Origin: Owenia fusiformis
Taxonomy: Eukaryota
Direction of reading: 5' to 3'
NCBI GenBank assembly: GCA_903813345.2
Contig: CAIIXF020000001.1
Coordinates: forward strand, 15,562,001-15,626,000
Length of the DNA: 64,000 nt
Shown here: positions 1 to 64,000 of the stretch, in pieces
How the letters are laid out: each line of letters opens with the position of its first letter
How positions within the stretch are numbered: position 1 is the stretch's first letter
Notes under the pieces: generated by a model
Database searches by the model: none
Told to the model about the DNA's origin: nothing
Seen by the model: only the letters and a program-made list of their open reading frames with translations
Program-made: the position numbers and the translations under genes

Positions 1-97
1 GGGATATATATGCCTCCTATCGTTCTATGAGACATCACACATGTCAATGGTAAAATATCATACTTCTGCATAATGTTGATACAGAATCAGATACTAA

Positions 98-512
98 GGG
101 GAGGCATCAAAAGTTCAATGTCTGATAGGAAACTAAATAAATCTAGTTTTGAGTTGGACCCCCCCCCCCTCCCCCTCAAAACTAAATACAATGAAAGTTG
201 ATCGCGGACTTTTCACATGTTTTAGCGACTCAATTTGGACTTTCATGGGGGCAGTACTATAACTTATTTATGATTCTTAAAACATGTGCCAACAACAATA
301 GGCATATTATTCCATGTTGCATGCATCTTGGTGAAGAAGGCATCTGGTAAAGTCTTTATTTTTAAACCATTCCAAGGCATTTTGAGTCGAAATTGCAAAA
401 AAATTAAATGTTGAAATTTGTCGGATAGCAAACTGAAATAGCTTTGACCCCCTCCCCCCCAAACTAGATTTATTTAGTTTTCTATCAGACATTGATCTTT
501 TGATGCCTCCCC
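98..512. mobile_element. PIF/Harbinger-like MITE
   Basis: ~52-bp imperfect TIRs (GGGGAGGCATCAAAAG...CTTTTGATGCCTCCCC) flanked by TAA (95-97) and TAA (513-515); no coding capacity. Confidence 0.75.
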
Positions 513-761
513 TAAAACTACACAATAATAATTGATACGGTCAAATATTGAAATTATCTTGACCAGCTGTATGGCTTAAGCTTTAACTTAATCTTCATAT
601 TTTCGAGTCCATTGTGAAAGATTATCTAAGTGTAAATCAATAAATGTCTCATGACTGGATATAAAAATAATTTTAATTATCCCATTCTACTGTTTATAAA
701 ACATTGCTTTTGAATTTTTTATTTAAAAGCAGTTGCCTTAACAATTCAATGACTAATAACA

Positions 762-1612
762 CACCCTATGCAGACAGAGCCTGTGGGAAATATTGGGTGC
801 AGCGCAAATGAGCGGAGGGTGCGGAGCTAACGGTCATTTTTGAATTTAAAATTGGGATATTTCTGAAACTACGCCGTTTTGGGACTTCAAATATACCAAG
901 ATATGTGTATTTGACACCAAATATCAATAAAATTGTGAAAATAGTAGTGCAATTCATTTTATAGCGACGCAGTATGCCTTAAACATTTCCCAGACCTATA
1001 TATTTTGAGACTATCCTTTTAATACTGCGTCCCCAGCATTCATAAAAAATGGTGTTCAAGATACACTACCCATGCAAATTATTATTGCATCTTGGAAGCC
1101 AGGCAGTATCTGTGTGATTTTATAAAAATTCGGAAATGTTCTTCAGATATGAGCCCCCTCTAAATATTGGGTGCGGAGGTACGTTTATGGAGCTCCTCCG
1201 CACCCAATATTTAGAGGGGGCTCATATCTGAAAAACATTTCCGAATTATTATAAAATCACACAGATACTGCCTGGCTTCCAAGATGCAAAAATAATTTGT
1301 ATAGATAGTGTACCTTGAACACCATTTTTTATGAATGCTGGGGACTCAGTATTAAAAGGATAATTTCAAAATATATAGGTCTGGGAAAGGTTTAAGGCAC
1401 ACTGCATTGCTATAGAATGAATTGCGCTTCTATTTTCACAATTGTATTGCTATTTGGTGTCAAATACACATATCTTGGTATATTTGAAGTCCCAAAACGG
1501 CTTAGTTTCAGAAATATCCCAAATTTAAATTCAAAAATGACCGTTAGCTCCGCACCCTCCGCTCATTTGCTCCGCACCCAATATTTCCCACAGGCTCTGT
1601 CTGCATAGGGTG
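762..1612. mobile_element. Foldback non-autonomous DNA transposon with CAC termini and 5-bp TSD (Transib/RAG-like signature)
   Basis: Arms 762-1179 and 1195-1612 are inverted copies around a 15-nt loop; termini CACCCTATG...CATAGGGTG; flanking direct repeat TAACA (757-761, 1613-1617). Confidence 0.75.
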
Positions 1613-1850
1613 TAACAAAGGACTTCAAACATTAAATCACTTCACCAAAATAAAATTGAGCTTCAACAAGTTTCAAAATGAAGCTATGGGTCATAATTTC
1701 TAAAGTCATAATAACTTCATCTCAGTTTCTTTTTCTATTCAAATAATGATCTGATAAAATCTGTAGATTCCAAAATGAAACAATCAAATCTTAAATTAAA
1801 TAATTCCAAAGCAATGTCTCATTGATCACATTTATCAAATTTTGCACTGT

Positions 1851-3332
1851 TTACTCAGTAGTGTCTGTATCCATGTATTTGAATATTTTAATCTGGCTTG
1901 TCTCTTCCCCAACCATGATCTGGCCCTCGTTATTCACAGTAATCGACTGAGGGTGCCTCAGGCCATCATCAATGTTGGCCAGGCACGTGATGAATTCTCC
2001 GTCAATGTTGAACAGCAACACTTGATTCCAATACATATCAGCAACTAAAATGTGACCGTGCCTGTCTGTACATACTCCACATGGGAATCTCAGCTTGACA
2101 CCTTTACATTCTGTGATGACTTTACGCAAGAAGCCATCCTCATTGAAAATCTTTATGGTGCCACATTGTGGGTAAGTGACAATGATGTCATTGTTGATGT
2201 TCGCAGCGCAGTACGCAGCCGCCTTTCCCAATGGAAAGCCAGTCTGCATCATGACATTCTTTGGGGTGGAATCATTCTCACAGATATAGATGCTTGGGGT
2301 TCGCCAATCACAAATCACAAGATCGCCACTCGTGTTGACAGCAATGCCATGTGGTACACAGAAATGACCTTCAAACTGACGAACGAAAGTGTTGTCGGAA
2401 TTGAACACTTTCACGTTAGATTGTGTATCCTGTGTATCTGTTATCAGCATATGGCCATTTTGTAAGATACATATGTCCTGGGGGAGGCCAAACTGAAATG
2501 TTCCACCGACTAACTGCTCCACGATGAAACTTTGAATCTTCCCATTTGTGTTGAATGTTTTCACACGCCTGTTTTTCCTATCGACCACCACAATATCACC
2601 ATTGGCTTTCACTGCAAGGCCAGTGGGCCAGCTACTCTGGGGGTCTCTGTCGGTAGTTGACGTAAACTCTTTCACCAAGACAGCTTTAGCAAGGGTTCCC
2701 CCACCCACAGAACTCAATATTCCAAAACTTTTAGGAAAATCAGCCTCCTTCATTGGGCCTTCTTGAAATATAACCGAGACATGCATAGACATGGAGCGAA
2801 CAAATTCAGCTTGCGCAGAAAGAAACTGTTCTTTTAGTTTATGGCGTAAATCTTCCACATCAAGATCATCTTGGGCAAACACGGTTTCTGCAGATGCACA
2901 GAGTGCCTCCGTAACCTTAAAGTTATTTTTCAATCGTTGTAGCTGATCACTGATCAGCTTCTGGCCATCCTTATATGTGCCTTCAATAGACTTCAAGAGA
3001 TCAGATGAGTAGGTATCTAAACACATTTTCAATATCTTATGCCGGTTAGTTATGTCCTTTGCCAACTGTTCTCTACTATTCCTTATTTCACTTTTAGCAT
3101 TTGTAAGTTTTTCAATGGCTTCTTCAATATCGGGTATTTTAGCTCGTAACTTTGCTACAAGTGATTCGATAGATTCTTGCTGTCTAAAGTTATTACTATT
3201 GTTTGATTTCTCTTTATTGTTGGATGTTGAGAAATCTGTATCAAACAGCGACTTTATTTTCTTAACAGGGGGAACTGGAGTCTCATCCTCTACTGGACTC
3301 CCAGAATCCTCCCTGGTTCTGCGGACTGACAT
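1851..3332 (-). CDS. Coiled-coil + NHL-repeat beta-propeller protein (TRIM2/3/71-like C-terminal architecture), 493 aa from MSVRRT
   Basis: 513-codon ORF; helical coiled-coil segment followed by NHL repeats (WPTGLAVKANGDIVVVD, PHGIAVNTSGDLVICD, PCGVCTDRHGHILVAD, PQSITVNNEGQIMVGE). Minus-strand acceptor TTTTCAG at 3365-3359 precedes the ATG at 3332, so an upstream exon exists. Confidence 0.85.
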   Translation of the reverse strand: MSVRRTREDSGSPVEDETPVPPVKKIKSLFDTDFSTSNNKEKSNNSNNFRQQESIESLVAKLRAKIPDIEEAIEKLTNAKSEIRNSREQLAKDITNRHKILKMCLDTYSSDLLKSIEGTYKDGQKLISDQLQRLKNNFKVTEALCASAETVFAQDDLDVEDLRHKLKEQFLSAQAEFVRSMSMHVSVIFQEGPMKEADFPKSFGILSSVGGGTLAKAVLVKEFTSTTDRDPQSSWPTGLAVKANGDIVVVDRKNRRVKTFNTNGKIQSFIVEQLVGGTFQFGLPQDICILQNGHMLITDTQDTQSNVKVFNSDNTFVRQFEGHFCVPHGIAVNTSGDLVICDWRTPSIYICENDSTPKNVMMQTGFPLGKAAAYCAANINNDIIVTYPQCGTIKIFNEDGFLRKVITECKGVKLRFPCGVCTDRHGHILVADMYWNQVLLFNIDGEFITCLANIDDGLRHPQSITVNNEGQIMVGEETSQIKIFKYMDTDTTE

Positions 3333-4724
3333 TACTATGAGGTGTACGATCTCGTAACCTGAAAAACACAAATAGAAAATGTCACTATACATCGGAATTT
3401 ATGACTGGACATTAGGGACATGTATTAACATCTTAGATCATCTAATAAAAATAAATATGGTATTCTGATGCTGCCCATCACTCCTACATTCAGATCCGCT
3501 ATGCATTATTTTGTAATTTTTTGTCAGATCGCAAGATGCATATAAGGCACATGTGCAATAGCCATGAAGATATGGAAGGGGATTTTAACTTTTATAAAAT
3601 TCTGTATATAATCACTTATAAGAAAACTTCCCACTATCCATGGAGTAATCACATAGATGCCGGCCAGATCTTAAAGATGGGGAGACACAAAATCGTAAAA
3701 TTTCAAAAAAGTGACCACCCTTCAAAGCATACCTACTTCCCCATGACAGATCTTGTGCTTAATCTATAGCTGAGACCTTCATCTTTCTATTTCTACCTTT
3801 TTGGTTTGAGTAAATAAGGTATGGACACTGTAATTTAAAGGAATTCTAGGCGATAAAAAAAAAAATATTGCTTCTGGAACAAGATCAAATGACTTTTACA
3901 TACTGTATACAGTATTCTTTACCCTACCTATTTTGTAATTTAAGTATAATATAAAAAAAATAGAAAAAAATAAAGTAGTTCTTCAAGCTAGCCAAGCTAG
4001 CCTTTATACAGTTTAATCTCGGTATGCCAGCGGTCAAAATGATGCAAAAAGTAACTAATTCGGTTTACTATGGACTGAGATACATCCACAACAATTACCT
4101 CGCTAACAAGTCCTCTTGGGTATATTCTTTCAAATGACGCTGAAAATAGATGTCTAGGTGTGGTGATAAGGTGTAAATTAAATAAATTCTTCAGATTTTA
4201 TTTCATTCTTTGCAATATTTTGTCAATTTTCAACCAGAAGTTCAAAACTAGGTCAAATCGGGACGAATTTGACTAAAAATGGATACTTAGCTCCAACTAT
4301 TGACTTGATTCTTGGCCAACCTTTTTGAAATACTTACTTAGAGGGAAGCCTGACACTCTTATTACCCAGGGAGCACCTGTGTATTTTTGCAAGTGACTCA
4401 TCCTGATCCAAAAGAATCTTGTCGGAATCTTTGAATTAGGTCACCGTGAATGGCATGATGATCAATGATGATCATGATCATCATCATCATTTACTCGAGT
4501 CTCTAGATTACTCGAGGCTAGATGTAATTTCAACTGGAATACTGTGAACTCCATTTGAAAAAAGCTGGCCGGCGTGTCAAATTTATTGAATATTCTAAAA
4601 TTCGCCAGATAAATCATTAATCAAAATGCGACCGGCTCAGCTCCTTGATGAGATATTGCATGATTTCGTCGGGATGTCATCTAAAATTAAAACAAAATGG
4701 CTCCAAAAAATGGTGATATTCCAC

Positions 4725-5549
4725 TAGAGGCAATCTGCACGAGATTCCATTTTTTGGTTCGGTTTTTAGCGCATGCGCATTAAATCAAGCAATTTAATTG
4801 GTTCAAATTATTATAACGCATGCGCAATCAATAACTTATAAGAACATTTTATTTGAGTTAGATGTCACTTACGTTCATTATTTCACAGCAGTCCCAACCC
4901 ATGATGCACCATATAGTGCGGGAATATTTTTATTTAGTGTCAAAACAAAAATTATACACCCAAAACAAATGTAATGACATAATATCAACCTTCCCGGATT
5001 TGTAGACGTGTGTTGTACAAACTTAAGGTCAGGGTGCATGATGGGAAATTTTCTGCTTTCCTCAATTGAGTCACATGTTATTTTTCAAACAAGAATAACT
5101 CCTTCCCCACATTGTCTATGTCTTCCAGTTTTGCACAAAGAGTGCACCTATGTGCCTAGAAAAGACTTGTGAGAAGAATGTTTTGATAAAGTGTATGAAA
5201 AACAAGAAAATTCAGTGAAAAAAATCAGAAAATTTTCAGAATTTTTTTTCACTGAAATTTCTCATTTTTTTTACTTTTTACAAAACAAACCTTCTCACAA
5301 GGCTTTTCTAGGCACATAAGTGCACTCTTTGTGCAAACTTGGAAGATGTAGACAATGTGGGGAAGGAGTTATTCTTGTTTGAAAAATAACATGTGACTCA
5401 ATTGAGGAATGCAGAAAATTTCCGAACATGCACCCTGTCCTTAAACCAAACCGATGGCAGAAAAGCACTTTGAATCATGGGAATGAAGTGCTTCCTTTAA
5501 TGAAAAACCGAACCAACTAAAAACCTAATCTCGCGCATATTGCCCCGAC
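4725..5549. mobile_element. TIR element (MITE) hosting a TTAA insertion; second partial copy at ~51232-51585
   Basis: Imperfect TIRs GGCAATCTGCACGAGATT/AATCTCGCGCATATTGCC; internal sequence repeated at ~51232-51585. Confidence 0.6.
5027..5440. mobile_element. Palindromic TTAA-specific MITE (Kolobok-like, GG termini)
   Basis: TTAA at 5023-5026 and 5441-5444; element is almost entirely one inverted repeat (centre ~5233); empty site seen in the paralogous host copy near 51497 (ACAAACTTAAACC). Confidence 0.8.
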
Positions 5550-6127
5550 TCTGATATTCAAAAACTGGACGAAATGTCGTTAAATGTCTGACATTAGTAC
5601 CTGGCTGTAAATTCTAAGTTAGCGATGCAGAAGATGTGAACTAATACACTGATCACTTCATGTGTGTTTTGGAATTTTTGGTGAGGTAATAAGTCCAAAA
5701 CTCGCAATTCAGATTGTTATGTGGAAAAATGGTGGACATTTGATTTCAAATTTTATGATTACGACTTGACCCGTTATACATGCAGAAATTTATCTTTGGA
5801 CGAAGGCCACGATAGGGTGGCCTTAGAAGAAGGTAAATCATCATGATCATGATGATCTGTGATGTTGAAAAAGAAAAATCCAATGCACATGATTCTTTAG
5901 ACAATCATTTAGGGATAACAACGATAGATTGTAGGCTTCAATAAATAAATAGTACTTACAATTTAAGGAAATGTGGATGTTTGTAATACCAGTGGCGCAC
6001 TATCCGCAATACAGTGCAATAAAGCGATTCTTTCTTTCTTTTTGGTTTTCTGATTTTTGCTTACCGGAAGTCTCGTCCAAGTCTCGAGCAAAACGAGAAC
6101 TCAAAAACAGAAAGTAATATTTTGAAA

Positions 6128-9100
6128 ATGGATTCTATCATTGGTTTACTCCCTGATTCCATTAGGAAAATTCCAGTTCACATGGTAAAGTAAAAGTTTA
6201 CTTATCAGACTTTCTGTTGGTAGCAAAAGTTAAAGTAATTATCCCATTTTTGCTCTGAAATAAAGGTCAATATTTTAGGTTGATTTTCACTCATGGATGC
6301 TGCTGTGAATGAAGTACACATCATCATGCAGCAACAATGATCTAATGTACAGATTATTACAGAAGAATGTATTACTTGCTCTTCTATACATAGATTAGAA
6401 ATAAGATTGAGCAGTCCAAATCCTAGTTGTTCACTGTAAATAAACCATGACGGGTTACTCGAGTCTAGCCAATTCTGGCTACAGTGGGGAACATAAAGAA
6501 TTACTATACATGTAGCTATGAAAATTACATGCTGTCGCACATGTAATAAATCCTTACCTCAGTGTATTCATTGCTCTATTTTCTCCGTTCTAGTAAGTCA
6601 TTAATTCAGACTCTTCAAATTTTGAGGTGATTTTGGAGCCCGATTACGCCACAATGAGGATTGGCTCCCAGAATGCAACATGATACGTGCCAACTTTCGT
6701 AATGCCGTTCTGCCATTTTGAAACCTGTCACGAGTAAATAAGGTTAACTGGTGTTGCATTCTGGGAGTCAATCCTCCTTGGATCACAAACATGGCGATTC
6801 ATGAAAACATTTGTTCAATTTGGTAGGCCCATTTGAGTTCTATTTTTATTAGCTCACATGGTGAGCTTTTGCAATCACTCACTTGTCTGTCTGTCTGTCC
6901 ATGCGTGCGTCCGTCCGTCAACAATAGTGGCACTTTTTAAAACCCCTGTCGATAGGATTCCCGTTTTAAGTTATTTTTGTTCAACATCAATACAAAAAAC
7001 TCCTCTATGACTCCTGGTTCAAAATCTCGCCTATTTTCAAAATGGTCCCTATTTTAGTCTTGCGAAACTCACTTTTGGCCCATTTCCTAGGTTTACAAAT
7101 AATTTCAGGTGTCCTACATTGTAAAAAGCCATGTCACTGTAAAGAGTAGTTGTATGATTTGTCCATCTGTCTTGCGAAATCCTCTTTTGGACCATTTGCC
7201 TAAAACCCCTATCGATAGGATTCCAGTTTTAAGTAATTTTTGTTCAACATCAATACAAAAAACTCCCCTATGACTCCTGGTTCAAAAGCTTGCCTATTTT
7301 CAAAATGGTCGCCATTTTTGTCTCGTAGAATTCACTTTTGGCCCATTTCCTAGCTTTACAAATAATTCCACGTGTCCTGCATTGTAAAAAGCCATGTCTT
7401 TGTAAAGAGTAGCTGTATAAAATAATTTTGTTACAAAAAGCCGGCAAAAAATTATATCAGTTTTTTTTATTTGTTGTCATTTTAGCCATCATTCACTTTT
7501 GAGCAACACAATGTGAGCCCAGCACCCACGGTACTATTTTTTAACTTATTTCCTCCCCCTCCCCCGAATAGTCATTGATTAGTTTATATATGATGAAGAA
7601 TAATTTTAGAGACTCAGCTTAACCTTCTGTTTCAGGATTATGAAGGCCAGAAAAAAGCAGAGAGAACATTCCAAGTCATCATAGTATTATTTGCTGTAAG
7701 TACAATAATTATATACTTTGAACTATTAGCTTAAGGGTATCTACAAGAGAGAGCTGTCACTGTGTACCAATTTACTGTAACTTTATATAAAAATTTTAAT
7801 TCTTCTTAGATTTACAACTTTAAGTTATGTATATACAGTATTAAATTATTAAAAATTGAATTAAAATATAGAAATGTCCTTTAACTCTCACAGGAATTAC
7901 TGTAACATGTAAGGCCCTCGAATTTACTTATTTTACTTGTAAACGGTTGTCAAATATTTTCTTGTGTTATGAAAAATAAATCTGTATAAATCCTCCCTCA
8001 TTTGGAAGGAACTTTGCAGTACTAGAAAATTATATGAAATGTGTGTTCATTTGGTCTCAAAAAGAATTATATTTTCTCATATGACTAACAAAGATAGAGC
8101 CATCTTTACCCCATGCAAGATATTGCCATCTTTTATCCTAAAAAGTCACACGTGCAAGATAAGATTTATTTATGACATCACGGGTTTAAAAACATCATCA
8201 ACATGACAACTGATACACCGTTACTATGAGTATCCATGCTCATTCTACAAAATAAGTTGTGACGTCTTAACAATCAGACTTTGTTGTCACGCGTAACCAG
8301 GTGTTTTTACAACATTGTTATGACGTCATAACAATTGAACGATGAAGTTCCATTAATTTGAAGCTATTTTTCACTCTGTTTTATCATAAAAAGGTGAAAA
8401 TATGGCATAATACAGAGTCATATGAGAGAAACTTTCTTATACTCGTACCAGTGCAATATCGTCCATTCTTGACTCGCTTTGATAATGTTTCTTTATCTCG
8501 TCTGCGACTCGATAAAGAAGAATTATCAAAGCTCATCAAGAATGGACGATCTTGCACGGGTACTCATATAAGAACCTCTATATATAATAGTAGTCTCGAG
8601 GGACAACCCCCGTATACCGAAGATTTCAGTCAATGTTAACATGGTTAAGGGTATACTACTTCTCCTCTACAGACCCTAAAACTTTCCAAATGCACGATAA
8701 ATATGATCTAGACGAGAATTTTCTGTCGTATAACTTCTCTGCCAGATTATGTCCCGTCTTGTCCCGAAATATTTTTGTCCCTGGGTGACATCCTTATATA
8801 ATAGTTAAATATGTCTAAGTTGGACACATTTGGAAAATTTTGGTACCCCTAAAAAATAAAAAGTGTTCTACTTGTGAACTGTTCCACTTGGTTCATTTAA
8901 CATTAAGTCAGTTCATCTTGGGACTCTGAAAAGTGTTCCACTTCTAGAGGTGCTCCATTTTACAGATTTCACTGTTAAAAGTATTTGGGCATGAAGATGC
9001 ATTTATTGTAGCACCCATCTGGGCCTATATTGTTCTTGATTAATAACACTCCTTGTTTTTCAGATTGTAGGATTTCTATGGGGATATGCTTGCCAACAGT

Positions 9101-10024
9101 TTTCTCAGACAGTCTATATACTGGGAGCAGGATTTGCTTTAAGTTGCATAGTAAGTTTAGGTTGTGAAGTAGAACATACTATTTTGTAACCAGGATATTT
9201 TGGTCCTATTTATTTTCAAAGCTATTTGAAATTTTTCAGCAGATTTATAGAAACTTGTCAATAATAAATATAGTATATCTATCATGGGCGTAGCGGCCGG
9301 TACGCTGGGTACGCACAGGCGTACCAGATGGTTGCAAATTCACTCCAAATACAACCAAATTTCAAAATTTTCCCCCCTGAATGCTCGTTTTTTGATCCAC
9401 TCAACTCTTGTTCCCGTGGTGGTGGCGTACTTCTTAGAAAAATAGCACTACGCCCATGTCTATATTGACATTATGTTATTGAATAAGTATACATTTTATA
9501 TGAAATCTTTTATTTTATGAAATAGCATGGCTCAAACTATATAAAAATGTTTCTAAAATAATAAACATGCTGTACTCAATTCGACCTTTAATTTGAATCT
9601 TTGACCTACCAGATGTTTGAAAATCAAGGAACATATTTCTTCAAACTCGGTGCATTGCTTTATTGTTAAGAGTCCCTCGTTTTAGCAGCGTGTTGGTCCC
9701 CAGCTGTTAGAAGCTACAACAGAAAGGCATTTTTGTTATGATTTGAATGGTGCAAGTTTGAAGAAAAACAGTGCAGTATAAGACTCGTAATCCTTGATTT
9801 TCAAGCATGTTGTAGGTTAAAAATTCAAATTAATGGTCAAAGTTAGAACCGTGTCGTAAAATGAATTAACATTTTAACTTTTACAACTTCAGATAACATT
9901 ACCCCCCTGGCCAATGTACAGAAGCAACCCAATACAGTGGCAGAAACCTAGACCAAAAATTGATGACACTGCAAAAAATACGAGCTCGCCGCAACAGGCT
10001 GTAAAACCAAAGAAGAAGAAATGA
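6128..10024 (+). CDS. SPCS1: Signal peptidase complex subunit 1 (SPC12), 111 aa, 4 exons: 6128-6184, 7636-7695, 9064-9150, 9893-10024
   Basis: Manual splicing at GT-AG sites gives MDSIIGLLPDSIRKIPVHM-DYEGQKKAERTFQVIIVLFA-IVGFLWGYACQQFSQTVYILGAGFALSCI-ITLPPWPMYRSNPIQWQKP...KKKK*, matching the SPCS1 hallmarks MDYxGQxxAE, two hydrophobic segments and LPPWP. Confidence 0.93.
6530..6830. repeat. Dispersed repeat, second copy at ~63365-63680
   Basis: Shared blocks TGCTGTCGCACATGTAATAAAT, GGATTGGCTCCCAGAATGC, TGTTGCATTCTGGGAGTCAATCCTCCTTGGATCACAAA. Confidence 0.7.
6849..7540 (+). mobile_element. Helentron-associated non-autonomous element (HINE/DINE-like), family A
   Basis: 5' AGCTCACATGGTGAGCT hairpin, (GTCY)n microsatellite, internal tandem duplication, 3' sub-TIR ATGTGAGC plus stem-loop, T-rich flanks. 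Confidence 0.7.
9283..9458. mobile_element. hAT-like MITE with 5-bp TSD
   Basis: TIR CATGGGCGTAG/CTACGCCCATG; TSD TCTAT (9278-9282, 9459-9463). Confidence 0.7.
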
Positions 10025-10489
10025 TCTGTAAATGATATATGAGCTCCACCTATATTTGACTTTTGATATAGTGCAAAGTTACTATAAGTGTATAGCCTAA
10101 ATGTGTAGAATAATATTTAGAAAATGTCATATACCTGGCTGGCCTATTTGTAGTCTTCAAAACTTTAGTCAAAACACTGATATGTGATCTTAGATCACCC
10201 AGGGAAATAAAAAAAAATGTTGCAATATATATTTTTTCATTTCACAATGAATATTTGAATGAATATTTATGGAATTATGTACCATACACATTACAGTATC
10301 TCTAAATCCTAGGTATTTCTATGGATCACGGTTTATGTTTGTTAAATGTTGTCATGTAAATTACAAAAATTTCACTAAATGCATAAACTATTGAACATTC
10401 AATGTTAAGTTCAGATGTTTATAAAAAATTAAAATGAAATATATTCAAAATTTCAAATTATCCACATTAAAGATATTTTTATTTTACTA

Positions 10490-10622
10490 TTTTTATGTCA
10501 CCACCATAAGTTGTGACATATTGTTGTAGTCTTCAACTTTTGTGGATGGTGTTTGTCATTTGGTGTTTAGCGCCTGTAACAAATGGTTTGGTGGTGACAT
10601 TTTGCATGTTAATGCCCTGTTA
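10490..10622 (+). repeat. Short dispersed repeat; related copies at ~19272-19380, ~20130-20205 (reverse) and ~44636-44795
   Basis: Shared TGTCACCACCA...GACATATTGTT..AGT.T.CAACTT..GTGGA.GG and GGTGGTGACATTTTGCATGTTAAT. Confidence 0.6.
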
Positions 10623-13600
10623 TTACTCTAATGGGTGCATAATTGTGATTAGTTTGCCAGGTGGATGGTGAGCACAGGGGGGAAAATGCCATCTCAAGAA
10701 GTGCTTTGAGTAGGAAATATTCTGGGTCCCATGTGTTAGGAGGAATTCCAGCCTTCTAAGTCGGATCATAGACAATTTTAAGAGTTTTGATTCTGATAAT
10801 GCAGACAACTCTATTTTCATAAAATTGTTGATCAATTGAGGATCAGACGACCATCTTCCACCAATTGAAAACTGATAATAGATGGTACCCCTGTAAAGTT
10901 AGTAGAGGATAGATGTTCGATTTTATCAGAAAGTAGGTCCTGTTATAAAATAGTAGATCTAGAGAACCCTCGCCATTCGTTCTGGTTGTATTCCCCAAAA
11001 GTAGGTGACATGGACTTTCATGGGAGTTTGAATACAAAATTAATACCAGAAACTCGTGTGGTATGAAATTGTGTGACTGCAGTTTTCTTATAGAATATTA
11101 ATTTATGGACCAAGTCCAAGTGGATGGATTGAAAGATTATTTATCACTAAATTATTATAGATTAGTTCTCCTGTGAAATCGAACTCTTGAAAAGGGTTAT
11201 GTCTTGACTATTTGAAAGAGTATCAGATTTACCATATAAACCTTTCCAAACGCAAAAAAAATTATAACCATCGCGCCATTACTCCCGAAACAGGCAAATA
11301 GTCCCATATCCTTAAAAAGTGCAATGCGTCTCATCTAACTCATATGTGTATGTGTTACAAGTTGCATAACTAATGCCTTGGTCACATTTGCTTCGATTTT
11401 TACTATGGCACCCGGACGCCGGCCGATGGATCGGGGAAAATGTGACCCTGGCATAAGCACAACAAAACACAGCACTGCTGCCTAACTGTTCTACTTTAAA
11501 CTATTAGTGACTATCTTTTACAATCTACACAGTATTTGTATTGTAATTGTAAAGACACCTCATGGGTACCTTGTACTATTCGATAACCTGATCATAATAT
11601 GGATGACATATTTAAAATTAAAATGCGTCACATAACCTTTTATCAAGGCGGCCAAAAATAAGCTTATCGTAATTTATTCAAACTGGCGGGTCTTGTACGT
11701 TTTTGCTTCAATGGGCATTTCATTCAAAGGAATACATAATGCAGCAAAAAATACAGAGTGGATGCTTGAAACCATGGGTTTTCAATTACTAGTTGAAAGC
11801 CCATGTTGAAACAAAATAATTCCAATAAACATGGCTAAACGTGGAATCAATGTATTAAAAAATATTTGGGTTTCGGACTGGCATCCTTTCTCACTTAACA
11901 TCGCGTCTAGAAAGACGAAGATGGGGAAGGCGTGGCTTACCAAATGCACCACGATATAGCAGAAACGGGCAATTTTACATTGTGATTCCAAATAAGGACA
12001 AAAAGACTGTACGCATTTAATTGATTTTGTCATCTATTCTCATTAGTTATATTAGAATAATGAAAAGAAAATATACGTTCACGGAACAATTAAATAAGTT
12101 TGGATATTTTATCATTGAAGATTATCGTGTATTTTTATTACTAGTATCTCCAAAGAAACCCCCCGAATGAACATTATTTCAGCTAATATTCCTCTTGAAA
12201 AGTGGTGGATCTTAAAAATATATAAGTGGGACTGCTGAAATTGATAGTATACATTTTAAGAAAATGGTCATGTCAAAGAAGAAACCAAATTATAGCAGAA
12301 TTGAATTAAATATTAAAGAAAATTAAATGTAATATGTTGAACTTACATGATAGAACGAAATATTTATGTGGACTGATGACATTACATTGATTTGAAATAA
12401 CTAGCCACATATACAGCTCTTCAATGGAAAGCTTATGCTTGTTTTCTTCAATCCCCTTTCCAGCAGGATTAAATCAGACGTTCGGGTGGTGATAAATTAA
12501 ATGAAACGCATTGAATGGCAGAATACCACTACTATCATAATATGTACGTTTTTTGTTATTATGATATGAAGTAGCCAGCCACACGGCACAACTACCAGAA
12601 AGCTCACCTCGCATTGTCTTCTTTAGCAGAAGTGAATCAAACGTTTCGAGTACGTGTGGCTAGCTATTTCAAATCTGTTTTTATTTGAAGTTACAAGTGC
12701 GCTAAATGTAACAATGAACATTTGAATTCTCACTCCCTGAAAGATTGATTGAATTCAAGTATAATGCATTGTGTCAGTCTCCATTTAGACTCTGATAAAT
12801 CAGAATGGGTATATAATGGAGATCAGATAAAACATGAACCATGGTTTCACCCCAGGATTTGGCATACATTCCCTACGGTTCTTCATGTTAAATCGGTCCA
12901 TCTGTAGGATGCAAGGTTTTTGATTCACCTCTATTGAATAGAACATTATTATCTTATACACTTTTGCCATAAATAGGATTGATTGTGGGCAAAAATTGAT
13001 TTAGTCCCCTACGAAATTTTATTGAAACCCATGCATAATAACAAAAAGTTACAGAAAAATAAAAATACAGTTTGGACATTTTTCATCCTCGCCCCAGTCG
13101 GAAACTTGTGTCCAATGAGAATCTGGGAAAGAAAAAGAACCTGGATTTGGAGTCCTTCAACATCTATATCAATAAGCACTGAGATACTGTACATAGTCAA
13201 GTTTAACAGCGATAGAATTTCAATAGAATATAATCCAAACCTATAGCATTTAAAATAGATCTATGGTTTTGTAACATCTCATCTTAAAATTGAAAGGAAA
13301 CTCCCCGGTTGGCCTTCACTGTCGGATGATGACATTTTTAATGTACGACTGTGAAAGCCCAACTGTTATGACAACCCAAGACGTGTTCCGAGATCGCTTA
13401 TTTTATCATATCTTATAATTCACAAGAGAGGGTTCAAAAAATAAAATTTTGCTGGAAAAATGATAGGATGGAAAAAGAGAGTCCTAAAATGTTGGCTCGT
13501 TGAAAGTTTTGACCCATTTTTTAAAAATATGGACCCAATTTTTAAAATCTAGGCCCATTTTTTCTAAATGCCCATTTTCCAAAAATTAGGTATGTTCCTG

Positions 13601-13718
13601 AAATTGAGACCCAGCCTAATTATATTGATATATTCTGTCTAAATACTCAGGAGTGCCCCAGTACAAAAGTTGAACAACCGGGGATTTACATTCCCAATGG
13701 GTACCCTGCTAGTTTATA

Positions 13719-13895
13719 CACCCTTGGTATACGCAGCTAACGAAAATTGACCGGTACGGGTCAAAAGCTGGACCGGTACGGGTTGATATTGAGCAAGTTA
13801 TGGCTGTTTTAAATTCAAATAAAACCGTTAACCCGTACCGGTCCAGCTTTTGACCCGTACCGGTCAATTTTCGTTAGCTGCGTATACCAAGAGTG
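13719..13895. mobile_element. Small MITE with CAC termini
   Basis: ~64-bp TIRs CACCCTTGGTATACGCAGC.../...GCTGCGTATACCAAGAGTG; flanks TTATA / TTAGA (5-bp TSD with one mismatch). Confidence 0.7.
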
Positions 13896-14217
13896 TTAGA
13901 ATATGAATGGGAAGCCTTTTGTGAACGAGGCAACCACATTGGAGTGGTTTCATTACCTTAATTTCAACAGTACTTGCATCTTTGATCGTGACTTGCAACA
14001 TTTTGCTTGAATTATGGTGTAAGGATTGCTGAATTCAGCAGTTGAAATGAATACATTATAAGTAAGGGGTGTGTCGGTGAGGGTTTGTAGAAAAAACCGG
14101 GTACCGGGTACCGGGTACCGGGTACTAAATCCTCCATACTGGGTTCCAACTTGGTACCCGGTCGAGAAAACCGTACCCGGTCGAAAAAACCGGGTACCCA
14201 GAAAAACAAAAAATACG

Positions 14218-14459
14218 AAAATTTAACATATTAATAACATAATAACATATTAAGTTAAATATCATTAGAAAGCTTTTTAAATTTGAAAAACATGGCAAAT
14301 CAATGAATACTGTATTTTCAATAGTTCGTATATTGGTAAAAATTTAACATATTAATAACATAATAACATATTAAGTTAAATATCATTAGAAAGCTTTTTA
14401 TATTTGAAAAACATGGCAAATCAATGAATACTGTATTTTCAATAGTTCGTATATTGGTA
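14218..14459. repeat. Tandem duplication, 2 x ~121 bp
   Basis: AAATTTAACATATTAATAAC...GTTCGTATATTGGTA occurs twice head-to-tail. Confidence 0.85.
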
Positions 14460-15400
14460 CGTGAATTATTTCGATTGTGATTTAAATCTGTAAATAGCTA
14501 TCGTTACTTTAGTAGAGAGGTGACGTGTGTTATTTTACATGATGCAACGTGTAAGGTTTTGATTGCATAATTTAAGTTATCCCAATTTTCGACGAAGCGT
14601 CCACTGAAGTGTAAATTGTTACGTCTTACAATGTCATAGGCGTAGCCAGGAGGTGGTGCCATGGTGCGATCGCACCCTCCCCCATAACCATTGAAAATAT
14701 GACCATGATGATGATAGAGGAAGAGAACAGCCTTAAAATGTTTTTTTTTATTTGAAGCGTCTAGCTCAATTTTGAATGAAGTTAAATACATTTTTGTAAA
14801 TTCAAAACAAATCTTAGTCGTTGCTTATGCCACGATCACACAAATGAAATATCCCCAATATTAGTGTCTGAGACATTACCGTTGATGTTAACTGTAAAAC
14901 TAATTTGATATAAACTTGTAAATGAAGTAATCTCAACCGTTTTGATTTATCCCGATATATTTTTAGAAATCCGAATTTTTTAGAATTGTTGATTCAGTTT
15001 TGTAACCGTGATTTTTCTCCAATTACTTTTTAGCTAAATCCCGAAGACGAAAAACAGATTTTCACCCCCAAAATTTCTTCAAAAATACAGATTTTCAGAT
15101 TATAAATATAATCCTGTTTTTTAACTAGACATGTATGATGTAATGTCTTCCGTTTCTCTTTGAAACTGTCTTGGTTTCTTCATCTACGTACGCGAATGAC
15201 TGGTCGGTAACTATCCAAACAATATCACTGCATGCATGTCTTAAATGTGTAATCATATTTAGAAACTGGAATGTACGCCCTACAAACATGGTATTAATTG
15301 TATTGTATTGTATTGTATTGTAAATTGTATTGTATATCACATTATTTCCATGTGAATACATTACAATTTCATCTTCGTTCACTCGGCATATTAATTATTA

Positions 15401-15779
15401 ATATTAATTTTCTGCCAAGAGTATCAGACGAATCAAATCATGATTTAATTTCACTTAATCACGCGGTACTAACTCACCGGGGCGTATCGAAACTTCTCAC
15501 ATCTGGGGACCAAAACGAGGGACTTTGTAAACAAAAGCAATGTCTCGACTGAAAAGGTATTTCTGTGAAGGAAATTTAATGGAACAAGTTTGAAGAAAAA
15601 TGGTGTTGTTTGAGACCCACAATCATTTATTTTCCAAAGACAGGGTAGATTTGAAATTCAAATTAACGGGTTTGGGGGGCGTTTTAGTTTCGATACGCCC
15701 TGGTGAGTTAGTACCGCGTGATTAAGTGATATTAAATCATGATTTGATTCGTCTGATACTCTTGGCAGAAAATTAATAT
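15401..15779. repeat. Inverted repeat element, ~95-bp arms
   Basis: ATATTAATTTTCTGCCAAGAGTATCAGACG...GGGCGTATCGAAACT mirrored at ~15685-15779. Confidence 0.75.
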
Positions 15780-18700
15780 GTACAACCCTGTTAAATCAGG
15801 TAAATTGAGCTTTGTAGTTATAATATTGTAATTGTAATGCTGCTTAACCTGAAATAAAAAATATCTACGTTAGATGTTTATTGCAAAATAAAATTGATGT
15901 ACTTGAACTCTGTTTTTTGTACAGGAGATTTCCCCGGTTTTGAAGGGTGACACAGAACAAAGGACGTATAACCCTAACTTAATATAATACGAATTGTACA
16001 GTGCAACATGGAAAACAAATTAATCTTTCTGGCAATTAAGTAAGTTTTTGGAAGTGGAACGTTGCATTTTCATCATCACCGCCAACAGATATACCATGGG
16101 CTTTTAAGAGACCCATGGATATACTAATACTAGAATACTAATAAAAAACGGGTAATTAATTATTTTCTGTACAGCATCATATGCATTCAACTAGAGTTAC
16201 TGTAGCTACATGCATGCACAGGCGTACTCTCAAAATAGAGAAAACAAACTTCGCAAAATCATTTACAATAAAAGAATAAATATTTCACAAACCAGTTAGC
16301 CTATAATACAGAAATCCTTAAATTCATTGAGTTCACATTCATTTTTAAGATATCCATAGTAGTAAGAACATTCTTTTTGAACAAACTTTTGATTGGGAAA
16401 ACCGATGCCTGAAGTAGCCAAATTGAAAATGAGGAGCTTCATTTGTTCACAATGATTTTAATCGTTCAAAAAGAAGACGCTCAGTTCATTAACAGCATTT
16501 CGTTCAGTGTGATTCGGTCATAGTCATTAGCCCCGGGAAAGGTAATCGTTCATACATTAATTAGTTTCCTTTTAATATTTAAAATACGTTTGCCAATGCT
16601 AAAAGCAGAAAGAAGCAGAATTTATTCTATAGTTCCACAGATCGTCAAATCCAAAACTAGATAGTAACTGTTATTTTATTTTTGAAAAAAATTGTGTACT
16701 CAAAGGTGCCTAATATAATTGTAAAATAAGGCCAATGGTAAATTCTTCATCTCCCGTCAGGTAATAATTCAAACTCATCTTGCAAGCTAGGGTAAAAACA
16801 AACACAGAAGAAACAATCTTCACGTAATTTTGCAAATTGTCTCTGTAAATTTAATAAAAATAGTAATGGAAATAATTTGATTTAAATGTGGTCTCTTCAA
16901 ATATGAACGTGAGAGATCTCATACAATGGAAGGCCCACGCCAATAAATGAATTTAATATTAATAGTTCTTGAAACCAAACTTCAAAAACGTGCCGCAGAA
17001 AAGAACGGGGGTCAAGACGCTTTTACAGATTTAAATCAATTATTAACAGTAACTGTCAGACTGTCAGTCGAATGTAAAGGTTCACTTATGTTTGCAAGCA
17101 ACGCATTTGTGTAATGCAATGATACATTTCGATATTCTTTTCAGTTAAACAGAACTATACGAAAATAAGAATTCTTTTACTTCAAACATTATGTTTAAGT
17201 CCACATGATAATGCAATAGCCTACAATCCCTTCTTGTTCAACGGGACTTTGATTTCAGCCCCGGGTTTAAGCCCTGAATAAACCAAAGTATCTGTGTCAT
17301 ACTACAAATAGCATTAGACGTTTATCACAATGTTCAGTATTTAAAACAAGGCCTCTGGTTTTCATGATATTTTCATTTTAGACATGTTTGAGTATTTTTA
17401 ACGTTTAAAAGCAAACCATTATTATTATGGAGCTACATGTATCATACTTATGACATAAGGTTTCATCGTTCGACAACGTGTGAATGGCAGACAGCGGGAC
17501 ACGGCATGTATACACGATGGGCAAAACAAATATCTAGGATATATCCAGTAACACCAAATTAAAAATAATTAATTAAAAAATGTATGCCCCAAATAACCAC
17601 TCAGTGGCAAACAGTGAGAACATATAGCGAATGTGACACTGTGACCGCTACTTTTTGTTGATTTTAAAATACCCGTCCCACATTAATTGAGCTTGCATGC
17701 CCCATCTTATATACAGTAATTTAAGCAAGTACAATATTTAACCCAGACCCGTGGTTCAAACATTTGATGTCTCAGTCACCATTTGATATCTCATCTGCTA
17801 AATATTATATTCTTTTTACAGGTTCTTTCAATGAATGGAATGCTGCAGACATGACGGACATGTGAAGTTTGGGGTTATGCATGGACACATGCGAGGAGGA
17901 CACAACGTAGAGAAAAGCGGGAGGTCTTCACTCAGGAAAGATGTAAAACGCATCCTGGGATTCAGCAGAAACAGCTCCGAAATAATTCAGAACTAAGGTT
18001 GCATTCATGAATTCAGCTGCCGGCTGGTGGTTTAACCTACTTTTTATCAGTGGTAAACTCAATGACTTATAGTGGCAGGTACTACTCATGAGTTAAATGA
18101 GTTGAATTCACCTGCCAGATGACGGCTGGTGGTTTAACCTAGTTTTTAACGTGACAGTCACTATTCATATTTAAATGACTTGGACATGAATTAGCCTAGT
18201 TGGTAATCTGTCAGCCGTCAGTTGAATTGGCGAATGCTACCTCGGCGCCCAACAATGCGTTTATACCCGGGTGTTTATACTTCATGTTATGCATGTAGTT
18301 TCTTGTTTTATTGTTAACACTTAAAAGTTAATAATTAAGGGTTAAAATCTTTCAGGTATTCATAAATAGTTGGCTTAGGTCTGTTGACAGTGATGATGAC
18401 AATTTTGATGGCGAGCTCTACATTCATTTCGAATAATTAATCTTTAGGAATTTTGCGTACTATATTTAAGTTTATACATTTTTATTTATTAGAGCTAGCA
18501 TTCTGATTTTTTATCAGAGCCAAGCACTAGAATGCTTGAAAGAGAGAGTCTTCATATTCAAAAAGTGGTAAAGGCTGTTAATTCCACGATTTAACGCTAG
18601 CTTTACATTTCCTTTGCTTTGTTTTATAAGAAGGTTGAGTTACACGTTTTTAAAAGAACTTGTACCCGAGCGTGTACTATTTCGTTCCCGACCGGGGAAT

Positions 18701-21700
18701 ACTGTTCCACTCTCATATTCACTTGGGACTGTTTTCCGTATGTCATTATACTCAATCGGCCAAGTAAACAGTACACAGGGGAGAAATAATTATCTAGAGA
18801 ACCACGTTCACATACAAGTTGTTTTTTAAGAAACGTGTGTTTTAACCCTATTATCATCTTAGCAGACGGGGACAAACTTGCAAAAATACATGTAGATTAT
18901 TGCAGCATGATTATAGATAAAACTGATTATTTTAATTAAGCTAATTACTTTTTGTGCTTCTTTAATCAATGACGTTTTCAACGGTTAATTGTGTTGCTTT
19001 GTTGTTGATTTTTTTTTAATTTTTTACTTATAGTTGCTTTACAAAATTCTTGCTTTCATTTCTTGTGACAGTTTTTTTTCATATCTTTGTGCATGGCTAC
19101 CTGCATGTAGCATGATGATTGACCGGGAATAATCTGACCGGGATAGACGTCCATGTTTATAACAGAGGCATATAAAGTCAAATGAAAAATTATTAATATG
19201 CCTCTGATTATTATGAGACTGGATATTGGATATAAGACTGCTCGTATATCCATGAGAGGATGTAAGGGTTATTATTGTGTCACCATCAGAATCGGTGAGA
19301 CAAATGACATATTGTTATAGTCTCCAACTTCTTGTGGACGGTGTTCGATGGTTTGTGTTCGGAGTTCGGTGGTTGGTATTTTAAAAACTGGTCTGAACGG
19401 TTATTATTCACGATTCCCACAATTTGTCATATTGGTCCCCAGTCGCTCTTCCCAGCAAAAAGTCCGAGTCACAAGTTATTTTAATACACAGCGGGGGCGT
19501 AACCAGCTTTCAGTCAGGTTGCCGGGGGCGATCGTGGCATGAGCAAGGCAAAAACAATTTTTTGAATTTTACAAAAATTGATGCAACTGCCTTCAAAAGT
19601 GAGCTAGACGTTTTCAATTTAAAGCTCGTTTCTTCTTCTATTCAATGGTTCTATTTTATTGGTTATCGGGGTCGCACCCATCCCCCCCCCCCCACTACGC
19701 CTTTGCATAGTACTGAACACAATAAAGTGCAGGCCTTGAAAGGCGTAATATGATATCAATTTGAAATTACAAAACAGTATACATATGTAATGTCTCCACT
19801 TAGTTTAATTTTCTGAGGATACAATGGGGAAATGAAGATAATTTCTTCAAAGCTTGATTGAACTATATCAGAAATCCCGAAACTTGATTACATTTGCTTT
19901 CAAAATGTTTGCTCTTTCCAAATATCATGAAAATTGATTGCAATTATGTTTGATGAAAAATCAAACTGCTGTCAAATGTCGGCTTATGCGATTCAAGTTG
20001 ATTCCCATGAACAAGATGACACTACATGTATAACCTAGGATCATCCTAGGTATAATCTATAATAATCATTACTCAAAGTACTATTAATCTGCCTGTGTGA
20101 TTACATTTTGTTACAAATGCCAAACGTCAAACACCAACCGCCAAACATCGATCGTCCACAAAAAAAGTTGGAGACAAATGTGTCTACTTGTGGTGGAGTG
20201 ACATAGATATAAGACCCCCCCCCCTCCCAATCAGTTCCTAGATTATTAAGGATTAATATACTTCAAGGTTCTTGCATTTGTTTATAATGAGGATAAAACC
20301 TTCGTTCCCTTATTAAAGTTCCACAAGATCATGAAGCCTGAATAGTTGATTTCACTTTGTCAAAAGTCATGGATGATTGCTGTTGGATAGGAATGAAATA
20401 AATAAAAAAAACTTGCCTATTGAATGTCTGTGCGAATGGTATCAAATAATTTCGATTTCTCAAAAGTTGCCTTTCCTCTCACTTCCTTTTATCTATATAA
20501 TCACATATTAATTGGATCAATACAGACTCGATTTCCTCTGCCAACAATGCCATTGCAATGTAATGACGGGAAACGGTCGCTGGAATAAGCAATCAGACGT
20601 CTCAATTTGTTGAACGTTTGTTTTTGTGAATGTTACTAGAAAACAATGCGTAATTCTGATTTTGATATTGTTGCAATGCACATAAAGCATAGTTCAGCAT
20701 TTCAAGTCATGAGCATTTGATAAAGGGGAAGGGGTGGCGTAAATAATTTCTGACTGCCAAGACTGCCATTTCTGACTGCCCTTCTCAAGAAACCCCATTA
20801 TACCAAACCCTTCACCCACGCAAACACGCACTCAGTCCATGTTGGGTAGGGAAATAGAAACGGATTAGGCCCACGGGGGGGGGGGGGGTAAAACTGCACC
20901 CCCTTGAAGACAGGTTTCTGACGGGCCCGACCCCCTCCCCCCGGCAAAAGCAGGTTATGAATAATGTAGCCAGTCCATGTTAGTTTTTCGGAGATATCCT
21001 TGAAGAATTCTCAACTTATCAAGACAGATAACAATATAAATTGTAGATGGCAAAATAATCTGATCTGATTTTGCTTGCAATTTGTCTGCCTTTAACAGTC
21101 TAATTTCATAGTTATGCAATAAAAATCCCCATGGCAAAAGCAGGCCGCTACTTATAATTTAAAGTGTTTAGTCGGTCCATGATAGTGTCTGGGAGTTGTC
21201 TCTGAAGAATTCTCAACATATCAAGATAAGAGCTGATAATATAAAATGTAGATGGCAAAATAAAACGGCATGCACCTCTAAACATATGCTCATTAATTAA
21301 TATGGTTACAAGCAACAGAAGGATAATCTTTAAATGATTGCAACGCATTATCTATTTTAGCTGGAATCAAGTTGTTTCTAACTCATGCGACAAAACGGAA
21401 AATGGTTTAGAAAATAAATCAATAAGATCAACGTTATACAATGTTGAAAACAAAACAGATAGTAAAAAATCTTATTCTAATTTAATTCCTAAATAAAGTC
21501 TCAACCCTCCAGACACTGGTGACATTTGACCGCATTTGAAAGACTTTATCTAATTTAAATAATCAAATCAAATCAAATCAAAAGTAAAACATGCAAACAG
21601 GTATAACTGCTTATTTGAGAATATCCGAGGAAATGTGTGTCCGGGATGTATGACGCAGATTTCAAGTCCTACATCGCCGTTGAATACCCTGAAAAGAAAT

Positions 21701-22526
21701 CTGCTTATGATAAGTTATTCTTTTTATACCATGGTCAGAGCAATGGTCTCAGTATATAATAGTAAGTGATAAATCACATATTTGGGATATGGATGATATT
21801 GGGATTAGAGGGATGATATGGATATCAACCCGGGTATTTATTCAAAAATTTTCAATTTTCAAAAAAGTTATTTGTTTCAAAATTTTTCATTTTTTCAAAC
21901 ATTTTCTCTCATTCAAAAAGGATTTTAGATGTATGTTGCTCTTGACCATGGTATAAGGTCGTTATTCACCTGTCGGGATGATATTGAGAATATTCCTCGG
22001 ATGGTATCAATATTTCACTCTGTCACTGCGTTCCCTCGGGAAATATTAATATCATGTGATATTCTCCATAGCAAATCCCTCTTGGTGAATAACTTCTTTG
22101 TATATACTTTCAACTAATTTAACAATGAAACAGAAACACAATGCATGCCAAACATTATCTATTGTATTATTGTATATATGGTTATTTCATAGTTTGCACT
22201 TGTATTCAGCAACTGTGTTTCTCAAACCCAATATGGGATAAACATTTTTAGGGTTAACACGTCAGACTTAACACGTCGCTTGAAGTAGTTACAGAAACGA
22301 GAGTTCTGACGCACCTTTAACATTGAGTCCTATGGGGAGGGACACGATTTTTCATAGTACCCTCCCTAACATGGGCTCCAATGGGGAGGGACATCTGTGA
22401 GCCTCCCTGAGCTCGGGAGGCACATACGGGGACCCCACCCCTCCCCCCTCGGCGTGGTGGCGTGTACATATTTCGGGAATCTCGGGCCCTAAGAGTAACG
22501 GACGCCCTACCCCACGACTATACGTT

Positions 22527-22738
22527 CCGGAAGTTAGCCATTTTGACAGGAAGTCAGCCATTTTGACCGGAAGTCAGCCCGGAAGTCAGCCATTTAACCG
22601 GAAGTCGGCCATTTTGAAGCTTTCTAGCAGGAAGTCAGCCATTTTGCATCTGTCTGGGCAAGAGGGTGACATCATAGCGGAAGTGAGGCATCTTTTAGTC
22701 GGCCTGGGTAGGTTTTAAAACGGAAGTTAGCCATCTTT
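22527..22738 (+). promoter_or_regulatory. Cluster of GGAAGT (ETS-like) and GCCATTT (YY1-like) motifs just inside the left TIR
   Basis: About eight GGAAGT and about six GCCAT(T/C)T motifs in ~20-bp units such as CCGGAAGTCAGCCATTTT. Confidence 0.45.
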
Positions 22739-23068
22739 TCCCTACCTCCTCCCACTTCCTCCTTACCTCCTCCTTACCTCCCCCCGCCTCCTCCCTACCT
22801 CATCATTACCTCCTCCCTATATCCTCCTTACCTCTTCCCACCTCTTCCTTACCTTCTCCCACCTCCTCTCTACCTCCTCCCGCTTCCTCCTTACCTCCTC
22901 CCACCTCCTCCCTACCTCATCATTACCTCCTCCTTACCTCCTCAAACCTCTTCCTTACCTCCTCCCACCTCCTCCCTACCTCCTCCTTACCTCATACCTC
23001 CTCCTACTTCCACCCAACCTCCTCCTGTCTCTTCTCCATCTTCCAAACCTCCTCCCCTCCCTTTACTT
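22735..23068. repeat. Pyrimidine-rich (ACCTCCTCC-like) low-complexity tract
   Basis: ~330 bp of degenerate CCTCCTCC/CCTTACCT units, almost no G on the plus strand. Confidence 0.9.
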
Positions 23069-23232
23069 TAATATTCAATAGTTTATAATGTCATAAATGC
23101 CTGTTTATGTTTACAATTGATCTTAATTGACACATTTTGAACCAATCACAATACTGCACATTAGAATATTCTTATATATTTTAAGTTGTCCATGTTTTGA
23201 GTCATTTTACTGATAGATCTTGAACAGACAAC

Positions 23233-24823
23233 ATGTCTTTCAATTGTTCTGAGTGTAGTGTGAATTTTACGAGAGGTGATAACCTATCAAGGCATATGAA
23301 TAAGTTTCATGGAGAAAAAATGCATCAGTCTGATGTTATGCTGAAACATCCGTTTACTATGATAGCAGGTATAGGCATGGACATGTTGAAATTAAAAGTC
23401 TGATAGGTTTCTAAATATAGAAAGAGAGCATGTCAATTTATTAAAAAAAAAATTTTTTGTTGTATTTTCAGCCGGACCAACATCGTCGGGGAAGACCTGG
23501 CTTATGAAGCACTTGATCAAAAATGTTGAACGGTATATATCCCCAATTCCTAGAAGAATCATCTGGTGTTATGGTCAATGGCAGCCTGCCTACGAAGAGC
23601 TAAGAAAATACCCACATTTGGAATTTGTGAAGGGAATACCAGAGGATATTGATGATTCAAGATACCTTGACACTTCAGTTCCTACTTTGATACTTCTCGA
23701 TGATCTTATGAATGAGGCAACAAATGATCAACGGATATGTGATCTCTATAGCAAAGGCAGTCACCATCGAAATCTGTCTGTGATATGCCTACTCCAGAAT
23801 ATGTATCATCAAGGAAAAATGAATAGATCGATGAGCTTAAACTCTCACTATATGATACTGTTTAATAACCCGAGAGATCGCCAACAGGTGGCATTCTTAT
23901 CGAGGCAGATGTACCCCGGAAATGGAAACAAGTTGGTCAGAGCATATACCAACGCAACTAGTCGACCCTATGGTTACCTGCTTCTTGATCTGAAGCAAGA
24001 AACTTCGGAGCACAGCAGATTGAAACCAAATGCCTTTACTAAAAGTGAAGTTGAATTTGAAAGTCATCACGATTCCCGCAACTTCAAGGAACCAATGAAT
24101 GATTCAAAACACTTACTTGAAAGACAGGGTATTTCAGAAGTTGACTATCCGACGACAACATTTATAAATAGTAGTGATGTTAAGAACTACCCTTACATGG
24201 AACGTGAATTTCGAGAAGACAGCATGGTATCCTGTGATGACTGTGGTTTAGTATTTGATAGCATTCACGACTTACAGAGGCATATAAAAAAGTGGTGTCA
24301 AGATCAGGGACCACTACCCAAGAGGATGAGGACCCAATCTACCCAAAATATTGAGGAGAAGATTCCTCAAGACAAAGACAATGACGTTGATGACGATGAT
24401 GGTGATTTGAAAGCAAATGAAACATTTGCATTCTTAAAGAAGTGGTCTATAAGACAGAATGAGGAAGACCACCGACGTAAAGTGGATGAGTATATGGATA
24501 GAGGGATGGATAAGACAGAGGCTGTAGAAAAGGCAGATAATAAACTATTGTCAAAGAATAAGGAAGAATTTATAAAAGGATATAAACAATTCGTCAAGCT
24601 AACGGTTGATGTAAAAGACAATGCGTTACACAGAAATATAATTGATTCAATAAATAATATGATGAGGAGGGGTGTCTCTGTGAACTTAGCCATTAGGAAG
24701 ACACTTTTAAAAAACAAACACAAGTTTGATGAGGTCTTTATAGAGGATACAGACCAGGAAAGTAGCTCCGAGGAAGAACAGAGTGAATCCGAAAACGAGG
24801 CTGTTGAATCAAGCACTGAGTGA
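23233..24823 (+). CDS. Polinton-type A32/FtsK-like DNA-packaging ATPase with N-terminal C2H2 finger and long C-terminal extension; 2 exons (23233-23368, 23472-24823), 495 aa
   Basis: Spliced product MSFNCSECSVNFTRGDNLSRHMNKFH...KHPFTMIAAGPTSSGKTWLMKHLIKN (Walker A GPTSSGKT); Walker B LILLDD; KGSHHRNLSVICLLQN; YGYLLLD; second Zn-finger-like motif CDDC...HIKKWC; acidic tail. Confidence 0.85.
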
Positions 24824-24882
24824 TAAATATTAGCAATTTAAAGAGAGATCGTCATTAAGGAGTCAGATTCCGACAGTGTAAG

Positions 24883-25980
24883 ATGGCATATCAAGACTAT
24901 TTAAAGAAATTATACTTTGACAGTCGAAATTCTGGAGCCTTTGCTGGACCAGACAAACTCTATAGAGCTGTACTAAATGATGGGAAATACCAGCTGTCCC
25001 GTTATCAGATAAAGAAATGGCTGGACAATCAAGAAGCTTATGGCCTACAGAGACCTTATAAGAAACGATTCGCTCGTAACAAAGTATATGTCTCGCATAT
25101 TGACGAACAATGGGATGCAGATCTTATGGATGTCTCTAATATATCATCGCAGAATGACGGGATAAAGTATATCCTGGTTGCGATTGACATTATGTCTCGC
25201 TTTGCCTGGGTTAGACCGCTACACTCCAAAACTGGAAAGGCAGTGGCGGAGGCTTTCGATGATATATTGAAAGAAGGTCGACAACCAGATGTCACTAGGA
25301 CGGACAAAGGTCAAGAATTCCGCGCTAAGGTTGTACAAACATTGTTGAATAGATGGGGAGTCCGCCATTTTGTTACGGGTAATACCCCCAAGGCCAACTA
25401 TGCAGAAAGATTGATAAAGACGTTAAAGACTAAAATAATGAGGTATATCACGTACAAACAGAACCATAGATTTATAGACAATTTACAAAACTTTGTGAAG
25501 AGTTATAACGCCACTTGGCATAGGGGTATAAAAATGGCTCCTAAAAATGTATCTAAAGACGATGAATTGGTTATTTGGTGGCGGATGTATTATCCTAAAT
25601 CAACTATCGTTAAAACCAAATCTAATCACATCTTTAAATTCCCCATTGGAGCTCTGGTAAGAATTACCCAGTCGAGACATGTTTTTAGTAGAGAATACGA
25701 CCAACATTGGACAGGGGAAATTTTTAAAGTAACGAAACGTTTTATTAGGCAGGGCCTCCCATTATATCGTTTAAATGATTTTCAAAATGAAGACATTAAG
25801 GGTACTTTTTACCAATCGGAGCTTCAAAGAGTACAAGCGAATGAAGATGATATTTGGAAAGTAGAAAAAATCTTGAAAACACGAACTAGACGAGGGCAAC
25901 GGGAACATTTAGTGCGTTGGCAATATTGGCCAAAAAAGTTTGATTCGTGGGTTAAAGATTCCGATTTAATACCTTTGTAA
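24883..25980 (+). CDS. Polinton-type retroviral-like (rve/c-integrase) DDE integrase with C-terminal chromodomain
   Basis: 365-aa intact ORF: WDADLMD, RTDKGQEF, YAERLIKTLK catalytic motifs; chromodomain WKVEKILKTR...HLVRWQYWPKKFDSWV. Confidence 0.92.
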   Translation: MAYQDYLKKLYFDSRNSGAFAGPDKLYRAVLNDGKYQLSRYQIKKWLDNQEAYGLQRPYKKRFARNKVYVSHIDEQWDADLMDVSNISSQNDGIKYILVAIDIMSRFAWVRPLHSKTGKAVAEAFDDILKEGRQPDVTRTDKGQEFRAKVVQTLLNRWGVRHFVTGNTPKANYAERLIKTLKTKIMRYITYKQNHRFIDNLQNFVKSYNATWHRGIKMAPKNVSKDDELVIWWRMYYPKSTIVKTKSNHIFKFPIGALVRITQSRHVFSREYDQHWTGEIFKVTKRFIRQGLPLYRLNDFQNEDIKGTFYQSELQRVQANEDDIWKVEKILKTRTRRGQREHLVRWQYWPKKFDSWVKDSDLIPL

Positions 25981-28116
25981 TTTGTGTATGATTCAATGAA
26001 GAATTTTGAATGTTATAATGTAAATATGTATTATAGTTGATGTATTTTGAAAAGAAGTGTGTTGACGAATTAGCAAATAAATATTTATCCCAACCAAATG
26101 TAACATCCATTAAACGGTATGATCTTAAATCGATGAAGGACGTTACACTAATTAAAGTTGATGGATGGTTGATTGATAATCGATAATCGAGCTAGGTCCG
26201 CACTTTAAAGTACAGTCCAGAGTAATTTGTTTCGTAAACTGACAGCTGGATGACCTTAAAACGATAAGACCTCGCGAGTACGAAACGCCTGGTTGATAGG
26301 TAATCGATAATCCGCCTGGGCCGCACTTTATAAATAAGGCAGTGACATTTACGACGCGTACTGGTTTATCGATTTATTGTTTTTGGCGGGAATTCGAATA
26401 GTATCCTTACAGTAAACGTACAAACGTGGGGTAGGGCGTCCGTTACCTTAGGGCCCGAGATTCCCGAAATATGTACACGCCACCACGCCGAGGGGGGGAG
26501 GGGTGGGGTCCCCGTATGTGCCTCCCGAGCTCAGGGAGGCTCACAGATGTCCCTCCCCATTGGAGCCCATGTTAGGGAGGGTACTATGAAAAATCGTGTC
26601 CCTCCCCATAGGACTCCATGTTAAAGGTGCGTCAGAACTCTCGTTTCTGTAACTACTGCTTGAGGCAAGATGCATAAACTATATAATTCCACGGCTATAA
26701 CTTGAAAAACGCCACTGTTGTGTCTATGCCCCTTCTGTATCTTACCCACGGGAACCTACAAAACAGAAAAATATATACATGTAATGACATTATGAAAAGG
26801 GGAAGTCCCGTCTATATAAATCCCTAGGTTCAAGTCGTGGAAACATCCCCATATTTGCAACAAAACAATGATAAACCAAAGTCGGTAAGTAGTAGTTGTA
26901 CCATATGCATGAATTGTAGCTTTTGGGAAGGATGATAAAACGCAAAAAAATAATTTAAATACTTGGTGAAGTCTGGCATTCATGATCTGACAGGAAATTT
27001 AGGGAAAGCCTTGATTATGATTAAACGTAAAAGCAAAAGTTGACCATTGTATCTTGGAGGTTATCATGACAAATGAAGACGACCACTGAATCCAAATCCA
27101 GTTCACTAAAACAATGTATTATAAACAAATAAACTAAATCACTATTACTATTACATGTATTATAAAATAATAAATAGATAACGTGTTTTATATTCGTACA
27201 ATGATGAATACATTGCAGCAAAGAGCTTGAAACAATGTTCACTGTTTACCCAGTTTAAGTTAAACTAAATAACAGCAACGCCAAAGCGTAGAAAATTAAT
27301 ATTTGATCTTGAAAGTATTAACATCAATTGCTAAGATTTGAACATTATGCTCTTGATGCAGAACACAATAGTGTTTTACTTTAATCGAATATGTTTATAA
27401 TCATATCATATGACATTAATGATTGCGTCCCATTTCATGATTATATGGAGATGTTACCTTGACATACACGTATTTTCAGAAATATTTGTTATCGTTGGTA
27501 GAAAACGGTAGATCTAACGTACTCTGGAAAATGCCCTACCTGCCCCTGCCGTGAATTGTGTTTTAACGTTTACTTTTTATTACCTTTAAATGCTTAGTTT
27601 CATCCTTGGTCAGAGGGAATAGCAAATATGACGTAAATAAAGGGATTACAAGCTTTATTCCTGTTCTAGTCTACTGTGAAGAAACGTATACCCAGTTTTT
27701 GGGTACCCGGTTTTTTCGACCGGGTACTTTCTCGACCGGGTACCGGGTACCAAGTTGGAATCCCGCATGGAGGATTTAGTACCCGGTACCCGGTACCCGG
27801 TACCCGGTTTTTTCTACAAACCCGTGTCGGTGATATCCAATATCCAGCCACGCGCTACTGTTTACACTTGAACAGTGAATGAAATGCGTTCTTTTGATTG
27901 GTTATTGCAGAATTATCAAATGATTCAATAGTAATTAGAGTTAAATAAATACTAATTTGACGTTCATTCATGATCTAAATAATATGTGTTAGAAATTACG
28001 TACATAAAAGTCTCACTTTCATTGAAGAAAGATTTATAGATCGCCTTCATCTCCGGGCTGACCTTTGTACTTCCGGTTCAGTAATTCTAAAAAATTTTAA
28101 TAAAAATTCTAATAAA

Positions 28117-31100
28117 ATGTCACTTTTAAAGAATACTGGGTAAGTAGCATCTTATATAATACAATTACAGTGTACAATGTATTTGCTTTACTAGTTGGCA
28201 AGGGTTTTATAGAGAAATTTAGGGAGTTTTCACCACTTCAGAAGATAACAAGTCTGCATCAAATAAATCACAAGTTTTTGAGGCTTACACACTCATTTTT
28301 TTTATTCTGTGAACCAGTTCATCAGTGGAGACGATAACCCCATTTAACGTGTAACACGGAGATTGCCATTTTGCACGTCAATTGACGTGAATCACGCCAA
28401 TAAGCAGAATGCCCATTGTAATTCATAATTTGAAACACCAGGTTAATTAGAAGACCCAGTGTTTACTATATACACGATCTAAGTAATATTTCTTTTATAG
28501 TACGTATACTTAGGTAAACATTAATGATATATTAAATCCCAGGGAAGTATTTCATTCCAAAACTGTGGAGAAATGCCGTTCAATCTTGTGAATTTTCTGT
28601 CAATGTTACGAACCAATGAAGTCACCACCGAACTTGCATTCTTGGAAAGTCTAAATCGATCGATGGAACGCTTTTTATTGCATTTTCTTCAAGTATTTAA
28701 TCTAGTCTAGCACTTGTATGAAGGAATTCGCGATCCTATGTGGGAATTTTGCGCTAAAACTAATCAAAGTTACCTCTCACGAATCCTAGAAAAACGCCAT
28801 ATTGGAATTACTAATACTTCTTCAATCGTCTAGATATCGTCTTTCCGACGGGTTTTACGACAAAATTGGTACCGACCCGATGGTATTTTAATCTCTTAAC
28901 ACAACGTAAACCCCAATTCCGAGAAAAGACCACTGAAAATCACTAAAATGGGGTCTACTTTCCCTCTTCTTTTTGACCGGAAGTGTTTTCCTGATCTCGA
29001 TGTGTTGCTGATTTTTTCGTTTTTACCTGGCTGGATTTATATTTTAAACCTTCTTTGCAATGATCTAATGATTACCTAAATGAATTATAAAAAATTTAAA
29101 TTCCTATCCTCATTAGATCAGAATTTATTAGTTTTCTTTCCTTCGTTTGTTTACTTCCGGTTTGCCATTGAATAAATATTTCTTGTAAACATTGACGTAT
29201 GCACATCATAATAGTTGCTAGTTCAAAATGCAACCTGGACAATAGCAAATGTTTATGATTATAACTATAACATACGATGCAGATCATGATTTACCCACTA
29301 GTTTCCCAGTTTATAACTGCCTGTCGTCCTGCCGATAATATGTGAAACTTTTAAAAGATACGTCAATTGCCGTGCAAAATATTGCACGTCACTTGACGGA
29401 CATGACGGCAATTGCCGTTATTATCTATTGACATGCGCACTTATGCTTCATAATTTCACGTCAATTGTCGTGCAACATGGCAATTGCCGTACTTCACGTT
29501 AAATGAGGTTATCGTCTCCACTGTTCATATGGTTAAAATAACAAAATAATGAAATGTTACGATGTGTCTACTTAGCAGTTTGTTCTATGTCATCCATCCT
29601 GCTAGGTTACATTGTGGAACTCCGCCCACCACGACACTGAAGGCAGTATTCTGAGGTTATAAAATCTAAATCTAAATAATTTCCCATTTGTAGCCCCTTG
29701 GAGATTTCCGGAATTGAACAAAGTAGCGAACGTTGTGATTTTTCAACTTTAGTTCGTTGTTTTTCACAACTTTATGTGTGGTGTTTTCATTTAGGAGGCG
29801 GTCTTATTTGAATGCATCATTTCAGGTCTTTATGAATCAATAGATCAATAAGCAGACTAAAAATTCATATTTAGCAGTTTTGTTCGTGTCGTACTAGGCC
29901 TGTTAGGCACGAAAAATAATTTAGCAGTTTTGTTCACTGTGTAATTGGGCCTTCTATAATCAGTAGCAAATGCTCGCAAAACATTTTCAAAAATATTTAC
30001 TACTGTTTTCCTTGAAGAAATGGTAAGGTGACACGTCATTTAGTTACATGATCGATACAGTAACTAGTCACGTGATCAGACACATGTCACGTGATCAGAC
30101 ACGTGACACATGATCAGTCACATGAGCTTGCAAAATGGACGATCTAAATTTCCCAAAATTCTGTTAAGATCAAGATCGATATGCTGTTGCCTTCAGTGTC
30201 GTGTTTGGCGGAGTTCCACAATGTAACCTAGCAGGATGGATGACATAGAACAAACTGCTAAGTAGACACATGGTTAAACATTTCATTATTTGGTTATTTT
30301 AACCATATGAACTTGTTCACAGAATAAAAAAAATGAGTGTAGGCCTACAGTAAAATTTTATTTTTAAATGTTTGGAACTACTTTGAATTTAAGCAATCAA
30401 ATGGCTATATTGCAATAGTTTATAAAAAGATAGAAACATATGTACTTGTCCTAACTTTTTAGCTCACATGGTGAGCTTTTGCAATCACTCACTTGTCCGT
30501 CTGTCTGTCCGTCCATCCGTCTGTCTGTCTGTCCGTCTGTCCGTCAACAATAGTGGCACGTTAACGTTTTAAAACCTCTGTCGATAGGATTCCTGTTTTA
30601 AGTTATTTCTGTTCAAGATCAATACAGAAAACTCCCCTATGACTCCTGGTTCATAAGCTCGCCTATTTTCAAAATGGCCGTCACTTTTGTCTCGCAAAAT
30701 TCACTTTTGACCCATTTCCTTTAAAACCTCTGTCGATAAGATTCCTGTTTTAAGTTATTTCTGTTCAAGATCAATACAGAAAACTCCCCTATGACTCCTG
30801 GTTCAAAAGCTCGCCTATTTTCAAAATGGCTGTCACTTTTGTCCCATTTCCTAGCTTTACCAATAATTTCAGGTGTCCTACACTGTAAAAATCCATGTCA
30901 ATGTAAAGGGTAGATATATTGTTACAAAAAATCAGCGAAAAATTATATCCATTTTTTTATTTTCAGCCATTTTAGTTAACATTGATTTGTCTATCTGACT
31001 CGCGAAATCCACTTTTCATCAATAACAGTGGCACGTTTTAAAACCTCTGTCGATAGGATTCCTGTTTTAAGTTATTTCTGTTCAACATCAATACAGAAAA

Positions 31101-34100
31101 CTCCCCTATGACTCCTGGTTCAAAAGCTCGCCTATTTTCAAAATGGCCGCCATTTTTTGCGAAATTCACTTTTGACCCATTTCCTAGCTTTACAAATAAT
31201 TTCAAGTGTCCTACATTGTAAAAATCCATGTCAATGTAAAGAAAAGATGTATGAAATAATTATCCCACCGAACGAAGTTCGAGAGGGATATAGGAAAGCC
31301 GTCCGTCCGTCCATGCCGTCCGTCCGTTCGTCCGTCCGTCCGTCTGTTTGTCCGGGTGATAACTCAAATACCGTTTCACGGATTTGATTCAAATTTAATA
31401 GGCTTATGCCTTATGGGTGTAGGACCTCTGCTCGAGAAGGAATTTTCAATATGGCCACTGAATTCAAAATGGCCGCCATTTTTCATAAAAAATGTAATCT
31501 TTAATAACTCAAATACTAGTTTGCGGATTTGGTTCAAATTTTATATGCTGATGCCTAGGGACAACGGAGTGTCGCACAACAAGAGATTTTCAAGATGGCC
31601 GCTTAATTTCAAAATGGCGGCCATTTTTCATAAAAATATGTAATCTTTGATAACTCAAATACCAGTGAATAGATTTGGTTCAAATTTTATATGATGATGC
31701 TTAAGGACACAGTAGCTATGTTCAACAAAAATTTTTCAAGATGGCCGCTTAATTTCAAAATGGCGGCAATTTTTCGTAGAAAACGTAATCTTTGATAACT
31801 CAAATACCAGTGAACGGATTTGGTTGAAATTTTATATGATTATGCCTAGGGACACAGTAGGTCTGTTCAAGAAATAATTTTCAAGATGGCGGCTGAATTT
31901 CAAGATGGCGCCCAATTTTCGTAAAAAACGTAATCTTTGATAACTCATACACCAGTGGATTTGGTTCAAATTTTATAGGCTTATGCCTTATGAGTGTAGG
32001 ACCTCTGCTCAAGAAGGAATTTTCGATATGGTCGCTCAATTCAAAATGGCCGCCATTTTTTGTAAAAAATGTAATTGTTGATAATTCAAATACAAGTTGA
32101 CAGATTTGGTTCAAATTTTATATGCTGATGCCTAGGGACAAAGGAGTTTTGCACAAAAAGAAATTTTCAAGATGGCCGTTTAATTTTAATATGGCGGCCA
32201 TTTTTCGTAAAAATATGTAATCTTTGATAACTCAAATACCAGTGAACGGATTTGGTTCAAATTTTATATGATGATGCTTAGGGACACAGTAGCTATGTTT
32301 GACAAAAAATTTTCAAGATGGCCACTTAATTTCAAAATGGCGGCAATTTTATATGATTATGCCTAGGGACACAGTAGCTCTGTTCAAGAAATAATTATCA
32401 AGATGGCGGCTGAATTTTAAGATGGCGGCCAATTTTCGTAAAAAACGTAATCTTTGATAACTCATATACCAGTGAACGGATTTGGTTCAAATTTTATATG
32501 ATGATGCCTAGTTCACAATGGTATAAACTAACTTTGTGCCAAATTTCATGCTTCTATCACAAAGTGCACAAACATTTCAACATTTACACTAGCTATAATA
32601 AGCATAATATGTTTTGTTCGGTGGGATTTGCCACTCCGTGGAGTTGCTGTTTTTCTAGTTTTGTTACGAGAAATCAGCGAAAAATTATATCCATTTTTCA
32701 GCCATTTTAGTTAACATTGATTCGTCCATCTGTCTCGCAAAATCCACTTTTGGACCATTTACCTTAAACCCTCTGTCGATAGGATTCCCGTTTTAAGTTA
32801 ATTTTGTTCAATATCAATACAAAAAACTCTCCTATCACTCTTGGTTCAAAAGCTCGCCTATTTTCAAAATGGTCGCCATTCTTGTTTCGCGAAATTCACT
32901 TTTTGCCCATTTCCTAGCTTTACAAATAATTTCAGCTGTCCTGCATTGTAAAAAGCCACCATGTTTAAACGTAAACCATGATACCATGGTATACCATGGT
33001 TTACCATGGTCTATCATGATCGGCAATGAAATTACCATCAACTCTGACCATGGTGGCAATGATGTTTTTTTGGTCAATTTTTGACCATGGTATACCATGG
33101 TATATCATGTTATACCATATTTCATGGTATTTCATGTCCAAAGTTTGCCATCAAATACCATGGTATTTCATTGCCATGTTCCTGACTATCATTTACCATG
33201 GTATTACCATGGTATATCATGGTTGATTGCATTTCATTGTAAGATGTGACAATCAAATACCATGGTATTTCAATGCCATGTTCCTGACCATAATTTACCA
33301 TGGTATATCATGGTTGATGGCATTTCATTATAAGATGTGACAATCAAATACCATGGTCATACCATGGTATTTCATTGCCATGTTCCTGACCATCATTTAC
33401 CATGGTATTACCCTTGTATATCATGGTTGATGGTATTTCATTGTACAATTTGACAATCAAATATCATGGTCATACCATGATATTTTATTGTTATGTACCT
33501 GACCATCATTTACCATGGTATTACCATTGTATATCATGGTTGATGACATTTCATGGCATTTCATTGTACCGTGTGACAATCAATTACCATGGTCATACCA
33601 TGTCATTTCATTGCCAAAATCATAACTCTCATTTATCATGGTTTTATAATTGCATTTCATGGTTGGTGGTATTTCATGGCATTTTATTGTCAAACCTGAC
33701 CATCAAATACTATGGTCACACCATGGTATTTCATTGCCATAATCATAACTATCATTTATCATGGCATATCATTGCATTTCGTGGTTGATTGTATTTCATA
33801 GCATTTCATTGTCAAACCTGACCATCAAATACCATGGTTATACCATGGTATTTTATTGCTAAAAAGAACTCTACAAGAGTCTCAAGACTAAAATTGGTCA
33901 GAGTTGAAATGGATCATGAAATGCAATGAAATACTACGTTTAACCATGAAATGCAATGAAATACAATGATTGATCATGATATGCAATGAAATGCAATGGT
34001 CTTTCTTGCAATGCAGTGAAATACAATGAAAGGCCATGTTCAAAAAGTATTTTTTACATGAAATATCTTTATTAATAAATGTTGATTAGATAACCAAATT

Positions 34101-37100
34101 ATTATAATTAGTGATTCTGATATTCATCAAAATCACAACTTTATATACTTTTGTTCCTTTATTTAATTAATTAATTTCTATTATGAATAATTAAGTTAAT
34201 AACCCTAGAAACAATTTTTTTTTTGTTAAACAAATATGCTTTACTTTTATTTGACTGTTGTCGGTTAAATAGGAGATCAACTTAATATTTTGTAAGTCAA
34301 ACCTCCAGTCTTCGATTAAACATCTTGACTGTACTTCATTGCACTTGATGGTTTGCAACCAAGAAATACTGCAAAATAGCAGTATTTTTAAATGCAAAAT
34401 TTTAAGTATAGTTTCCACAGTATACCATGGTAGATTGTGATAATTAAATGGCTCCATTGCATATCATGGTTAAATGTTTAGACCATGATATCACTGCATT
34501 TGATGGTATTTGACCATGAAATACTGTGAACAGTGGTATTTTTTAGATACAAAATTACATGTTAATTGACCATGGTATACCATGGTATATCATGATCGTT
34601 AAATGGCACCATTGCATTTCATGGTCAGGAGCGTTTTTTTAACATGGAGTTTCCCATTGAAAAAATACTGCCGTTTCACAGTATTTCATGGTCAGAAACC
34701 ATCAAATGCAATGATATCATGGTCAAGAAACCATCAAATGCAATGATATCATGGCCGAGAACTTGACCATGATATCATTGCATTTGATGGTTTCTGACCA
34801 TGAAATACTGCGAAACGGCAGTATTTTTTCAATGGAAAACTCCATGTTAAAAACGCACTGTTAACAATGAAATGCAATGGTGCCATTTAACGTTCATGAT
34901 CGGCCATGGTATTACCATGGTATTTCATTGCATTTCATGGCCATATACCATGGTATACCATGGTCATACCATGGTATACCATGGTATGGCCATGGTCCAT
35001 TTCAACATGGAATGTCACTGTAAAGAGTAGTTGTATGAAATAATTTTGTTACAAAAAATCGGCAAAATATTATATCAGTTTTTTTTATTTTCAGCCATTT
35101 TAGTTAACATTGATTTGTTCATCAGTCTCGCGAAATCCTCTTTTGGACCATTTACTTAAAACCTCTGTCGATAGGATTCCAGTTTCACGTTATTTTTGTT
35201 CAACATCAATACAAAAAAACTCCCCTTTGACCCCTGGTTCAAAAGCTTGCCTGATTTCAAAATGGTCGTCATTTTTGTCTCGCTAAATTCAATTTTGGCC
35301 CATTTCCTAGCTTTACAAATAATTTCAGGTGTCTTGCATTGCAAAAAGCCATGTCACTGTAAAGAGTAGTTGTATGAAATAATTTTGTTCCAAATAATTG
35401 AAAAAAAATTATATCCGTTTTTTTCAGCAATTTTACTTAACATCGATTTGTCCATCTGTCTCTCCGTCAGTCCAAAATAGTGGCAAGTGGCTTGAAATAA
35501 TTTTGTTACAAAAAATCAGCAAAAAATTATATCCGTTTTTTTCTGTCACCATGTGAGCCCAGTACCCACGGTACTAATTTTTTTATATTTCAGATACTAG
35601 TCATATACATGTATAAATGTATAATGTCCAGTAAAGCTGTGGCCTTTTGTAGGGAGTTTCATTCATGTTAATTTTTCCGAAAATAACATGGCTGAGAAGC
35701 ATCAAAAAATAAGAGGCCACAGATATGATAGCTAAACTGCAAAACAAACTAAAATATACAAAAGTTAGGACATGTATAAATGTTTCTATTTTTATACTGT
35801 TTCAATATGGTCTTTTAATTGCTTATTTTTTAGATTCAAAGTAGTTCAAACCTTTAAAATTTTACTGTAGATCTTAACAAAATGATAAAATGAAGTTACA
35901 ACACACTCACAGTCATAGTGAGTCTGAGCTGAGTGTTCCCATAAATACACAGAGAGCCAATGTTTTACGATTTTAAGTCTCCGAGTAGCTGTACCGAAGC
36001 CATTATGGGGCTAGACTATATCCTCTAGTCTGAAATTTTTTTGAAAAATTATTTGGAATGAAAATATTCAGACTATAGCCCACACATATGTTAAAATCTG
36101 GGATTGAATAATATTTTTGTTTACATAGACAAAAGACACATCAAACTATTGAATGTTGATCTTTATATTTCATTGAGATTGATAATATGTCAGAAAGGAA
36201 TATTGAGTTTATTAATTTATATCAGAGTGAGGAAAAATGGTTAAATGTTCTCAGAAAAAGTTTAAAAATCTGCATAATTTATCTGAAAAATAAAAATAAA
36301 GTTTTCTAAAAACGCAATTTTTTCTTATTTTTATTTTTATTATTTTTTATATAAATATTATTATGGGAAATTTTCAGAATGCACCAGAGAGGGTCTAAAT
36401 TTCAAAATTTTCTGGGGGGAGGGGCATATACGCTATACTTTGTTTCCGCCCCCCCCCCCCAATTGATTATACTACCTTCATTAGGATTAGATGATTCATT
36501 CTCCTATTTTCAATGAAAACATGCGGATTTTGGTCTGAAAAACCACAAATTGTTCTCAGATGACTCTTGAACGTAAAAAATGGTCCTTTCATTCAGTGCA
36601 ATTTGAGGAGCAATTTGCTACCTGATAATATTTTCTTGGAGCATTTTTGTTGCTACCTGAATATGGGAATTTGCTCCTTGTTTTGGTAGAAGGTAGCAAA
36701 TCCTTGCTACTGGTAAAAAAAGTTAAGGTCAGACCCTGAAGTGCCATTCAAAATGGCCGATTGGGTAAATTAATTTGCATATTTGTTACTTCTCCTAGCT
36801 TTATTTCCACTTGACAATATGCTATGTTACTTTTTGTAGCATTTAATTGTACCTTACTACTTAATTGAATTGTTGCTATGTTGATTTTTGAGAAGTGAAG
36901 CTTCATAGAATTGATAATTTTGTGCAGAAAATTTCCTGTTTTTTTCCCACACGAGGGACATGATGATATATAGACAGAATTCTCTAGGTTCAGTCTATTG
37001 GATATAGACTAAGTATGGGGCTCTTGCCTTGTCACTTTTTACATCCGTTGAGAAATATTCCTCATGACACAGGTGCTCCCTGGGATAAATACGTCCATGC

Positions 37101-40100
37101 TGAGTAATAAGAGTGTGGGGTCATCCTGCAAACAGATAGACCAATCGTACAACTTATGAAAATCCTAAGTGGCCATCTGATGCAAGAATATGCACTATTT
37201 GGAGATACAGGTACCTGTATCTCCAAAGTGCAGTATGGCTATATTATACTGAAGCTGAAATCATTTAAAGTAAATCATATTTTTGAATCCATTCCTTCTG
37301 ATTTGTGCCCTTGAAAAAAATTCCAACCACCCAATCTTGAAGTTGAAGTGGTGGCAATTCAGAGATTTGACAAAAGGCAAAAGATTTTAATCTTATTCAT
37401 CATGTTAATGGATTATTTGTTTGCTACTTCATGTACATGTAGTTGCCTAGTTTTCTAGTTTATTTAGCGTAGGTTAGAAGTCACAATTAGATTTCTCAAC
37501 CTCAATCACAATCTTCAACATTTCTATCGTTGTATACTACAGGAAGCTAGCAGGAAGAACTCTATTCATCACTGGGGCAAGCAGGGGTATTGGAAAGGCA
37601 ATTGCCTTGAAGGCAGCAAGAGATGGGGCCAATGTTGTTATAGCAGCTAAAACAGCGGAAGCACATCCCAAACTACCTGGGACCATATACACTGCTGCTA
37701 AAGAGAGTTAGTCAGAAATACAGGGTGGTCCAAAAAAGTGAACCCCTGCAACAGGCCATATTTCCCTTATTACTAGCAGGAATTCTTTCATATTTTCACA
37801 TGTAGTAGAGGAATGTCTAAAATTTATGTTGGTACCACACATTTTTCTTAGTCTTGAATTTTGCAGAAATTATAAGCCCTAACCAAACATTACTGAATAT
37901 GGATAAAATGTGATTTTCAAAATCCGCGATTCTTAAACCCTTCAACACCTTTCCCCTGACATTTTTTAAGCTGCAGTCTGAAAGATCTAATATTTTCTGA
38001 CTTTGTTCAACTTTGAATCCTGCACATCATGGCTTAAAACTAGGTAGAGATTAAAAGGTGGATTGGATCGAGTGGATTGGATTCATGTAAAAGGTGGATT
38101 GGATCGGGAATCTTCAAAATGTGGAATTTCTTATAAAAAAATTTCTGTTGATCTCCCTCTAAACAGTTTCCCTCTACAGTATTACAGGTCCCTTTTGAGA
38201 AATCAGAACAAAGCAATGACAAATACATACTCCAATTAGTTCATGGACACTCTTAAGTATTTAACCGCTTTCCATTGTAAATCAACTTTTGTAAGACAAA
38301 GATCTTTAGAAAAAGAAAACCTGTCATTCAAATTAATGTGTGAATGTTCACAAAACATTTCTGGTATGTTCAGTTTGGATTGAAAACAGATGATATGGAT
38401 CTTCAAACCAGTCTGCCTTATGATTTATGAAATGTCTCAAATTACACTTGGAATGAATAAGATCGCGTATCAGAAAGCGGGTACCAGGTCATCCTTCTAG
38501 CCCACCCCAGCAAAATAATATTACATCTATTATTTGACATTGTGCAAGTGAAGAGAGCACCAATCTTCCTAAAGGGAGATCAATAGATTTTTTAAAGGAA
38601 AATCCATATTTTGAAGATAGCCAATCCAATCCACCTTTTACATGAATCCAATCCACTCGATCCAATCCACCTTTTAATCTTTACCTAAAACTAGCATCCT
38701 ACTTTTGTTAGTTGCAAAGTTATTGTGATCCAAAGAAATGTTCTAAGCTTCCATAGAAGAAAACATTTTCCAGTGAAATCGCGACTATATGATCTTGGAA
38801 TGTCAATATCTTCATAAATCATGGACCAATTCTAATGAAATATGGCTCAAAACATTGAATATTATATTGGATTTTCTTTTGATTTTTTAAAGCTAATTGA
38901 TGAAGGGTTTCTCAGATACCCAGTTACAGGGGGTAACTTCCTTCCACAAGAGGCCCCCCTCTAATTGTTTTTGTAAGTAACATACCCCTGAGCTGTTGAA
39001 TGGTTAAAATTGCTTCAAAAATCAATGAACGTGTGAAATGTGTTTTTTGCTTAAATTGTGTCCCTTTTGTCATATGGTAGGGTTTTAAACTTGTATCTTT
39101 GACTGAAAGCTGTTTTAAGATCATCCAATGTGTTTCAACTATTTCTGTGAATCACATTGGTAAAACTTTGCACACATCTTATTTTCAGGCATGTTTGTTA
39201 AACTCTTGTAATTTCTTCAAAATTTAAGACTGAGAATAAATTATGGCATCAACCAAAATTTTAGACCTTTCTCTACAACATGTGATAATATGAGTCTATT
39301 CATGCAAGTATTAAGGAAAATATAGCCTGTTGCAGGGGTTCACTTTTTTTTGGACCGCCCTGTACTTCTTACAATAGAATTTTATATCATGCCTATTTTC
39401 TAAAAAATCTATCAGACTTATCTTATGGTAATACTCTAACATTATCTCAAAGAAAATTCAAAAATGGATGTGCCTTTAGACTTGTTTGTGAGAGGTGCTG
39501 TGAGAGTTGATTAGAGGTGTTCACTTCAGAGAGCTGGCGCACACTACATACATGTTTCTGTACTTTTGTTTACTTTTAGTTGAGGAGTTGGGTGGTAAGG
39601 CTCTACCATGCATAGTTGATGTTCGTGATGAGGACCAAGTAAGATCTGCAGTCAGCAAAGCTGTAGAAACATTTGGAGGAATTGATATTCTTGTGAACAA
39701 TGCTAGTGCTATTAGTCTGACTGGCACTGAGCAGACCAGCATGAAGAAGTATGATCTCATGAACCAAGTGAATGCTAGAGGAACATATCTATGGTAGGTG
39801 ATCACTCAAATGCGGTACTAATCACCTCAAATGTGATACTAGTTACCTCAAATATGATTCTAGTCACCTAGTTACCCCAAATGTGATACTAACCAACTCA
39901 AATGTGATACAATTCCAGTCACCTCAAATGTGATACTCATCAATTCAAATGTGATACCAATCACCTCAAATGTGATACTAATCTGAATCACCTCAAACGT
40001 GATATCAATCACCTCAAATGTTAGCACAATTCATCATAACCTTTGCTCTCTGAAAGAATAACACATGGATTTACAACTTACAAGGTTTCAGTTGTTCAAA

Positions 40101-43100
40101 CCTCACTTTAATTTTTCCTTCACTTCACTGAGTTGAAAAAACAAATGGTAATGACTTTCATTGAAGCATTAAGCCCAACTATATCAGTTCTTGTATTATG
40201 AAGACAAGTGCTAATGATTGTCTCAAAGCTGGCATAAACTACTAATTACAGTAACATGTCTTGTGACTTTGTTAGATAAACATCAATTCAACAGGACATA
40301 ATCAGTGTTTTCCTTTCGTTGTAAAGATTTACGTCACACTGAGGTAGACCGTAGAAAATTTGAAAAGTGGATGTTACTGGTTAGTTAGTTTCAAAATCTT
40401 CCAGTCATATTCAAGATCTACATGTTCAAAACCTTCAGGTAGATGGACAAGGGTAACATTGGACATATTATTAGCATGTTGTAAACCACCTTTGAAGTCA
40501 AACATGAAAAAAATACTTCAAATACATAATTATTCCATATCACAGCTGTGTATACTGTAGACTATCTCTTTGTAGCTCCCAGGTCTGCATACCTCATCTG
40601 AAGCGAGGCACAAATCCACACATTCTTAACATCAGCCCACCTTTAAACATGAAATCAATGTGGTTCAGAGGACATGTTGGTAAGTATTCAAAGTATTTCC
40701 TCAAATTATACAACAAACAGTTAATATTTTAATAACATGTAATAAACATGCAAAGAGAGAAATAACGAACCTTCCAAATTCTTGTGAGTGATAATATCGA
40801 GAATAAGATACCAGTATAAAACAAAATAAATTGTACATGATGCAGCACATTCCTGTATACTATAGCATTTTTCATGTTAAGTGCTGCCATCTTTCAATGG
40901 GTCTCTTATAGGTGTTGTAGGGTAAGGGATTGCCTTTCATTTTCTGTAACTTGGGGGTATTTAAGAGAAATGTTAGGCTTCGTTCAGTAGAGAGTTAGAT
41001 GGGGGGGGGACATCACACATCATTTCTTTTCATCTTATTAATCTCATTTTCATTCTTTATCTTTGAACAGTTTTATTATCCCAACGAACGAAGTTCGGTA
41101 GGGATATAGTGAAGCCCTCCGTCCGTCCGTCCGTCCGGAAGATAACTCAAATATTAGTTGACGGATTTTCTTCATATTTAGTGGAAAGATGTATATTGAT
41201 GATAAGTTTTTTTCAAGATGGCCGCCGCTTTAAAAATGACGGGACTTTTTCGCAAAAATCATAAATTTTTCATTCTAAACCAAAGTAATTAATATTATTG
41301 TTTGAAATTTTGGTAGTTTATTCGCAACATCTATCTATTTCACATATATTCCGTGTTTTTCATCCTGACCCCCAGGGGCCGTGTATGGGGGGTCAGGAAA
41401 ACAGAAATTTTCGCTAATTTTTAGATCTCTCTGAAGTATAGCTTTATTATACTCAAATGAAAGGCAATTAAGAGTAGATTGCAAATATTGTATCTTTTTT
41501 CTGATTCGAGCCTTGTAAACTTCAAAATGGCCGTCTAATGTACGATTTCGCAATAATTTTTCGATCCCTTCAACGTATGGCTATGTATGGCTATATAATA
41601 CTCAAATTGAAGGAATTTTGGAGTTGATTACAATTATGGTATTATTTTTCAGATTCGTACCTCAGAAAATTCATAATGGATTTTTTCAAGATGGCCGCCG
41701 CTTTAAAAATGACGGGACTTTTTCGCAAAAATCATAAATTTTTCATTCTTAACCAAAGTAATTAATATTATTGTTTGAAATTTTGGAAGTATATTCGCAA
41801 CATCTATCTATTTCACATATATTCTGTGTTTTTCATCCTGACCCCCAGGGGCCGTGTATGGGGGGTCAGGAAAACAGAAATTTTCGCTAATTTTTAGATC
41901 TCTCTGAAGTATAGCTTTATTATACTCAAATGAAAGGCAATTAAGAGTAGATTGCAAATATTGTATCTTTTTTCTGATTCGAGCCTTGTAAAATTCAAAA
42001 TGGCCGTCTAATGTACGATTTCGCAATAATTTTTCGATCCCTTCAACGTATGGCTATGTATGGCTATATAATACTCAAATTGAAGGAATTTTGGAGTTGA
42101 TTACAATTATGGTATTATTTTTCAGATTCGTACCTCAGAAAATTCATAATGGATTTTTTCAAGATGGCCGCCGCTTTAAAAATGACGGGACTTTTTCGCA
42201 AAAATCATAAATTTTTCATTCTTAACCAAAGTAATTAATATTATTGTTTGAAATTTTGGAAGTATATTCGCAACATCTATCTATTTCACATATATTCTGT
42301 GTTTTTCATCCTGACCCCCAGGGGCCGTGTATGGGGGGTCAGGAAAACAGAAATTTTCGCTAACTTTTAGATCTTTCTGAAGTATAGCTTTATTATACTC
42401 AAATGAAAGGCAATTAAGAGTAGATTGCAAATATTGTATCTTTTTTCTGATTCGAGCCTCGTAAAATTCAAAATGGCTGTCTAATGTACGATTTTGCAAC
42501 AATTTTTCAATCCCTTCAATGTATGGCTATATAATACTCAAATTGAAGGAATTTTGAAGTAGATCACAATTATGGTATTATTTTTCAGATTTGTACCTCA
42601 GAAAATTCAAAATGGCTGCTTTGCAGGAATTCACAATTTTAAAATCTAAATTTTTCAATTTTAACCAAAGTAATGAGTATAATTGATTGGAATTCGGTAA
42701 TTGATATTTTGTTCGTTGGGATTTGCTACTCTGCGGAGTTGCCATTATTTTATACTGAAGAGTGTAATTGTACATGTTTAGTCTTTTACTTGGAATATAG
42801 TATAGTTTTATGAGTATATTAATTCTGTGTTAATCTTGTCTTTTTTACATAACAAGACCAATCCATATTATTTTATGAAGAACCCACAGAGCTATTTAAA
42901 CAACAAAGCTCGAAGCTTCAATACATTAGAAATACTATATATGTCTGAATATGATTGTACGCACATAGAGTATGTACATAAAAAACTAGCATACTACAAT
43001 GTTGTATATTTGCTTTGTGTTCCAGCCTACACAATGGCCAAATATGGCATGTCAATGTGTGTACTTGGGATGGCAGATGAATTCAAAGATGATGGAGTAG

Positions 43101-46100
43101 CTGTCAATGCACTTTGGCCTAGGACAGGTAACATGACAGATCACGTTGTTATATATAAAGACCCCATAGATGAATTCAGTGGAGTTTTATAATTGAAATA
43201 TCAATTACATAGAGGCACAACAAGTGTTCCCTCAAACTAACTGTCCTTTAGGATTAGATTTCCACATAAATTTGACCCTTGTTACTATGGTAACCATAAC
43301 TCTAAGTTGGGAGATATAATGTCATTAAATGTAATTTCACAATCTTAAACAATGTCAGTCTCAGAAAAAATCCCTTGATAGGCCTATAAGAGCAATTGTA
43401 TCTTACTGGAGATTCCCTAAAAAATATTGTTTTTGTTTTTATTTGAAACCACAGCACAACTAGTACATGCTAAGACTAATAAATATCTAATAATATTTAA
43501 CTCTGATGTATATATGTATACTAATACTACTCTCATACAGTGGTGTGGACTGCTGCCTCACAATTTCTTGGTGGAGGTGATGAAAGCAGACAAGCTGGCT
43601 GTCGAACAGTTGACATCATGGCTGACGCAGCTTATCTTATACTAACTCAAGATAGCACTGAATTCACAGGAAACTTTTGCATTGATGATGCAATCTTGAG
43701 TGCTATTGGGATCACTGATTTCTCTCCTTATAGTATAGTTAAAGGTAATACTGACTTTTAAAGTGTGCCTTGGAAGGATGTTAGAATATGAACTCACCTT
43801 ACAGGGTAGGCTACAAATCAATGAACTCTACAATACAAGATGCGCTATAATATGTGCAAGATTTTGCAAATATGCAATAGATACATCCCTATAAGAGTTC
43901 ATAATATTCTAGCATCTTCCTGGGTACTTTGTCTAATTAAGTCACATGTCTAATTCTTTATCTTTAATTCAGCCATCTATACAGCTGCTATGGAGATGCT
44001 CGGAGGAGGTGAGAGTGTTGCAGCCGAGTGTCGCAAAGTTGACATAATGTCTGATGCGGCATATGCAATATTTAGAAAGGACAGTAAAACTTACACAGGC
44101 AAATTCCTCATAGATGATGATGTATTGAAGGAAGAGGGCATGACAGACCTTGATGGGTATGCCTGTGTGCCTGGTGAGTTTGGCTAGATATGTGTAGATG
44201 TGATTTATACAAGTTGCATGTTTGTGCTTTCTGTTTCAATGTCACATGTTGTATATAGGAATATAAATATGTGAATTCTGTGTTTATTTAAGGAAGTAGA
44301 TTGGATAGAGTTAAAATATGTTTCCCTCACAAGTCACAATTCTAATTTTATTTAAAATTATTAAAAGTTTAAGATGTAAAATGTCCACATTTAATTATTT
44401 GAATTTTTAAAACTATTACAAGGTTACATTAAATTGTAACTGATCCTGAAATAAAGCCTTTTGAACGACAATAGTTAATGAGTTAGTTAATGAAAACACA
44501 GAAAAAATAGTGTAATAAACTTGTGACTATCCCTTCAACTTCCTAAATTCATAATCGCATTTTAGAAACTCTTGTTTTCTCCTGTTTAAGGTTACTACCA
44601 CTACCTAAAGTGGTGACATACGAGTTGTAGTCACCATTTTTATGTCGCCATCAGAAGTGGTGACATATTGTTATAGTTTCCAACTTTTATGTGGATGGTT
44701 TTCAGTGGTTGCTGTTTGGTGGTTGGCATTCTGATTCAGCAGTCTGCATCTAACAAATGACAGGTGGTGACATTTTGCATGTTAATACCTTGTTTTTACT
44801 GCTATAACTTGCTGTTAGTTGTTTGTGTCAGCATCTATAGACACGTCGCAAAAAGCTGGCACACTTGTGTTTTTAGGGTATCGCATGAATGTAACTTTAA
44901 TTCTTCGGAATATAAGATAATATTCTAATTAAAATTATATATCATTTTAAAGCTGCTTTAATGAAGTTTTCAAATCAAGTACACTTCTTTCACAATTCTT
45001 GCGTGTTCTTTTTTAAAAAAGAGTTTTTTACCCCAAAATCTGCCAAATATCCGCTGTCGACACGTTACATTTTGAATAATTTTTCGTCTTTAAACGCACA
45101 AAACTCAAACAATATTTGAATATTATACTTTATTAGCGTCTTGATAAAGGTAGATGGAAGTGTTATTTCAAAGGATGAATTCTAGTAAGGGTCCAATATT
45201 GTGACGTCATATAGTTTGAAAAATAGAATCTGTCGACATCAACCTTTTTTGCTCATTTTTTGTTACCTGCATCTTTTCAGGTGTTCATTAAACAAAAAAT
45301 ACGAGACCAATTTTTAATATATCATACATGATTATTTTGCTCATAAACTCTAGTTTATTAATAAATAGTTGATTTTGTTCGCAAACGTATGTGTTTTTTG
45401 TTGTAATGGAAAAGTGGAGGATGAAAGGTTTTCAAAATTCATTAAAATAGGGCGAATTTACGCCATTCACCTATTTTCAAACACAGCAACACATATATTT
45501 ATTTCACCTAAAATATCAATTGATTCGTGTTTTATGATGCTCCTAACCCATTGTTAATATGAAACAATGGGAACATCAAATAAATTGGCCTTGTTGCAAG
45601 AAAATCTGGTTGTACATCTAGCCCTAAACAAATGTTTTTTTTTTATTTATTTTAAATTGATTCCCGTGTTCCAGGTGCAACCCTCATGCCAGATTTCTTC
45701 CTGGATCCTGAAGACCCTGTCACACAAACACCCAAGTGGGACGGTGCTGCCCCTGAAGCTGCCCAGACAGAGCCCACTGGACCAGTTGCTCAAACATTCA
45801 ACCAAATCAAACCCTTGCTCAGTGAGGAACTAGTCAAAGGCACTGGTGGCGTCTTTCTCTTCAACTTGGCAGGTGAGTGTTCTTGAAACCACATTTCATG
45901 AAAAATGATCGTTTTTAGGGATTTTGTGAGATTGGCTACATTTAGTTTTCAATTGTTTGGGCAAATTATTTATGAAGCGCTTTTTTCAGTATTACATAAA
46001 ACTCTGGTCAAATTCCTTATTATTTTCCTTTAAAATTCTTCTGCACAAATTGCCAAAAATATATTAAGTCGACCTTTACAAGTCAGTTTGAATTCGCAAC

Positions 46101-46501
46101 TCATTTTTCCGAAAATTTGAAATACATTGTTTAATGAAATCTGACTACAGAATTTTTTGACTTTAATTAGTAAACTATGTAGTCATCATTAAAATGCTTT
46201 TAAAATGAAATGGACACAAAACAGTTCAATTGATCTAAAAAATCTTTTTCCAGGGGATGTGAAGGAACAGTGGTTTCTAGACTTGAAGAATGGTGCAGGG
46301 TCTTTAGGACAAGGTGAAGCACCTCAAGGCAAGGCTGACTGTACCATGACTATGTCAACGGACGATTTTGTTAAAATGTTTTCTGGAAAATTAAAACCAA
46401 CATCAGCATTCATGACAGGAAAGTTGAAGATCAGTGGAAACATGGCTCTTGCAATGAAGCTGGAGAAACTGATGGCATCAATGAAGAAGGCAAAGCTTTA
46501 A
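28117..46501 (+). CDS. HSDL2: Hydroxysteroid dehydrogenase-like protein 2 (SDR + SCP2 domain, PTS1 AKL). Exons 28117-28139, 37543-37706, 39580-39793, 40576-40679, 43026-43127, [43541-43744 or 43973-44173], 45675-45872, 46254-46501; 417 aa with the second alternative
   Basis: All junctions are GT-AG and in frame; MSLLKNTGKLAGRTLFITGASRGIGKAIA, NNASAI, catalytic YTMAK, NALWPRT, PDFFLD, SCP2 domain ending KAKL. Confidence 0.95.
28290..30339. mobile_element. CACTC-terminated TIR element (CACTA/EnSpm-like) whose left TIR is interrupted by an insertion
   Basis: Left arm 28290-28322 + 29529-~29646 is the inverse of right arm ~30189-30339. Confidence 0.7.
28323..29523. mobile_element. hAT-like non-autonomous element with 5-bp TSD
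   Basis: TIR CAGTGGAGACGATAACC/GGTTATCGTCTCCACTG; TSD TTCAT (28318-28322, 29524-29528), confirmed by the uninterrupted opposite arm of the host. Confidence 0.8.
31260..32658 (+). mobile_element. HINE/Helitron-like family B with ~120-bp internal tandem repeats
   Basis: 5' ATCCCACCGAAC + (CCGT)n; 3' sub-TIR GTTCGGTGGGAT, hairpin ACTCCGTGGAGT, terminal CTAG; inserted in a T-run of family A. Confidence 0.7.
32959..35010. mobile_element. CCATGG-rich satellite-like TIR element
   Basis: Interrupts host sequence AAAAGCCA|TGTCACTG; ends CCATGTT...AACATGG; interior made of ~10-11-bp ACCATGGT/ATTTCATTGC units. Confidence 0.6.
37721..39362. mobile_element. Tc1/mariner-like non-autonomous element in HSDL2 intron 2
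   Basis: TA-CAGGGTGGTCCAAAAAAGTGAACCCCTGCAACAGGC...GCCTGTTGCAGGGGTTCACTTTTTTTTGGACCGCCCTG-TA. Confidence 0.8.
38043..38685. mobile_element. Merlin-like non-autonomous element (GG termini, 8-bp TSD)
   Basis: ~62-bp TIRs with internal GTGGATTGGAT repeats; TSD TAAAACTA (38035-38042, 38686-38693). Confidence 0.65.
39800..40022. repeat. ~21-bp minisatellite
   Basis: Repeated TCACCTCAAATGTGATACTA units directly after the HSDL2 exon 3 donor. Confidence 0.8.
41076..42750 (+). mobile_element. HINE/Helitron-like family B relative with three ~473-bp tandem units
   Basis: Ends ATCCCAACGAAC / GTTCGTTGGGAT + hairpin; spurious ORFs at 41335, 41808, 42281 show the 473-bp period. Confidence 0.75.
43541..43744 (+). 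CDS. HSDL2: HSDL2 alternative exon 6a (diverged duplicate)
   Basis: 204 nt, phase 1-1, CATACAG acceptor and GTAATA donor; VVWTAASQFLGGG...CRTVDIMADAAY...FTGNFCIDD. Confidence 0.75.
43973..44173 (+). CDS. HSDL2: HSDL2 exon 6b (canonical-like)
   Basis: 201 nt, phase 1-1, ATTCAG acceptor and GTGAGT donor; AIYTAAMEMLGGG...CRKVDIMSDAAY...YTGKFLIDD. Confidence 0.88.
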
Positions 46502-47577
46502 GCTGGATACTAACAATATTCCAAAGCAGTTCAAAGTATTAGAATGCAATCATTTCCAAATATGACTCAGGCATGCACGACATGTAAGAATCTAAAGTGT
46601 TATGGAACATTAAAAGTGTAGAGAAATGTATGAAATGATCAAATTCCTGACAAAAATTTCAATCAAAACTTCATATCCCTTATGAAACAGTAACATATTA
46701 TAAATATGTACATGTACAGTGCAACTAGAATTCATGTTGAAATGCATAGAGAATATAGATGCTACTCGTATGTGGGTGAGATAATACAGTAAGATATAAA
46801 TTAATATTGTCTAATATTTTTATTGGTAAATTCTAATGTTTCAATACAAATTAATTATTTGGATGTACATGTATAAATATTTATCATTGTTATTACATGT
46901 ACAGTAAATGCATACAAAATGCTATTATGTATATCCTGTATAAATGTTTATACAATTGTAGAAATTAAGCTCTATGGATATGAGAAGTTATAATTAATAT
47001 AATTTTACACAAAAATAAATAATATTTAAAGTGACTTTTCTGTGTTGGTCATCTTTATTTATGATTATAAGAAAAAGCATTGAGGTTACAATTCTGAAAC
47101 TAATATGACAATATCACTGTTTTTGATGGAATTTTGGAATGTGCATTAATGGATGGTATAAAATCAGTGAATCGGAGCAATATATTGGCACTTCAAAAAT
47201 GCTCAAAGATAATGAATATTACATCTGCTAATATGCAAGAAAATGTATAATACATGACATTTATTAGTGTTTTGCATTCTAGCAGAGTACATGCTGTATA
47301 ACACAAGTGTTACAGAATGATCCAATGCTGATGTGAGTTCTGCTGTCTGTGCAAGTCATATAGTCCATTTTGTGGTATTGCCACATTATATAAATGGGCC
47401 TGTTGTCTGGCATGGGCATTGACTCGAGCACTCAGGTATTGACTTTTTAACAATGCAAGCTCTTGGGTCTTATGACATGATATTGGCAAAATTTAATTAA
47501 GCCAAACAGTTTGTAACTAAAGCTCCACAAATGTTTGGTATTGCACTATTGTGAGTTCTCTGATAGTGTATGGTATG

Positions 47578-50500
47578 TCATTTCCCCTTGATTATTTCAG
47601 TTCTTGCATCTGTTAGAGCATATCCTAGCCAGTTTTTGCCCCTCCATGTGTGTTTGTTCTTTGCCTTTGGGTTATCAGCACCTAAGCCTATCCCCCATAT
47701 AGTGTCTCTTGGACTAGCCTCAACTAAAATTGTCCCATCTGTCTCCAGTAGAACCTTCTTCAGTTCTTCATTTTGAGAAAACTGAAAAGTTAAAAATTGA
47801 AACCCATACCTGACTGTGAATAATGAGATAGGATATGTTTTGATTATTGGGTTAAAATTATTATGATTTGTTACTGTAACGACCCTCACTCTGCATGGTA
47901 AGTGCAAAAGGTATTGGTAGCGTTAAAGGGTTGATGAGTGAGTGGAAGAATCGTCACATTATTACCGGGTCCGTGTTGTGATTGTATATGCTCTCAAGGG
48001 TTTTACAGACATGATTGATTGAATGGCAAAATGGCTGAATATGTCGCACTGCGACATAAAACATACACCTAACTGAAAAAACAGACGATTTAGTTTAAAT
48101 ATAAATGATGACATAATTATGGGTTTATTTACAATGTGATTATAAATTGAGTATAGTAATTATGACAATAACACACATAGTGTGGAAATATATATATGAA
48201 TAAAAGTTCTGATATTGTGACACATGAATGATATATGGTGCAGCGTTACTCAATGGCAACGGGTACCCATATTCAAGGATAATGCACAAAGGTGGATCGT
48301 TATGCAACTAAGATCCCTGAAATGTGGTTACGATGGTATACATAGTATTTCCTATCAAGTACAATATATACTTAAGTAAGATTACATAGTTACCAAGAAG
48401 CTGATACTGCAAATACACATTAGTGAGCTCATATTCATAAATCCTACATTAACTACACATATAACATACAATACTTTCATCTGGGAGAGTGTGTGACACA
48501 ACTGGTGACCAAATAAACATACATAGTGATATGTATTACCATGACTTTGCAACAACCTTTGACAATGAGAACAACAACAACTGGCACCTTGGAGTGTACG
48601 ACATGACGCAAAGAACCGAATTACAACCACTGACAAAATGTAAGACCGACTAAAAATATCAACGTAACATTACGTATTCACAAGCTTGGGTGAAACATAC
48701 CAAATAATGACTATAACAATAACTTGTACAACATTTGATTCAACATACCAATTAGTGATAACAATGTTTACATGACTGCTCATTATGTAACATGCTAGGA
48801 AAATTAATGTCATATAACATGTGGGTGCAATCACATGACATGGATATACATGTCATGTAACTAGTGGGCGCCTGCTATGAAACATGCCGACGCGTGCTAC
48901 ATGACATTTGGGTGCGATTACACATCATGTGGGTACATGCTATGTAACAAGTGGGTGCATGTTATGTAGTAAGAGATCAATCATGAACATAAGTGAACCT
49001 GTAGACCCAAGTTGGTAGTAGTACATCACCAACTTATAATATTCCATGACACAACATAAGGGTGGGTGCAACAACTTGTATTCCCTTTGGTAATATTGGG
49101 TGCAACAAATTGTATCTCCCTAGGGTGGCTTTGGGGAAAGCCATACATGCATACAGTATAAAAATTATAGTACGACCTTAACGCAACGATACAATAAAAC
49201 CGACACTCCAACCATCGATAAACAATAGAATAGTTTAAGTTCAAAACTAGTATCAGGCTAGACCATAAACTAGGGTTCCATCAGGGTTTAACTCAACACC
49301 ATCATCTATCTGACACTAACTGTTGCCCAACAGTAAGACTTGTTGCATACAAGCGAGACATTACGTAACATACAGCTGCACAGGGTAGTTTGCAGTGTAC
49401 CAAAACATGATCAATTTGGGTATTGATCATCAACAATGAGATAAACTGACATGATCAAACTGGGTATTAATCAACAACAATGAAGCAAACTGACATGATC
49501 AAACTGGGTATGTTGATCATCAACCATGTAAACCAAATATGGGTCAAATAATTCCAATGTGCTTTTGCATTAACAAGTCAAATCCAAATCCAAATGTAAT
49601 ACTTGCCAATTTCACCACACTCAGTATACATAGAGTGCTTACAGCTTGAAATGAGGTGAAGGGTGTCCATCCACATGAGGTATTTGCATCAGCATATGAG
49701 TGGTTGGTTGTTGGTGGTATGTAGTTCGCCATCACTTGACAGACGTGCTGATATTTGCATGTCATGCGGGAGGGGTGAACCTCAAACTTCAAGCCTGATT
49801 TGGGGGTCAGACTTCGTGCAGATCCTGTTGTAATCACCTCATGTGGACGGACGACTTACTGGTGTAAATCGTGAGACAGTTTAGACACCTCGACGGTCAA
49901 CGATAGCGACATTTTGAGTGAAGATAGCGGAGCAAATCACGAATGATTTACTCGAAAAACATAAGATGGCTACCTGTCTTCTGCGCACGCGCAGCGCCTT
50001 ACATAAATTACGAACTTATGTAAATCCACAAAAACGGCCATAACTTCGCCAATACGGGACCGATTGCAAAGTTTGAACTACCTATAGAGAGCTGATTTTA
50101 CGTATTATGTGCATATCCTACTAGATTAATGATAAAACATAGTAAACAGGGTGAAATTTAGACCAGAAAACTACGAAAGTAACCTTGACCTTTTTACGTC
50201 AAAAGTACGAACGGAACTAAGAATAGTTCGAGAATTACGCCAAAAGTACGAACGGGAGCAACAATATCCACAAATTACTAGAATAGGACACTTTAGTGGA
50301 TAATATCGATCTAAACATGTATGTGTGTATATAAACAACATTAAGTGAAACCCAACAGTGGTGAGACGTCGAACTGACAGTACTGAATATCAGCAAACAA
50401 ATAAGTAAATCTGTTGGGTTATCACATTACAGTTAGCAAGGAATAAATGTTAGTAGATAATAATTATGTTTATCCTTGTGTACCTTAGCGATGCTGCCCT

Positions 50501-50635
50501 GTTTCACAACCTCCCTGCAATTTGAGTCCCAGACATCAGCATCAAAATTACTGACTTTCCTACCCAGAGCTTTTTGCTCTCTGGGGTCATCAGATTCCAT
50601 TATTCTCTGAGCCATTTCTTCATCTTTGAATAGAA
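47578..50635 (-). CDS. NADAR/YbiA-family (N-glycosidase / ADP-ribosylhydrolase) protein, last two coding exons 50635-50484 and 47781-47578; 5' exons not found in window
   Basis: LFKDEEMAQRIMESDDPREQKALGRKVSNFDADVWD...GSIAK|FSQNEELKKVLLETDGTILVEASPRDTIWGIGL...WRGKNWLG, the NADAR EASPxDxxWGIG and GxNxLG motifs; in-frame GT-AG junction. Confidence 0.88.
47875..50426. mobile_element. Probable solo LTR (2552 bp) in the NADAR intron
   Basis: TGTAACGACCC...GGGTTATCACA termini; 4-bp TSD TTAC (47871-47874, 50427-50430); no coding region. Confidence 0.65.
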
Positions 50636-51915
50636 CTAAAATCACAATGACAAAATAGGATTTTAAAATCAATGAGTCTCAATAAAACTGTCACTTGTGC
50701 TCACCATTCAAAGTCAGCACTCTCAATGGTAAGTAGTGGTAGTAAGAGCTAAAAGTTCATAAGCTTTTGGCAATTTTTCTATAAAATTACAGACACCCTA
50801 CTTTTCAGACTAAGAATTCGACGTTTCTACACAAGTGTTTCCCTATTATTTTTAGTGACGGAGGTCCATAAGACACCAAGGTGTTATTAAAAATGAAAGT
50901 CCATACCTCAAATTACGTTGAGATCGTAGAAATCAGTTCAAATGTGCTCATTCTTCAACAAAAGTATCACAAACGCGTCATCTCGCTAAATCTCGTTTAA
51001 ATCTCTATCCAAATCTCCTCTTCTCAGAGATGCATCCTGGGTAATACAGCATGGAGAATATGGGTCAGACAAAGTCAGCACTATCAATGGTATACTCTAC
51101 CGTAAGATATAATAATACTAGAAGTTCACAAACTTTCTGCCATCTTGGTTTCACAACCGCTTCATCTCGCTAAATCTCGTTTGCAATCGGTCAGTGTAAA
51201 ATCGTATCCTAAAGCCCGAATCCCGGGAAAGTATTCGGTTTATGGCGCGTGCGCATTAAACCCAGTAATCTGATTGGTTTAAGTTATCATGACGCATGCG
51301 CGATTAATAACTTTGTAGGAACATTTAATTTGACATAGATGTCACTTACGTTCATATTTCACAGCGTGTCCTACCCATGATGCACCATATATTGCGGGAT
51401 TTTTTTTGTTTATTGTCAAAACAAAAACTATACACCCAAAACAAATGTAATGATAATGTCAACCTGCCCTGGATTCGTGGACGTTTGTTGTACAAACTTA
51501 AACCGAACCAATGGCAGAAAAGCACTTTGAATCATGGGAATAAAGTACTTCCCTTAATGAAAAACCGAACCTCGTGCAGATTAACCCGACTCGTTGTTTA
51601 CACCAACAATCAATCAGATGGTATTATTACACCAAAAGTAGTGCGAAAAAGTTTTGATGACATTTAAAGACACTGTTCCTCTTTCACGTGCATTATCTCA
51701 TGGAAATGGGCATACCAGTGCAAAGGTCTTTGTTCCGTGATAAAGGAAAGCTATCAAACATTGTCTGAAGAGCATTCTAATTCTACTTTTAACATGGCGA
51801 CCTTGACAACATATAGCCATTTGGGCGATAATAGGTGATTCTAAAGTGAAAATGAGTGCTTTTTCGTAGTTTTACTTTGACCAAGGCTTGAAAATAATTG
51901 AAGTGATAAACCTTC

Positions 51916-52202
51916 CACTGGCGGATTAGGAGGGGGGCTGGGGGCCCGCCCCCCCTTGGGTGGGCCCAGAAAAAAAATTGGGCTCAAAAATTTTTTGGGC
52001 CAAAAAGGCCTTAAGGCCCCAAATAGTGGGCCTTTTTGGTCATAACTGGGCCTTTTAAGGCCTTATTTTTTAATTTCAGGCCAAATTTTGAAGAAAATGG
52101 GCCTCAAAATTTGGGCCCACTTTTTGGTTTCAGGGGCCCCAAATTTTTTTCTGACCTGAAATTTGCCCCCCCCCTCCTTGTTGGTTCTCAGATCCGACCC
52201 TG
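51916..52202. mobile_element. hAT-like GC-rich MITE with 5-bp TSD
   Basis: Imperfect TIR CACTGGCGGAT/ATCCGACCCTG; TSD CCTTC (51911-51915, 52203-52207); GGGCCC-rich interior. Confidence 0.55.
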
Positions 52203-53870
52203 CCTTCCCCCCCCATTTTTGATATTTTTGTTGTCTAGAAGTGTTCTAGACGATATCAAAGTTTAAGAAAATGTGTATGTCTCGAAATATTTTGAAAATT
52301 AGTGCCATTATGGCGGGTCTGGGTGTTTTTTGCTCTCATTTTTACCCATTTCCACGGTTGCAATGGTAACTCATACCTGCCAACCTACCGTATTTTTACC
52401 GGCATCTACCATAAAAAATAATATAAATACCGTAAAAAATTACTGTTTTTTCTTGTAAAACAACCGAAAAAATCTACTGTAATTTTACCAAAATCTACCA
52501 TAAAATATTTTATTATAATTAGATTTTTTCTATAAGAACGGCCGTAAAATATACCGTAAATATTTGAAAATCTACCATATTTCTGCTTGAATTAACAGTA
52601 TTCTTGTTCAAACTACCGTAAAATCTACCGCAATTATCATTAAATAATGAAAAATTGAATTCTTCTCGTATTGCCCTTGTAAAATTCCATTACCAACCCG
52701 AAAATAAATAGGTGCCGGCAGGTCTTTGATGGTGGTTATTGCGTACTTAGTAAGTAACTAAGTAAGCTGGCATGTAATCAATCAACACACTGGGGAATAA
52801 ACAGTGTTCAACTACCACAGGTGTATCACAGGAAGAGTAATCATGATTAATTTGTAAATTGCTACATTGTAGCAATGGTATGAGTATGATGTCACAGTAC
52901 ACTGGGGTCTAACTGGCGTAAAGGGGGAGAAAAAGGGCAAATTTTGCACATGGGGACCACATTTGACTCAAAATATTTGCATTTAACAACATACGTTTCA
53001 GTACATTCTGTGTATGATTTCAAAATGAAATAATCTCGGGGATTTTGCGTCTAAATTTTTTGCATGAGATCTCTGAAGTTGATAACCCAAGTTTAGGTCA
53101 TTTTGGCCAGTTTTTAGAGACTCAGCCCTCACCTATTTCCCCAAATATGACTAGATTTTGTAGAAAATGTGTTAAAAGTTTGAAAATGCAGCTGTTTTGA
53201 GCATGAAATAACTCAATTGTTTGAAAAAATGCTGAATGAGCAAAATTTATCATAGAAAAATTTTCCCATTTTTGGATATTAAGGTGTTACTACGGTAAAT
53301 ACCACTTCCGGGTAGTGTTTTTTAATACTTTAAAAACGAAGCCATGAAACTTCAATGGTGTGTATAGTAGGTTTAAGTGTATGCAATGTGGCCATTTGAG
53401 GTATGTATGTAAAGCTGAGGCCAATTACTTTCTAAATGTGCCCTTTTTAGAAAAAAATCGCAAGAATATAGTCCCGTAAACTTGAACTACTTTATTCGTT
53501 AATTTTCATCGGTGAAGCAGGGATTTTACCTAAAAATGAGTCCCTGTGTTGGCGTAGTGATATTTAAAAATCAAGACGCAAACCCTATGTTAAATATATG
53601 GTCAAGATGAAGGTCATGTATAGGGGAACGCAGAAATATAGTTCTTGTATGGGCTAATTCGTTCGAAAATGGCGATATGTATCCCAGAACCTGAATTTTG
53701 TGATTTTTCAATATTTTTCAATGATTTACCGTAGTGACACCCAAATGGAAATATAAACACTTCCGGTAAATATTCGGTTCAAGTGCGAGTTTGGACCAAC
53801 TTTTGCAAGTTTGACCAGGAAATCACCTTTCATTTGGTATGTTAGTAACATTTTTGATCGTATTGGGTAT

Positions 53871-56695
53871 TGTAACAACTAGCCTAATTTGGGTAGTGTG
53901 GATGGTTGTTATTTATTTTATTAGGCTAGGTCACTTCGAGGGATACTTGGTGCACATTAAATGCACGTGAAGATATAGCGACACAACATCGAATATAAAA
54001 TAAACACACATATATTGTTGCTTATTCAGCCCAAAAATGTATACAGAATAAATCGGTGTAAAATAAGTTGTAAAAGGCTACTTGAAAGTTCTTTGTTTAT
54101 GTGAAATATCAAAGTTTATATTAAAGAGTGTCTATCCATTTCTCACTATCAGTTGTCGAAAATTGCTATCTTTCTGACATCAGTTATCGAGAATATTCTA
54201 AGTTTCTGGACATCATTGGTCGAGAATATTCTATCTTTCTAGACATCAGTTATATCTTCTAAGTTTCTGGACATCAGTTATATGAAATATTCTAAGTTTC
54301 TGGACATCAGTAATCGAATTATTCTAAGTTTCTGGACACCAGTAATCGAAATATTCTAAGTTTCTGGACATCATTGGTCGAGAATATTCTATCTTTCTGA
54401 CATCAGTTATATCTTCTAAGTTTCTGGACATCAGTTACACGAAATATTCCAAGTTTCTAGACATCAGTCGTTGAAATATTCTAAGTTTCTGGACATCAGT
54501 AATCGAAATATTCTAAGTTTCTGGACATCATTGGTCGAGAAGATTCTATCTTTCTGACATCAGTTATATCTTCCAAGTTTCTGGACATCAGTTACACGAA
54601 ATATTCCAAGTTTCTAGACATCAGTCGTTGAAATATTCTAAGTTTCTGGACATCATTGGTCGAGAATATTCTATCTTTCTGACATCAGTTATATCTTCTA
54701 AGTTTCTGGACATCAGTTACACGAAATATTCCAAGTTTCTAGACATCAGTCGTTGAAATATTCTAAGTTCCTGGACATCAGTAATCGAAATATTCTAAGT
54801 TTCTGGACATCATTGGTCGAGAATATTCTATCTTTCTGACATCAGTTATATCTTCTAAGTTTCTGGACATCAGTTACACGAAATATTCCAAGTTTCTAGA
54901 CATCAGTCGTTGAAATATTCTAAGTTTCTGGACATCAGTAATCGAAATATTCTAAGTTTCTGGACATCATTGGTCGAGAATATTCTATCTTTCTGACATC
55001 AGTTATATCTTCTAAGTTTCTGGACATCAGTTACACGAAATATTCTAAGTTTCTGGACATCAGTAATCGAAATATTCTAAGTTTCTGGACATCATTGGTC
55101 GAGAATATTCTATCTTTCTGACATCAGTTATATCTTCTAAGTTTCTGGACATCAGTTACACGAAATATTCCAAGTTTCTAGACATCAGTCGTTGAAATAT
55201 TCTAAGTTTCTGGACATCAGTAATCAAAATATTCTAAGTTTCTGGACATCATTGGTCGAGAATATTCTATCTTTCTGACATCAGTTATATCTTCTAAGTT
55301 TGTAGACATCAGTCGTTGAAATATTCTAAGTTTCTGGACATCAGTTATCGGGAATATTCTATCTCTCTGGACATCAGTTATACGAAATATTCTAAGATTC
55401 GGGACATCAGTTGTTGAGAATATTCTATCTTTCTGACATCAGTAATCGAAATATTCTAAGTTTCTGGACATCATTGGTCGAGAATATTCTATCTTTCTGA
55501 CATCAGTTATATCTTCTAAGTTTCTGGACATCAGTTACACGAAATATTCCAAGTTTCTAGACATCAGTCGTTGAAATATTCTAAGTTTCTGGACATCAGT
55601 AATCGAAATATTCTAAGTTTCTGGACATCCTTGGTCGAGAAGATTCTATCTTTCTGACATCAGTTATATCTTCCAAGTTTCTGGACATCAGTTACACGAA
55701 ATATTCCAAGTTTCTAGACATCAGTCGTTGAAATATTCTAAGTTTCTGGACATCATTGGTCGAGAATATTCTATCTTTCTGACATCAGTTATATCTTCTA
55801 AGTTTCTGGACATCAGTTACACGAAATATTCCAAGTTTCTAGACATCAGTCGTTGAAATATTCTAAGTTCCTGGACATCAGTAATCGAAATATTCTAAGT
55901 TTCTGGACATCATAGTTGAAATATTCTAAGTTTCTGGACATCAGTTGCCGGGAATATTCTATCTTTCTGACATCAGTTGCTGGGAATATTCTATCTTTCT
56001 GGGATGTCGTAAATATTCTAAGTTTCTCAGCCTCTTAGTCCCTCGTCTGTAGATGAGACACTGGCATAGGAGCTCCTTCCTCTTCAAAAGTGGTGTACGT
56101 GTCTGCTAGGAGCGATCAGTGCTCTGCTTTTATACCCCAGACATGTATGTAGCATGTACTAGGCACATGGCTTTCACGTGACTAATGGGCTGATGCAAGA
56201 CCTAGTCAGTCCACTAGAATCCCAGGCAGGATATCACTAGTGCAAAATAAACAACCATGGTGCAATGAGGAAATAACTTTTGCAAAATAAATGGCTTTGC
56301 TTAGCAATCACGATTTCTGCTGTTTAACACAAAACGAACACATATCTTGTAATGTATTAGCTAGATTAAGATATAAACTAGATAAATATAACAAAAACCA
56401 ATCATCATTAGCTCTAATTATGGTGAAATTGCAAGGAAAAACGAGTAAGTGAATGTAGGTCAGCAGAGTTCTTCTACAGGAAGTGAGAAAAATGTACAGA
56501 TAAAAACAAAAATAAATCTCACAGAAAATAGCAGTTAAAACGACTCCCTGTACATCTAAAGTGTTCCATACCTTAATGTAAGTATAACACAACCTTGACT
56601 GGGAAACACTTTCCTACTGTAAAAACTGTCTGAACTGCTAGAAAATGGTATTTGACTCCAAAAATAAAAAATTGAAAAATTAAAAATTTGTTACA
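53871..56695 (-). repeat. 3' LTR
   Basis: Direct repeat of 59929-62753 at offset 6058; TG...CA ends. Confidence 0.95.
54140..56030. repeat. Higher-order tandem array (28-33-bp monomers) inside the 3' LTR
   Basis: Recurrent core TTCTAAGTTTCTGGACATCA with a small set of variant monomers. Confidence 0.95.
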
Positions 56696-56707
56696 CTCCT
56701 CCCATCC
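56696..56707 (-). other. Polypurine tract
   Basis: Minus strand GGATGGGAGGAG immediately before the 3' LTR TGTAAC. Confidence 0.75.
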
Positions 56708-57039
56708 AATGATTTTGGTGTTTACAACACCAAGCCTAAATACATAAAAAGATAACAAATTTTTCCTAACTAGATATTTTCTAAAAATATAACCTGCCAA
56801 ATATACTTAACCCCAGGGTCAACTAGCTGCAACTACAATGCACAACGAAAGTTCGGAAACCTAAACTCATTAAACGCTGGTATCTCAAAACTTAACACTA
56901 AATATCTAACTACCTACTTAATACAAATGTCTAACTACTATGTACAAAAACCTTTCAGTTTTAACTCTCAGCTAATTGTTAAGTATGAATACAAAATTAT
57001 ACTCATGCTAAATGTCTCGTTCAAGGCTCAACTCTCTGG

Positions 57040-59880
57040 TTAGTGCTTCACTCTATGGGAATAACAATGATCCCTCCAGTCGCCATCCAAGTCACGTTCA
57101 GGTTGAGTCCTCCAATGTCTCATTCTATTCATTTTGGATAGGGGTGCCTTAGCTGAGTAAGTTCTAGGTTCCTCATCCGTACTGTCAATTCTAAGGTTGT
57201 AGTCTTCACTTAGCCCAGACACTTTACAACATCTTTTGTTCCTGGCACATCTATGTCCTCTGAAGCAGGAAAAACCAGCTAGGTCCGCAGCTGTCCTCCT
57301 AGACGATCTCTTGGGATGTGTCGAGCTGTCTCTCGTCCCAAATCTTTCTCGTTGATCTACCTCTCTGTCTTTGACTTCACTCGCTTGATCTTTAGGCACT
57401 CCTGAGTCTATAGGGTGATCAGCAAAACTTCCTTGATTCTCTGACTCAAATGTCATTTTACACTGGCGATAGTTCAATACAGCTCCAGAGGCAGCTAAGT
57501 AATCTGTGCCTAAGATTCCGTCAAAGCCAATGTCGGCCACAACAACCTCTATGTTCTCTGTATGACCATCAATGTTAACCTCAAGACATGAAACACCTTT
57601 CGTTTGCAGCGGTTGTCCACCAGCTTGCAAGATAACTCTCTTAGGCGGCTCAAGCTTGGGTCTTCTGTGTTTAGGTATATTCTGGTAGACCTTTGAACTC
57701 ATGATAGTACTAGCTGCTCCAGAGTCAACTAAAAATGAAACATTGGTGTCGCAAACTGTACCATGTGCCACTATCTTCTGAGTGTCCTTGGGAGACTGAA
57801 CATCATTCCCCTGCAGAGAAAGAAATTCAATGGTAGCAATCTGGCCAGATCTCTCATGTACTGTTTTATCTCGCTCTTCGGCACGCTTCCTTGAATAACA
57901 ATCAGCTATCCGGTGACCAGGCTTGTGACAATAGAAACATTTAGGTCTATTGTTCATGTTCTCCCTATTTGTAGATTCCAATCTGGTTAACTTCATCAGG
58001 TCAACCATTTTCTCCAGGTTCTTGGTGCAAGCTTCTTGCACAGCTTGTTGCATTTGTTCTATCATTTGAGCCATCTTCTGGAACACATCTTCCTTATTAT
58101 CAGGAGTACTTACTGAGTTGCAGTACTCTTCCTCGGAATCGATGAAGTTCACCCTTAACTTTGGTTTTTGGCCTTTCCTTATTCGTTCTGATTCTAGAAA
58201 CGACTCCTCCTTGAGGGCTACTTCTATGGCCTTATCGAGTGTAATGCATTCCTTCAAGTGTATTGTTCGTCTTATATCATCATCCTGAATAGCTTGCTCA
58301 AAGCTCCGTCTCGCTAGGCGATCTTGGGCTGACTGGCTCATCTCCGGATAAGCTAAAGCTGTGAGCCTGCGGATGTCCTGACCCAATGCCGGAAGGGATT
58401 CCTTTGGTTTTCGAATTCGGCCAACTAACTCTGCCTCATAGACGTCAGCTTTACCCCCAGGGCCAAAACGCTTCTCCAGGGCTAGGAGGAGTTGATCGTA
58501 GCTATAATCATGTCCCATCTCTAGCACTATTTGTTGGGCAGGTCCTCTCAGACTTGTTGCTAAGAACCTCCTCTTCTCCTCTTCCGACCATTTATTAGCC
58601 TCCCCACAAATCTCGAAATATGCTCTGTAATCTTGCCATGGTGTAGTTCCAGAATAAACGTCAGGTTTTATTTTGCTTTTGCTGGATTGTTGAGAAGTTC
58701 CTTTTACAAGTTTATCACATAACTTGGAGCACATTTTGACAAGCTCTGCTGATAGATTTGAACCATGAAGGCTATCATCATTTTCCGATCTGTCCACTGA
58801 ACCAGCTGGCTTTGGACTAGGAGATCTCTTCTTTGGTGAATCTTTAGGTTGATTAAGTGGCTCTTTCTTCCGGAATGGAGAAAAGCATTGAAAAGAGGTG
58901 GAATCAGCATGCTCATCCCCTGACTTGTCCCCAATTGGACCAAAACCCTCTAAATCTTCAGGTTGCTGCTGATTGAATTCCTGGGTTTTATCCTCCATCA
59001 AATTTGAACCGGGACTCAGCAAAACTTTATCTTGCCTACGCAGCTGCCAAGGCTTTGTCACACCTGAAGCCAATGGGGTAGGTGTAAAACAGTCTTCAGA
59101 CCTGGTGATTGAGGTAGTTTTTGGCATTGTAGGCTGATGTTGGCTATCATCCATCAAGGAAGTCTGCATTCTGGTGACATTTCCTGCATGACGGGGGTTA
59201 TCATATGATGGTGGAATACTAGCTTGAATTTTCTCCATCTGACTCTTGATACCCTGTAGTTGTGTCTGTTGTTGATCCTGACAACGTCGAACTTGCTCTG
59301 CGATCTGGGTAATGTTGTGTACTTGAGTACTTTGAGTCTCCAATACTTGCTTCATACACTTCTGTTGGGTTTCAGCCAAGTTTTGCATCTGTCTTTGTTG
59401 AGCCACCAAAGATTCACTAAACATCTCAATCCTTCTCTCAATCTTGCTTTCTATTACGTTTAAGTCTGGTCTCCTTGGATCCTCTTCTCTAAACCTCCTG
59501 GTTGATCCGCCAACAACAGAAGAAGTTAAAGGAAATCTTTGTCTTCCTTGGGGATCTCTTCTTTGAGAGATGGGGTCAAATGGCGTCTCAAGTTCTGTCG
59601 ATACACCTCCTGTCCAATATCCTGTACTCGATAAACTGGGCAACCCTCTCTGCTCAGTATTAATCTCAGTCATTTTGGGTCTGGCTCCTTCTGCCAGGGT
59701 GACCTTCCCAGGGGACTGTTCCTGTTCCGCATCATCTTCTATCACTGGTGCTGTCTCATCAGCGGCACCTGGATTATCGATTTCCATATCATCTGACTTA
59801 AGAAAAACTGTTTTCTCCAGGTCCCCCTCAGTTACGTCCTCAACAGCTGGAGGAGGTGGAAAGTCAGTTCCTTGTTCCAT
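57040..59880 (-). CDS. Gag-protease polyprotein (946 aa), no RT/RNaseH/integrase
   Basis: Gypsy capsid-like region KPDVYSGTTPWQDYRAYFE...WSEEEK...LRGPA; zinc knuckle CFYCHKPGHRIADC; aspartic protease FLVDSGA...GILGTDYL. Confidence 0.92.
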   Translation of the reverse strand: MEQGTDFPPPPAVEDVTEGDLEKTVFLKSDDMEIDNPGAADETAPVIEDDAEQEQSPGKVTLAEGARPKMTEINTEQRGLPSLSSTGYWTGGVSTELETPFDPISQRRDPQGRQRFPLTSSVVGGSTRRFREEDPRRPDLNVIESKIERRIEMFSESLVAQQRQMQNLAETQQKCMKQVLETQSTQVHNITQIAEQVRRCQDQQQTQLQGIKSQMEKIQASIPPSYDNPRHAGNVTRMQTSLMDDSQHQPTMPKTTSITRSEDCFTPTPLASGVTKPWQLRRQDKVLLSPGSNLMEDKTQEFNQQQPEDLEGFGPIGDKSGDEHADSTSFQCFSPFRKKEPLNQPKDSPKKRSPSPKPAGSVDRSENDDSLHGSNLSAELVKMCSKLCDKLVKGTSQQSSKSKIKPDVYSGTTPWQDYRAYFEICGEANKWSEEEKRRFLATSLRGPAQQIVLEMGHDYSYDQLLLALEKRFGPGGKADVYEAELVGRIRKPKESLPALGQDIRRLTALAYPEMSQSAQDRLARRSFEQAIQDDDIRRTIHLKECITLDKAIEVALKEESFLESERIRKGQKPKLRVNFIDSEEEYCNSVSTPDNKEDVFQKMAQMIEQMQQAVQEACTKNLEKMVDLMKLTRLESTNRENMNNRPKCFYCHKPGHRIADCYSRKRAEERDKTVHERSGQIATIEFLSLQGNDVQSPKDTQKIVAHGTVCDTNVSFLVDSGAASTIMSSKVYQNIPKHRRPKLEPPKRVILQAGGQPLQTKGVSCLEVNIDGHTENIEVVVADIGFDGILGTDYLAASGAVLNYRQCKMTFESENQGSFADHPIDSGVPKDQASEVKDREVDQRERFGTRDSSTHPKRSSRRTAADLAGFSCFRGHRCARNKRCCKVSGLSEDYNLRIDSTDEEPRTYSAKAPLSKMNRMRHWRTQPERDLDGDWRDHCYSHRVKH

Positions 59881-59908
59881 TTTCGAATATTGTATTACTA
59901 ATCAACAC

Positions 59909-59927
59909 AATCCCACCGCTGCCACCA
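59909..59927 (-). other. Primer binding site complementary to the tRNA-Leu 3' end
   Basis: Plus strand AATCCCACCGCTGCCACCA matches, from memory, the 3' end incl. CCA of animal tRNA-Leu(AAG/TAG); 1 nt from the 5' LTR. Confidence 0.85.
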
Positions 59928-60197
59928 ATGTAACAACTAGCCTAATTTGGGTAGTGTGGATGGTTGTTATTTATTTTATTAGGCTAGGTCACTTCGAGGG
60001 ATACTTGGTGCACATTAAATGCACGTGAAGATATAGCGACACAACATCGAATATAAAATAAACACACATATATTGTTGCTTATTCAGCCCAAAAATGTAT
60101 ACAGAATAAATCGGTGTAAAATAAGTTGTAAAAGGCTACTTGAAAGTTCTTTGTTTATGTGAAATATCAAAGTTTATATTAAAGAGTGTCTATCCAT

Positions 60198-62088
60198 TTC
60201 TCACTATCAGTTGTCGAAAATTGCTATCTTTCTGACATCAGTTATCGAGAATATTCTAAGTTTCTGGACATCATTGGTCGAGAATATTCTATCTTTCTAG
60301 ACATCAGTTATATCTTCTAAGTTTCTGGACATCAGTTATATGAAATATTCTAAGTTTCTGGACATCAGTAATCGAATTATTCTAAGTTTCTGGACACCAG
60401 TAATCGAAATATTCTAAGTTTCTGGACATCATTGGTCGAGAATATTCTATCTTTCTGACATCAGTTATATCTTCTAAGTTTCTGGACATCAGTTACACGA
60501 AATATTCCAAGTTTCTAGACATCAGTCGTTGAAATATTCTAAGTTTCTGGACATCAGTAATCGAAATATTCTAAGTTTCTGGACATCATTGGTCGAGAAG
60601 ATTCTATCTTTCTGACATCAGTTATATCTTCCAAGTTTCTGGACATCAGTTACACGAAATATTCCAAGTTTCTAGACATCAGTCGTTGAAATATTCTAAG
60701 TTTCTGGACATCATTGGTCGAGAATATTCTATCTTTCTGACATCAGTTATATCTTCTAAGTTTCTGGACATCAGTTACACGAAATATTCCAAGTTTCTAG
60801 ACATCAGTCGTTGAAATATTCTAAGTTCCTGGACATCAGTAATCGAAATATTCTAAGTTTCTGGACATCATTGGTCGAGAATATTCTATCTTTCTGACAT
60901 CAGTTATATCTTCTAAGTTTCTGGACATCAGTTACACGAAATATTCCAAGTTTCTAGACATCAGTCGTTGAAATATTCTAAGTTTCTGGACATCAGTAAT
61001 CGAAATATTCTAAGTTTCTGGACATCATTGGTCGAGAATATTCTATCTTTCTGACATCAGTTATATCTTCTAAGTTTCTGGACATCAGTTACACGAAATA
61101 TTCTAAGTTTCTGGACATCAGTAATCGAAATATTCTAAGTTTCTGGACATCATTGGTCGAGAATATTCTATCTTTCTGACATCAGTTATATCTTCTAAGT
61201 TTCTGGACATCAGTTACACGAAATATTCCAAGTTTCTAGACATCAGTCGTTGAAATATTCTAAGTTTCTGGACATCAGTAATCAAAATATTCTAAGTTTC
61301 TGGACATCATTGGTCGAGAATATTCTATCTTTCTGACATCAGTTATATCTTCTAAGTTTGTAGACATCAGTCGTTGAAATATTCTAAGTTTCTGGACATC
61401 AGTTATCGGGAATATTCTATCTCTCTGGACATCAGTTATACGAAATATTCTAAGATTCGGGACATCAGTTGTTGAGAATATTCTATCTTTCTGACATCAG
61501 TAATCGAAATATTCTAAGTTTCTGGACATCATTGGTCGAGAATATTCTATCTTTCTGACATCAGTTATATCTTCTAAGTTTCTGGACATCAGTTACACGA
61601 AATATTCCAAGTTTCTAGACATCAGTCGTTGAAATATTCTAAGTTTCTGGACATCAGTAATCGAAATATTCTAAGTTTCTGGACATCCTTGGTCGAGAAG
61701 ATTCTATCTTTCTGACATCAGTTATATCTTCCAAGTTTCTGGACATCAGTTACACGAAATATTCCAAGTTTCTAGACATCAGTCGTTGAAATATTCTAAG
61801 TTTCTGGACATCATTGGTCGAGAATATTCTATCTTTCTGACATCAGTTATATCTTCTAAGTTTCTGGACATCAGTTACACGAAATATTCCAAGTTTCTAG
61901 ACATCAGTCGTTGAAATATTCTAAGTTCCTGGACATCAGTAATCGAAATATTCTAAGTTTCTGGACATCATAGTTGAAATATTCTAAGTTTCTGGACATC
62001 AGTTGCCGGGAATATTCTATCTTTCTGACATCAGTTGCTGGGAATATTCTATCTTTCTGGGATGTCGTAAATATTCTAAGTTTCTCAG
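60198..62088. repeat. Higher-order tandem array inside the 5' LTR
   Basis: Same monomer order as 54140-56030. Confidence 0.95.
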
Positions 62089-62185
62089 CCTCTTAGTCCC
62101 TCGTCTGTAGATGAGACACTGGCATAGGAGCTCCTTCCTCTTCAAAAGTGGTGTACGTGTCTGCTAGGAGCGATCAGTGCTCTGC

Positions 62186-62192
62186 TTTTATA
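62186..62192 (-). promoter_or_regulatory. Candidate LTR TATA box
   Basis: GGGGTATAAAAGCAG on minus strand, with a CACGTG E-box ~45 nt upstream; ~560 nt from the LTR start. Confidence 0.55.
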
Positions 62193-64000
62193 CCCCAGAC
62201 ATGTATGTAGCATGTACTAGGCACATGGCTTTCACGTGACTAATGGGCTGATGCAAGACCTAGTCAGTCCACTAGAATCCCAGGCAGGATATCACTAGTG
62301 CAAAATAAACAACCATGGTGCAATGAGGAAATAACTTTTGCAAAATAAATGGCTTTGCTTAGCAATCACGATTTCTGCTGTTTAACACAAAACGAACACA
62401 TATCTTGTAATGTATTAGCTAGATTAAGATATAAACTAGATAAATATAACAAAAACCAATCATCATTAGCTCTAATTATGGTGAAATTGCAAGGAAAAAC
62501 GAGTAAGTGAATGTAGGTCAGCAGAGTTCTTCTACAGGAAGTGAGAAAAATGTACAGATAAAAACAAAAATAAATCTCACAGAAAATAGCAGTTAAAACG
62601 ACTCCCTGTACATCTAAAGTGTTCCATACCTTAATGTAAGTATAACACAACCTTGACTGGGAAACACTTTCCTACTGTAAAAACTGTCTGAACTGCTAGA
62701 AAATGGTATTTGACTCCAAAAATAAAAAATTGAAAAATTAAAAATTTGTTACAGTATGTAAGAATCATATACACGTCGAATTATTAGCATAAATGTCTCA
62801 GTTTGAACGATAAATGGAAATATAACACTTCCGGGAAATTTTGTCACAAACGCCTTATGGACTTTTCTCTATTATATTCCCTATATTTTTAGAATATACC
62901 ATTGATAGTGCTGACTGTGCTTCCGGGTTACTTGTGGGACTGAATATTTCCTAAAATTCCATTGGATGCCAAAAAGTTATGGGCGACTTCCGGTGGACAA
63001 AGTTGTTTTGAAAATATATGTATTTTGGACAATATCTCCATCAGTTGACTTTTAATTACGGTAAGTAGCATACCAAATTTTCCTGCTATAAGAGGCCTTC
63101 ACTATAGATATACATATTAGCACACGCAACACTAACATATCCCAAATATGAAGTAGAACTAGATATCTAATTTTGGACTTTTGAACGGAGATCAGAGATG
63201 GAATTTGCACATATTTCACTGATTTTGTTCACGGAGTCAAGATTGATTGTAGAAGTATCAGCACCTCACGAAAAGTTCCCCATACAACAGAAAATTTCAA
63301 GGACCACCCTCAGGAACGCCTATCGGTACACCATAAAGAATTACAAAAGCTATGGAAATTACTTGCTGTCGCACATGTAATAAATTCTTAACTCAGTGTA
63401 TTCAGTGCTCGATTTTCTCCGTCCTAGAAAGTCCAGATAAAGTGGAATTCGTGTCCATAATGACAAATAAGAACTTAAAAATTTGAAGTGGAATTCACAT
63501 TGCCGATGTGGATTGGCTCCCAGAATGCTGCAACATGACACGTGTCAGCTTTCAAAATGCTGTTCCGCCATTTTGAAATCTGTCATGAGTAAATAAGGTT
63601 ACTTGATGTTGCATTCTGGGAGTCAATCCTCCTTGGATCACAAATTCATGAAAACATTCGTTAGATTTGGTAGGGATTCATCCATCATTTGCAGGTATGA
63701 AGCTTTGGATTCATTTATTGTGCTACTTAAAGTCAATGGGAATTATTTTTCTACCACTTGGGAGAGTTTGAGACACGAAACTTAGAATTTAGCTCATTGT
63801 GACAACTTTTGAGGGTTGAGATTTATTTTTGCACCCCACTTTAGTGGAGTTGTCCTTGTTGTTGTTGGTATCCTGATGGCAGTATGGTGTAGAGGTGTCA
63901 AGTATTAACCGGTTAACCGGTTAACCGCCGATAATGCCTTGACCGGTCTGAGTTTTTATGGGCGGTTAGTTGACCGTGTATAATTCTGTTATTTCCCGCG

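What the first reader, a model, noticed from the sequence alone, without database searches (positions are those of the whole stretch)
22278..26663. Two-gene 4.4-kb mini-Polinton: integrase plus packaging ATPase, no polymerase, capsid or protease
Seen: AGTAGT termini, near-identical ~233-bp TIRs, perfect 6-bp TSD GCTTGA, and two intact tandem ORFs filling most of the interior. Known: Polintons/Mavericks are usually ~15-20 kb with pPolB, capsid proteins, protease, ATPase and integrase, AG-rich termini and 6-bp TSDs. Inference: intact ends and ORFs suggest a recently mobile streamlined unit rather than a decayed relic. It could be a satellite that uses a helper Polinton/adintovirus for replication and capsids while supplying its own packaging ATPase and integrase, or a cut-and-paste transposon in which the ATPase has been repurposed.
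Basis: partly seen in the sequence, partly recalled or inferred. Interest (0 to 1): 0.85.

Follow-up and report, generated by a model that had tools for sequence, protein, structure and literature searches.

The report
Two-gene Polinton sharing ends with helpers
This is a real, recently spreading 4.4-kb virus-like transposon that keeps only an integrase and a DNA-packaging motor, and it shares its ends with two other young elements in the same animal genome, one carrying the polymerase and one the capsid genes, so together they look like a Polinton virus split into cooperating pieces.

Summary
Confirmed, with corrections. The element is 22284-26657, with 243-bp TIRs and TSD GCTTGA. Its ATPase is zinc-finger-fused and split by an inferred intron. 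The genome holds 15 full-length young copies (97.7-99.96% identical), each with its own perfect 6-bp TSD. Two other young classes carry the same ends: B (9.3 kb, 4 copies; pPolB, ATPase, integrase; no capsid) and C (8 kb, 5 copies; double-jelly-roll capsid, protease, ATPase; no pPolB or integrase, yet perfect TSDs). None of 67 end matches flanks a complete Polinton. The element (class A) is a chimera: a pPolB deletion of capsid-less family D that took B's ends and integrase, with four different crossover points among copies. TIR variants are shared across A, B and C. Best reading: a polymerase-dependent satellite in an end-sharing consortium. Packaging, splicing and selection on the ATPase within A are not shown; purifying selection is shown only between capsid-less families (dN/dS 0.04-0.08). 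Earlier scan notes saw an older copy in this genome and other partial Polintons here and in other genomes; my look-ups returned no note on the A/B/C end-sharing.

The parts
22278..22283 (.). left target-site duplication GCTTGA
22284..26657 (+). class A two-gene Polinton derivative, 4,374 bp
   Evidence: 14 further full-length copies at 97.7-99.96% identity
22284..22526 (+). left TIR, 243 bp, B-family type, starts AGTAGT
   Evidence: 96-99% identical to B and C ends
22527..22730 (+). D-family subterminal segment with short tandem CCGGAAGT-type repeats
   Evidence: 78% to D element L068/9, up to 92% to D locus L041, no match in B
22731..22741 (.). junction where about 5.2 kb of family D, including pPolB, is missing; same junction in the D-ended copy L051
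   Evidence: A 244-447 matches D 59-302, A 458 onward matches D 5547 onward
22740..23060 (+). pyrimidine-rich degenerate tandem repeat, part of D's pPolB-ATPase spacer
23233..23368 (+). ATPase gene exon 1: start codon, C2H2 zinc finger, strand before Walker A
   Evidence: (zf-C2H2 E 3.1e-5, just under the curated cut-off)
23369..23471 (+). inferred spliceosomal intron, 103 nt, GT..AG, phase 1
   Evidence: same place in 7 of 7 capsid-less loci tested, absent in full-length F; splicing not seen in RNA
23472..24823 (+). ATPase gene exon 2: A32/FtsK-HerA packaging-type ATPase (to about 24040), second C2H2-like finger (about 24230-24292), helical domain (about 24400-24750), acidic tail; D-family type
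   Evidence: 94-96% aa to D, 58% to B
24883..25980 (+). rve integrase with C-terminal chromodomain, 365 aa; D-type N-terminus, B-type core and C-terminus
25048..25063 (.). D-to-B crossover interval inside the integrase gene
   Evidence: last of the dense mismatches to B at 25047, first dense mismatch to D at 25064
25981..26414 (+). non-coding right arm, B-family type
   Evidence: 99-100% to B
26415..26657 (-). right TIR, ends ACTACT
26658..26663 (.). right target-site duplication GCTTGA

Best explanation
The element (class A) is a polymerase-dependent satellite inside an end-sharing Polinton consortium. Shown: A, B (pPolB+ATPase+integrase) and C (capsid module) carry the same ends, are all young, and integrate with 6-bp TSDs; C does so with no integrase of its own, so integrase acts in trans on these ends. 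A arose from capsid-less family D by loss of pPolB, then took B's ends and, at several independent crossovers, B's integrase. Inferred (about 0.8): A is copied as a free linear DNA by B's protein-primed polymerase, which explains the exchange and left-right matching of TIR variants, and out-replicates B because it is short. Inferred (about 0.7): its own B-type integrase inserts it. Inferred (about 0.4): its zinc-finger ATPase loads A DNA into capsids made by C or its parent family G.
For: Same ends on three complementary gene sets. None of 67 end matches lies on an element with both pPolB and MCP. 0 of 49 ATPase matches at >=71% lie within 20 kb of an MCP match, and 0 of 22 C/G-clade MCP rows within 20 kb of a pPolB match. 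C has perfect TSDs in 5 of 5 copies without integrase. Similar youth: A median 7 substitutions per 4.4 kb, B 99.6-99.9%, C 98.8-99.9%. Four crossover positions with B. The same TIR variants (positions 9, 34, 41, 74, 210) recur across classes and often on both ends of one copy. The ATPase is under strong purifying selection between capsid-less families, dN/dS 0.04-0.08, and has a packaging-ATPase fold. Other TSD-bounded minis in the genome also keep an ATPase.
Against: No virion, free DNA or excision product was observed; one assembly only. C already encodes its own ATPase (32% identical to A's), so A's is not needed for a capsid to be filled. Within young A copies ATPase exon 2 shows 8 non-synonymous and 7 synonymous sites and the integrase 2 and 1: too few to prove selection in the two-gene form, and some may be recombined-in D alleles. 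Older copies L048-L050 and L072 have B ends and TSDs with a D-type integrase core, so a matching integrase in cis is not required. Left and right TIRs are not fully matched (a one-base difference near position 210 persists in nearly all A copies; several copies share no variant between ends). RNA is sparse (43, 23 and 61 reads), partly carries other alleles, and shows no splice joint. A has no small core-protein gene, which the other minis keep.
Confidence: 0.6

Rival explanations
1. Ordinary non-autonomous deletion derivative: A is copied by B's polymerase and integrated by any compatible integrase; its ATPase (and perhaps its integrase) merely ride along because the deletion is recent, and C is an unrelated hitch-hiker on the same ends. 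No packaging takes place.
For: A's ancestor is a plain pPolB deletion of family D (L051). The two-gene form is only a few percent diverged (97.8% to L051), too young for an unused gene to decay. Selection within A is weak. Many other partial Polintons with assorted gene sets exist in this genome.
Against: The ATPase is kept under dN/dS 0.04-0.08 across the whole capsid-less clade, so it does something without a capsid gene in cis. Diverged ATPase-plus-small-ORF minis are abundant (26 and 21 matches in two identity bands, none near MCP or pPolB matches). The burst subfamily is the one that gained the B-type integrase core. A copies with broken or deleted genes are single (L002, L004, L023).
Confidence: 0.25
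2. Autonomous cut-and-paste transposon: the integrase excises and reinserts A, and the ATPase has become a transposition helper (target capture or DNA translocation), in the manner of two-gene bacterial transposons (analogy recalled, not tested).
For: Open integrase and ATPase in 13 of 15 copies. A outnumbers B about four to one. The capsid-less clade keeps the ATPase under selection and has gained introns, which fits a non-virion role. The ATPase always lies directly upstream of the integrase.
Against: Cut-and-paste does not predict repeated crossovers with B, replacement of both ends after a one-sided exchange, or TIR variants shared by A, B and C. The pPolB-ATPase-integrase order is simply inherited from full-length relatives. 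The fold matches virion packaging ATPases first. ATPase minis without any integrase are common.
Confidence: 0.12
3. Assembly artefact, segmental duplication or host-domesticated locus.
For: Copies are nearly identical.
Against: Copies lie on 8 different contigs (C1, C2, C3, C7-C11), identity stops exactly at the termini, and each has its own TSD. The stretch is also held by 16 public runs at half its words or more (not independent of the assembly's source for certain).
Confidence: 0.01

Closest known systems
Autonomous Polintons/Mavericks (polintoviruses, adintoviruses)
   Same: AGT-repeat ends, long TIRs, 6-bp TSD (PMC8097293, passages), rve integrase, FtsK-like packaging ATPase (PMC4028283, passages); gene order inherited from pPolB-ATPase-INT-mCP-MCP-PRO relatives.
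   Different: 4.4 kb instead of 15-20 kb; no pPolB, MCP, penton or protease; intron in the ATPase, whereas intact vertebrate Mavericks are intronless (PMC8097293); polymerase and capsid genes lie on separate elements with the same ends.
Capsid-less Polintons (Krupovic et al. 2014, PMC4028283)
   Same: Loss of the capsid genes; transposon-like state.
   Different: There, nine MCP-less elements had also lost protease and ATPase together (passage; by my arithmetic 9 of 13; Table S1 not seen). Here the capsid-less clade keeps the ATPase under purifying selection, and A has lost pPolB too.
Non-autonomous Polintons (recalled from Kapitonov and Jurka 2006 and Repbase; not read here)
   Same: Short elements with Polinton ends moved in trans.
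   Different: As recalled, these are largely non-coding deletion products; A keeps two open genes and is a chimera of two helper families.
Separately mobile replication modules / transpovirons (bioRxiv 10.64898/2026.10.13.758929, passages and section 13)
   Same: That preprint proposes, as speculative, that replication-integration modules move apart from morphogenic modules; class B fits its description (pPolB plus DDE integrase, no capsid).
   Different: Here both modules are seen as separate young multi-copy elements sharing ends in one animal genome, plus a third, polymerase-less unit (A).
Integrase-less polinton-like viruses of Lepidoptera (PMC11296320, abstract and passages)
   Same: An integrated element without a detectable integrase, with integration in trans suggested.
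   Different: Here the likely donors (A and B) are identified by shared ends and TSD length; no poxvirus helper is implied.
Phage satellites that encode their own packaging functions (PICI, PLE, P4; recalled)
   Same: Works like: keeps integrase and a packaging component, borrows the rest.
   Different: No homology claimed; eukaryotic; packaging not shown here.

Membership tests
Autonomous Polinton/Maverick | long TIRs with AG/AGT-repeat termini | tested here: met
   243-bp TIRs, AGTAGT..ACTACT
Autonomous Polinton/Maverick | 6-bp target-site duplication | tested here: met
   16 of 16 young copies
Autonomous Polinton/Maverick | rve-family integrase | tested here: met
   Pfam rve E 7.9e-11 plus chromo; 73% identical to the integrase of full-length relative F
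Autonomous Polinton/Maverick | FtsK/A32-type packaging ATPase | tested here: met
   Foldseek: IVa2 E 7e-7, A32-like ATPases; STIV2 B204 Z 12.9, rmsd 3.5, 172 aligned, tied with VirB4 and DndH at 12.6; many homologs carry PF04665
Autonomous Polinton/Maverick | protein-primed DNA polymerase B | tested here: not met
   no ORF or tblastn remnant in the element; present in end-sharing class B
Autonomous Polinton/Maverick | major and minor capsid proteins, protease | tested here: not met
   absent from A; present in end-sharing class C (MCP fold E 1.8e-16; Peptidase_C5 E 1.4e-4; minor capsid label rests on position and 35% identity to F's gene, not on a fold)
Autonomous Polinton/Maverick | size 15-20 kb, intronless genes | tested here: not met
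   4,374 bp; inferred intron
Non-autonomous Polinton derivative | Polinton ends and TSD, core genes missing, partner with the same ends present | tested here: met
Satellite virus / segment of a multipartite virus | genome replicated by a helper's polymerase | tested here: inconclusive
   indirect only: crossovers with B and shared TIR variants
Satellite virus / segment of a multipartite virus | genome packaged in the partner's capsid | not testable with these tools
   needs capsid-protected DNA from the host
Ginger-type cut-and-paste integrase transposon | TGT..ACA termini, integrase as sole core gene (recalled) | tested here: not met
   termini AGTAGT..ACTACT, second gene is a viral ATPase
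Cut-and-paste transposon (any) | excision from donor sites | not testable with these tools
   needs population or pedigree sequencing

The most novel reading that the evidence does not exclude
A, B and C are segments of a naturally multipartite Polinton virus of an animal: B replicates and integrates, C (from family G) builds the capsid, and A is a satellite segment whose zinc-finger ATPase packages its own DNA. Ends and modules are swapped among co-replicating linear genomes, so the unit of inheritance is the shared terminus and not a single genome.
Probability: 0.3. Interest if true: 0.92.

Novelty: new variant of a known kind. Interest (0 to 1): 0.76.

Why it matters
Polintons are treated as single 15-20-kb units whose replication and particles have been inferred and hardly observed. 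This genome shows the replication module, the capsid module and an integrase-ATPase unit as separate, young, multi-copy elements that share and exchange one terminus. That is sequence evidence for complementation in trans (C integrates without an integrase) and for the separate mobility of modules that a 2026 preprint called speculative. It offers a route by which Polinton modules reassort, and by which a virus could become a two-gene transposon. It also makes open questions testable in a living host: which DNAs are found in capsids, whether one polymerase serves all elements with the same ends, and why capsid-less elements keep a packaging motor.

Tried and rejected
1) A full-length helper with the same ends: not found. 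Of 67 end matches, 60 belong to A, older A, B or C copies; the 7 others, read with 20-30 kb on the inner side, were solo or truncated ends or broken capsid-module copies. The search is a lower bound and covers one assembly. 2) Simple deletion of B: rejected, since the ATPase is only 58% identical to B's. 3) RNA: no RNA holder was listed as such. Three raw RNA runs, read at 6-12% of their size, gave 43, 23 and 61 reads and no joint above the listing threshold; a contig of run X1 (RNA status a guess) spans the intron unspliced. This neither shows nor excludes splicing. 4) Same two-gene unit elsewhere: viral contigs gave no relative. Among the best 80 of 391 metagenome loci none was a TIR-bounded ATPase+integrase unit; most contigs are short, and the long ones mostly show the full gene order. 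5) The C-terminal helical domain got no separate fold search; the whole-model search covered residues 1-201 only, so its fold is untested. 6) Pfam and PHROGs do not name A's ATPase, the MCP or the minor capsid protein. 7) No polymerase-bearing element with G's outer ends was found among 18 loci tested, only an inner TIR piece in B. 8) No complex prediction was run. 9) Eight paper searches listed no description of such an element or of an end-sharing split Polinton; the library lacks most subscription papers and Repbase.
Full report
1. Observation. The element lies at 22284-26657 (4,374 bp) between two copies of GCTTGA, starts AGTAGT and has 243-bp TIRs at 97.5% identity. The integrase frame (24883-25980, 365 aa) has rve and chromo domains; D80, D141 and E175 are the likely catalytic triad by recalled motif. 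The ATPase gene starts at 23233 with a C2H2 finger and is broken just before Walker A by a 103-nt GT..AG segment. I read it as an intron because it keeps the frame, sits at the same codon in 7 of 7 capsid-less loci tested with different lengths (86-115 nt), and is absent in the full-length relative F and in the three ATPase minis checked. Exon 2 has Walker A (GPTSSGKT) and Walker B (LILLDD) by recalled motif. Its model (mean pLDDT 79) matches adenovirus IVa2 and A32-like packaging ATPases and STIV2 B204 (Z 12.9, tied with two other FtsK-HerA proteins). The ZnF-ATPase-helical fusion is widespread: 835 homologs, the named ones among the 120 listed mostly from bivalves. No remnant of pPolB, capsid, protease or core protein was found. 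The host is an animal with a 500-Mb assembly; earlier scan notes call it an annelid, which I did not test.

2. The family. Searching the own genome with the TIR gave 15 full-length copies including this one, and one deleted copy; 16 of 16 have perfect and different 6-bp TSDs. Among 15 copies compared (the window, 13 full-length and the deleted one; the recombinant L011 left out) the median pairwise difference is 7 substitutions, maximum 27. 13 of 15 full-length copies keep both frames open: L004 has frameshifts in the ATPase, L002 an insertion in the integrase. Six older, mostly broken copies exist (L047-L051, L072). L048 lies where the earlier scan note e1-7276535 was made.

3. Two partners with the same ends. 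Class B (9.3 kb, 4 copies, 99.6-99.9% identical) encodes an interrupted pPolB (PHROGs DNA polymerase E 2.4e-5; 56-83% identical by segment to F's pPolB), a ZnF-ATPase and an integrase, and no capsid gene. Class C (about 8 kb, 5 copies, 98.8-99.9%) encodes a double-jelly-roll MCP (model pLDDT 89; best Foldseek E 1.8e-16, matches to iridovirus, Sputnik, PBCV-1 and mavirus capsids), a C5 protease, a putative minor capsid protein, a small basic ORF and its own ATPase (32% to A's), but neither pPolB nor integrase. All 9 B and C copies have perfect TSDs. C is itself a chimera: B's left 477 bp at both ends around the capsid module of family G (97%), whose integrase was dropped. An inner-TIR pattern found 67 ends; 60 belong to A, older A, B or C, and the other 7 are solo or truncated ends or broken capsid-module copies. 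None flanks an element with both pPolB and MCP. Genome-wide, 0 of 49 ATPase matches at 71% or more lie within 20 kb of any of 96 MCP match rows, and 0 of 22 C/G-clade MCP rows within 20 kb of a pPolB match (44 pPolB loci, one per place, taken from the 68 rows; these searches are lower bounds and weak for distant polymerases).

4. Origin of A. A is not a deletion of B. Its left arm and ATPase come from another capsid-less pPolB family, D (ATPase 94-96% aa to D, 58% to B); its integrase core, right arm and TIRs come from B (99-100% nt). Copy L051 has D ends, a D integrase and the same pPolB-deletion junction, so the two-gene form arose in D first. Later copies have B ends, with the D-to-B switch at four different places: near the integrase 3' end (L048, L072), about nt 620-650 of the integrase (L049, L050), at window 25048-25063 (the young burst and L047), and upstream of the integrase (L011). 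A one-sided crossover gives one B end; both ends being B-type points to copying of one TIR from the other, as expected for protein-primed linear replication (established for adenoviruses; recalled). TIR variants at positions 9, 34, 41, 74 and 210 recur across A, B and C and often stand on both ends of one copy (for example six variants on both ends of L047), though several copies show no such matching (29 elements).

5. Selection. The intron-bearing ATPases of A, B, D, E, L037 and L044 form one clade (support 91/94, just under the starred threshold), none of whose members has a capsid gene nearby. Between families the ATPase domain has dN/dS 0.037-0.077 (A against L037, L038-40; B against L044; L041 against L038), and 0.05-0.23 between A and its five nearest D loci. 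So the ATPase is maintained without a capsid gene in cis. Within young A copies the counts are small (8 non-synonymous and 7 synonymous sites) and do not prove selection in the two-gene form. In full-length relatives the same ATPase sits between pPolB and integrase (F; long metagenome loci) and is the only ATPase found in F, so its ancestral role is packaging. Krupovic et al. (PMC4028283, passages) report that nine MCP-less Polintons had also lost protease and ATPase; the clade here departs from that pattern.

6. Expression and distribution. Sixteen public runs of the same coded organism hold at least half of the stretch. Three RNA runs gave 43, 23 and 61 reads, some with other alleles, and no listed joint; contigs of run X1 break at the crossover interval and span the intron unspliced. 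Expression of A itself and splicing are therefore open. No TIR-bounded ATPase+integrase unit was seen among 80 metagenome loci, and viral contigs gave no relative.

7. Mechanism. Shown: shared ends, complementary gene sets, similar youth, integration of C in trans, chimeric origin with repeated exchange. Inferred: B's polymerase copies A and C as free linear DNA; A's and B's integrases insert all three; A spreads faster because it is short. Least certain: that C or G capsids package A and B with the help of their own zinc-finger ATPase. In favour, ATPase minis without integrase are abundant in this genome and one group shares ends with full-length F, which suggests an advantage to carrying one's own motor. 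Against, C has an ATPase already and A lacks the small basic gene those minis keep. Rivals are a passive derivative (0.25) and an autonomous cut-and-paste element with a repurposed ATPase (0.12).

8. Comparison and novelty. A has Polinton ends, TSD, integrase and ATPase but fails the pPolB, capsid, protease, size and intronless tests, so it is a non-autonomous Polinton derivative and not an autonomous Polinton; it works like a satellite. Papers seen: PMC4028283, PMC8097293, PMC8502044, PMC6431247, PMC3014272 and 10.1101/2023.08.22.554363 (passages); PMC11296320 (abstract and passages); 10.64898/2026.10.13.758929 (passages and section 13, which treats separate mobility of replication modules as speculative). 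No supplements were read; Table S1 of PMC4028283 may list MCP-less elements that keep an ATPase. Kapitonov and Jurka 2006, Pritham 2007 and Repbase were not read; non-autonomous Polintons there are recalled. Eight searches listed no description of a two-gene ATPase-integrase family or of an end-sharing split Polinton. Earlier scan notes (unchecked AI notes) report an older copy of this element and other partial Polintons in this and other genomes; look-ups for a segmented, shared-TIR system or by the integrase sequence returned nothing.

9. Verdict. Real, young and multi-copy; a new variant of a known kind. Interest 0.76. The boldest reading not excluded, a multipartite Polinton virus with A as a satellite segment, has probability about 0.3 and would merit about 0.92.

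Noticed in passing
L054, L055, L058 (7.1-7.6 kb); L056, L057 (3.9-4.3 kb); L059, L060, L066 (5.1-6.6 kb); L061-L063: Several families of AGTAG-ended minis (TSD found for 9 of these 11) keep a diverged ATPase and, in most, one small basic ORF related to C's orf124, with no integrase, polymerase or capsid. L056 and L057 share ends with full-length element F.
   Followed up: partly
L084, L085; L088-89, L094-95; F = G000:C3:31497901-31512420: A second split set around the full-length 14.5-kb Polinton F: pPolB-less copies (8.2-8.5 kb, 96% to F, same ends) and pPolB-only derivatives (6.8-7.7 kb) with TSDs. 23 of 24 ATPase matches in that identity band lie near an MCP match but only 2 near a pPolB match.
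   Followed up: partly
L027, L029, L030 (family G): Integrase plus capsid module without pPolB, 8.6-11.5 kb with TSDs; parent of class C (97%). B's left arm holds a piece of G's TIR.
   Followed up: partly
L191-L194 (G000:C4, 30.41-30.52 Mb): Two older, broken capsid-module copies carry the A/B/C end at a different junction from C: possibly an independent earlier capture of these ends.
   Followed up: partly
L013, L038-40, L041-43, L044, L068-71, L090-93: pPolB genes of all capsid-less families read are interrupted, at partly different places, while F's pPolB is one 1,287-codon frame: intron gain appears to track capsid loss. Splicing not shown.
   Followed up: partly
L037:1067-9623: 8.6-kb capsid-less element with 2,386-bp inverted arms that duplicate the integrase at both ends; TSD present.
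   Followed up: no
L025:201-9548: Class C copy with a tandem duplication of its first 1.4 kb including an inner terminus.
   Followed up: no
window 1851-3392 (-): Single-frame 513-aa NHL-repeat protein (Pfam NHL E 2.5e-21), a host gene.
   Followed up: no
window 57040-59880 (-): 946-aa gag-protease-like frame (Asp_protease_2, PNMA), probably an LTR retrotransposon.
   Followed up: no
L101 (metagenome contig, 4,242 bp): ATPase homolog on a contig with 339-bp inverted ends and no other Polinton gene detected: a possible ATPase mini from another organism.
   Followed up: no

Follow-up and report, generated by a model that had tools for sequence, protein, structure and literature searches.

The window, which is the whole stretch of 64 kb of DNA that was analysed, contains a pair of inverted ends that start with AGTAGT and are about 244 bp long. 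Positions 22284–22526 pair with 26657–26415 at 97.5% identity over 244 columns (blastn). Given these inverted ends and the GCTTGA that flanks both of them, the sequence was therefore delimited as an element of 4,374 bp (22284–26657) with a 6-bp target duplication. Two genes lie between the ends, one for an ATPase and one for an integrase, and the integrase gene begins 59 nt after the ATPase gene. The features of the element, other than those within the ATPase gene, are listed below.

22278–22283, no strand: left target-site duplication GCTTGA, identical to 26658–26663
22284–22526, forward strand: left terminal inverted repeat, starting AGTAGTTACAG (blastn against the window)
22529–22734, forward strand: array just inside the left end, made up of seven copies of GGAAGTNRGCCAT, of which one has 1 mismatch
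22739–23026, forward strand: CT-rich tandem repeat with a 21-nt unit in about 12 copies (tandem-repeat search), upstream of the ATPase gene
23173–23178, forward strand: TATATA, a possible TATA box 60 nt upstream of the ATPase ATG
24883–25980, forward strand: integrase of 365 aa, with rve core residues D80, D141 and E175 and a C-terminal chromodomain at 25855–25968
26076–26081, forward strand: AATAAA, the sole one downstream of both genes, with none between the genes
26415–26657, reverse strand: right terminal inverted repeat, also opening AGTAGTTACAG (blastn against the window)
26658–26663, no strand: right target-site duplication GCTTGA, read directly

The array's seven matches to GGAAGTNRGCCAT compare with an expectation of 0.28 for the window as a whole. 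Homologues P0007 and P0070 open with translated repeats similar to the CT-rich tandem repeat. The integrase matched the Pfam families rve (E 7.9e-11) and Chromo (E 2.2e-6), and its D80, D141 and E175 are invariant in a 7-row alignment. Besides the two genes, frames of at least 100 aa between the ends occurred only over the CT-rich repeat and, in one case, in antisense. Genes for a polymerase, a capsid or a protease were found between the ends neither in the ORF list nor by Pfam, which returned only fingers, rve and chromo, and the space left over is too small for capsid and protease genes. Judged by its ends and gene content, the element is a compact derivative of Mavericks/Polintons with two genes, a finger ATPase and a chromodomain integrase.

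The split ATPase frame

The ATPase gene was re-read and translated from the sequence, and the positions that a preliminary description had assigned to its ATG, exons and intron were all correct. Features of the gene are as follows.

23233–23368, forward strand: exon 1, 45 codons plus one base, MSFNCSEC...KHPFTMIA (translation, alignment)
23369–23471, forward strand: predicted 103-nt GT..AG phase-1 intron, GT at 23369–23370 and AG at 23470–23471
23472–24823, forward strand: exon 2, 449 aa plus the stop TGA at 24821–24823 (translation)
23474–23497, forward strand: Walker A, GPTSSGKT (translation)
23684–23704, forward strand: Walker B, ..LILLDD (translation, 71-row alignment)
24233–24298, forward strand: CCHC finger (71-row alignment)
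24419–24742, forward strand: helical C-terminal domain (structure model)

Translation of the spliced gene from the ATG at 23233 to 24823 gave a product of 495 aa (45 + 1 + 449). Exon 1 contains a C2H2 finger (aa 3–26, reading MSFNCSEC..HMNKFH..) followed by ..KHPFTMIA, the strand before the P-loop. The finger matched Pfam zf-C2H2 with E 3.1e-5 and 24.6 bits, slightly below the cut-off of 25.2. The intron runs from GTATAG, right after 23368, to TTTTCAG, up to 23471, and its removal joins the split codon G|CC (Ala) to GPTSSGKTW in a frame that stays open up to the TGA at 24821–24823. Without removal, the frame ends at a TGA at 23401–23403, so that unspliced RNA would give a finger-only peptide of 56 aa, as had been described. 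The protein on the ORF track likewise lacks the P-loop, its Met at 23504 being downstream of Walker A, and the earlier observation of a split ATPase frame was confirmed. Given that exon 1 carries the finger and the strand into the P-loop and exon 2 opens at the P-loop, an active ATPase is therefore expected only from spliced RNA.

Exon 1 and exon 2 were aligned as separate rows with 18 homologues (20 rows). The end of exon 1 (..HPFTMIA) and the opening GPT of exon 2 fell exactly one alignment column apart, and this column is filled by the split codon. The spacing at the joint agrees with HPFTMIVAGPTGCGKT of homologue P0014, and neither a gap nor an insertion was seen relative to the homologues. 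Removal of the intron thus gives back the HPFT..GPxxxGKT start typical of Maverick/Polinton A32-like ATPases, in agreement with the preliminary description. Among the GT–AG pairs of the neighbourhood, 17 preserve one open frame, and only the pair 23369/23471 keeps all of the conserved residues. Given that the exact frame and the family spacing are both restored, a random insertion would rarely place GT and AG in this way.

The composition of the 103 nt is also intron-like. Their G+C content is 25%, versus 39% in the exons, and 13 of the final 19 nt ahead of the CAG at the 3′ end are pyrimidines. Branch-like motifs are found 31 nt (TTTAT) and 68 nt (CTGAT) before the AG. The donor (CAG|GT) fits the usual consensus at −3 to +3 only; the intron side of the usual donor is GTAAGT, by comparison with which the GTATAG of the window intron is weak. 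The 103 nt at 23369–23471 are probably a true, lineage-specific intron in phase 1. A splice between the exon 1 donor and an AG just before the integrase ATG was considered too and rejected, as a by-eye check of the sequence gave mismatched frames.

Affinities of the ATPase and of the element

The exon 2 product had 493 database relatives at E ≤ 0.001; Pox_A32 (Pfam) and C2H2 fingers occur in many of them, and those that are named come from bivalve molluscs. The window's own ATPase gave no match to Pox_A32 (PF04665) at E ≤ 0.1. Relatives over the PF04665 cut-off of 22.8 bits include the loci L011 (25.5) and L014 (26.5), many database homologues carry PF04665, and some relatives match Pox_A32 or Adeno_IVa2. 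The ATPase part is 45–54% identical to the metagenome Maverick ATPases of loci L014, L044, L071 and L079. In L014, L044 and L079 the ATPase adjoins a protein-primed polymerase (PF03175), and in L014, L071 and L079 it is close to an rve/chromo integrase; these loci are ordinary full-length Mavericks. Neither ORF product of the window was present in the protein collection by exact look-up, and a pattern scan of viral contigs returned 73 matches and no relatives.

An AlphaFold model of exon 2, with exon 1 left out, had a pLDDT of 79 and was confident at residues 1–195 and 316–423. The structure comparison with A32-like ATPases that had been suggested was borne out by this model, for which the best solved match was the packaging NTPase B204 of STIV2/STIV (E 6.9e-4, probability 1.00, TM on target 0.56–0.59), followed by HerA and EccC. 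Neighbours of the ATPase in the Atlas are Pox_A32 clusters. On the basis of identity, the fold model and these neighbours, the ATPase is A32-like and belongs to the FtsK-HerA superfamily. In a 71-row alignment, D76, C254, H270 and C275 are invariant and D77 and C257 nearly so; the Walker B aspartates are conserved in the family, and the second finger is of the C-x2-C-x12-H-x4-C (CCHC) type. The helical domain (316–423) was compared with 48,161 chains and matched generic helical hairpins only, the best with a Z of 7.2 over 62 residues. Walker A, Walker B and the modelled fold would thus be common to the window ATPase and the A32-like packaging ATPases (STIV2 B204, poxvirus A32, adenovirus IVa2), whereas the window element lacks a capsid and its ATPase has zinc fingers and a helical C-terminal domain in addition.

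Relatives whose ATPase also has the long C-terminal part were placed on a tree of 81 ATPase-domain rows (quick IQ-TREE). All 22 of them fell inside one group of 30 rows (SH-aLRT 90), and the four polymerase-linked rows lay outside of it. The long-ATPase label requires 2 changes on the tree, versus a mean of 6.4 after shuffling, and no count that small arose in 500 shuffles. In six loci (L003, L005, L027, L035, L053 and L073) the long ATPase has an integrase downstream of it, no more than about 250 nt away. These integrases are 37–57% identical to that of the window, all at least 43% except for L053 (37%), and those of canonical elements are 35–40% identical to it. No further frame of at least 120 aa was found in the 7.5 kb of L005. 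Gene content varies, given that L002, a 4.2-kb contig with 340-bp inverted ends, encodes a long ATPase and a RING-finger ORF without an integrase. In L004 and L059 the integrase is upstream of the ATPase. It is proposed with moderate confidence, from short metagenome contigs, that these elements represent a distinct compact Maverick-derived lineage. No description of a two-gene Maverick derivative with ATPase and integrase, of DUF7128 or of an N-terminal finger on Maverick ATPases was found in the literature covered by the search, outside of which lay Repbase Reports and subscription journals.

The window element resembles Mavericks/Polintons in its 6-bp duplication, its long AGTAGT inverted ends, its rve integrase with a C-terminal chromodomain and its A32-like ATPase with an HPFT..GxxxxGKT start. 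It differs from them in being 4.4 kb long with two genes, in lacking a protein-primed polymerase, capsid genes and a protease, and in having an ATPase twice as long, with the CCHC finger and the helical C-terminal domain. In PMC8097293, Mavericks/Polintons are treated as virus-like, intron-less elements of 15–20 kb, and vertebrate Mavericks are given a 6-bp duplication and, as the commonest end motif, the AGT trinucleotide twice. Intact vertebrate Mavericks are intron-less according to the same paper, whereas an intron is predicted in the window element. All Polintons encode the polymerase by definition, as stated in PMC5499653, and the window element is therefore a derivative rather than a strict Polinton.

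Ginger2/TDD, which are cut-and-paste transposons with an integrase-type transposase, share several features with the window element: as described in PMC2836005, they are small, their ends are inverted, their DDE enzyme is of the rve type and their target duplications are 6 bp long. The ends and targets given there for Ginger are TGTNR and RTATAY, versus AGTAGT and GCTTGA in the window element, and the word "ATPase" does not occur in the main text of PMC2836005.

Intron distribution in relatives and in sequencing runs

The best 80 of 457 confirmed metagenome relatives were examined for an interruption of the frame. In 72 of these 80 loci, the finger, HPFT and Walker A are uninterrupted in one frame, the criterion being that the Walker A frame extends upstream through HP[FLM][TS]. 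Two of the remaining loci have variant motifs in a contiguous frame (L016, L072), two are cut by the contig end (L048, L077), two are degraded (L026, L073) and two contain introns (L002, L004). The intron of L002 is 124 nt long (GTAAGT..TTTCAG) and that of L004 163 nt (GTGATT..TTTTAG). Both are in phase 1 within the Gly codon of GKT, six codons 3′ of the window intron, and their removal gives GPTSCGKTYF. An intron at the codon of the window intron was found in none of the best 80 loci.

The intron position, which the preliminary description had proposed to check for conservation, is thus not conserved, and the nearest relatives (L001, L049 and L073) are without the intron. A shared position is no precondition for a genuine intron. 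In the 81-row tree the window clusters with these three intron-less loci (SH-aLRT 83), and L002 and L004 are sisters that are placed elsewhere (84). Given these separate places, the best reading is that the two introns were gained independently. The window intron would have been gained after the split from its intron-less relatives.

The 72 contiguous loci (of the best 80 of 457) also run counter to the idea that splicing makes the fusion of finger and ATPase. The finger, HPFT and Walker A are likewise encoded in a single ORF in database homologues such as P0002, P0003, P0009, P0010, P0014, P0015, P0088 and P0093, and an N-terminal C2H2 finger is present in 18 of the 46 database homologues (of 70) that reach HPFT. 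Given these uninterrupted ORFs, finger plus ATPase is the ancestral architecture, and the intron merely interrupts it. The other 24 of the 70 database homologues start 3′ of HPFT, and 4 of these begin with MSGKST, which may be what an ORF caller would give after an intron in the P-loop.

The element was found in 20 run rows from six studies, all with one species label, and none of the runs found to contain it is recorded as RNA. Reads were mapped to 23060–26149 in 30 bins of 103 nt, such that the intron makes up one bin. In DNA run X16, a 286-nt contig spans 23164–23449 and so passes from exon 1 to the intron without a break; it has 0 differences and a depth of 1947, contig depth not being equivalent to copy number. 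The summed depth in this run was 2761 in the intron bin, versus 2303 and 2582 in the neighbouring exon bins. The intron-less joint of 23368 to 23472 was not present among the X16 DNA contigs listed. One X16 contig (depth 44.7) lacks 80 nt inside the intron, and another variant lacks one base of the intron A-run. Up to 4 variant contigs were found at single sites, which indicates several versions of the element. With the intron bin at about exon depth and no intron-less form listed in DNA run X16, the 103 nt are not a copy-specific insertion, a possibility that had been raised earlier.

Differences between copies were analysed using the 40 best-supported of 124. Both exon 2 and the integrase are under purifying selection among copies. 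For these 40 of 124 differences, synonymous changes made up 9 of 13 in exon 2 (p = 1e-4 versus the 19–20% expected; p = 0.013 versus a 35% null) and 20 of 27 in the integrase (p = 3e-9 and p = 4e-5, respectively). The divergence of intron-bearing copies has thus been constrained by selection for the ATPase protein, and this speaks for removal of the interruption from the RNA.

RNA runs X22, X23 and X24 are linked to the window by species label only, and 71, 58 and 74 of their reads were mapped, respectively, giving a depth below 5; listing of a joint requires 3 reads. The joint 23368>23472 was listed in none of the three at this depth, which is too thin to support or refute splicing. X22 and X23 had empty exon 1 bins, with depths of 0.08 and 0.02, respectively, over the intron bin and of 4.0 and 4.5 over the opening bin of exon 2. 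Coverage in X24 was similar in the intron bin (1.97 + 0.78) and in its neighbours (2.74 + 0.58 and 2.27 + 0). The X24 reads there are mostly in the opposite orientation to those of X22 and X23, and those in the intron may be antisense RNA or DNA carry-over.

Four X22 reads, from two start places, match the window from 23470 on; before that position their letters are AT-rich and unlike those of the window. These reads have five differences and so come from a diverged copy (~10%). Their loose part aligned to 23376–23396 of the intron with a score of 24, which is reached by 1.6% of random stretches of the window, and the diverged copy therefore seems to be interrupted at the same AG|CC by a shorter stretch related to the window intron. 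The four reads appear to be unspliced.

A proposed mechanism and competing explanations

In the proposed mechanism, transcription of the element would start downstream of the TATA-like site, its RNA being made as for an ordinary nuclear Pol II gene. The spliceosome would take out the 103-nt U2-type (GT-AG) intron, which would give the 495-aa finger-ATPase. The integrase would cut and join at the AGTAGT ends, making the 6-bp duplication, and the ATPase, with no capsid to fill, would help in the handling of the element's DNA in some other way. The unspliced finger-only peptide could be a by-product or a regulator.

The 103 nt could instead be a disabling insertion that is never spliced, in which case the ATPase gene would be dead and its copies would be moved in trans or be immobile. 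Consistent with this, no spliced reads were listed in the RNA runs at their depth of below 5, a few X24 reads are collinear through the stretch, the X22 reads of the diverged copy look unspliced, the donor is weak past +3 and an intron is absent in 72 of the best 80 of 457 loci. However, a random insertion would seldom bring a GT and an AG into positions that restore the open frame together with the exact spacing of the family, and the mostly synonymous changes of exon 2 are not what a dead gene would predict. The stretch is also present at about exon depth in DNA run X16, and canonical introns occur nearby in the related elements L002 and L004. This explanation is considered rather unlikely. 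A different origin for a real intron would be the insertion of a small transposon that generates introns (an introner or a MITE) and carries splice sites of its own, with CAG as a 3-nt target duplication. CAG is indeed found at both 23366–23368 and 23469–23471, although it is also plain splice consensus at the two sites, and introners are reported inside dinoflagellate Maverick-Polinton-like elements in PMC11957031. No second copy of the 103 nt was found in the 64-kb window, in which only low-complexity matches of at most 16 nt occurred, and no terminal inverted repeat was found within the 103 nt; such an origin is very improbable.

Retention of a real intron could also be regulated, as the preliminary description proposed together with a finger specific for the element's own ends, such that the 56-aa finger peptide would act as a DNA-binding regulator or inhibitor and the spliced RNA would encode a finger-targeted ATPase. 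The stop that a retained intron places after 56 aa and the weak donor would suit such a switch, as would the independent intron of L002 and L004, whose retention would likewise cut the protein short immediately behind its finger and HPFT. Because no exon junction lies downstream, the retained-intron RNA would be no obvious target of nonsense-mediated decay. Against this, 72 of the best 80 of 457 relatives do without an intron there, two intron positions are too few for a pattern, and a lone C2H2 finger is usually a weak DNA binder. Intron retention acts in a comparable way in the Drosophila P element, whose third intron, when retained, leaves a DNA-binding N-terminal fragment that lacks the catalytic region, and by analogy retention of the window intron would leave the finger without the catalytic part; the protein families differ, and regulated splicing is only hypothetical in the window gene. 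Regulated retention is regarded as improbable. Taken as a whole, the functional interpretation in the preliminary description finds support only in part.

The preferred reading, that of a true intron removed from the RNA, could be set within a wider scheme of a long-lived capsid-less Maverick-derived lineage, in which the packaging ATPase was kept for a new job and twice-gained introns enabled a finger-only inhibitor. This joint scheme is offered tentatively and is itself unlikely to hold in full. One possible job for the ATPase in the scheme would be that of a DNA-handling partner of the integrase, similar to MuB, TnsC and IstB. MuA/MuB, TnsB/TnsC and IstA/IstB each combine a DDE enzyme with an ATPase helper, the helpers being bacterial AAA+ proteins. 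By analogy only, the window element resembles these systems in that a DDE recombinase gene adjoins a P-loop ATPase gene within short inverted ends, whereas its ATPase, unlike MuB, TnsC and IstB, would be of the FtsK-HerA packaging type and is found in an animal. The other possible job is that of a motor by which a satellite would load its 4-kb genome into full-length Maverick capsids. For either job, the fingers and the C-terminal domain may recognise the ends or the seven-copy array, and introns gained twice at the boundary between finger and P-loop may allow retention to yield the finger-only inhibitor.

More than the intron alone, the point of note is a compact two-gene Maverick derivative with a packaging-type ATPase and introns. 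Maverick stock can shrink to a 4.4-kb transposon with only an integrase and an elaborated packaging-type ATPase. If the predicted introns are true, such compact elements acquire ordinary spliceosomal introns, which fits nuclear, host-like gene expression. A capsid-less element that keeps a packaging ATPase under purifying selection also bears on how such elements move. Annotation by ORF calling cuts these ATPases short at the P-loop, as in the window and maybe also in those 24 database homologues (of 70) whose start lies 3′ of HPFT.

Repeats inside the element ends

Two repeat blocks lie between the left end of the element and its ATPase gene:

22529-22734, + strand, array of seven GGAAGTNRGCCAT copies directly inside the left end of the element
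22739-23026, CT-rich 21-nt tandem repeat upstream of the ATPase gene

Seven matches to GGAAGTNRGCCAT stand here, whereas 0.28 would be expected across the whole window. The two halves of this sequence look like ETS (GGAAGT) and YY1 (GCCAT) sites, and the copies could serve as a promoter or enhancer array or as sites of the element to which proteins bind. Translated tandem repeats of the same kind as the CT-rich 21-nt repeat were found at the start of two homologous database proteins (P0007 and P0070), and a repeat block preceding the gene may therefore be a trait common to such elements. On the inner side of the right end (26150-26400, read on the - strand), two alike stretches of approximately 45 nt with ATCGAT-containing motifs were observed; these are subterminal direct repeats.

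Predicted splicing and expression of the two genes

Two further AG dinucleotides, ending at 23420 and 23426, are located within the predicted ATPase intron, and joining either one to the same donor (23369) keeps the frame open. Use of these acceptors would place 17 (23420) or 15 (23426) extra residues ahead of the P-loop, and the resulting products are possible minor isoforms.

The ATPase stop codon and the integrase ATG are separated by 59 nt, within which neither AATAAA nor ATTAAA was found; the sole AATAAA in the inspected interval (24824-26081) is at 26076. In two RNA runs labelled as the same species, X22 and X23, the integrase had greater read depth than the ATPase. An internal promoter and a bicistronic RNA are both possible routes to expression of the integrase ORF.

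Variation among related elements

Related metagenome contigs differ in gene content and order:

L002, 1-4242, whole contig flanked by 340-bp inverted repeats (93.8%)
L004, 664-3957, and L059, 1788-3759, integrase and ATPase on one strand, with the integrase preceding
L014, 843-5852, and L044, 1310-5917, polymerase ORFs with N-terminal C2H2 fingers, both in full-length Mavericks

L002 encodes a long finger-ATPase with a 124-nt intron and an ORF with a RING-type finger at its end, and no integrase was found across the whole contig (1-4242). The gene order in L004 and L059 is the reverse of that in the window element, where the ATPase precedes the integrase. Given the C2H2 fingers on the L014 and L044 polymerases, more than one core protein in these elements bears fingers.

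Features elsewhere in the window

Three further coding features were recorded:

1851-3398, - strand, NHL-repeat protein frame
47578-47922, - strand, NADAR-domain exon
57040-59901, - strand, 953-aa frame of a retroelement, encoding PNMA/gag-like and aspartyl protease domains

Follow-up and report, generated by a model that had tools for sequence, protein, structure and literature searches.

The closest described systems come from wheat and barley, where RLG_Sabrina_SA and RLG_WHAM are termed 'semi-autonomous' Gypsy elements with RLG_Wilma as their partner (PMC9744471). As the main text of that study presents them, they retain an intact Gag-protease ORF without reverse transcriptase or integrase, have lost pol family-wide, have long co-evolved with their partner and share only a few motifs with it (PMC9744471). 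Non-autonomous RLC_Angela elements are described there as making 'host switches' to new autonomous partners via LTR sequence, by template switching or conversion (PMC9744471). RLG_Quinta, with its one helper RLG_Cereba, is reported to encode a Gag and an unknown domain, its Gag diverging from that of the helper (PMC11302176), and a role as suppliers of surplus capsid has been put forward for both Sabrina/WHAM and Quinta (PMC9744471, PMC11302176). TR-GAG elements, defined as shorter than 4 kb and without protease (PMC4350172), and sugar-beet GAG/PROT elements (PMC13570524) likewise carry a single Gag ORF between LTRs, with a primer-binding site (PBS), polypurine tract (PPT) and target-site duplication (TSD). 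Non-autonomous grass pararetroviruses, which belong to another class of element, share and homogenize non-coding regulatory sequence with their partners, and their partnerships are described as kept or changed by region-specific recombination, as here (PMC5491270). Gag-Pro-only elements and host switches at the level of the LTR are already known in wheat. In soybean, LTR swapping reportedly lets non-autonomous elements gain new autonomous partners (Du et al., 2010).

We analyzed an element within a 64,000-nucleotide stretch of the Owenia fusiformis genome (the window; contig CAIIXF020000001.1, positions 15,562,001 to 15,626,000). Its nearest precedent is the wheat Sabrina/WHAM Gag-Pro type, nearer than TR-GAG, and like those families it combines an intact Gag-protease ORF with a family-wide lack of pol and long co-evolution with autonomous partners. 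It differs from their published descriptions in that the 5′ half, capsid included, matches that of the present partner at 88–99% and has repeatedly been exchanged, with at least six families as donors, in that the host is an animal and in that the 1.7–5-kb LTRs are filled with tandem arrays. We regard semi-autonomous Gag-Pro as a functional class rather than a lineage and treat the likeness to the wheat families as probably convergent. The Angela and soybean swaps, as described, involve LTR sequence within one family and decayed coding regions, whereas in this genome the exchange extends to the capsid gene, takes place between families with 40–50% protease identity and leaves a selected protease constant. 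Unlike in Quinta as described (PMC11302176), Gag here follows that of the helper, and it is the protease that diverges. Our literature search, which covered main texts, found no serial capsid capture around a conserved protease.

A Gag-protease element without pol

The element lies on the minus strand at positions 53871–62753 of the window (8883 bp). Its LTRs (5′, 59929–62753; 3′, 53871–56695; both minus strand) make up 63.6% of this length, and alignment over their 2825 bp gave 0 mismatches, bearing out the original prediction of a young insertion with LTRs indistinguishable by eye and accounting for 64% of the element. They run from TG to CA with inverted termini TGTAACAA/TTGTTACA, and the predicted 4-bp TSD GTAT is present on both the 5′ side (62754–62757) and the 3′ side (53867–53870). 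A TATA box at LTR nt 562 (62186–62192) lies in a U3-like part (LTR nt 1 to ~600; 62150–62753), labeled as such from the TATA position, which is common to other pol-less subfamilies and absent from the autonomous partner; similarity to the partner's LTR begins at the TATA box and is continuous from about LTR nt 605. The size of the LTRs reflects array expansion, because 1.86 kb of each (60197–62059 in the 5′ copy, 54139–56001 in the 3′ copy) is a ~32-bp minisatellite of about 59 units of 28–33 bp; the partner's LTR carries the same array family (82%). The sole AATAAA in the LTR, at nt 2774 (59975–59980), is a candidate poly(A) signal.

The PBS (59910–59927, minus strand) is complementary to the 3′ end of host tRNA-Leu(AAG), as had been proposed for a tRNA-Leu. 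Genome-wide there are 17 copies of its complement together with a T-loop motif, against 0 for the control, and two of three scanned loci matching this combination are tRNA-Leu(AAG) genes. Directly upstream of the PPT, located at 56696–56707 on the minus strand, is a perfect 8-bp hairpin (56715–56733) that recurs in pol-less and autonomous relatives, in 44 of 78 stretches, many pol-bearing stretches stopping short of the 3′ end.

Between PBS and PPT runs the single uninterrupted 946-aa ORF (59880→57040), with the domain order that the original prediction had read from it. The Gag N-terminal region (aa 1–402; 58675–59880) has 77–99% DNA identity to the autonomous partner and contains a Q-rich stretch (Q fraction 0.22 at aa 160–260 vs 0.07 across the whole protein). 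The capsid domain (aa ~403–578; 58147–58674) resembles the capsid-type PNMA profile at E 6e-4 and the CCHC knuckle of the nucleocapsid (NC; aa 648–661; 57898–57939) the zf-CCHC profile at E 0.035, both below cut-off. The aspartic protease (57448–57774), which marks the pol-less clade described below, exceeds the curated Pfam cut-offs for Asp_protease_2 and gag-asp_proteas at aa 706–795 and carries an LVDSGA motif at aa 717–722 (DSG at 57732–57715). A comparison with solved structures found two weak matches, one to retroviral-like aspartic protease 1 (E 2e-4), the other to Ty3 Gag-Pol (E 0.009). All these domains, like the basic tail that follows (57043–57447), are on the minus strand. The predicted tail is there, at about 135 aa rather than the ~120 first given, and is weakly constrained (pN/pS 0.98 in the window family). 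We considered it as a vestige of a post-integrase tail and rejected this, as no helper protein scored above window-shuffled controls against a profile built from 37 tails; the reading holds for elements L129–136 only.

Only 344 nt separate the stop codon from the 3′ LTR, in keeping with the earlier view that there is no room for reverse transcriptase (RT), RNase H (RH) or integrase (IN). Six-frame translation revealed no second long frame in 56696–57450, tblastn searches using RT, RNase H, integrase and spacer of the partner as queries gave no match 3′ of the capsid, and neither method found remnants of these domains between protease and PPT. The TG..CA LTRs, PBS, PPT and short TSD are all those of Ty3/gypsy elements, and the pol order PR-RT-RNaseH-IN is absent from the window element and present in the partner. 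Since it has its Gag in common with that pol-bearing partner, we classify it as a non-autonomous Ty3/gypsy derivative. The element is not of the TR-GAG type named in the original prediction: it is multi-copy and lacks RT, RH and IN, but at 8883 bp and with an intact protease it falls outside the published definition. Nor is it a LARD or TRIM, which have no coding capacity, as it encodes the 946-aa ORF with a protease under purifying selection.

A homolog search with protease plus tail, covering 1298 candidates of lengths 520–1656 only, returned none at E ≤ 0.001. With the capsid-to-tail query, phmmer against the full library gave 6792 matches at E ≤ 0.001; among the best 150 of these (best identities 28–51%), none extended past query residue 415, hence none reached the tail. 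These matches come without names or context and are therefore silent on the lineage's presence in other species.

One protease lineage with 5′ halves from several families

Our trees comprised 75 related elements from the O. fusiformis genome, 52 pol-less and 23 pol-bearing, after L079 (stop in the capsid) and L112 and L138 (capsid coverage <80%) had been dropped. On the protease, 45 of the 75 form a single pol-less clade (support 100/99, stem 0.34) with no pol-bearing row inside; the same 45 scatter in the capsid tree, and mapping the pol/no-pol label takes 3 changes on the protease tree and 11 on the capsid tree. With 28 thinned rows, monophyly of the pol-less rows was present for the protease (97/99) and rejected for the capsid (p-AU 1e-33). 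Forcing three pol-less groups to join their partners on the protease was likewise rejected (p-AU 3e-8, 4e-78 and 3e-4).

Across the family, RT and integrase are absent and the Gag-protease ORF is intact: DSG and CCHC are retained in 45/45 clade members, and capsid and protease share a single open frame in 44/45. Purifying selection acts on the protease in the pol-less lineage, which is the outcome of the dN/dS check suggested at the outset: dN/dS was 0.13–0.26 in 9/9 between-subfamily pairs (upper CI at most 0.43; dS 0.5–1.8), and pN/pS was 0.14 in the window family. The same internal layout recurs at many loci with individual TSDs, which argues against an assembly artefact. LTR pairs of all 11 complete pol-less copies differ by 0–1 substitutions, two of the 11 have a TSD with one mismatch, and tandem copies are present among the pol-less elements.

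The search for a pol-encoding partner succeeded: one exists that has LTR end, PBS and gag N-terminus in common with the element. Together with the window copy, 36 other clade members (37/45) pair with one of six autonomous Ty3/gypsy families, sharing PBS, LTR termini and PPT region with them; a 4-bp, TA-centered TSD is common to pol-less copies and partners. Partner ORFs are single, 2588–2753 aa, and free of stops and frameshifts in 7/8 long elements read to the end. The alternative first offered, one half of a bipartite gag-pro/pol system, is not supported, as the partners found carry their own gag and protease with pol in one ORF.

Identity along these pairs is sharply divided. The window copy and its partner are 77–99% identical over a stretch that opens shortly after the TATA box and reaches into the capsid, yet the window protease is only 49% identical to the partner's and 64–82% identical to those of other pol-less subfamilies; across nine tested pairs, capsids share 88–99% of amino acids and proteases 40–50%. 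The N-half of the window capsid is 93% identical to the partner, the main breakpoint lies near 58244, and the C-half (about 200 nt) is 68–76% identical to the partner and to all tested elements. Copy L042 matches its partner at C5:36.42 Mb at 94–100% in 17 of the 18 windows of 100 nt that cover PBS to capsid end (82% in the other), then drops to 25–70% beyond it. MaxChi placed a breakpoint in 14/14 triplets (0/500 permutations each). In five of six pairings, the LTR starts to resemble the partner's within about −16 to +75 nt of the TATA box; in the sixth, the entire LTR including U3 is partner-type. Breakpoints lie in two places: at the TATA box or slightly beyond it, and in the interval from the end of the capsid to the start of the protease. 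In L129–136, which have two knuckles, the first resembling the partner's, tail and 3′ UTR are 80–85% identical to the partner's post-integrase end, and an NC-protease piece has replaced the partner's PR-RT-RH-IN.

Capsid and protease trees agree for the six partner families, and the pol-less side is therefore the recipient. The pol-less 5′ half (R/array, U5, PBS, leader, gag N-terminus, capsid and sometimes knuckle) derives from one of at least six autonomous families. What defines the lineage is its own protease, together with tail, 3′ UTR and U3. For 8/45 clade members no matching autonomous element was found, and when the Gag N-termini of L043 and L048 were used to look for helpers, all close matches were pol-less elements. 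As such copies have near-identical LTRs, either mobilization does not strictly require a matched 5′ half or this assembly lacks the helper.

Probable helper switching and competing explanations

We consider it likely that the window element inserted very recently and belongs to a long-lived pol-less Ty3/gypsy lineage, one that is cross-mobilized by autonomous relatives and switches helpers by recombination, probably borrowing its copying enzymes from complete relatives. The element would be transcribed from its own U3 promoter, and its Gag-protease would co-assemble with the partner's Gag-Pol, with copying by the partner's RT and insertion by its integrase. In mixed particles, an RT template switch could yield an RNA whose 5′ half is of helper type; this RNA would gain packaging, priming and att signals matching the new helper and a capsid fit for it, while the retained protease may mature the element's own Gag and cut off the tail. 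The original prediction of a non-autonomous parasite of an autonomous gypsy, making its own Gag and protease, is supported by the copy number, open frames, selected protease and partner, all read from sequence. Against helper switching stand the eight members without a matched helper, the unmatched capsid C-half of the window copy, the wholly partner-type LTR of the sixth pairing, the two imperfect TSDs and the near-neutral pN/pS of the tail.

Independent internal deletions, in which every autonomous family spawned a pol-less form of its own, the window copy being that of its partner, would explain why capsid, U5 and PBS track the autonomous families, and appear to fit L128 (capsid 98–100% and protease 99% to L126) and perhaps L117–L125 beside L116. 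Yet the window protease is closer to other pol-less subfamilies than to the partner, and too divergent from the latter for the copy to have arisen as a one-off deletion from an element that otherwise matches it; the AU tests reject partner-plus-parasite protease clades; and tail, 3′ UTR and U3 are common to the pol-less subfamilies, with no or only short blastn matches in partners. For the 45-member clade, repeated deletion is refuted unless each subfamily had an unsampled autonomous element with such a protease, and we hold it to be very improbable. Still less credible is a collapsed or chimeric repeat. Array-filled LTRs are difficult to assemble and polishing can create perfect LTR identity, but each locus has its own LTR length (1655–3179 bp), TSD and Gag haplotype with an identical layout and open frame, junctions preserve the reading frame, and subfamily dS exceeds 1.

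The mosaic could also have formed in DNA, by ectopic crossover or gene conversion at capsid-end or knuckle homology followed by retrotransposition, the capsid hitchhiking unselected with the 5′ signals; ectopic recombination plus one retrotransposition round would yield the same mosaic. Breakpoints lie in the stretches most conserved between partner and parasite (capsid end and knuckle), as suits homology-driven crossover, eight of the 45, all young copies, have no matched helper in the assembly, and the tandem copies show that rearranged forms exist. Many distinct breakpoints per family (the window copy versus L037–39; L042 versus L044), finely mosaic Gag N-termini that suit frequent template switching, and the chromosome rearrangements that dispersed ectopic crossovers would cause all point the other way, none decisively, and we think this origin unlikely. 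Compatible with helper switching is a mutualism in which single-ORF helpers, making Gag and Pol 1:1 by default, rely on Gag-protease elements for surplus capsid protein. The uninterrupted partner ORFs, a pol-less companion for all six partner families and the excess of pol-less elements in the sample favor it. Splicing, early polyadenylation and Pol turnover serve as routes to surplus Gag in other single-ORF elements and could do so here, and one autonomous family (L120, L122, L123 and L139) has no pol-less companion in the trees; we find such reliance doubtful, if less so than a DNA-level origin.

Implications for retroelement biology

Classification by capsid or LTR misplaces such elements, and RT-based surveys of transposable elements miss the pol-less group, which outnumbered helpers in our sample. 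How non-autonomous LTR elements survive helper turnover, and whether the Gag-coding ones are parasites or partners, has been debated mostly on plant data. The minisatellite LTRs and mosaic origin go beyond what was first noticed at this locus. The O. fusiformis genome offers six young helper/satellite pairs joined by one protease lineage, and since their breakpoints are mapped, these pairs can serve as natural replicates for comparing capsid compatibility, helper specificity and Gag stoichiometry.

With low confidence, and much less than in helper switching itself, we propose an ancient NC-protease satellite that serially recombines into active gypsy families, with capsid capture selected because a satellite must co-assemble with its helper, and that supplies the helpers' surplus Gag in an obligate link. 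The NC-protease module, usually with tail, 3′ UTR and U3 promoter, would persist without any pol gene, and each active gypsy family would give rise to a Gag-protease satellite with a helper-matched capsid. If so, O. fusiformis would harbor a multi-family, obligately linked helper/satellite system in an animal genome.

A very recent insertion without pol

The window element lies at 53871–62753 on the minus strand (8883 bp) and is flanked by GTAT. Its two 2825-bp LTRs, which show 0 mismatches, make up 63.6% of its length, in line with the original prediction of a young element that is about 64% LTR. By our own calculation, 0 differences in 2825 sites place the divergence of the pair below about 0.1% (95% bound), so the insertion is dated only as very recent. 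In each LTR, about 1.86 kb consists of an array with roughly 59 units of 28–33 bp, and LTR length spans 1655–3179 bp among complete relatives, so LTR size reflects array turnover. Should the TATA box and the only AATAAA both be functional, LTR nucleotides ~600–2790 would form an R region of ~2.2 kb holding the whole array and, if so, an unusually long strong-stop DNA.

The single 946-aa ORF encodes, in order, a Q-rich N-terminal part, a capsid (a PNMA-type match below the Pfam cut-off), a CCHC knuckle, an aspartic protease (above the cut-off) and a basic tail; this layout had been anticipated, except that the tail, put at ~120 aa, is 135 aa long. As also expected, a similarity search found no RT, RNase H or integrase 3′ of the capsid, and the PBS matches host tRNA-Leu(AAG), with 17 genome matches against 0 for the control and tRNA-Leu called at two of the three scanned loci among these sites. 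The PBS (59910–59927) and those of relatives exist in two forms, one C/T apart, that alternate among copies within the same subfamily, in pol-less satellites and autonomous helpers alike; the 17 tRNA-like matches have one form only, and the alternation may reflect a miscopied modified primer base.

In the host assembly (499.5 Mb, 819 contigs), whose gene content and repeats suggest an invertebrate animal, the internal region has 79 matches, of which 10 cover its full length unbroken at 90–100% identity; a capsid-to-protease query returned at least 117 matches, from 101 of 809 candidates scored. All 11 complete pol-less copies have LTR pairs differing by 0–1 substitutions and TA at positions 2–3 of the left TSD copy; the 4-bp TSDs match exactly in 9 of the 11, and two of the three partner copies read show the same pattern. 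Tandem pol-less copies occur at L037/L038 (a middle LTR in common, one TSD around the pair), L049, G000:C7:16.52 Mb and C4:25.35 Mb.

Elsewhere in the window, a 4.4-kb element (22284–26657) with terminal inverted repeats of ~165–230 bp contains an A32-type packaging ATPase (23396–24823) and an rve integrase with chromodomain (24859–25980), and presumably resembles a cut-down Polinton/Maverick-like element. A 515-aa minus-strand frame with a coiled region and NHL repeats (1851–3398) is probably an exon of a host TRIM-NHL-like gene. Further repeats, namely several minisatellite arrays and long MITE-like palindromes, occupy 761–1613, 5023–5444, 30500–35500 and 41200–42700.

Partner families and the mosaic

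Autonomous partners have long single ORFs (2588–2753 aa) in which gag and protease precede RT, RNase H and integrase, the arrangement typical of gypsy elements. In these partners (L081/L082 etc.), a 500–700-aa low-complexity extension follows integrase and ends in a conserved ~35-aa motif common to five families. One such family, at C12:35.6 Mb with a second, truncated copy on C494, fits the pol-encoding partner that had been proposed: it shares the 3′ end of the LTR, the PBS and the start of Gag with the window copy. The two are 94% identical in the unique 3′ part of the LTR, 82% in the array and, taken in 100-nt steps between the PBS and mid-capsid, 77–99%; identity then falls to 68–74% over 200 nt and beyond that to 52–68% or unalignable sequence. 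For the window copy's U3, protease and tail, blastn matches to the partner were absent or short only, whereas other pol-less subfamilies match at about 70–95%. Among 40 scored matches, the window-type U3 either brackets pol-less copies as a pair or, in a few cases, belongs to a single LTR; it is absent at the partner locus. The C-terminal half of the window copy's capsid had no close donor among the elements tested.

Trees were built from 75 of 78 elements read, 52 without pol matches and 23 with; the C494 element, truncated by the end of its contig, was assigned manually to the pol-bearing set on the strength of its 96.7% identity to a full copy. On protease, 45 pol-less elements including the window copy form one clade (support 100/99, stem 0.34) that includes no pol-bearing element, and the pol/no-pol label changes 3 times, in a tree of 114 columns with a long-branch warning on the outgroup side. 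On capsid it changes 11 times. AU tests (28 rows) rejected capsid monophyly of the pol-less elements (p 1e-33) and partner-plus-satellite protease clades in 3/3 cases, with p-values that are optimistic because groups were picked after the first trees were seen.

Six satellite–partner pairings include 37 of the 45 clade elements: the window family (11), L042/44/46/47 (4), the C8:33.5 Mb (7), C4:26.5 Mb (2) and C6:38.3 Mb (5) groups, and L129-136 (8). Satellite U5 is 95–100% identical to the partner's wherever it was located by script, and in nine pairs capsids are 88–99% and proteases 40–50% identical. MaxChi detected a switch in 14/14 triplets (0/500 permutations). In the first two groups it falls where the capsid ends, in the others at the knuckle or past it. 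LTR similarity begins at or shortly past the TATA box in five of six pairings, a boundary that would correspond to the expected U3 end. In the extreme case, L129-136, LTR, Gag, first knuckle, tail and 3′ UTR are all partner-type, and only the second knuckle and protease come from the pol-less lineage, replacing the partner's PR-RT-RH-IN. The six partner families cluster in the same way in the capsid and protease trees, which makes the pol-less side the recipient.

Selection and alternative origins

The protease evolved within the pol-less clade, so dN/dS measured on it tests a protein of the satellite itself. The ratio, a check already suggested for gag-pro, is 0.13–0.26 in 9/9 between-subfamily pairs (dS 0.5–1.8), which are not independent, and 0.18–0.85 in five close pairs, with confidence intervals including 1 in three; pN/pS within the window family is 0.14. 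The tail is weakly constrained (0.35–0.81, and 0.98 among window-family copies); constraint on its terminal motif is stronger (0.09–0.51, wide intervals). DSG and CCHC are present in 45/45 clade elements, one open frame joins capsid and protease in 44/45, and it exceeds 850 codons in 40/45.

For eight of the 45 young clade elements the assembly contains no matching partner, and targeted searches of it for two of these orphans' subfamilies were negative. Plain deletions probably also give pol-less elements: L117-125 and L128, whose 3′ LTR was not located, have no pol matches in the stretch read, yet in the protease tree they fall beside their own partners. L117-L119, L121, L124 and L125, with Gag-protease frames of 878–1319 aa sister to autonomous L116 on protease, are a possible independent second pol-less lineage. 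A third tier comprises L143 (G000:C2:33.79 Mb) and six similar matches. L143, the one of the seven that was read, has a ~372-aa frame holding the Gag N-terminus and knuckle without capsid or protease; its U5/PBS end resembles that of the C5:36.42 Mb helper, and its 3′ UTR/U3 that of the pol-less clade. The same mosaic is also predicted if elements recombined at the DNA level and then retrotransposed.

Known systems and a proposed mechanism

In wheat, 'semi-autonomous' elements of the Gag-Pro kind are described, as are host switches mediated by LTRs (PMC9744471). Quinta/Cereba (PMC11302176), sugar-beet GAG/PROT families (PMC13570524), recombination in the course of reverse transcription (PMC6894440) and pararetrovirus partners (PMC5491270) offer further comparison. 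The window element falls outside the size and no-protease definition of TR-GAG in PMC4350172. In the accessible part of an annelid TE survey (PMC8556966), nothing was found on nonautonomous elements or tandem repeats. Our literature search, which took in little of the subscription literature and no supplements, found no paper in which a single pol-less protease lineage captures capsids serially, nor any that places a system of this kind in an invertebrate. The original observation is confirmed, and the original reading of the window element as a parasite of an autonomous gypsy is supported, and extended by the mosaic and the partner families.

Beyond the observed composition, mosaic, breakpoints, selection and recent insertion, general retrotransposon biology makes a chain of steps quite likely: the satellite would be transcribed from its U3 and its Gag-protease translated; this would co-assemble with helper Gag-Pol; helper RT and integrase would act on the common PBS, PPT hairpin and LTR ends; and templates would switch in mixed particles. 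We tentatively offer two further hypotheses, each rather unlikely as it stands: selection would favour matched capsids, and the helpers would depend on the additional Gag.
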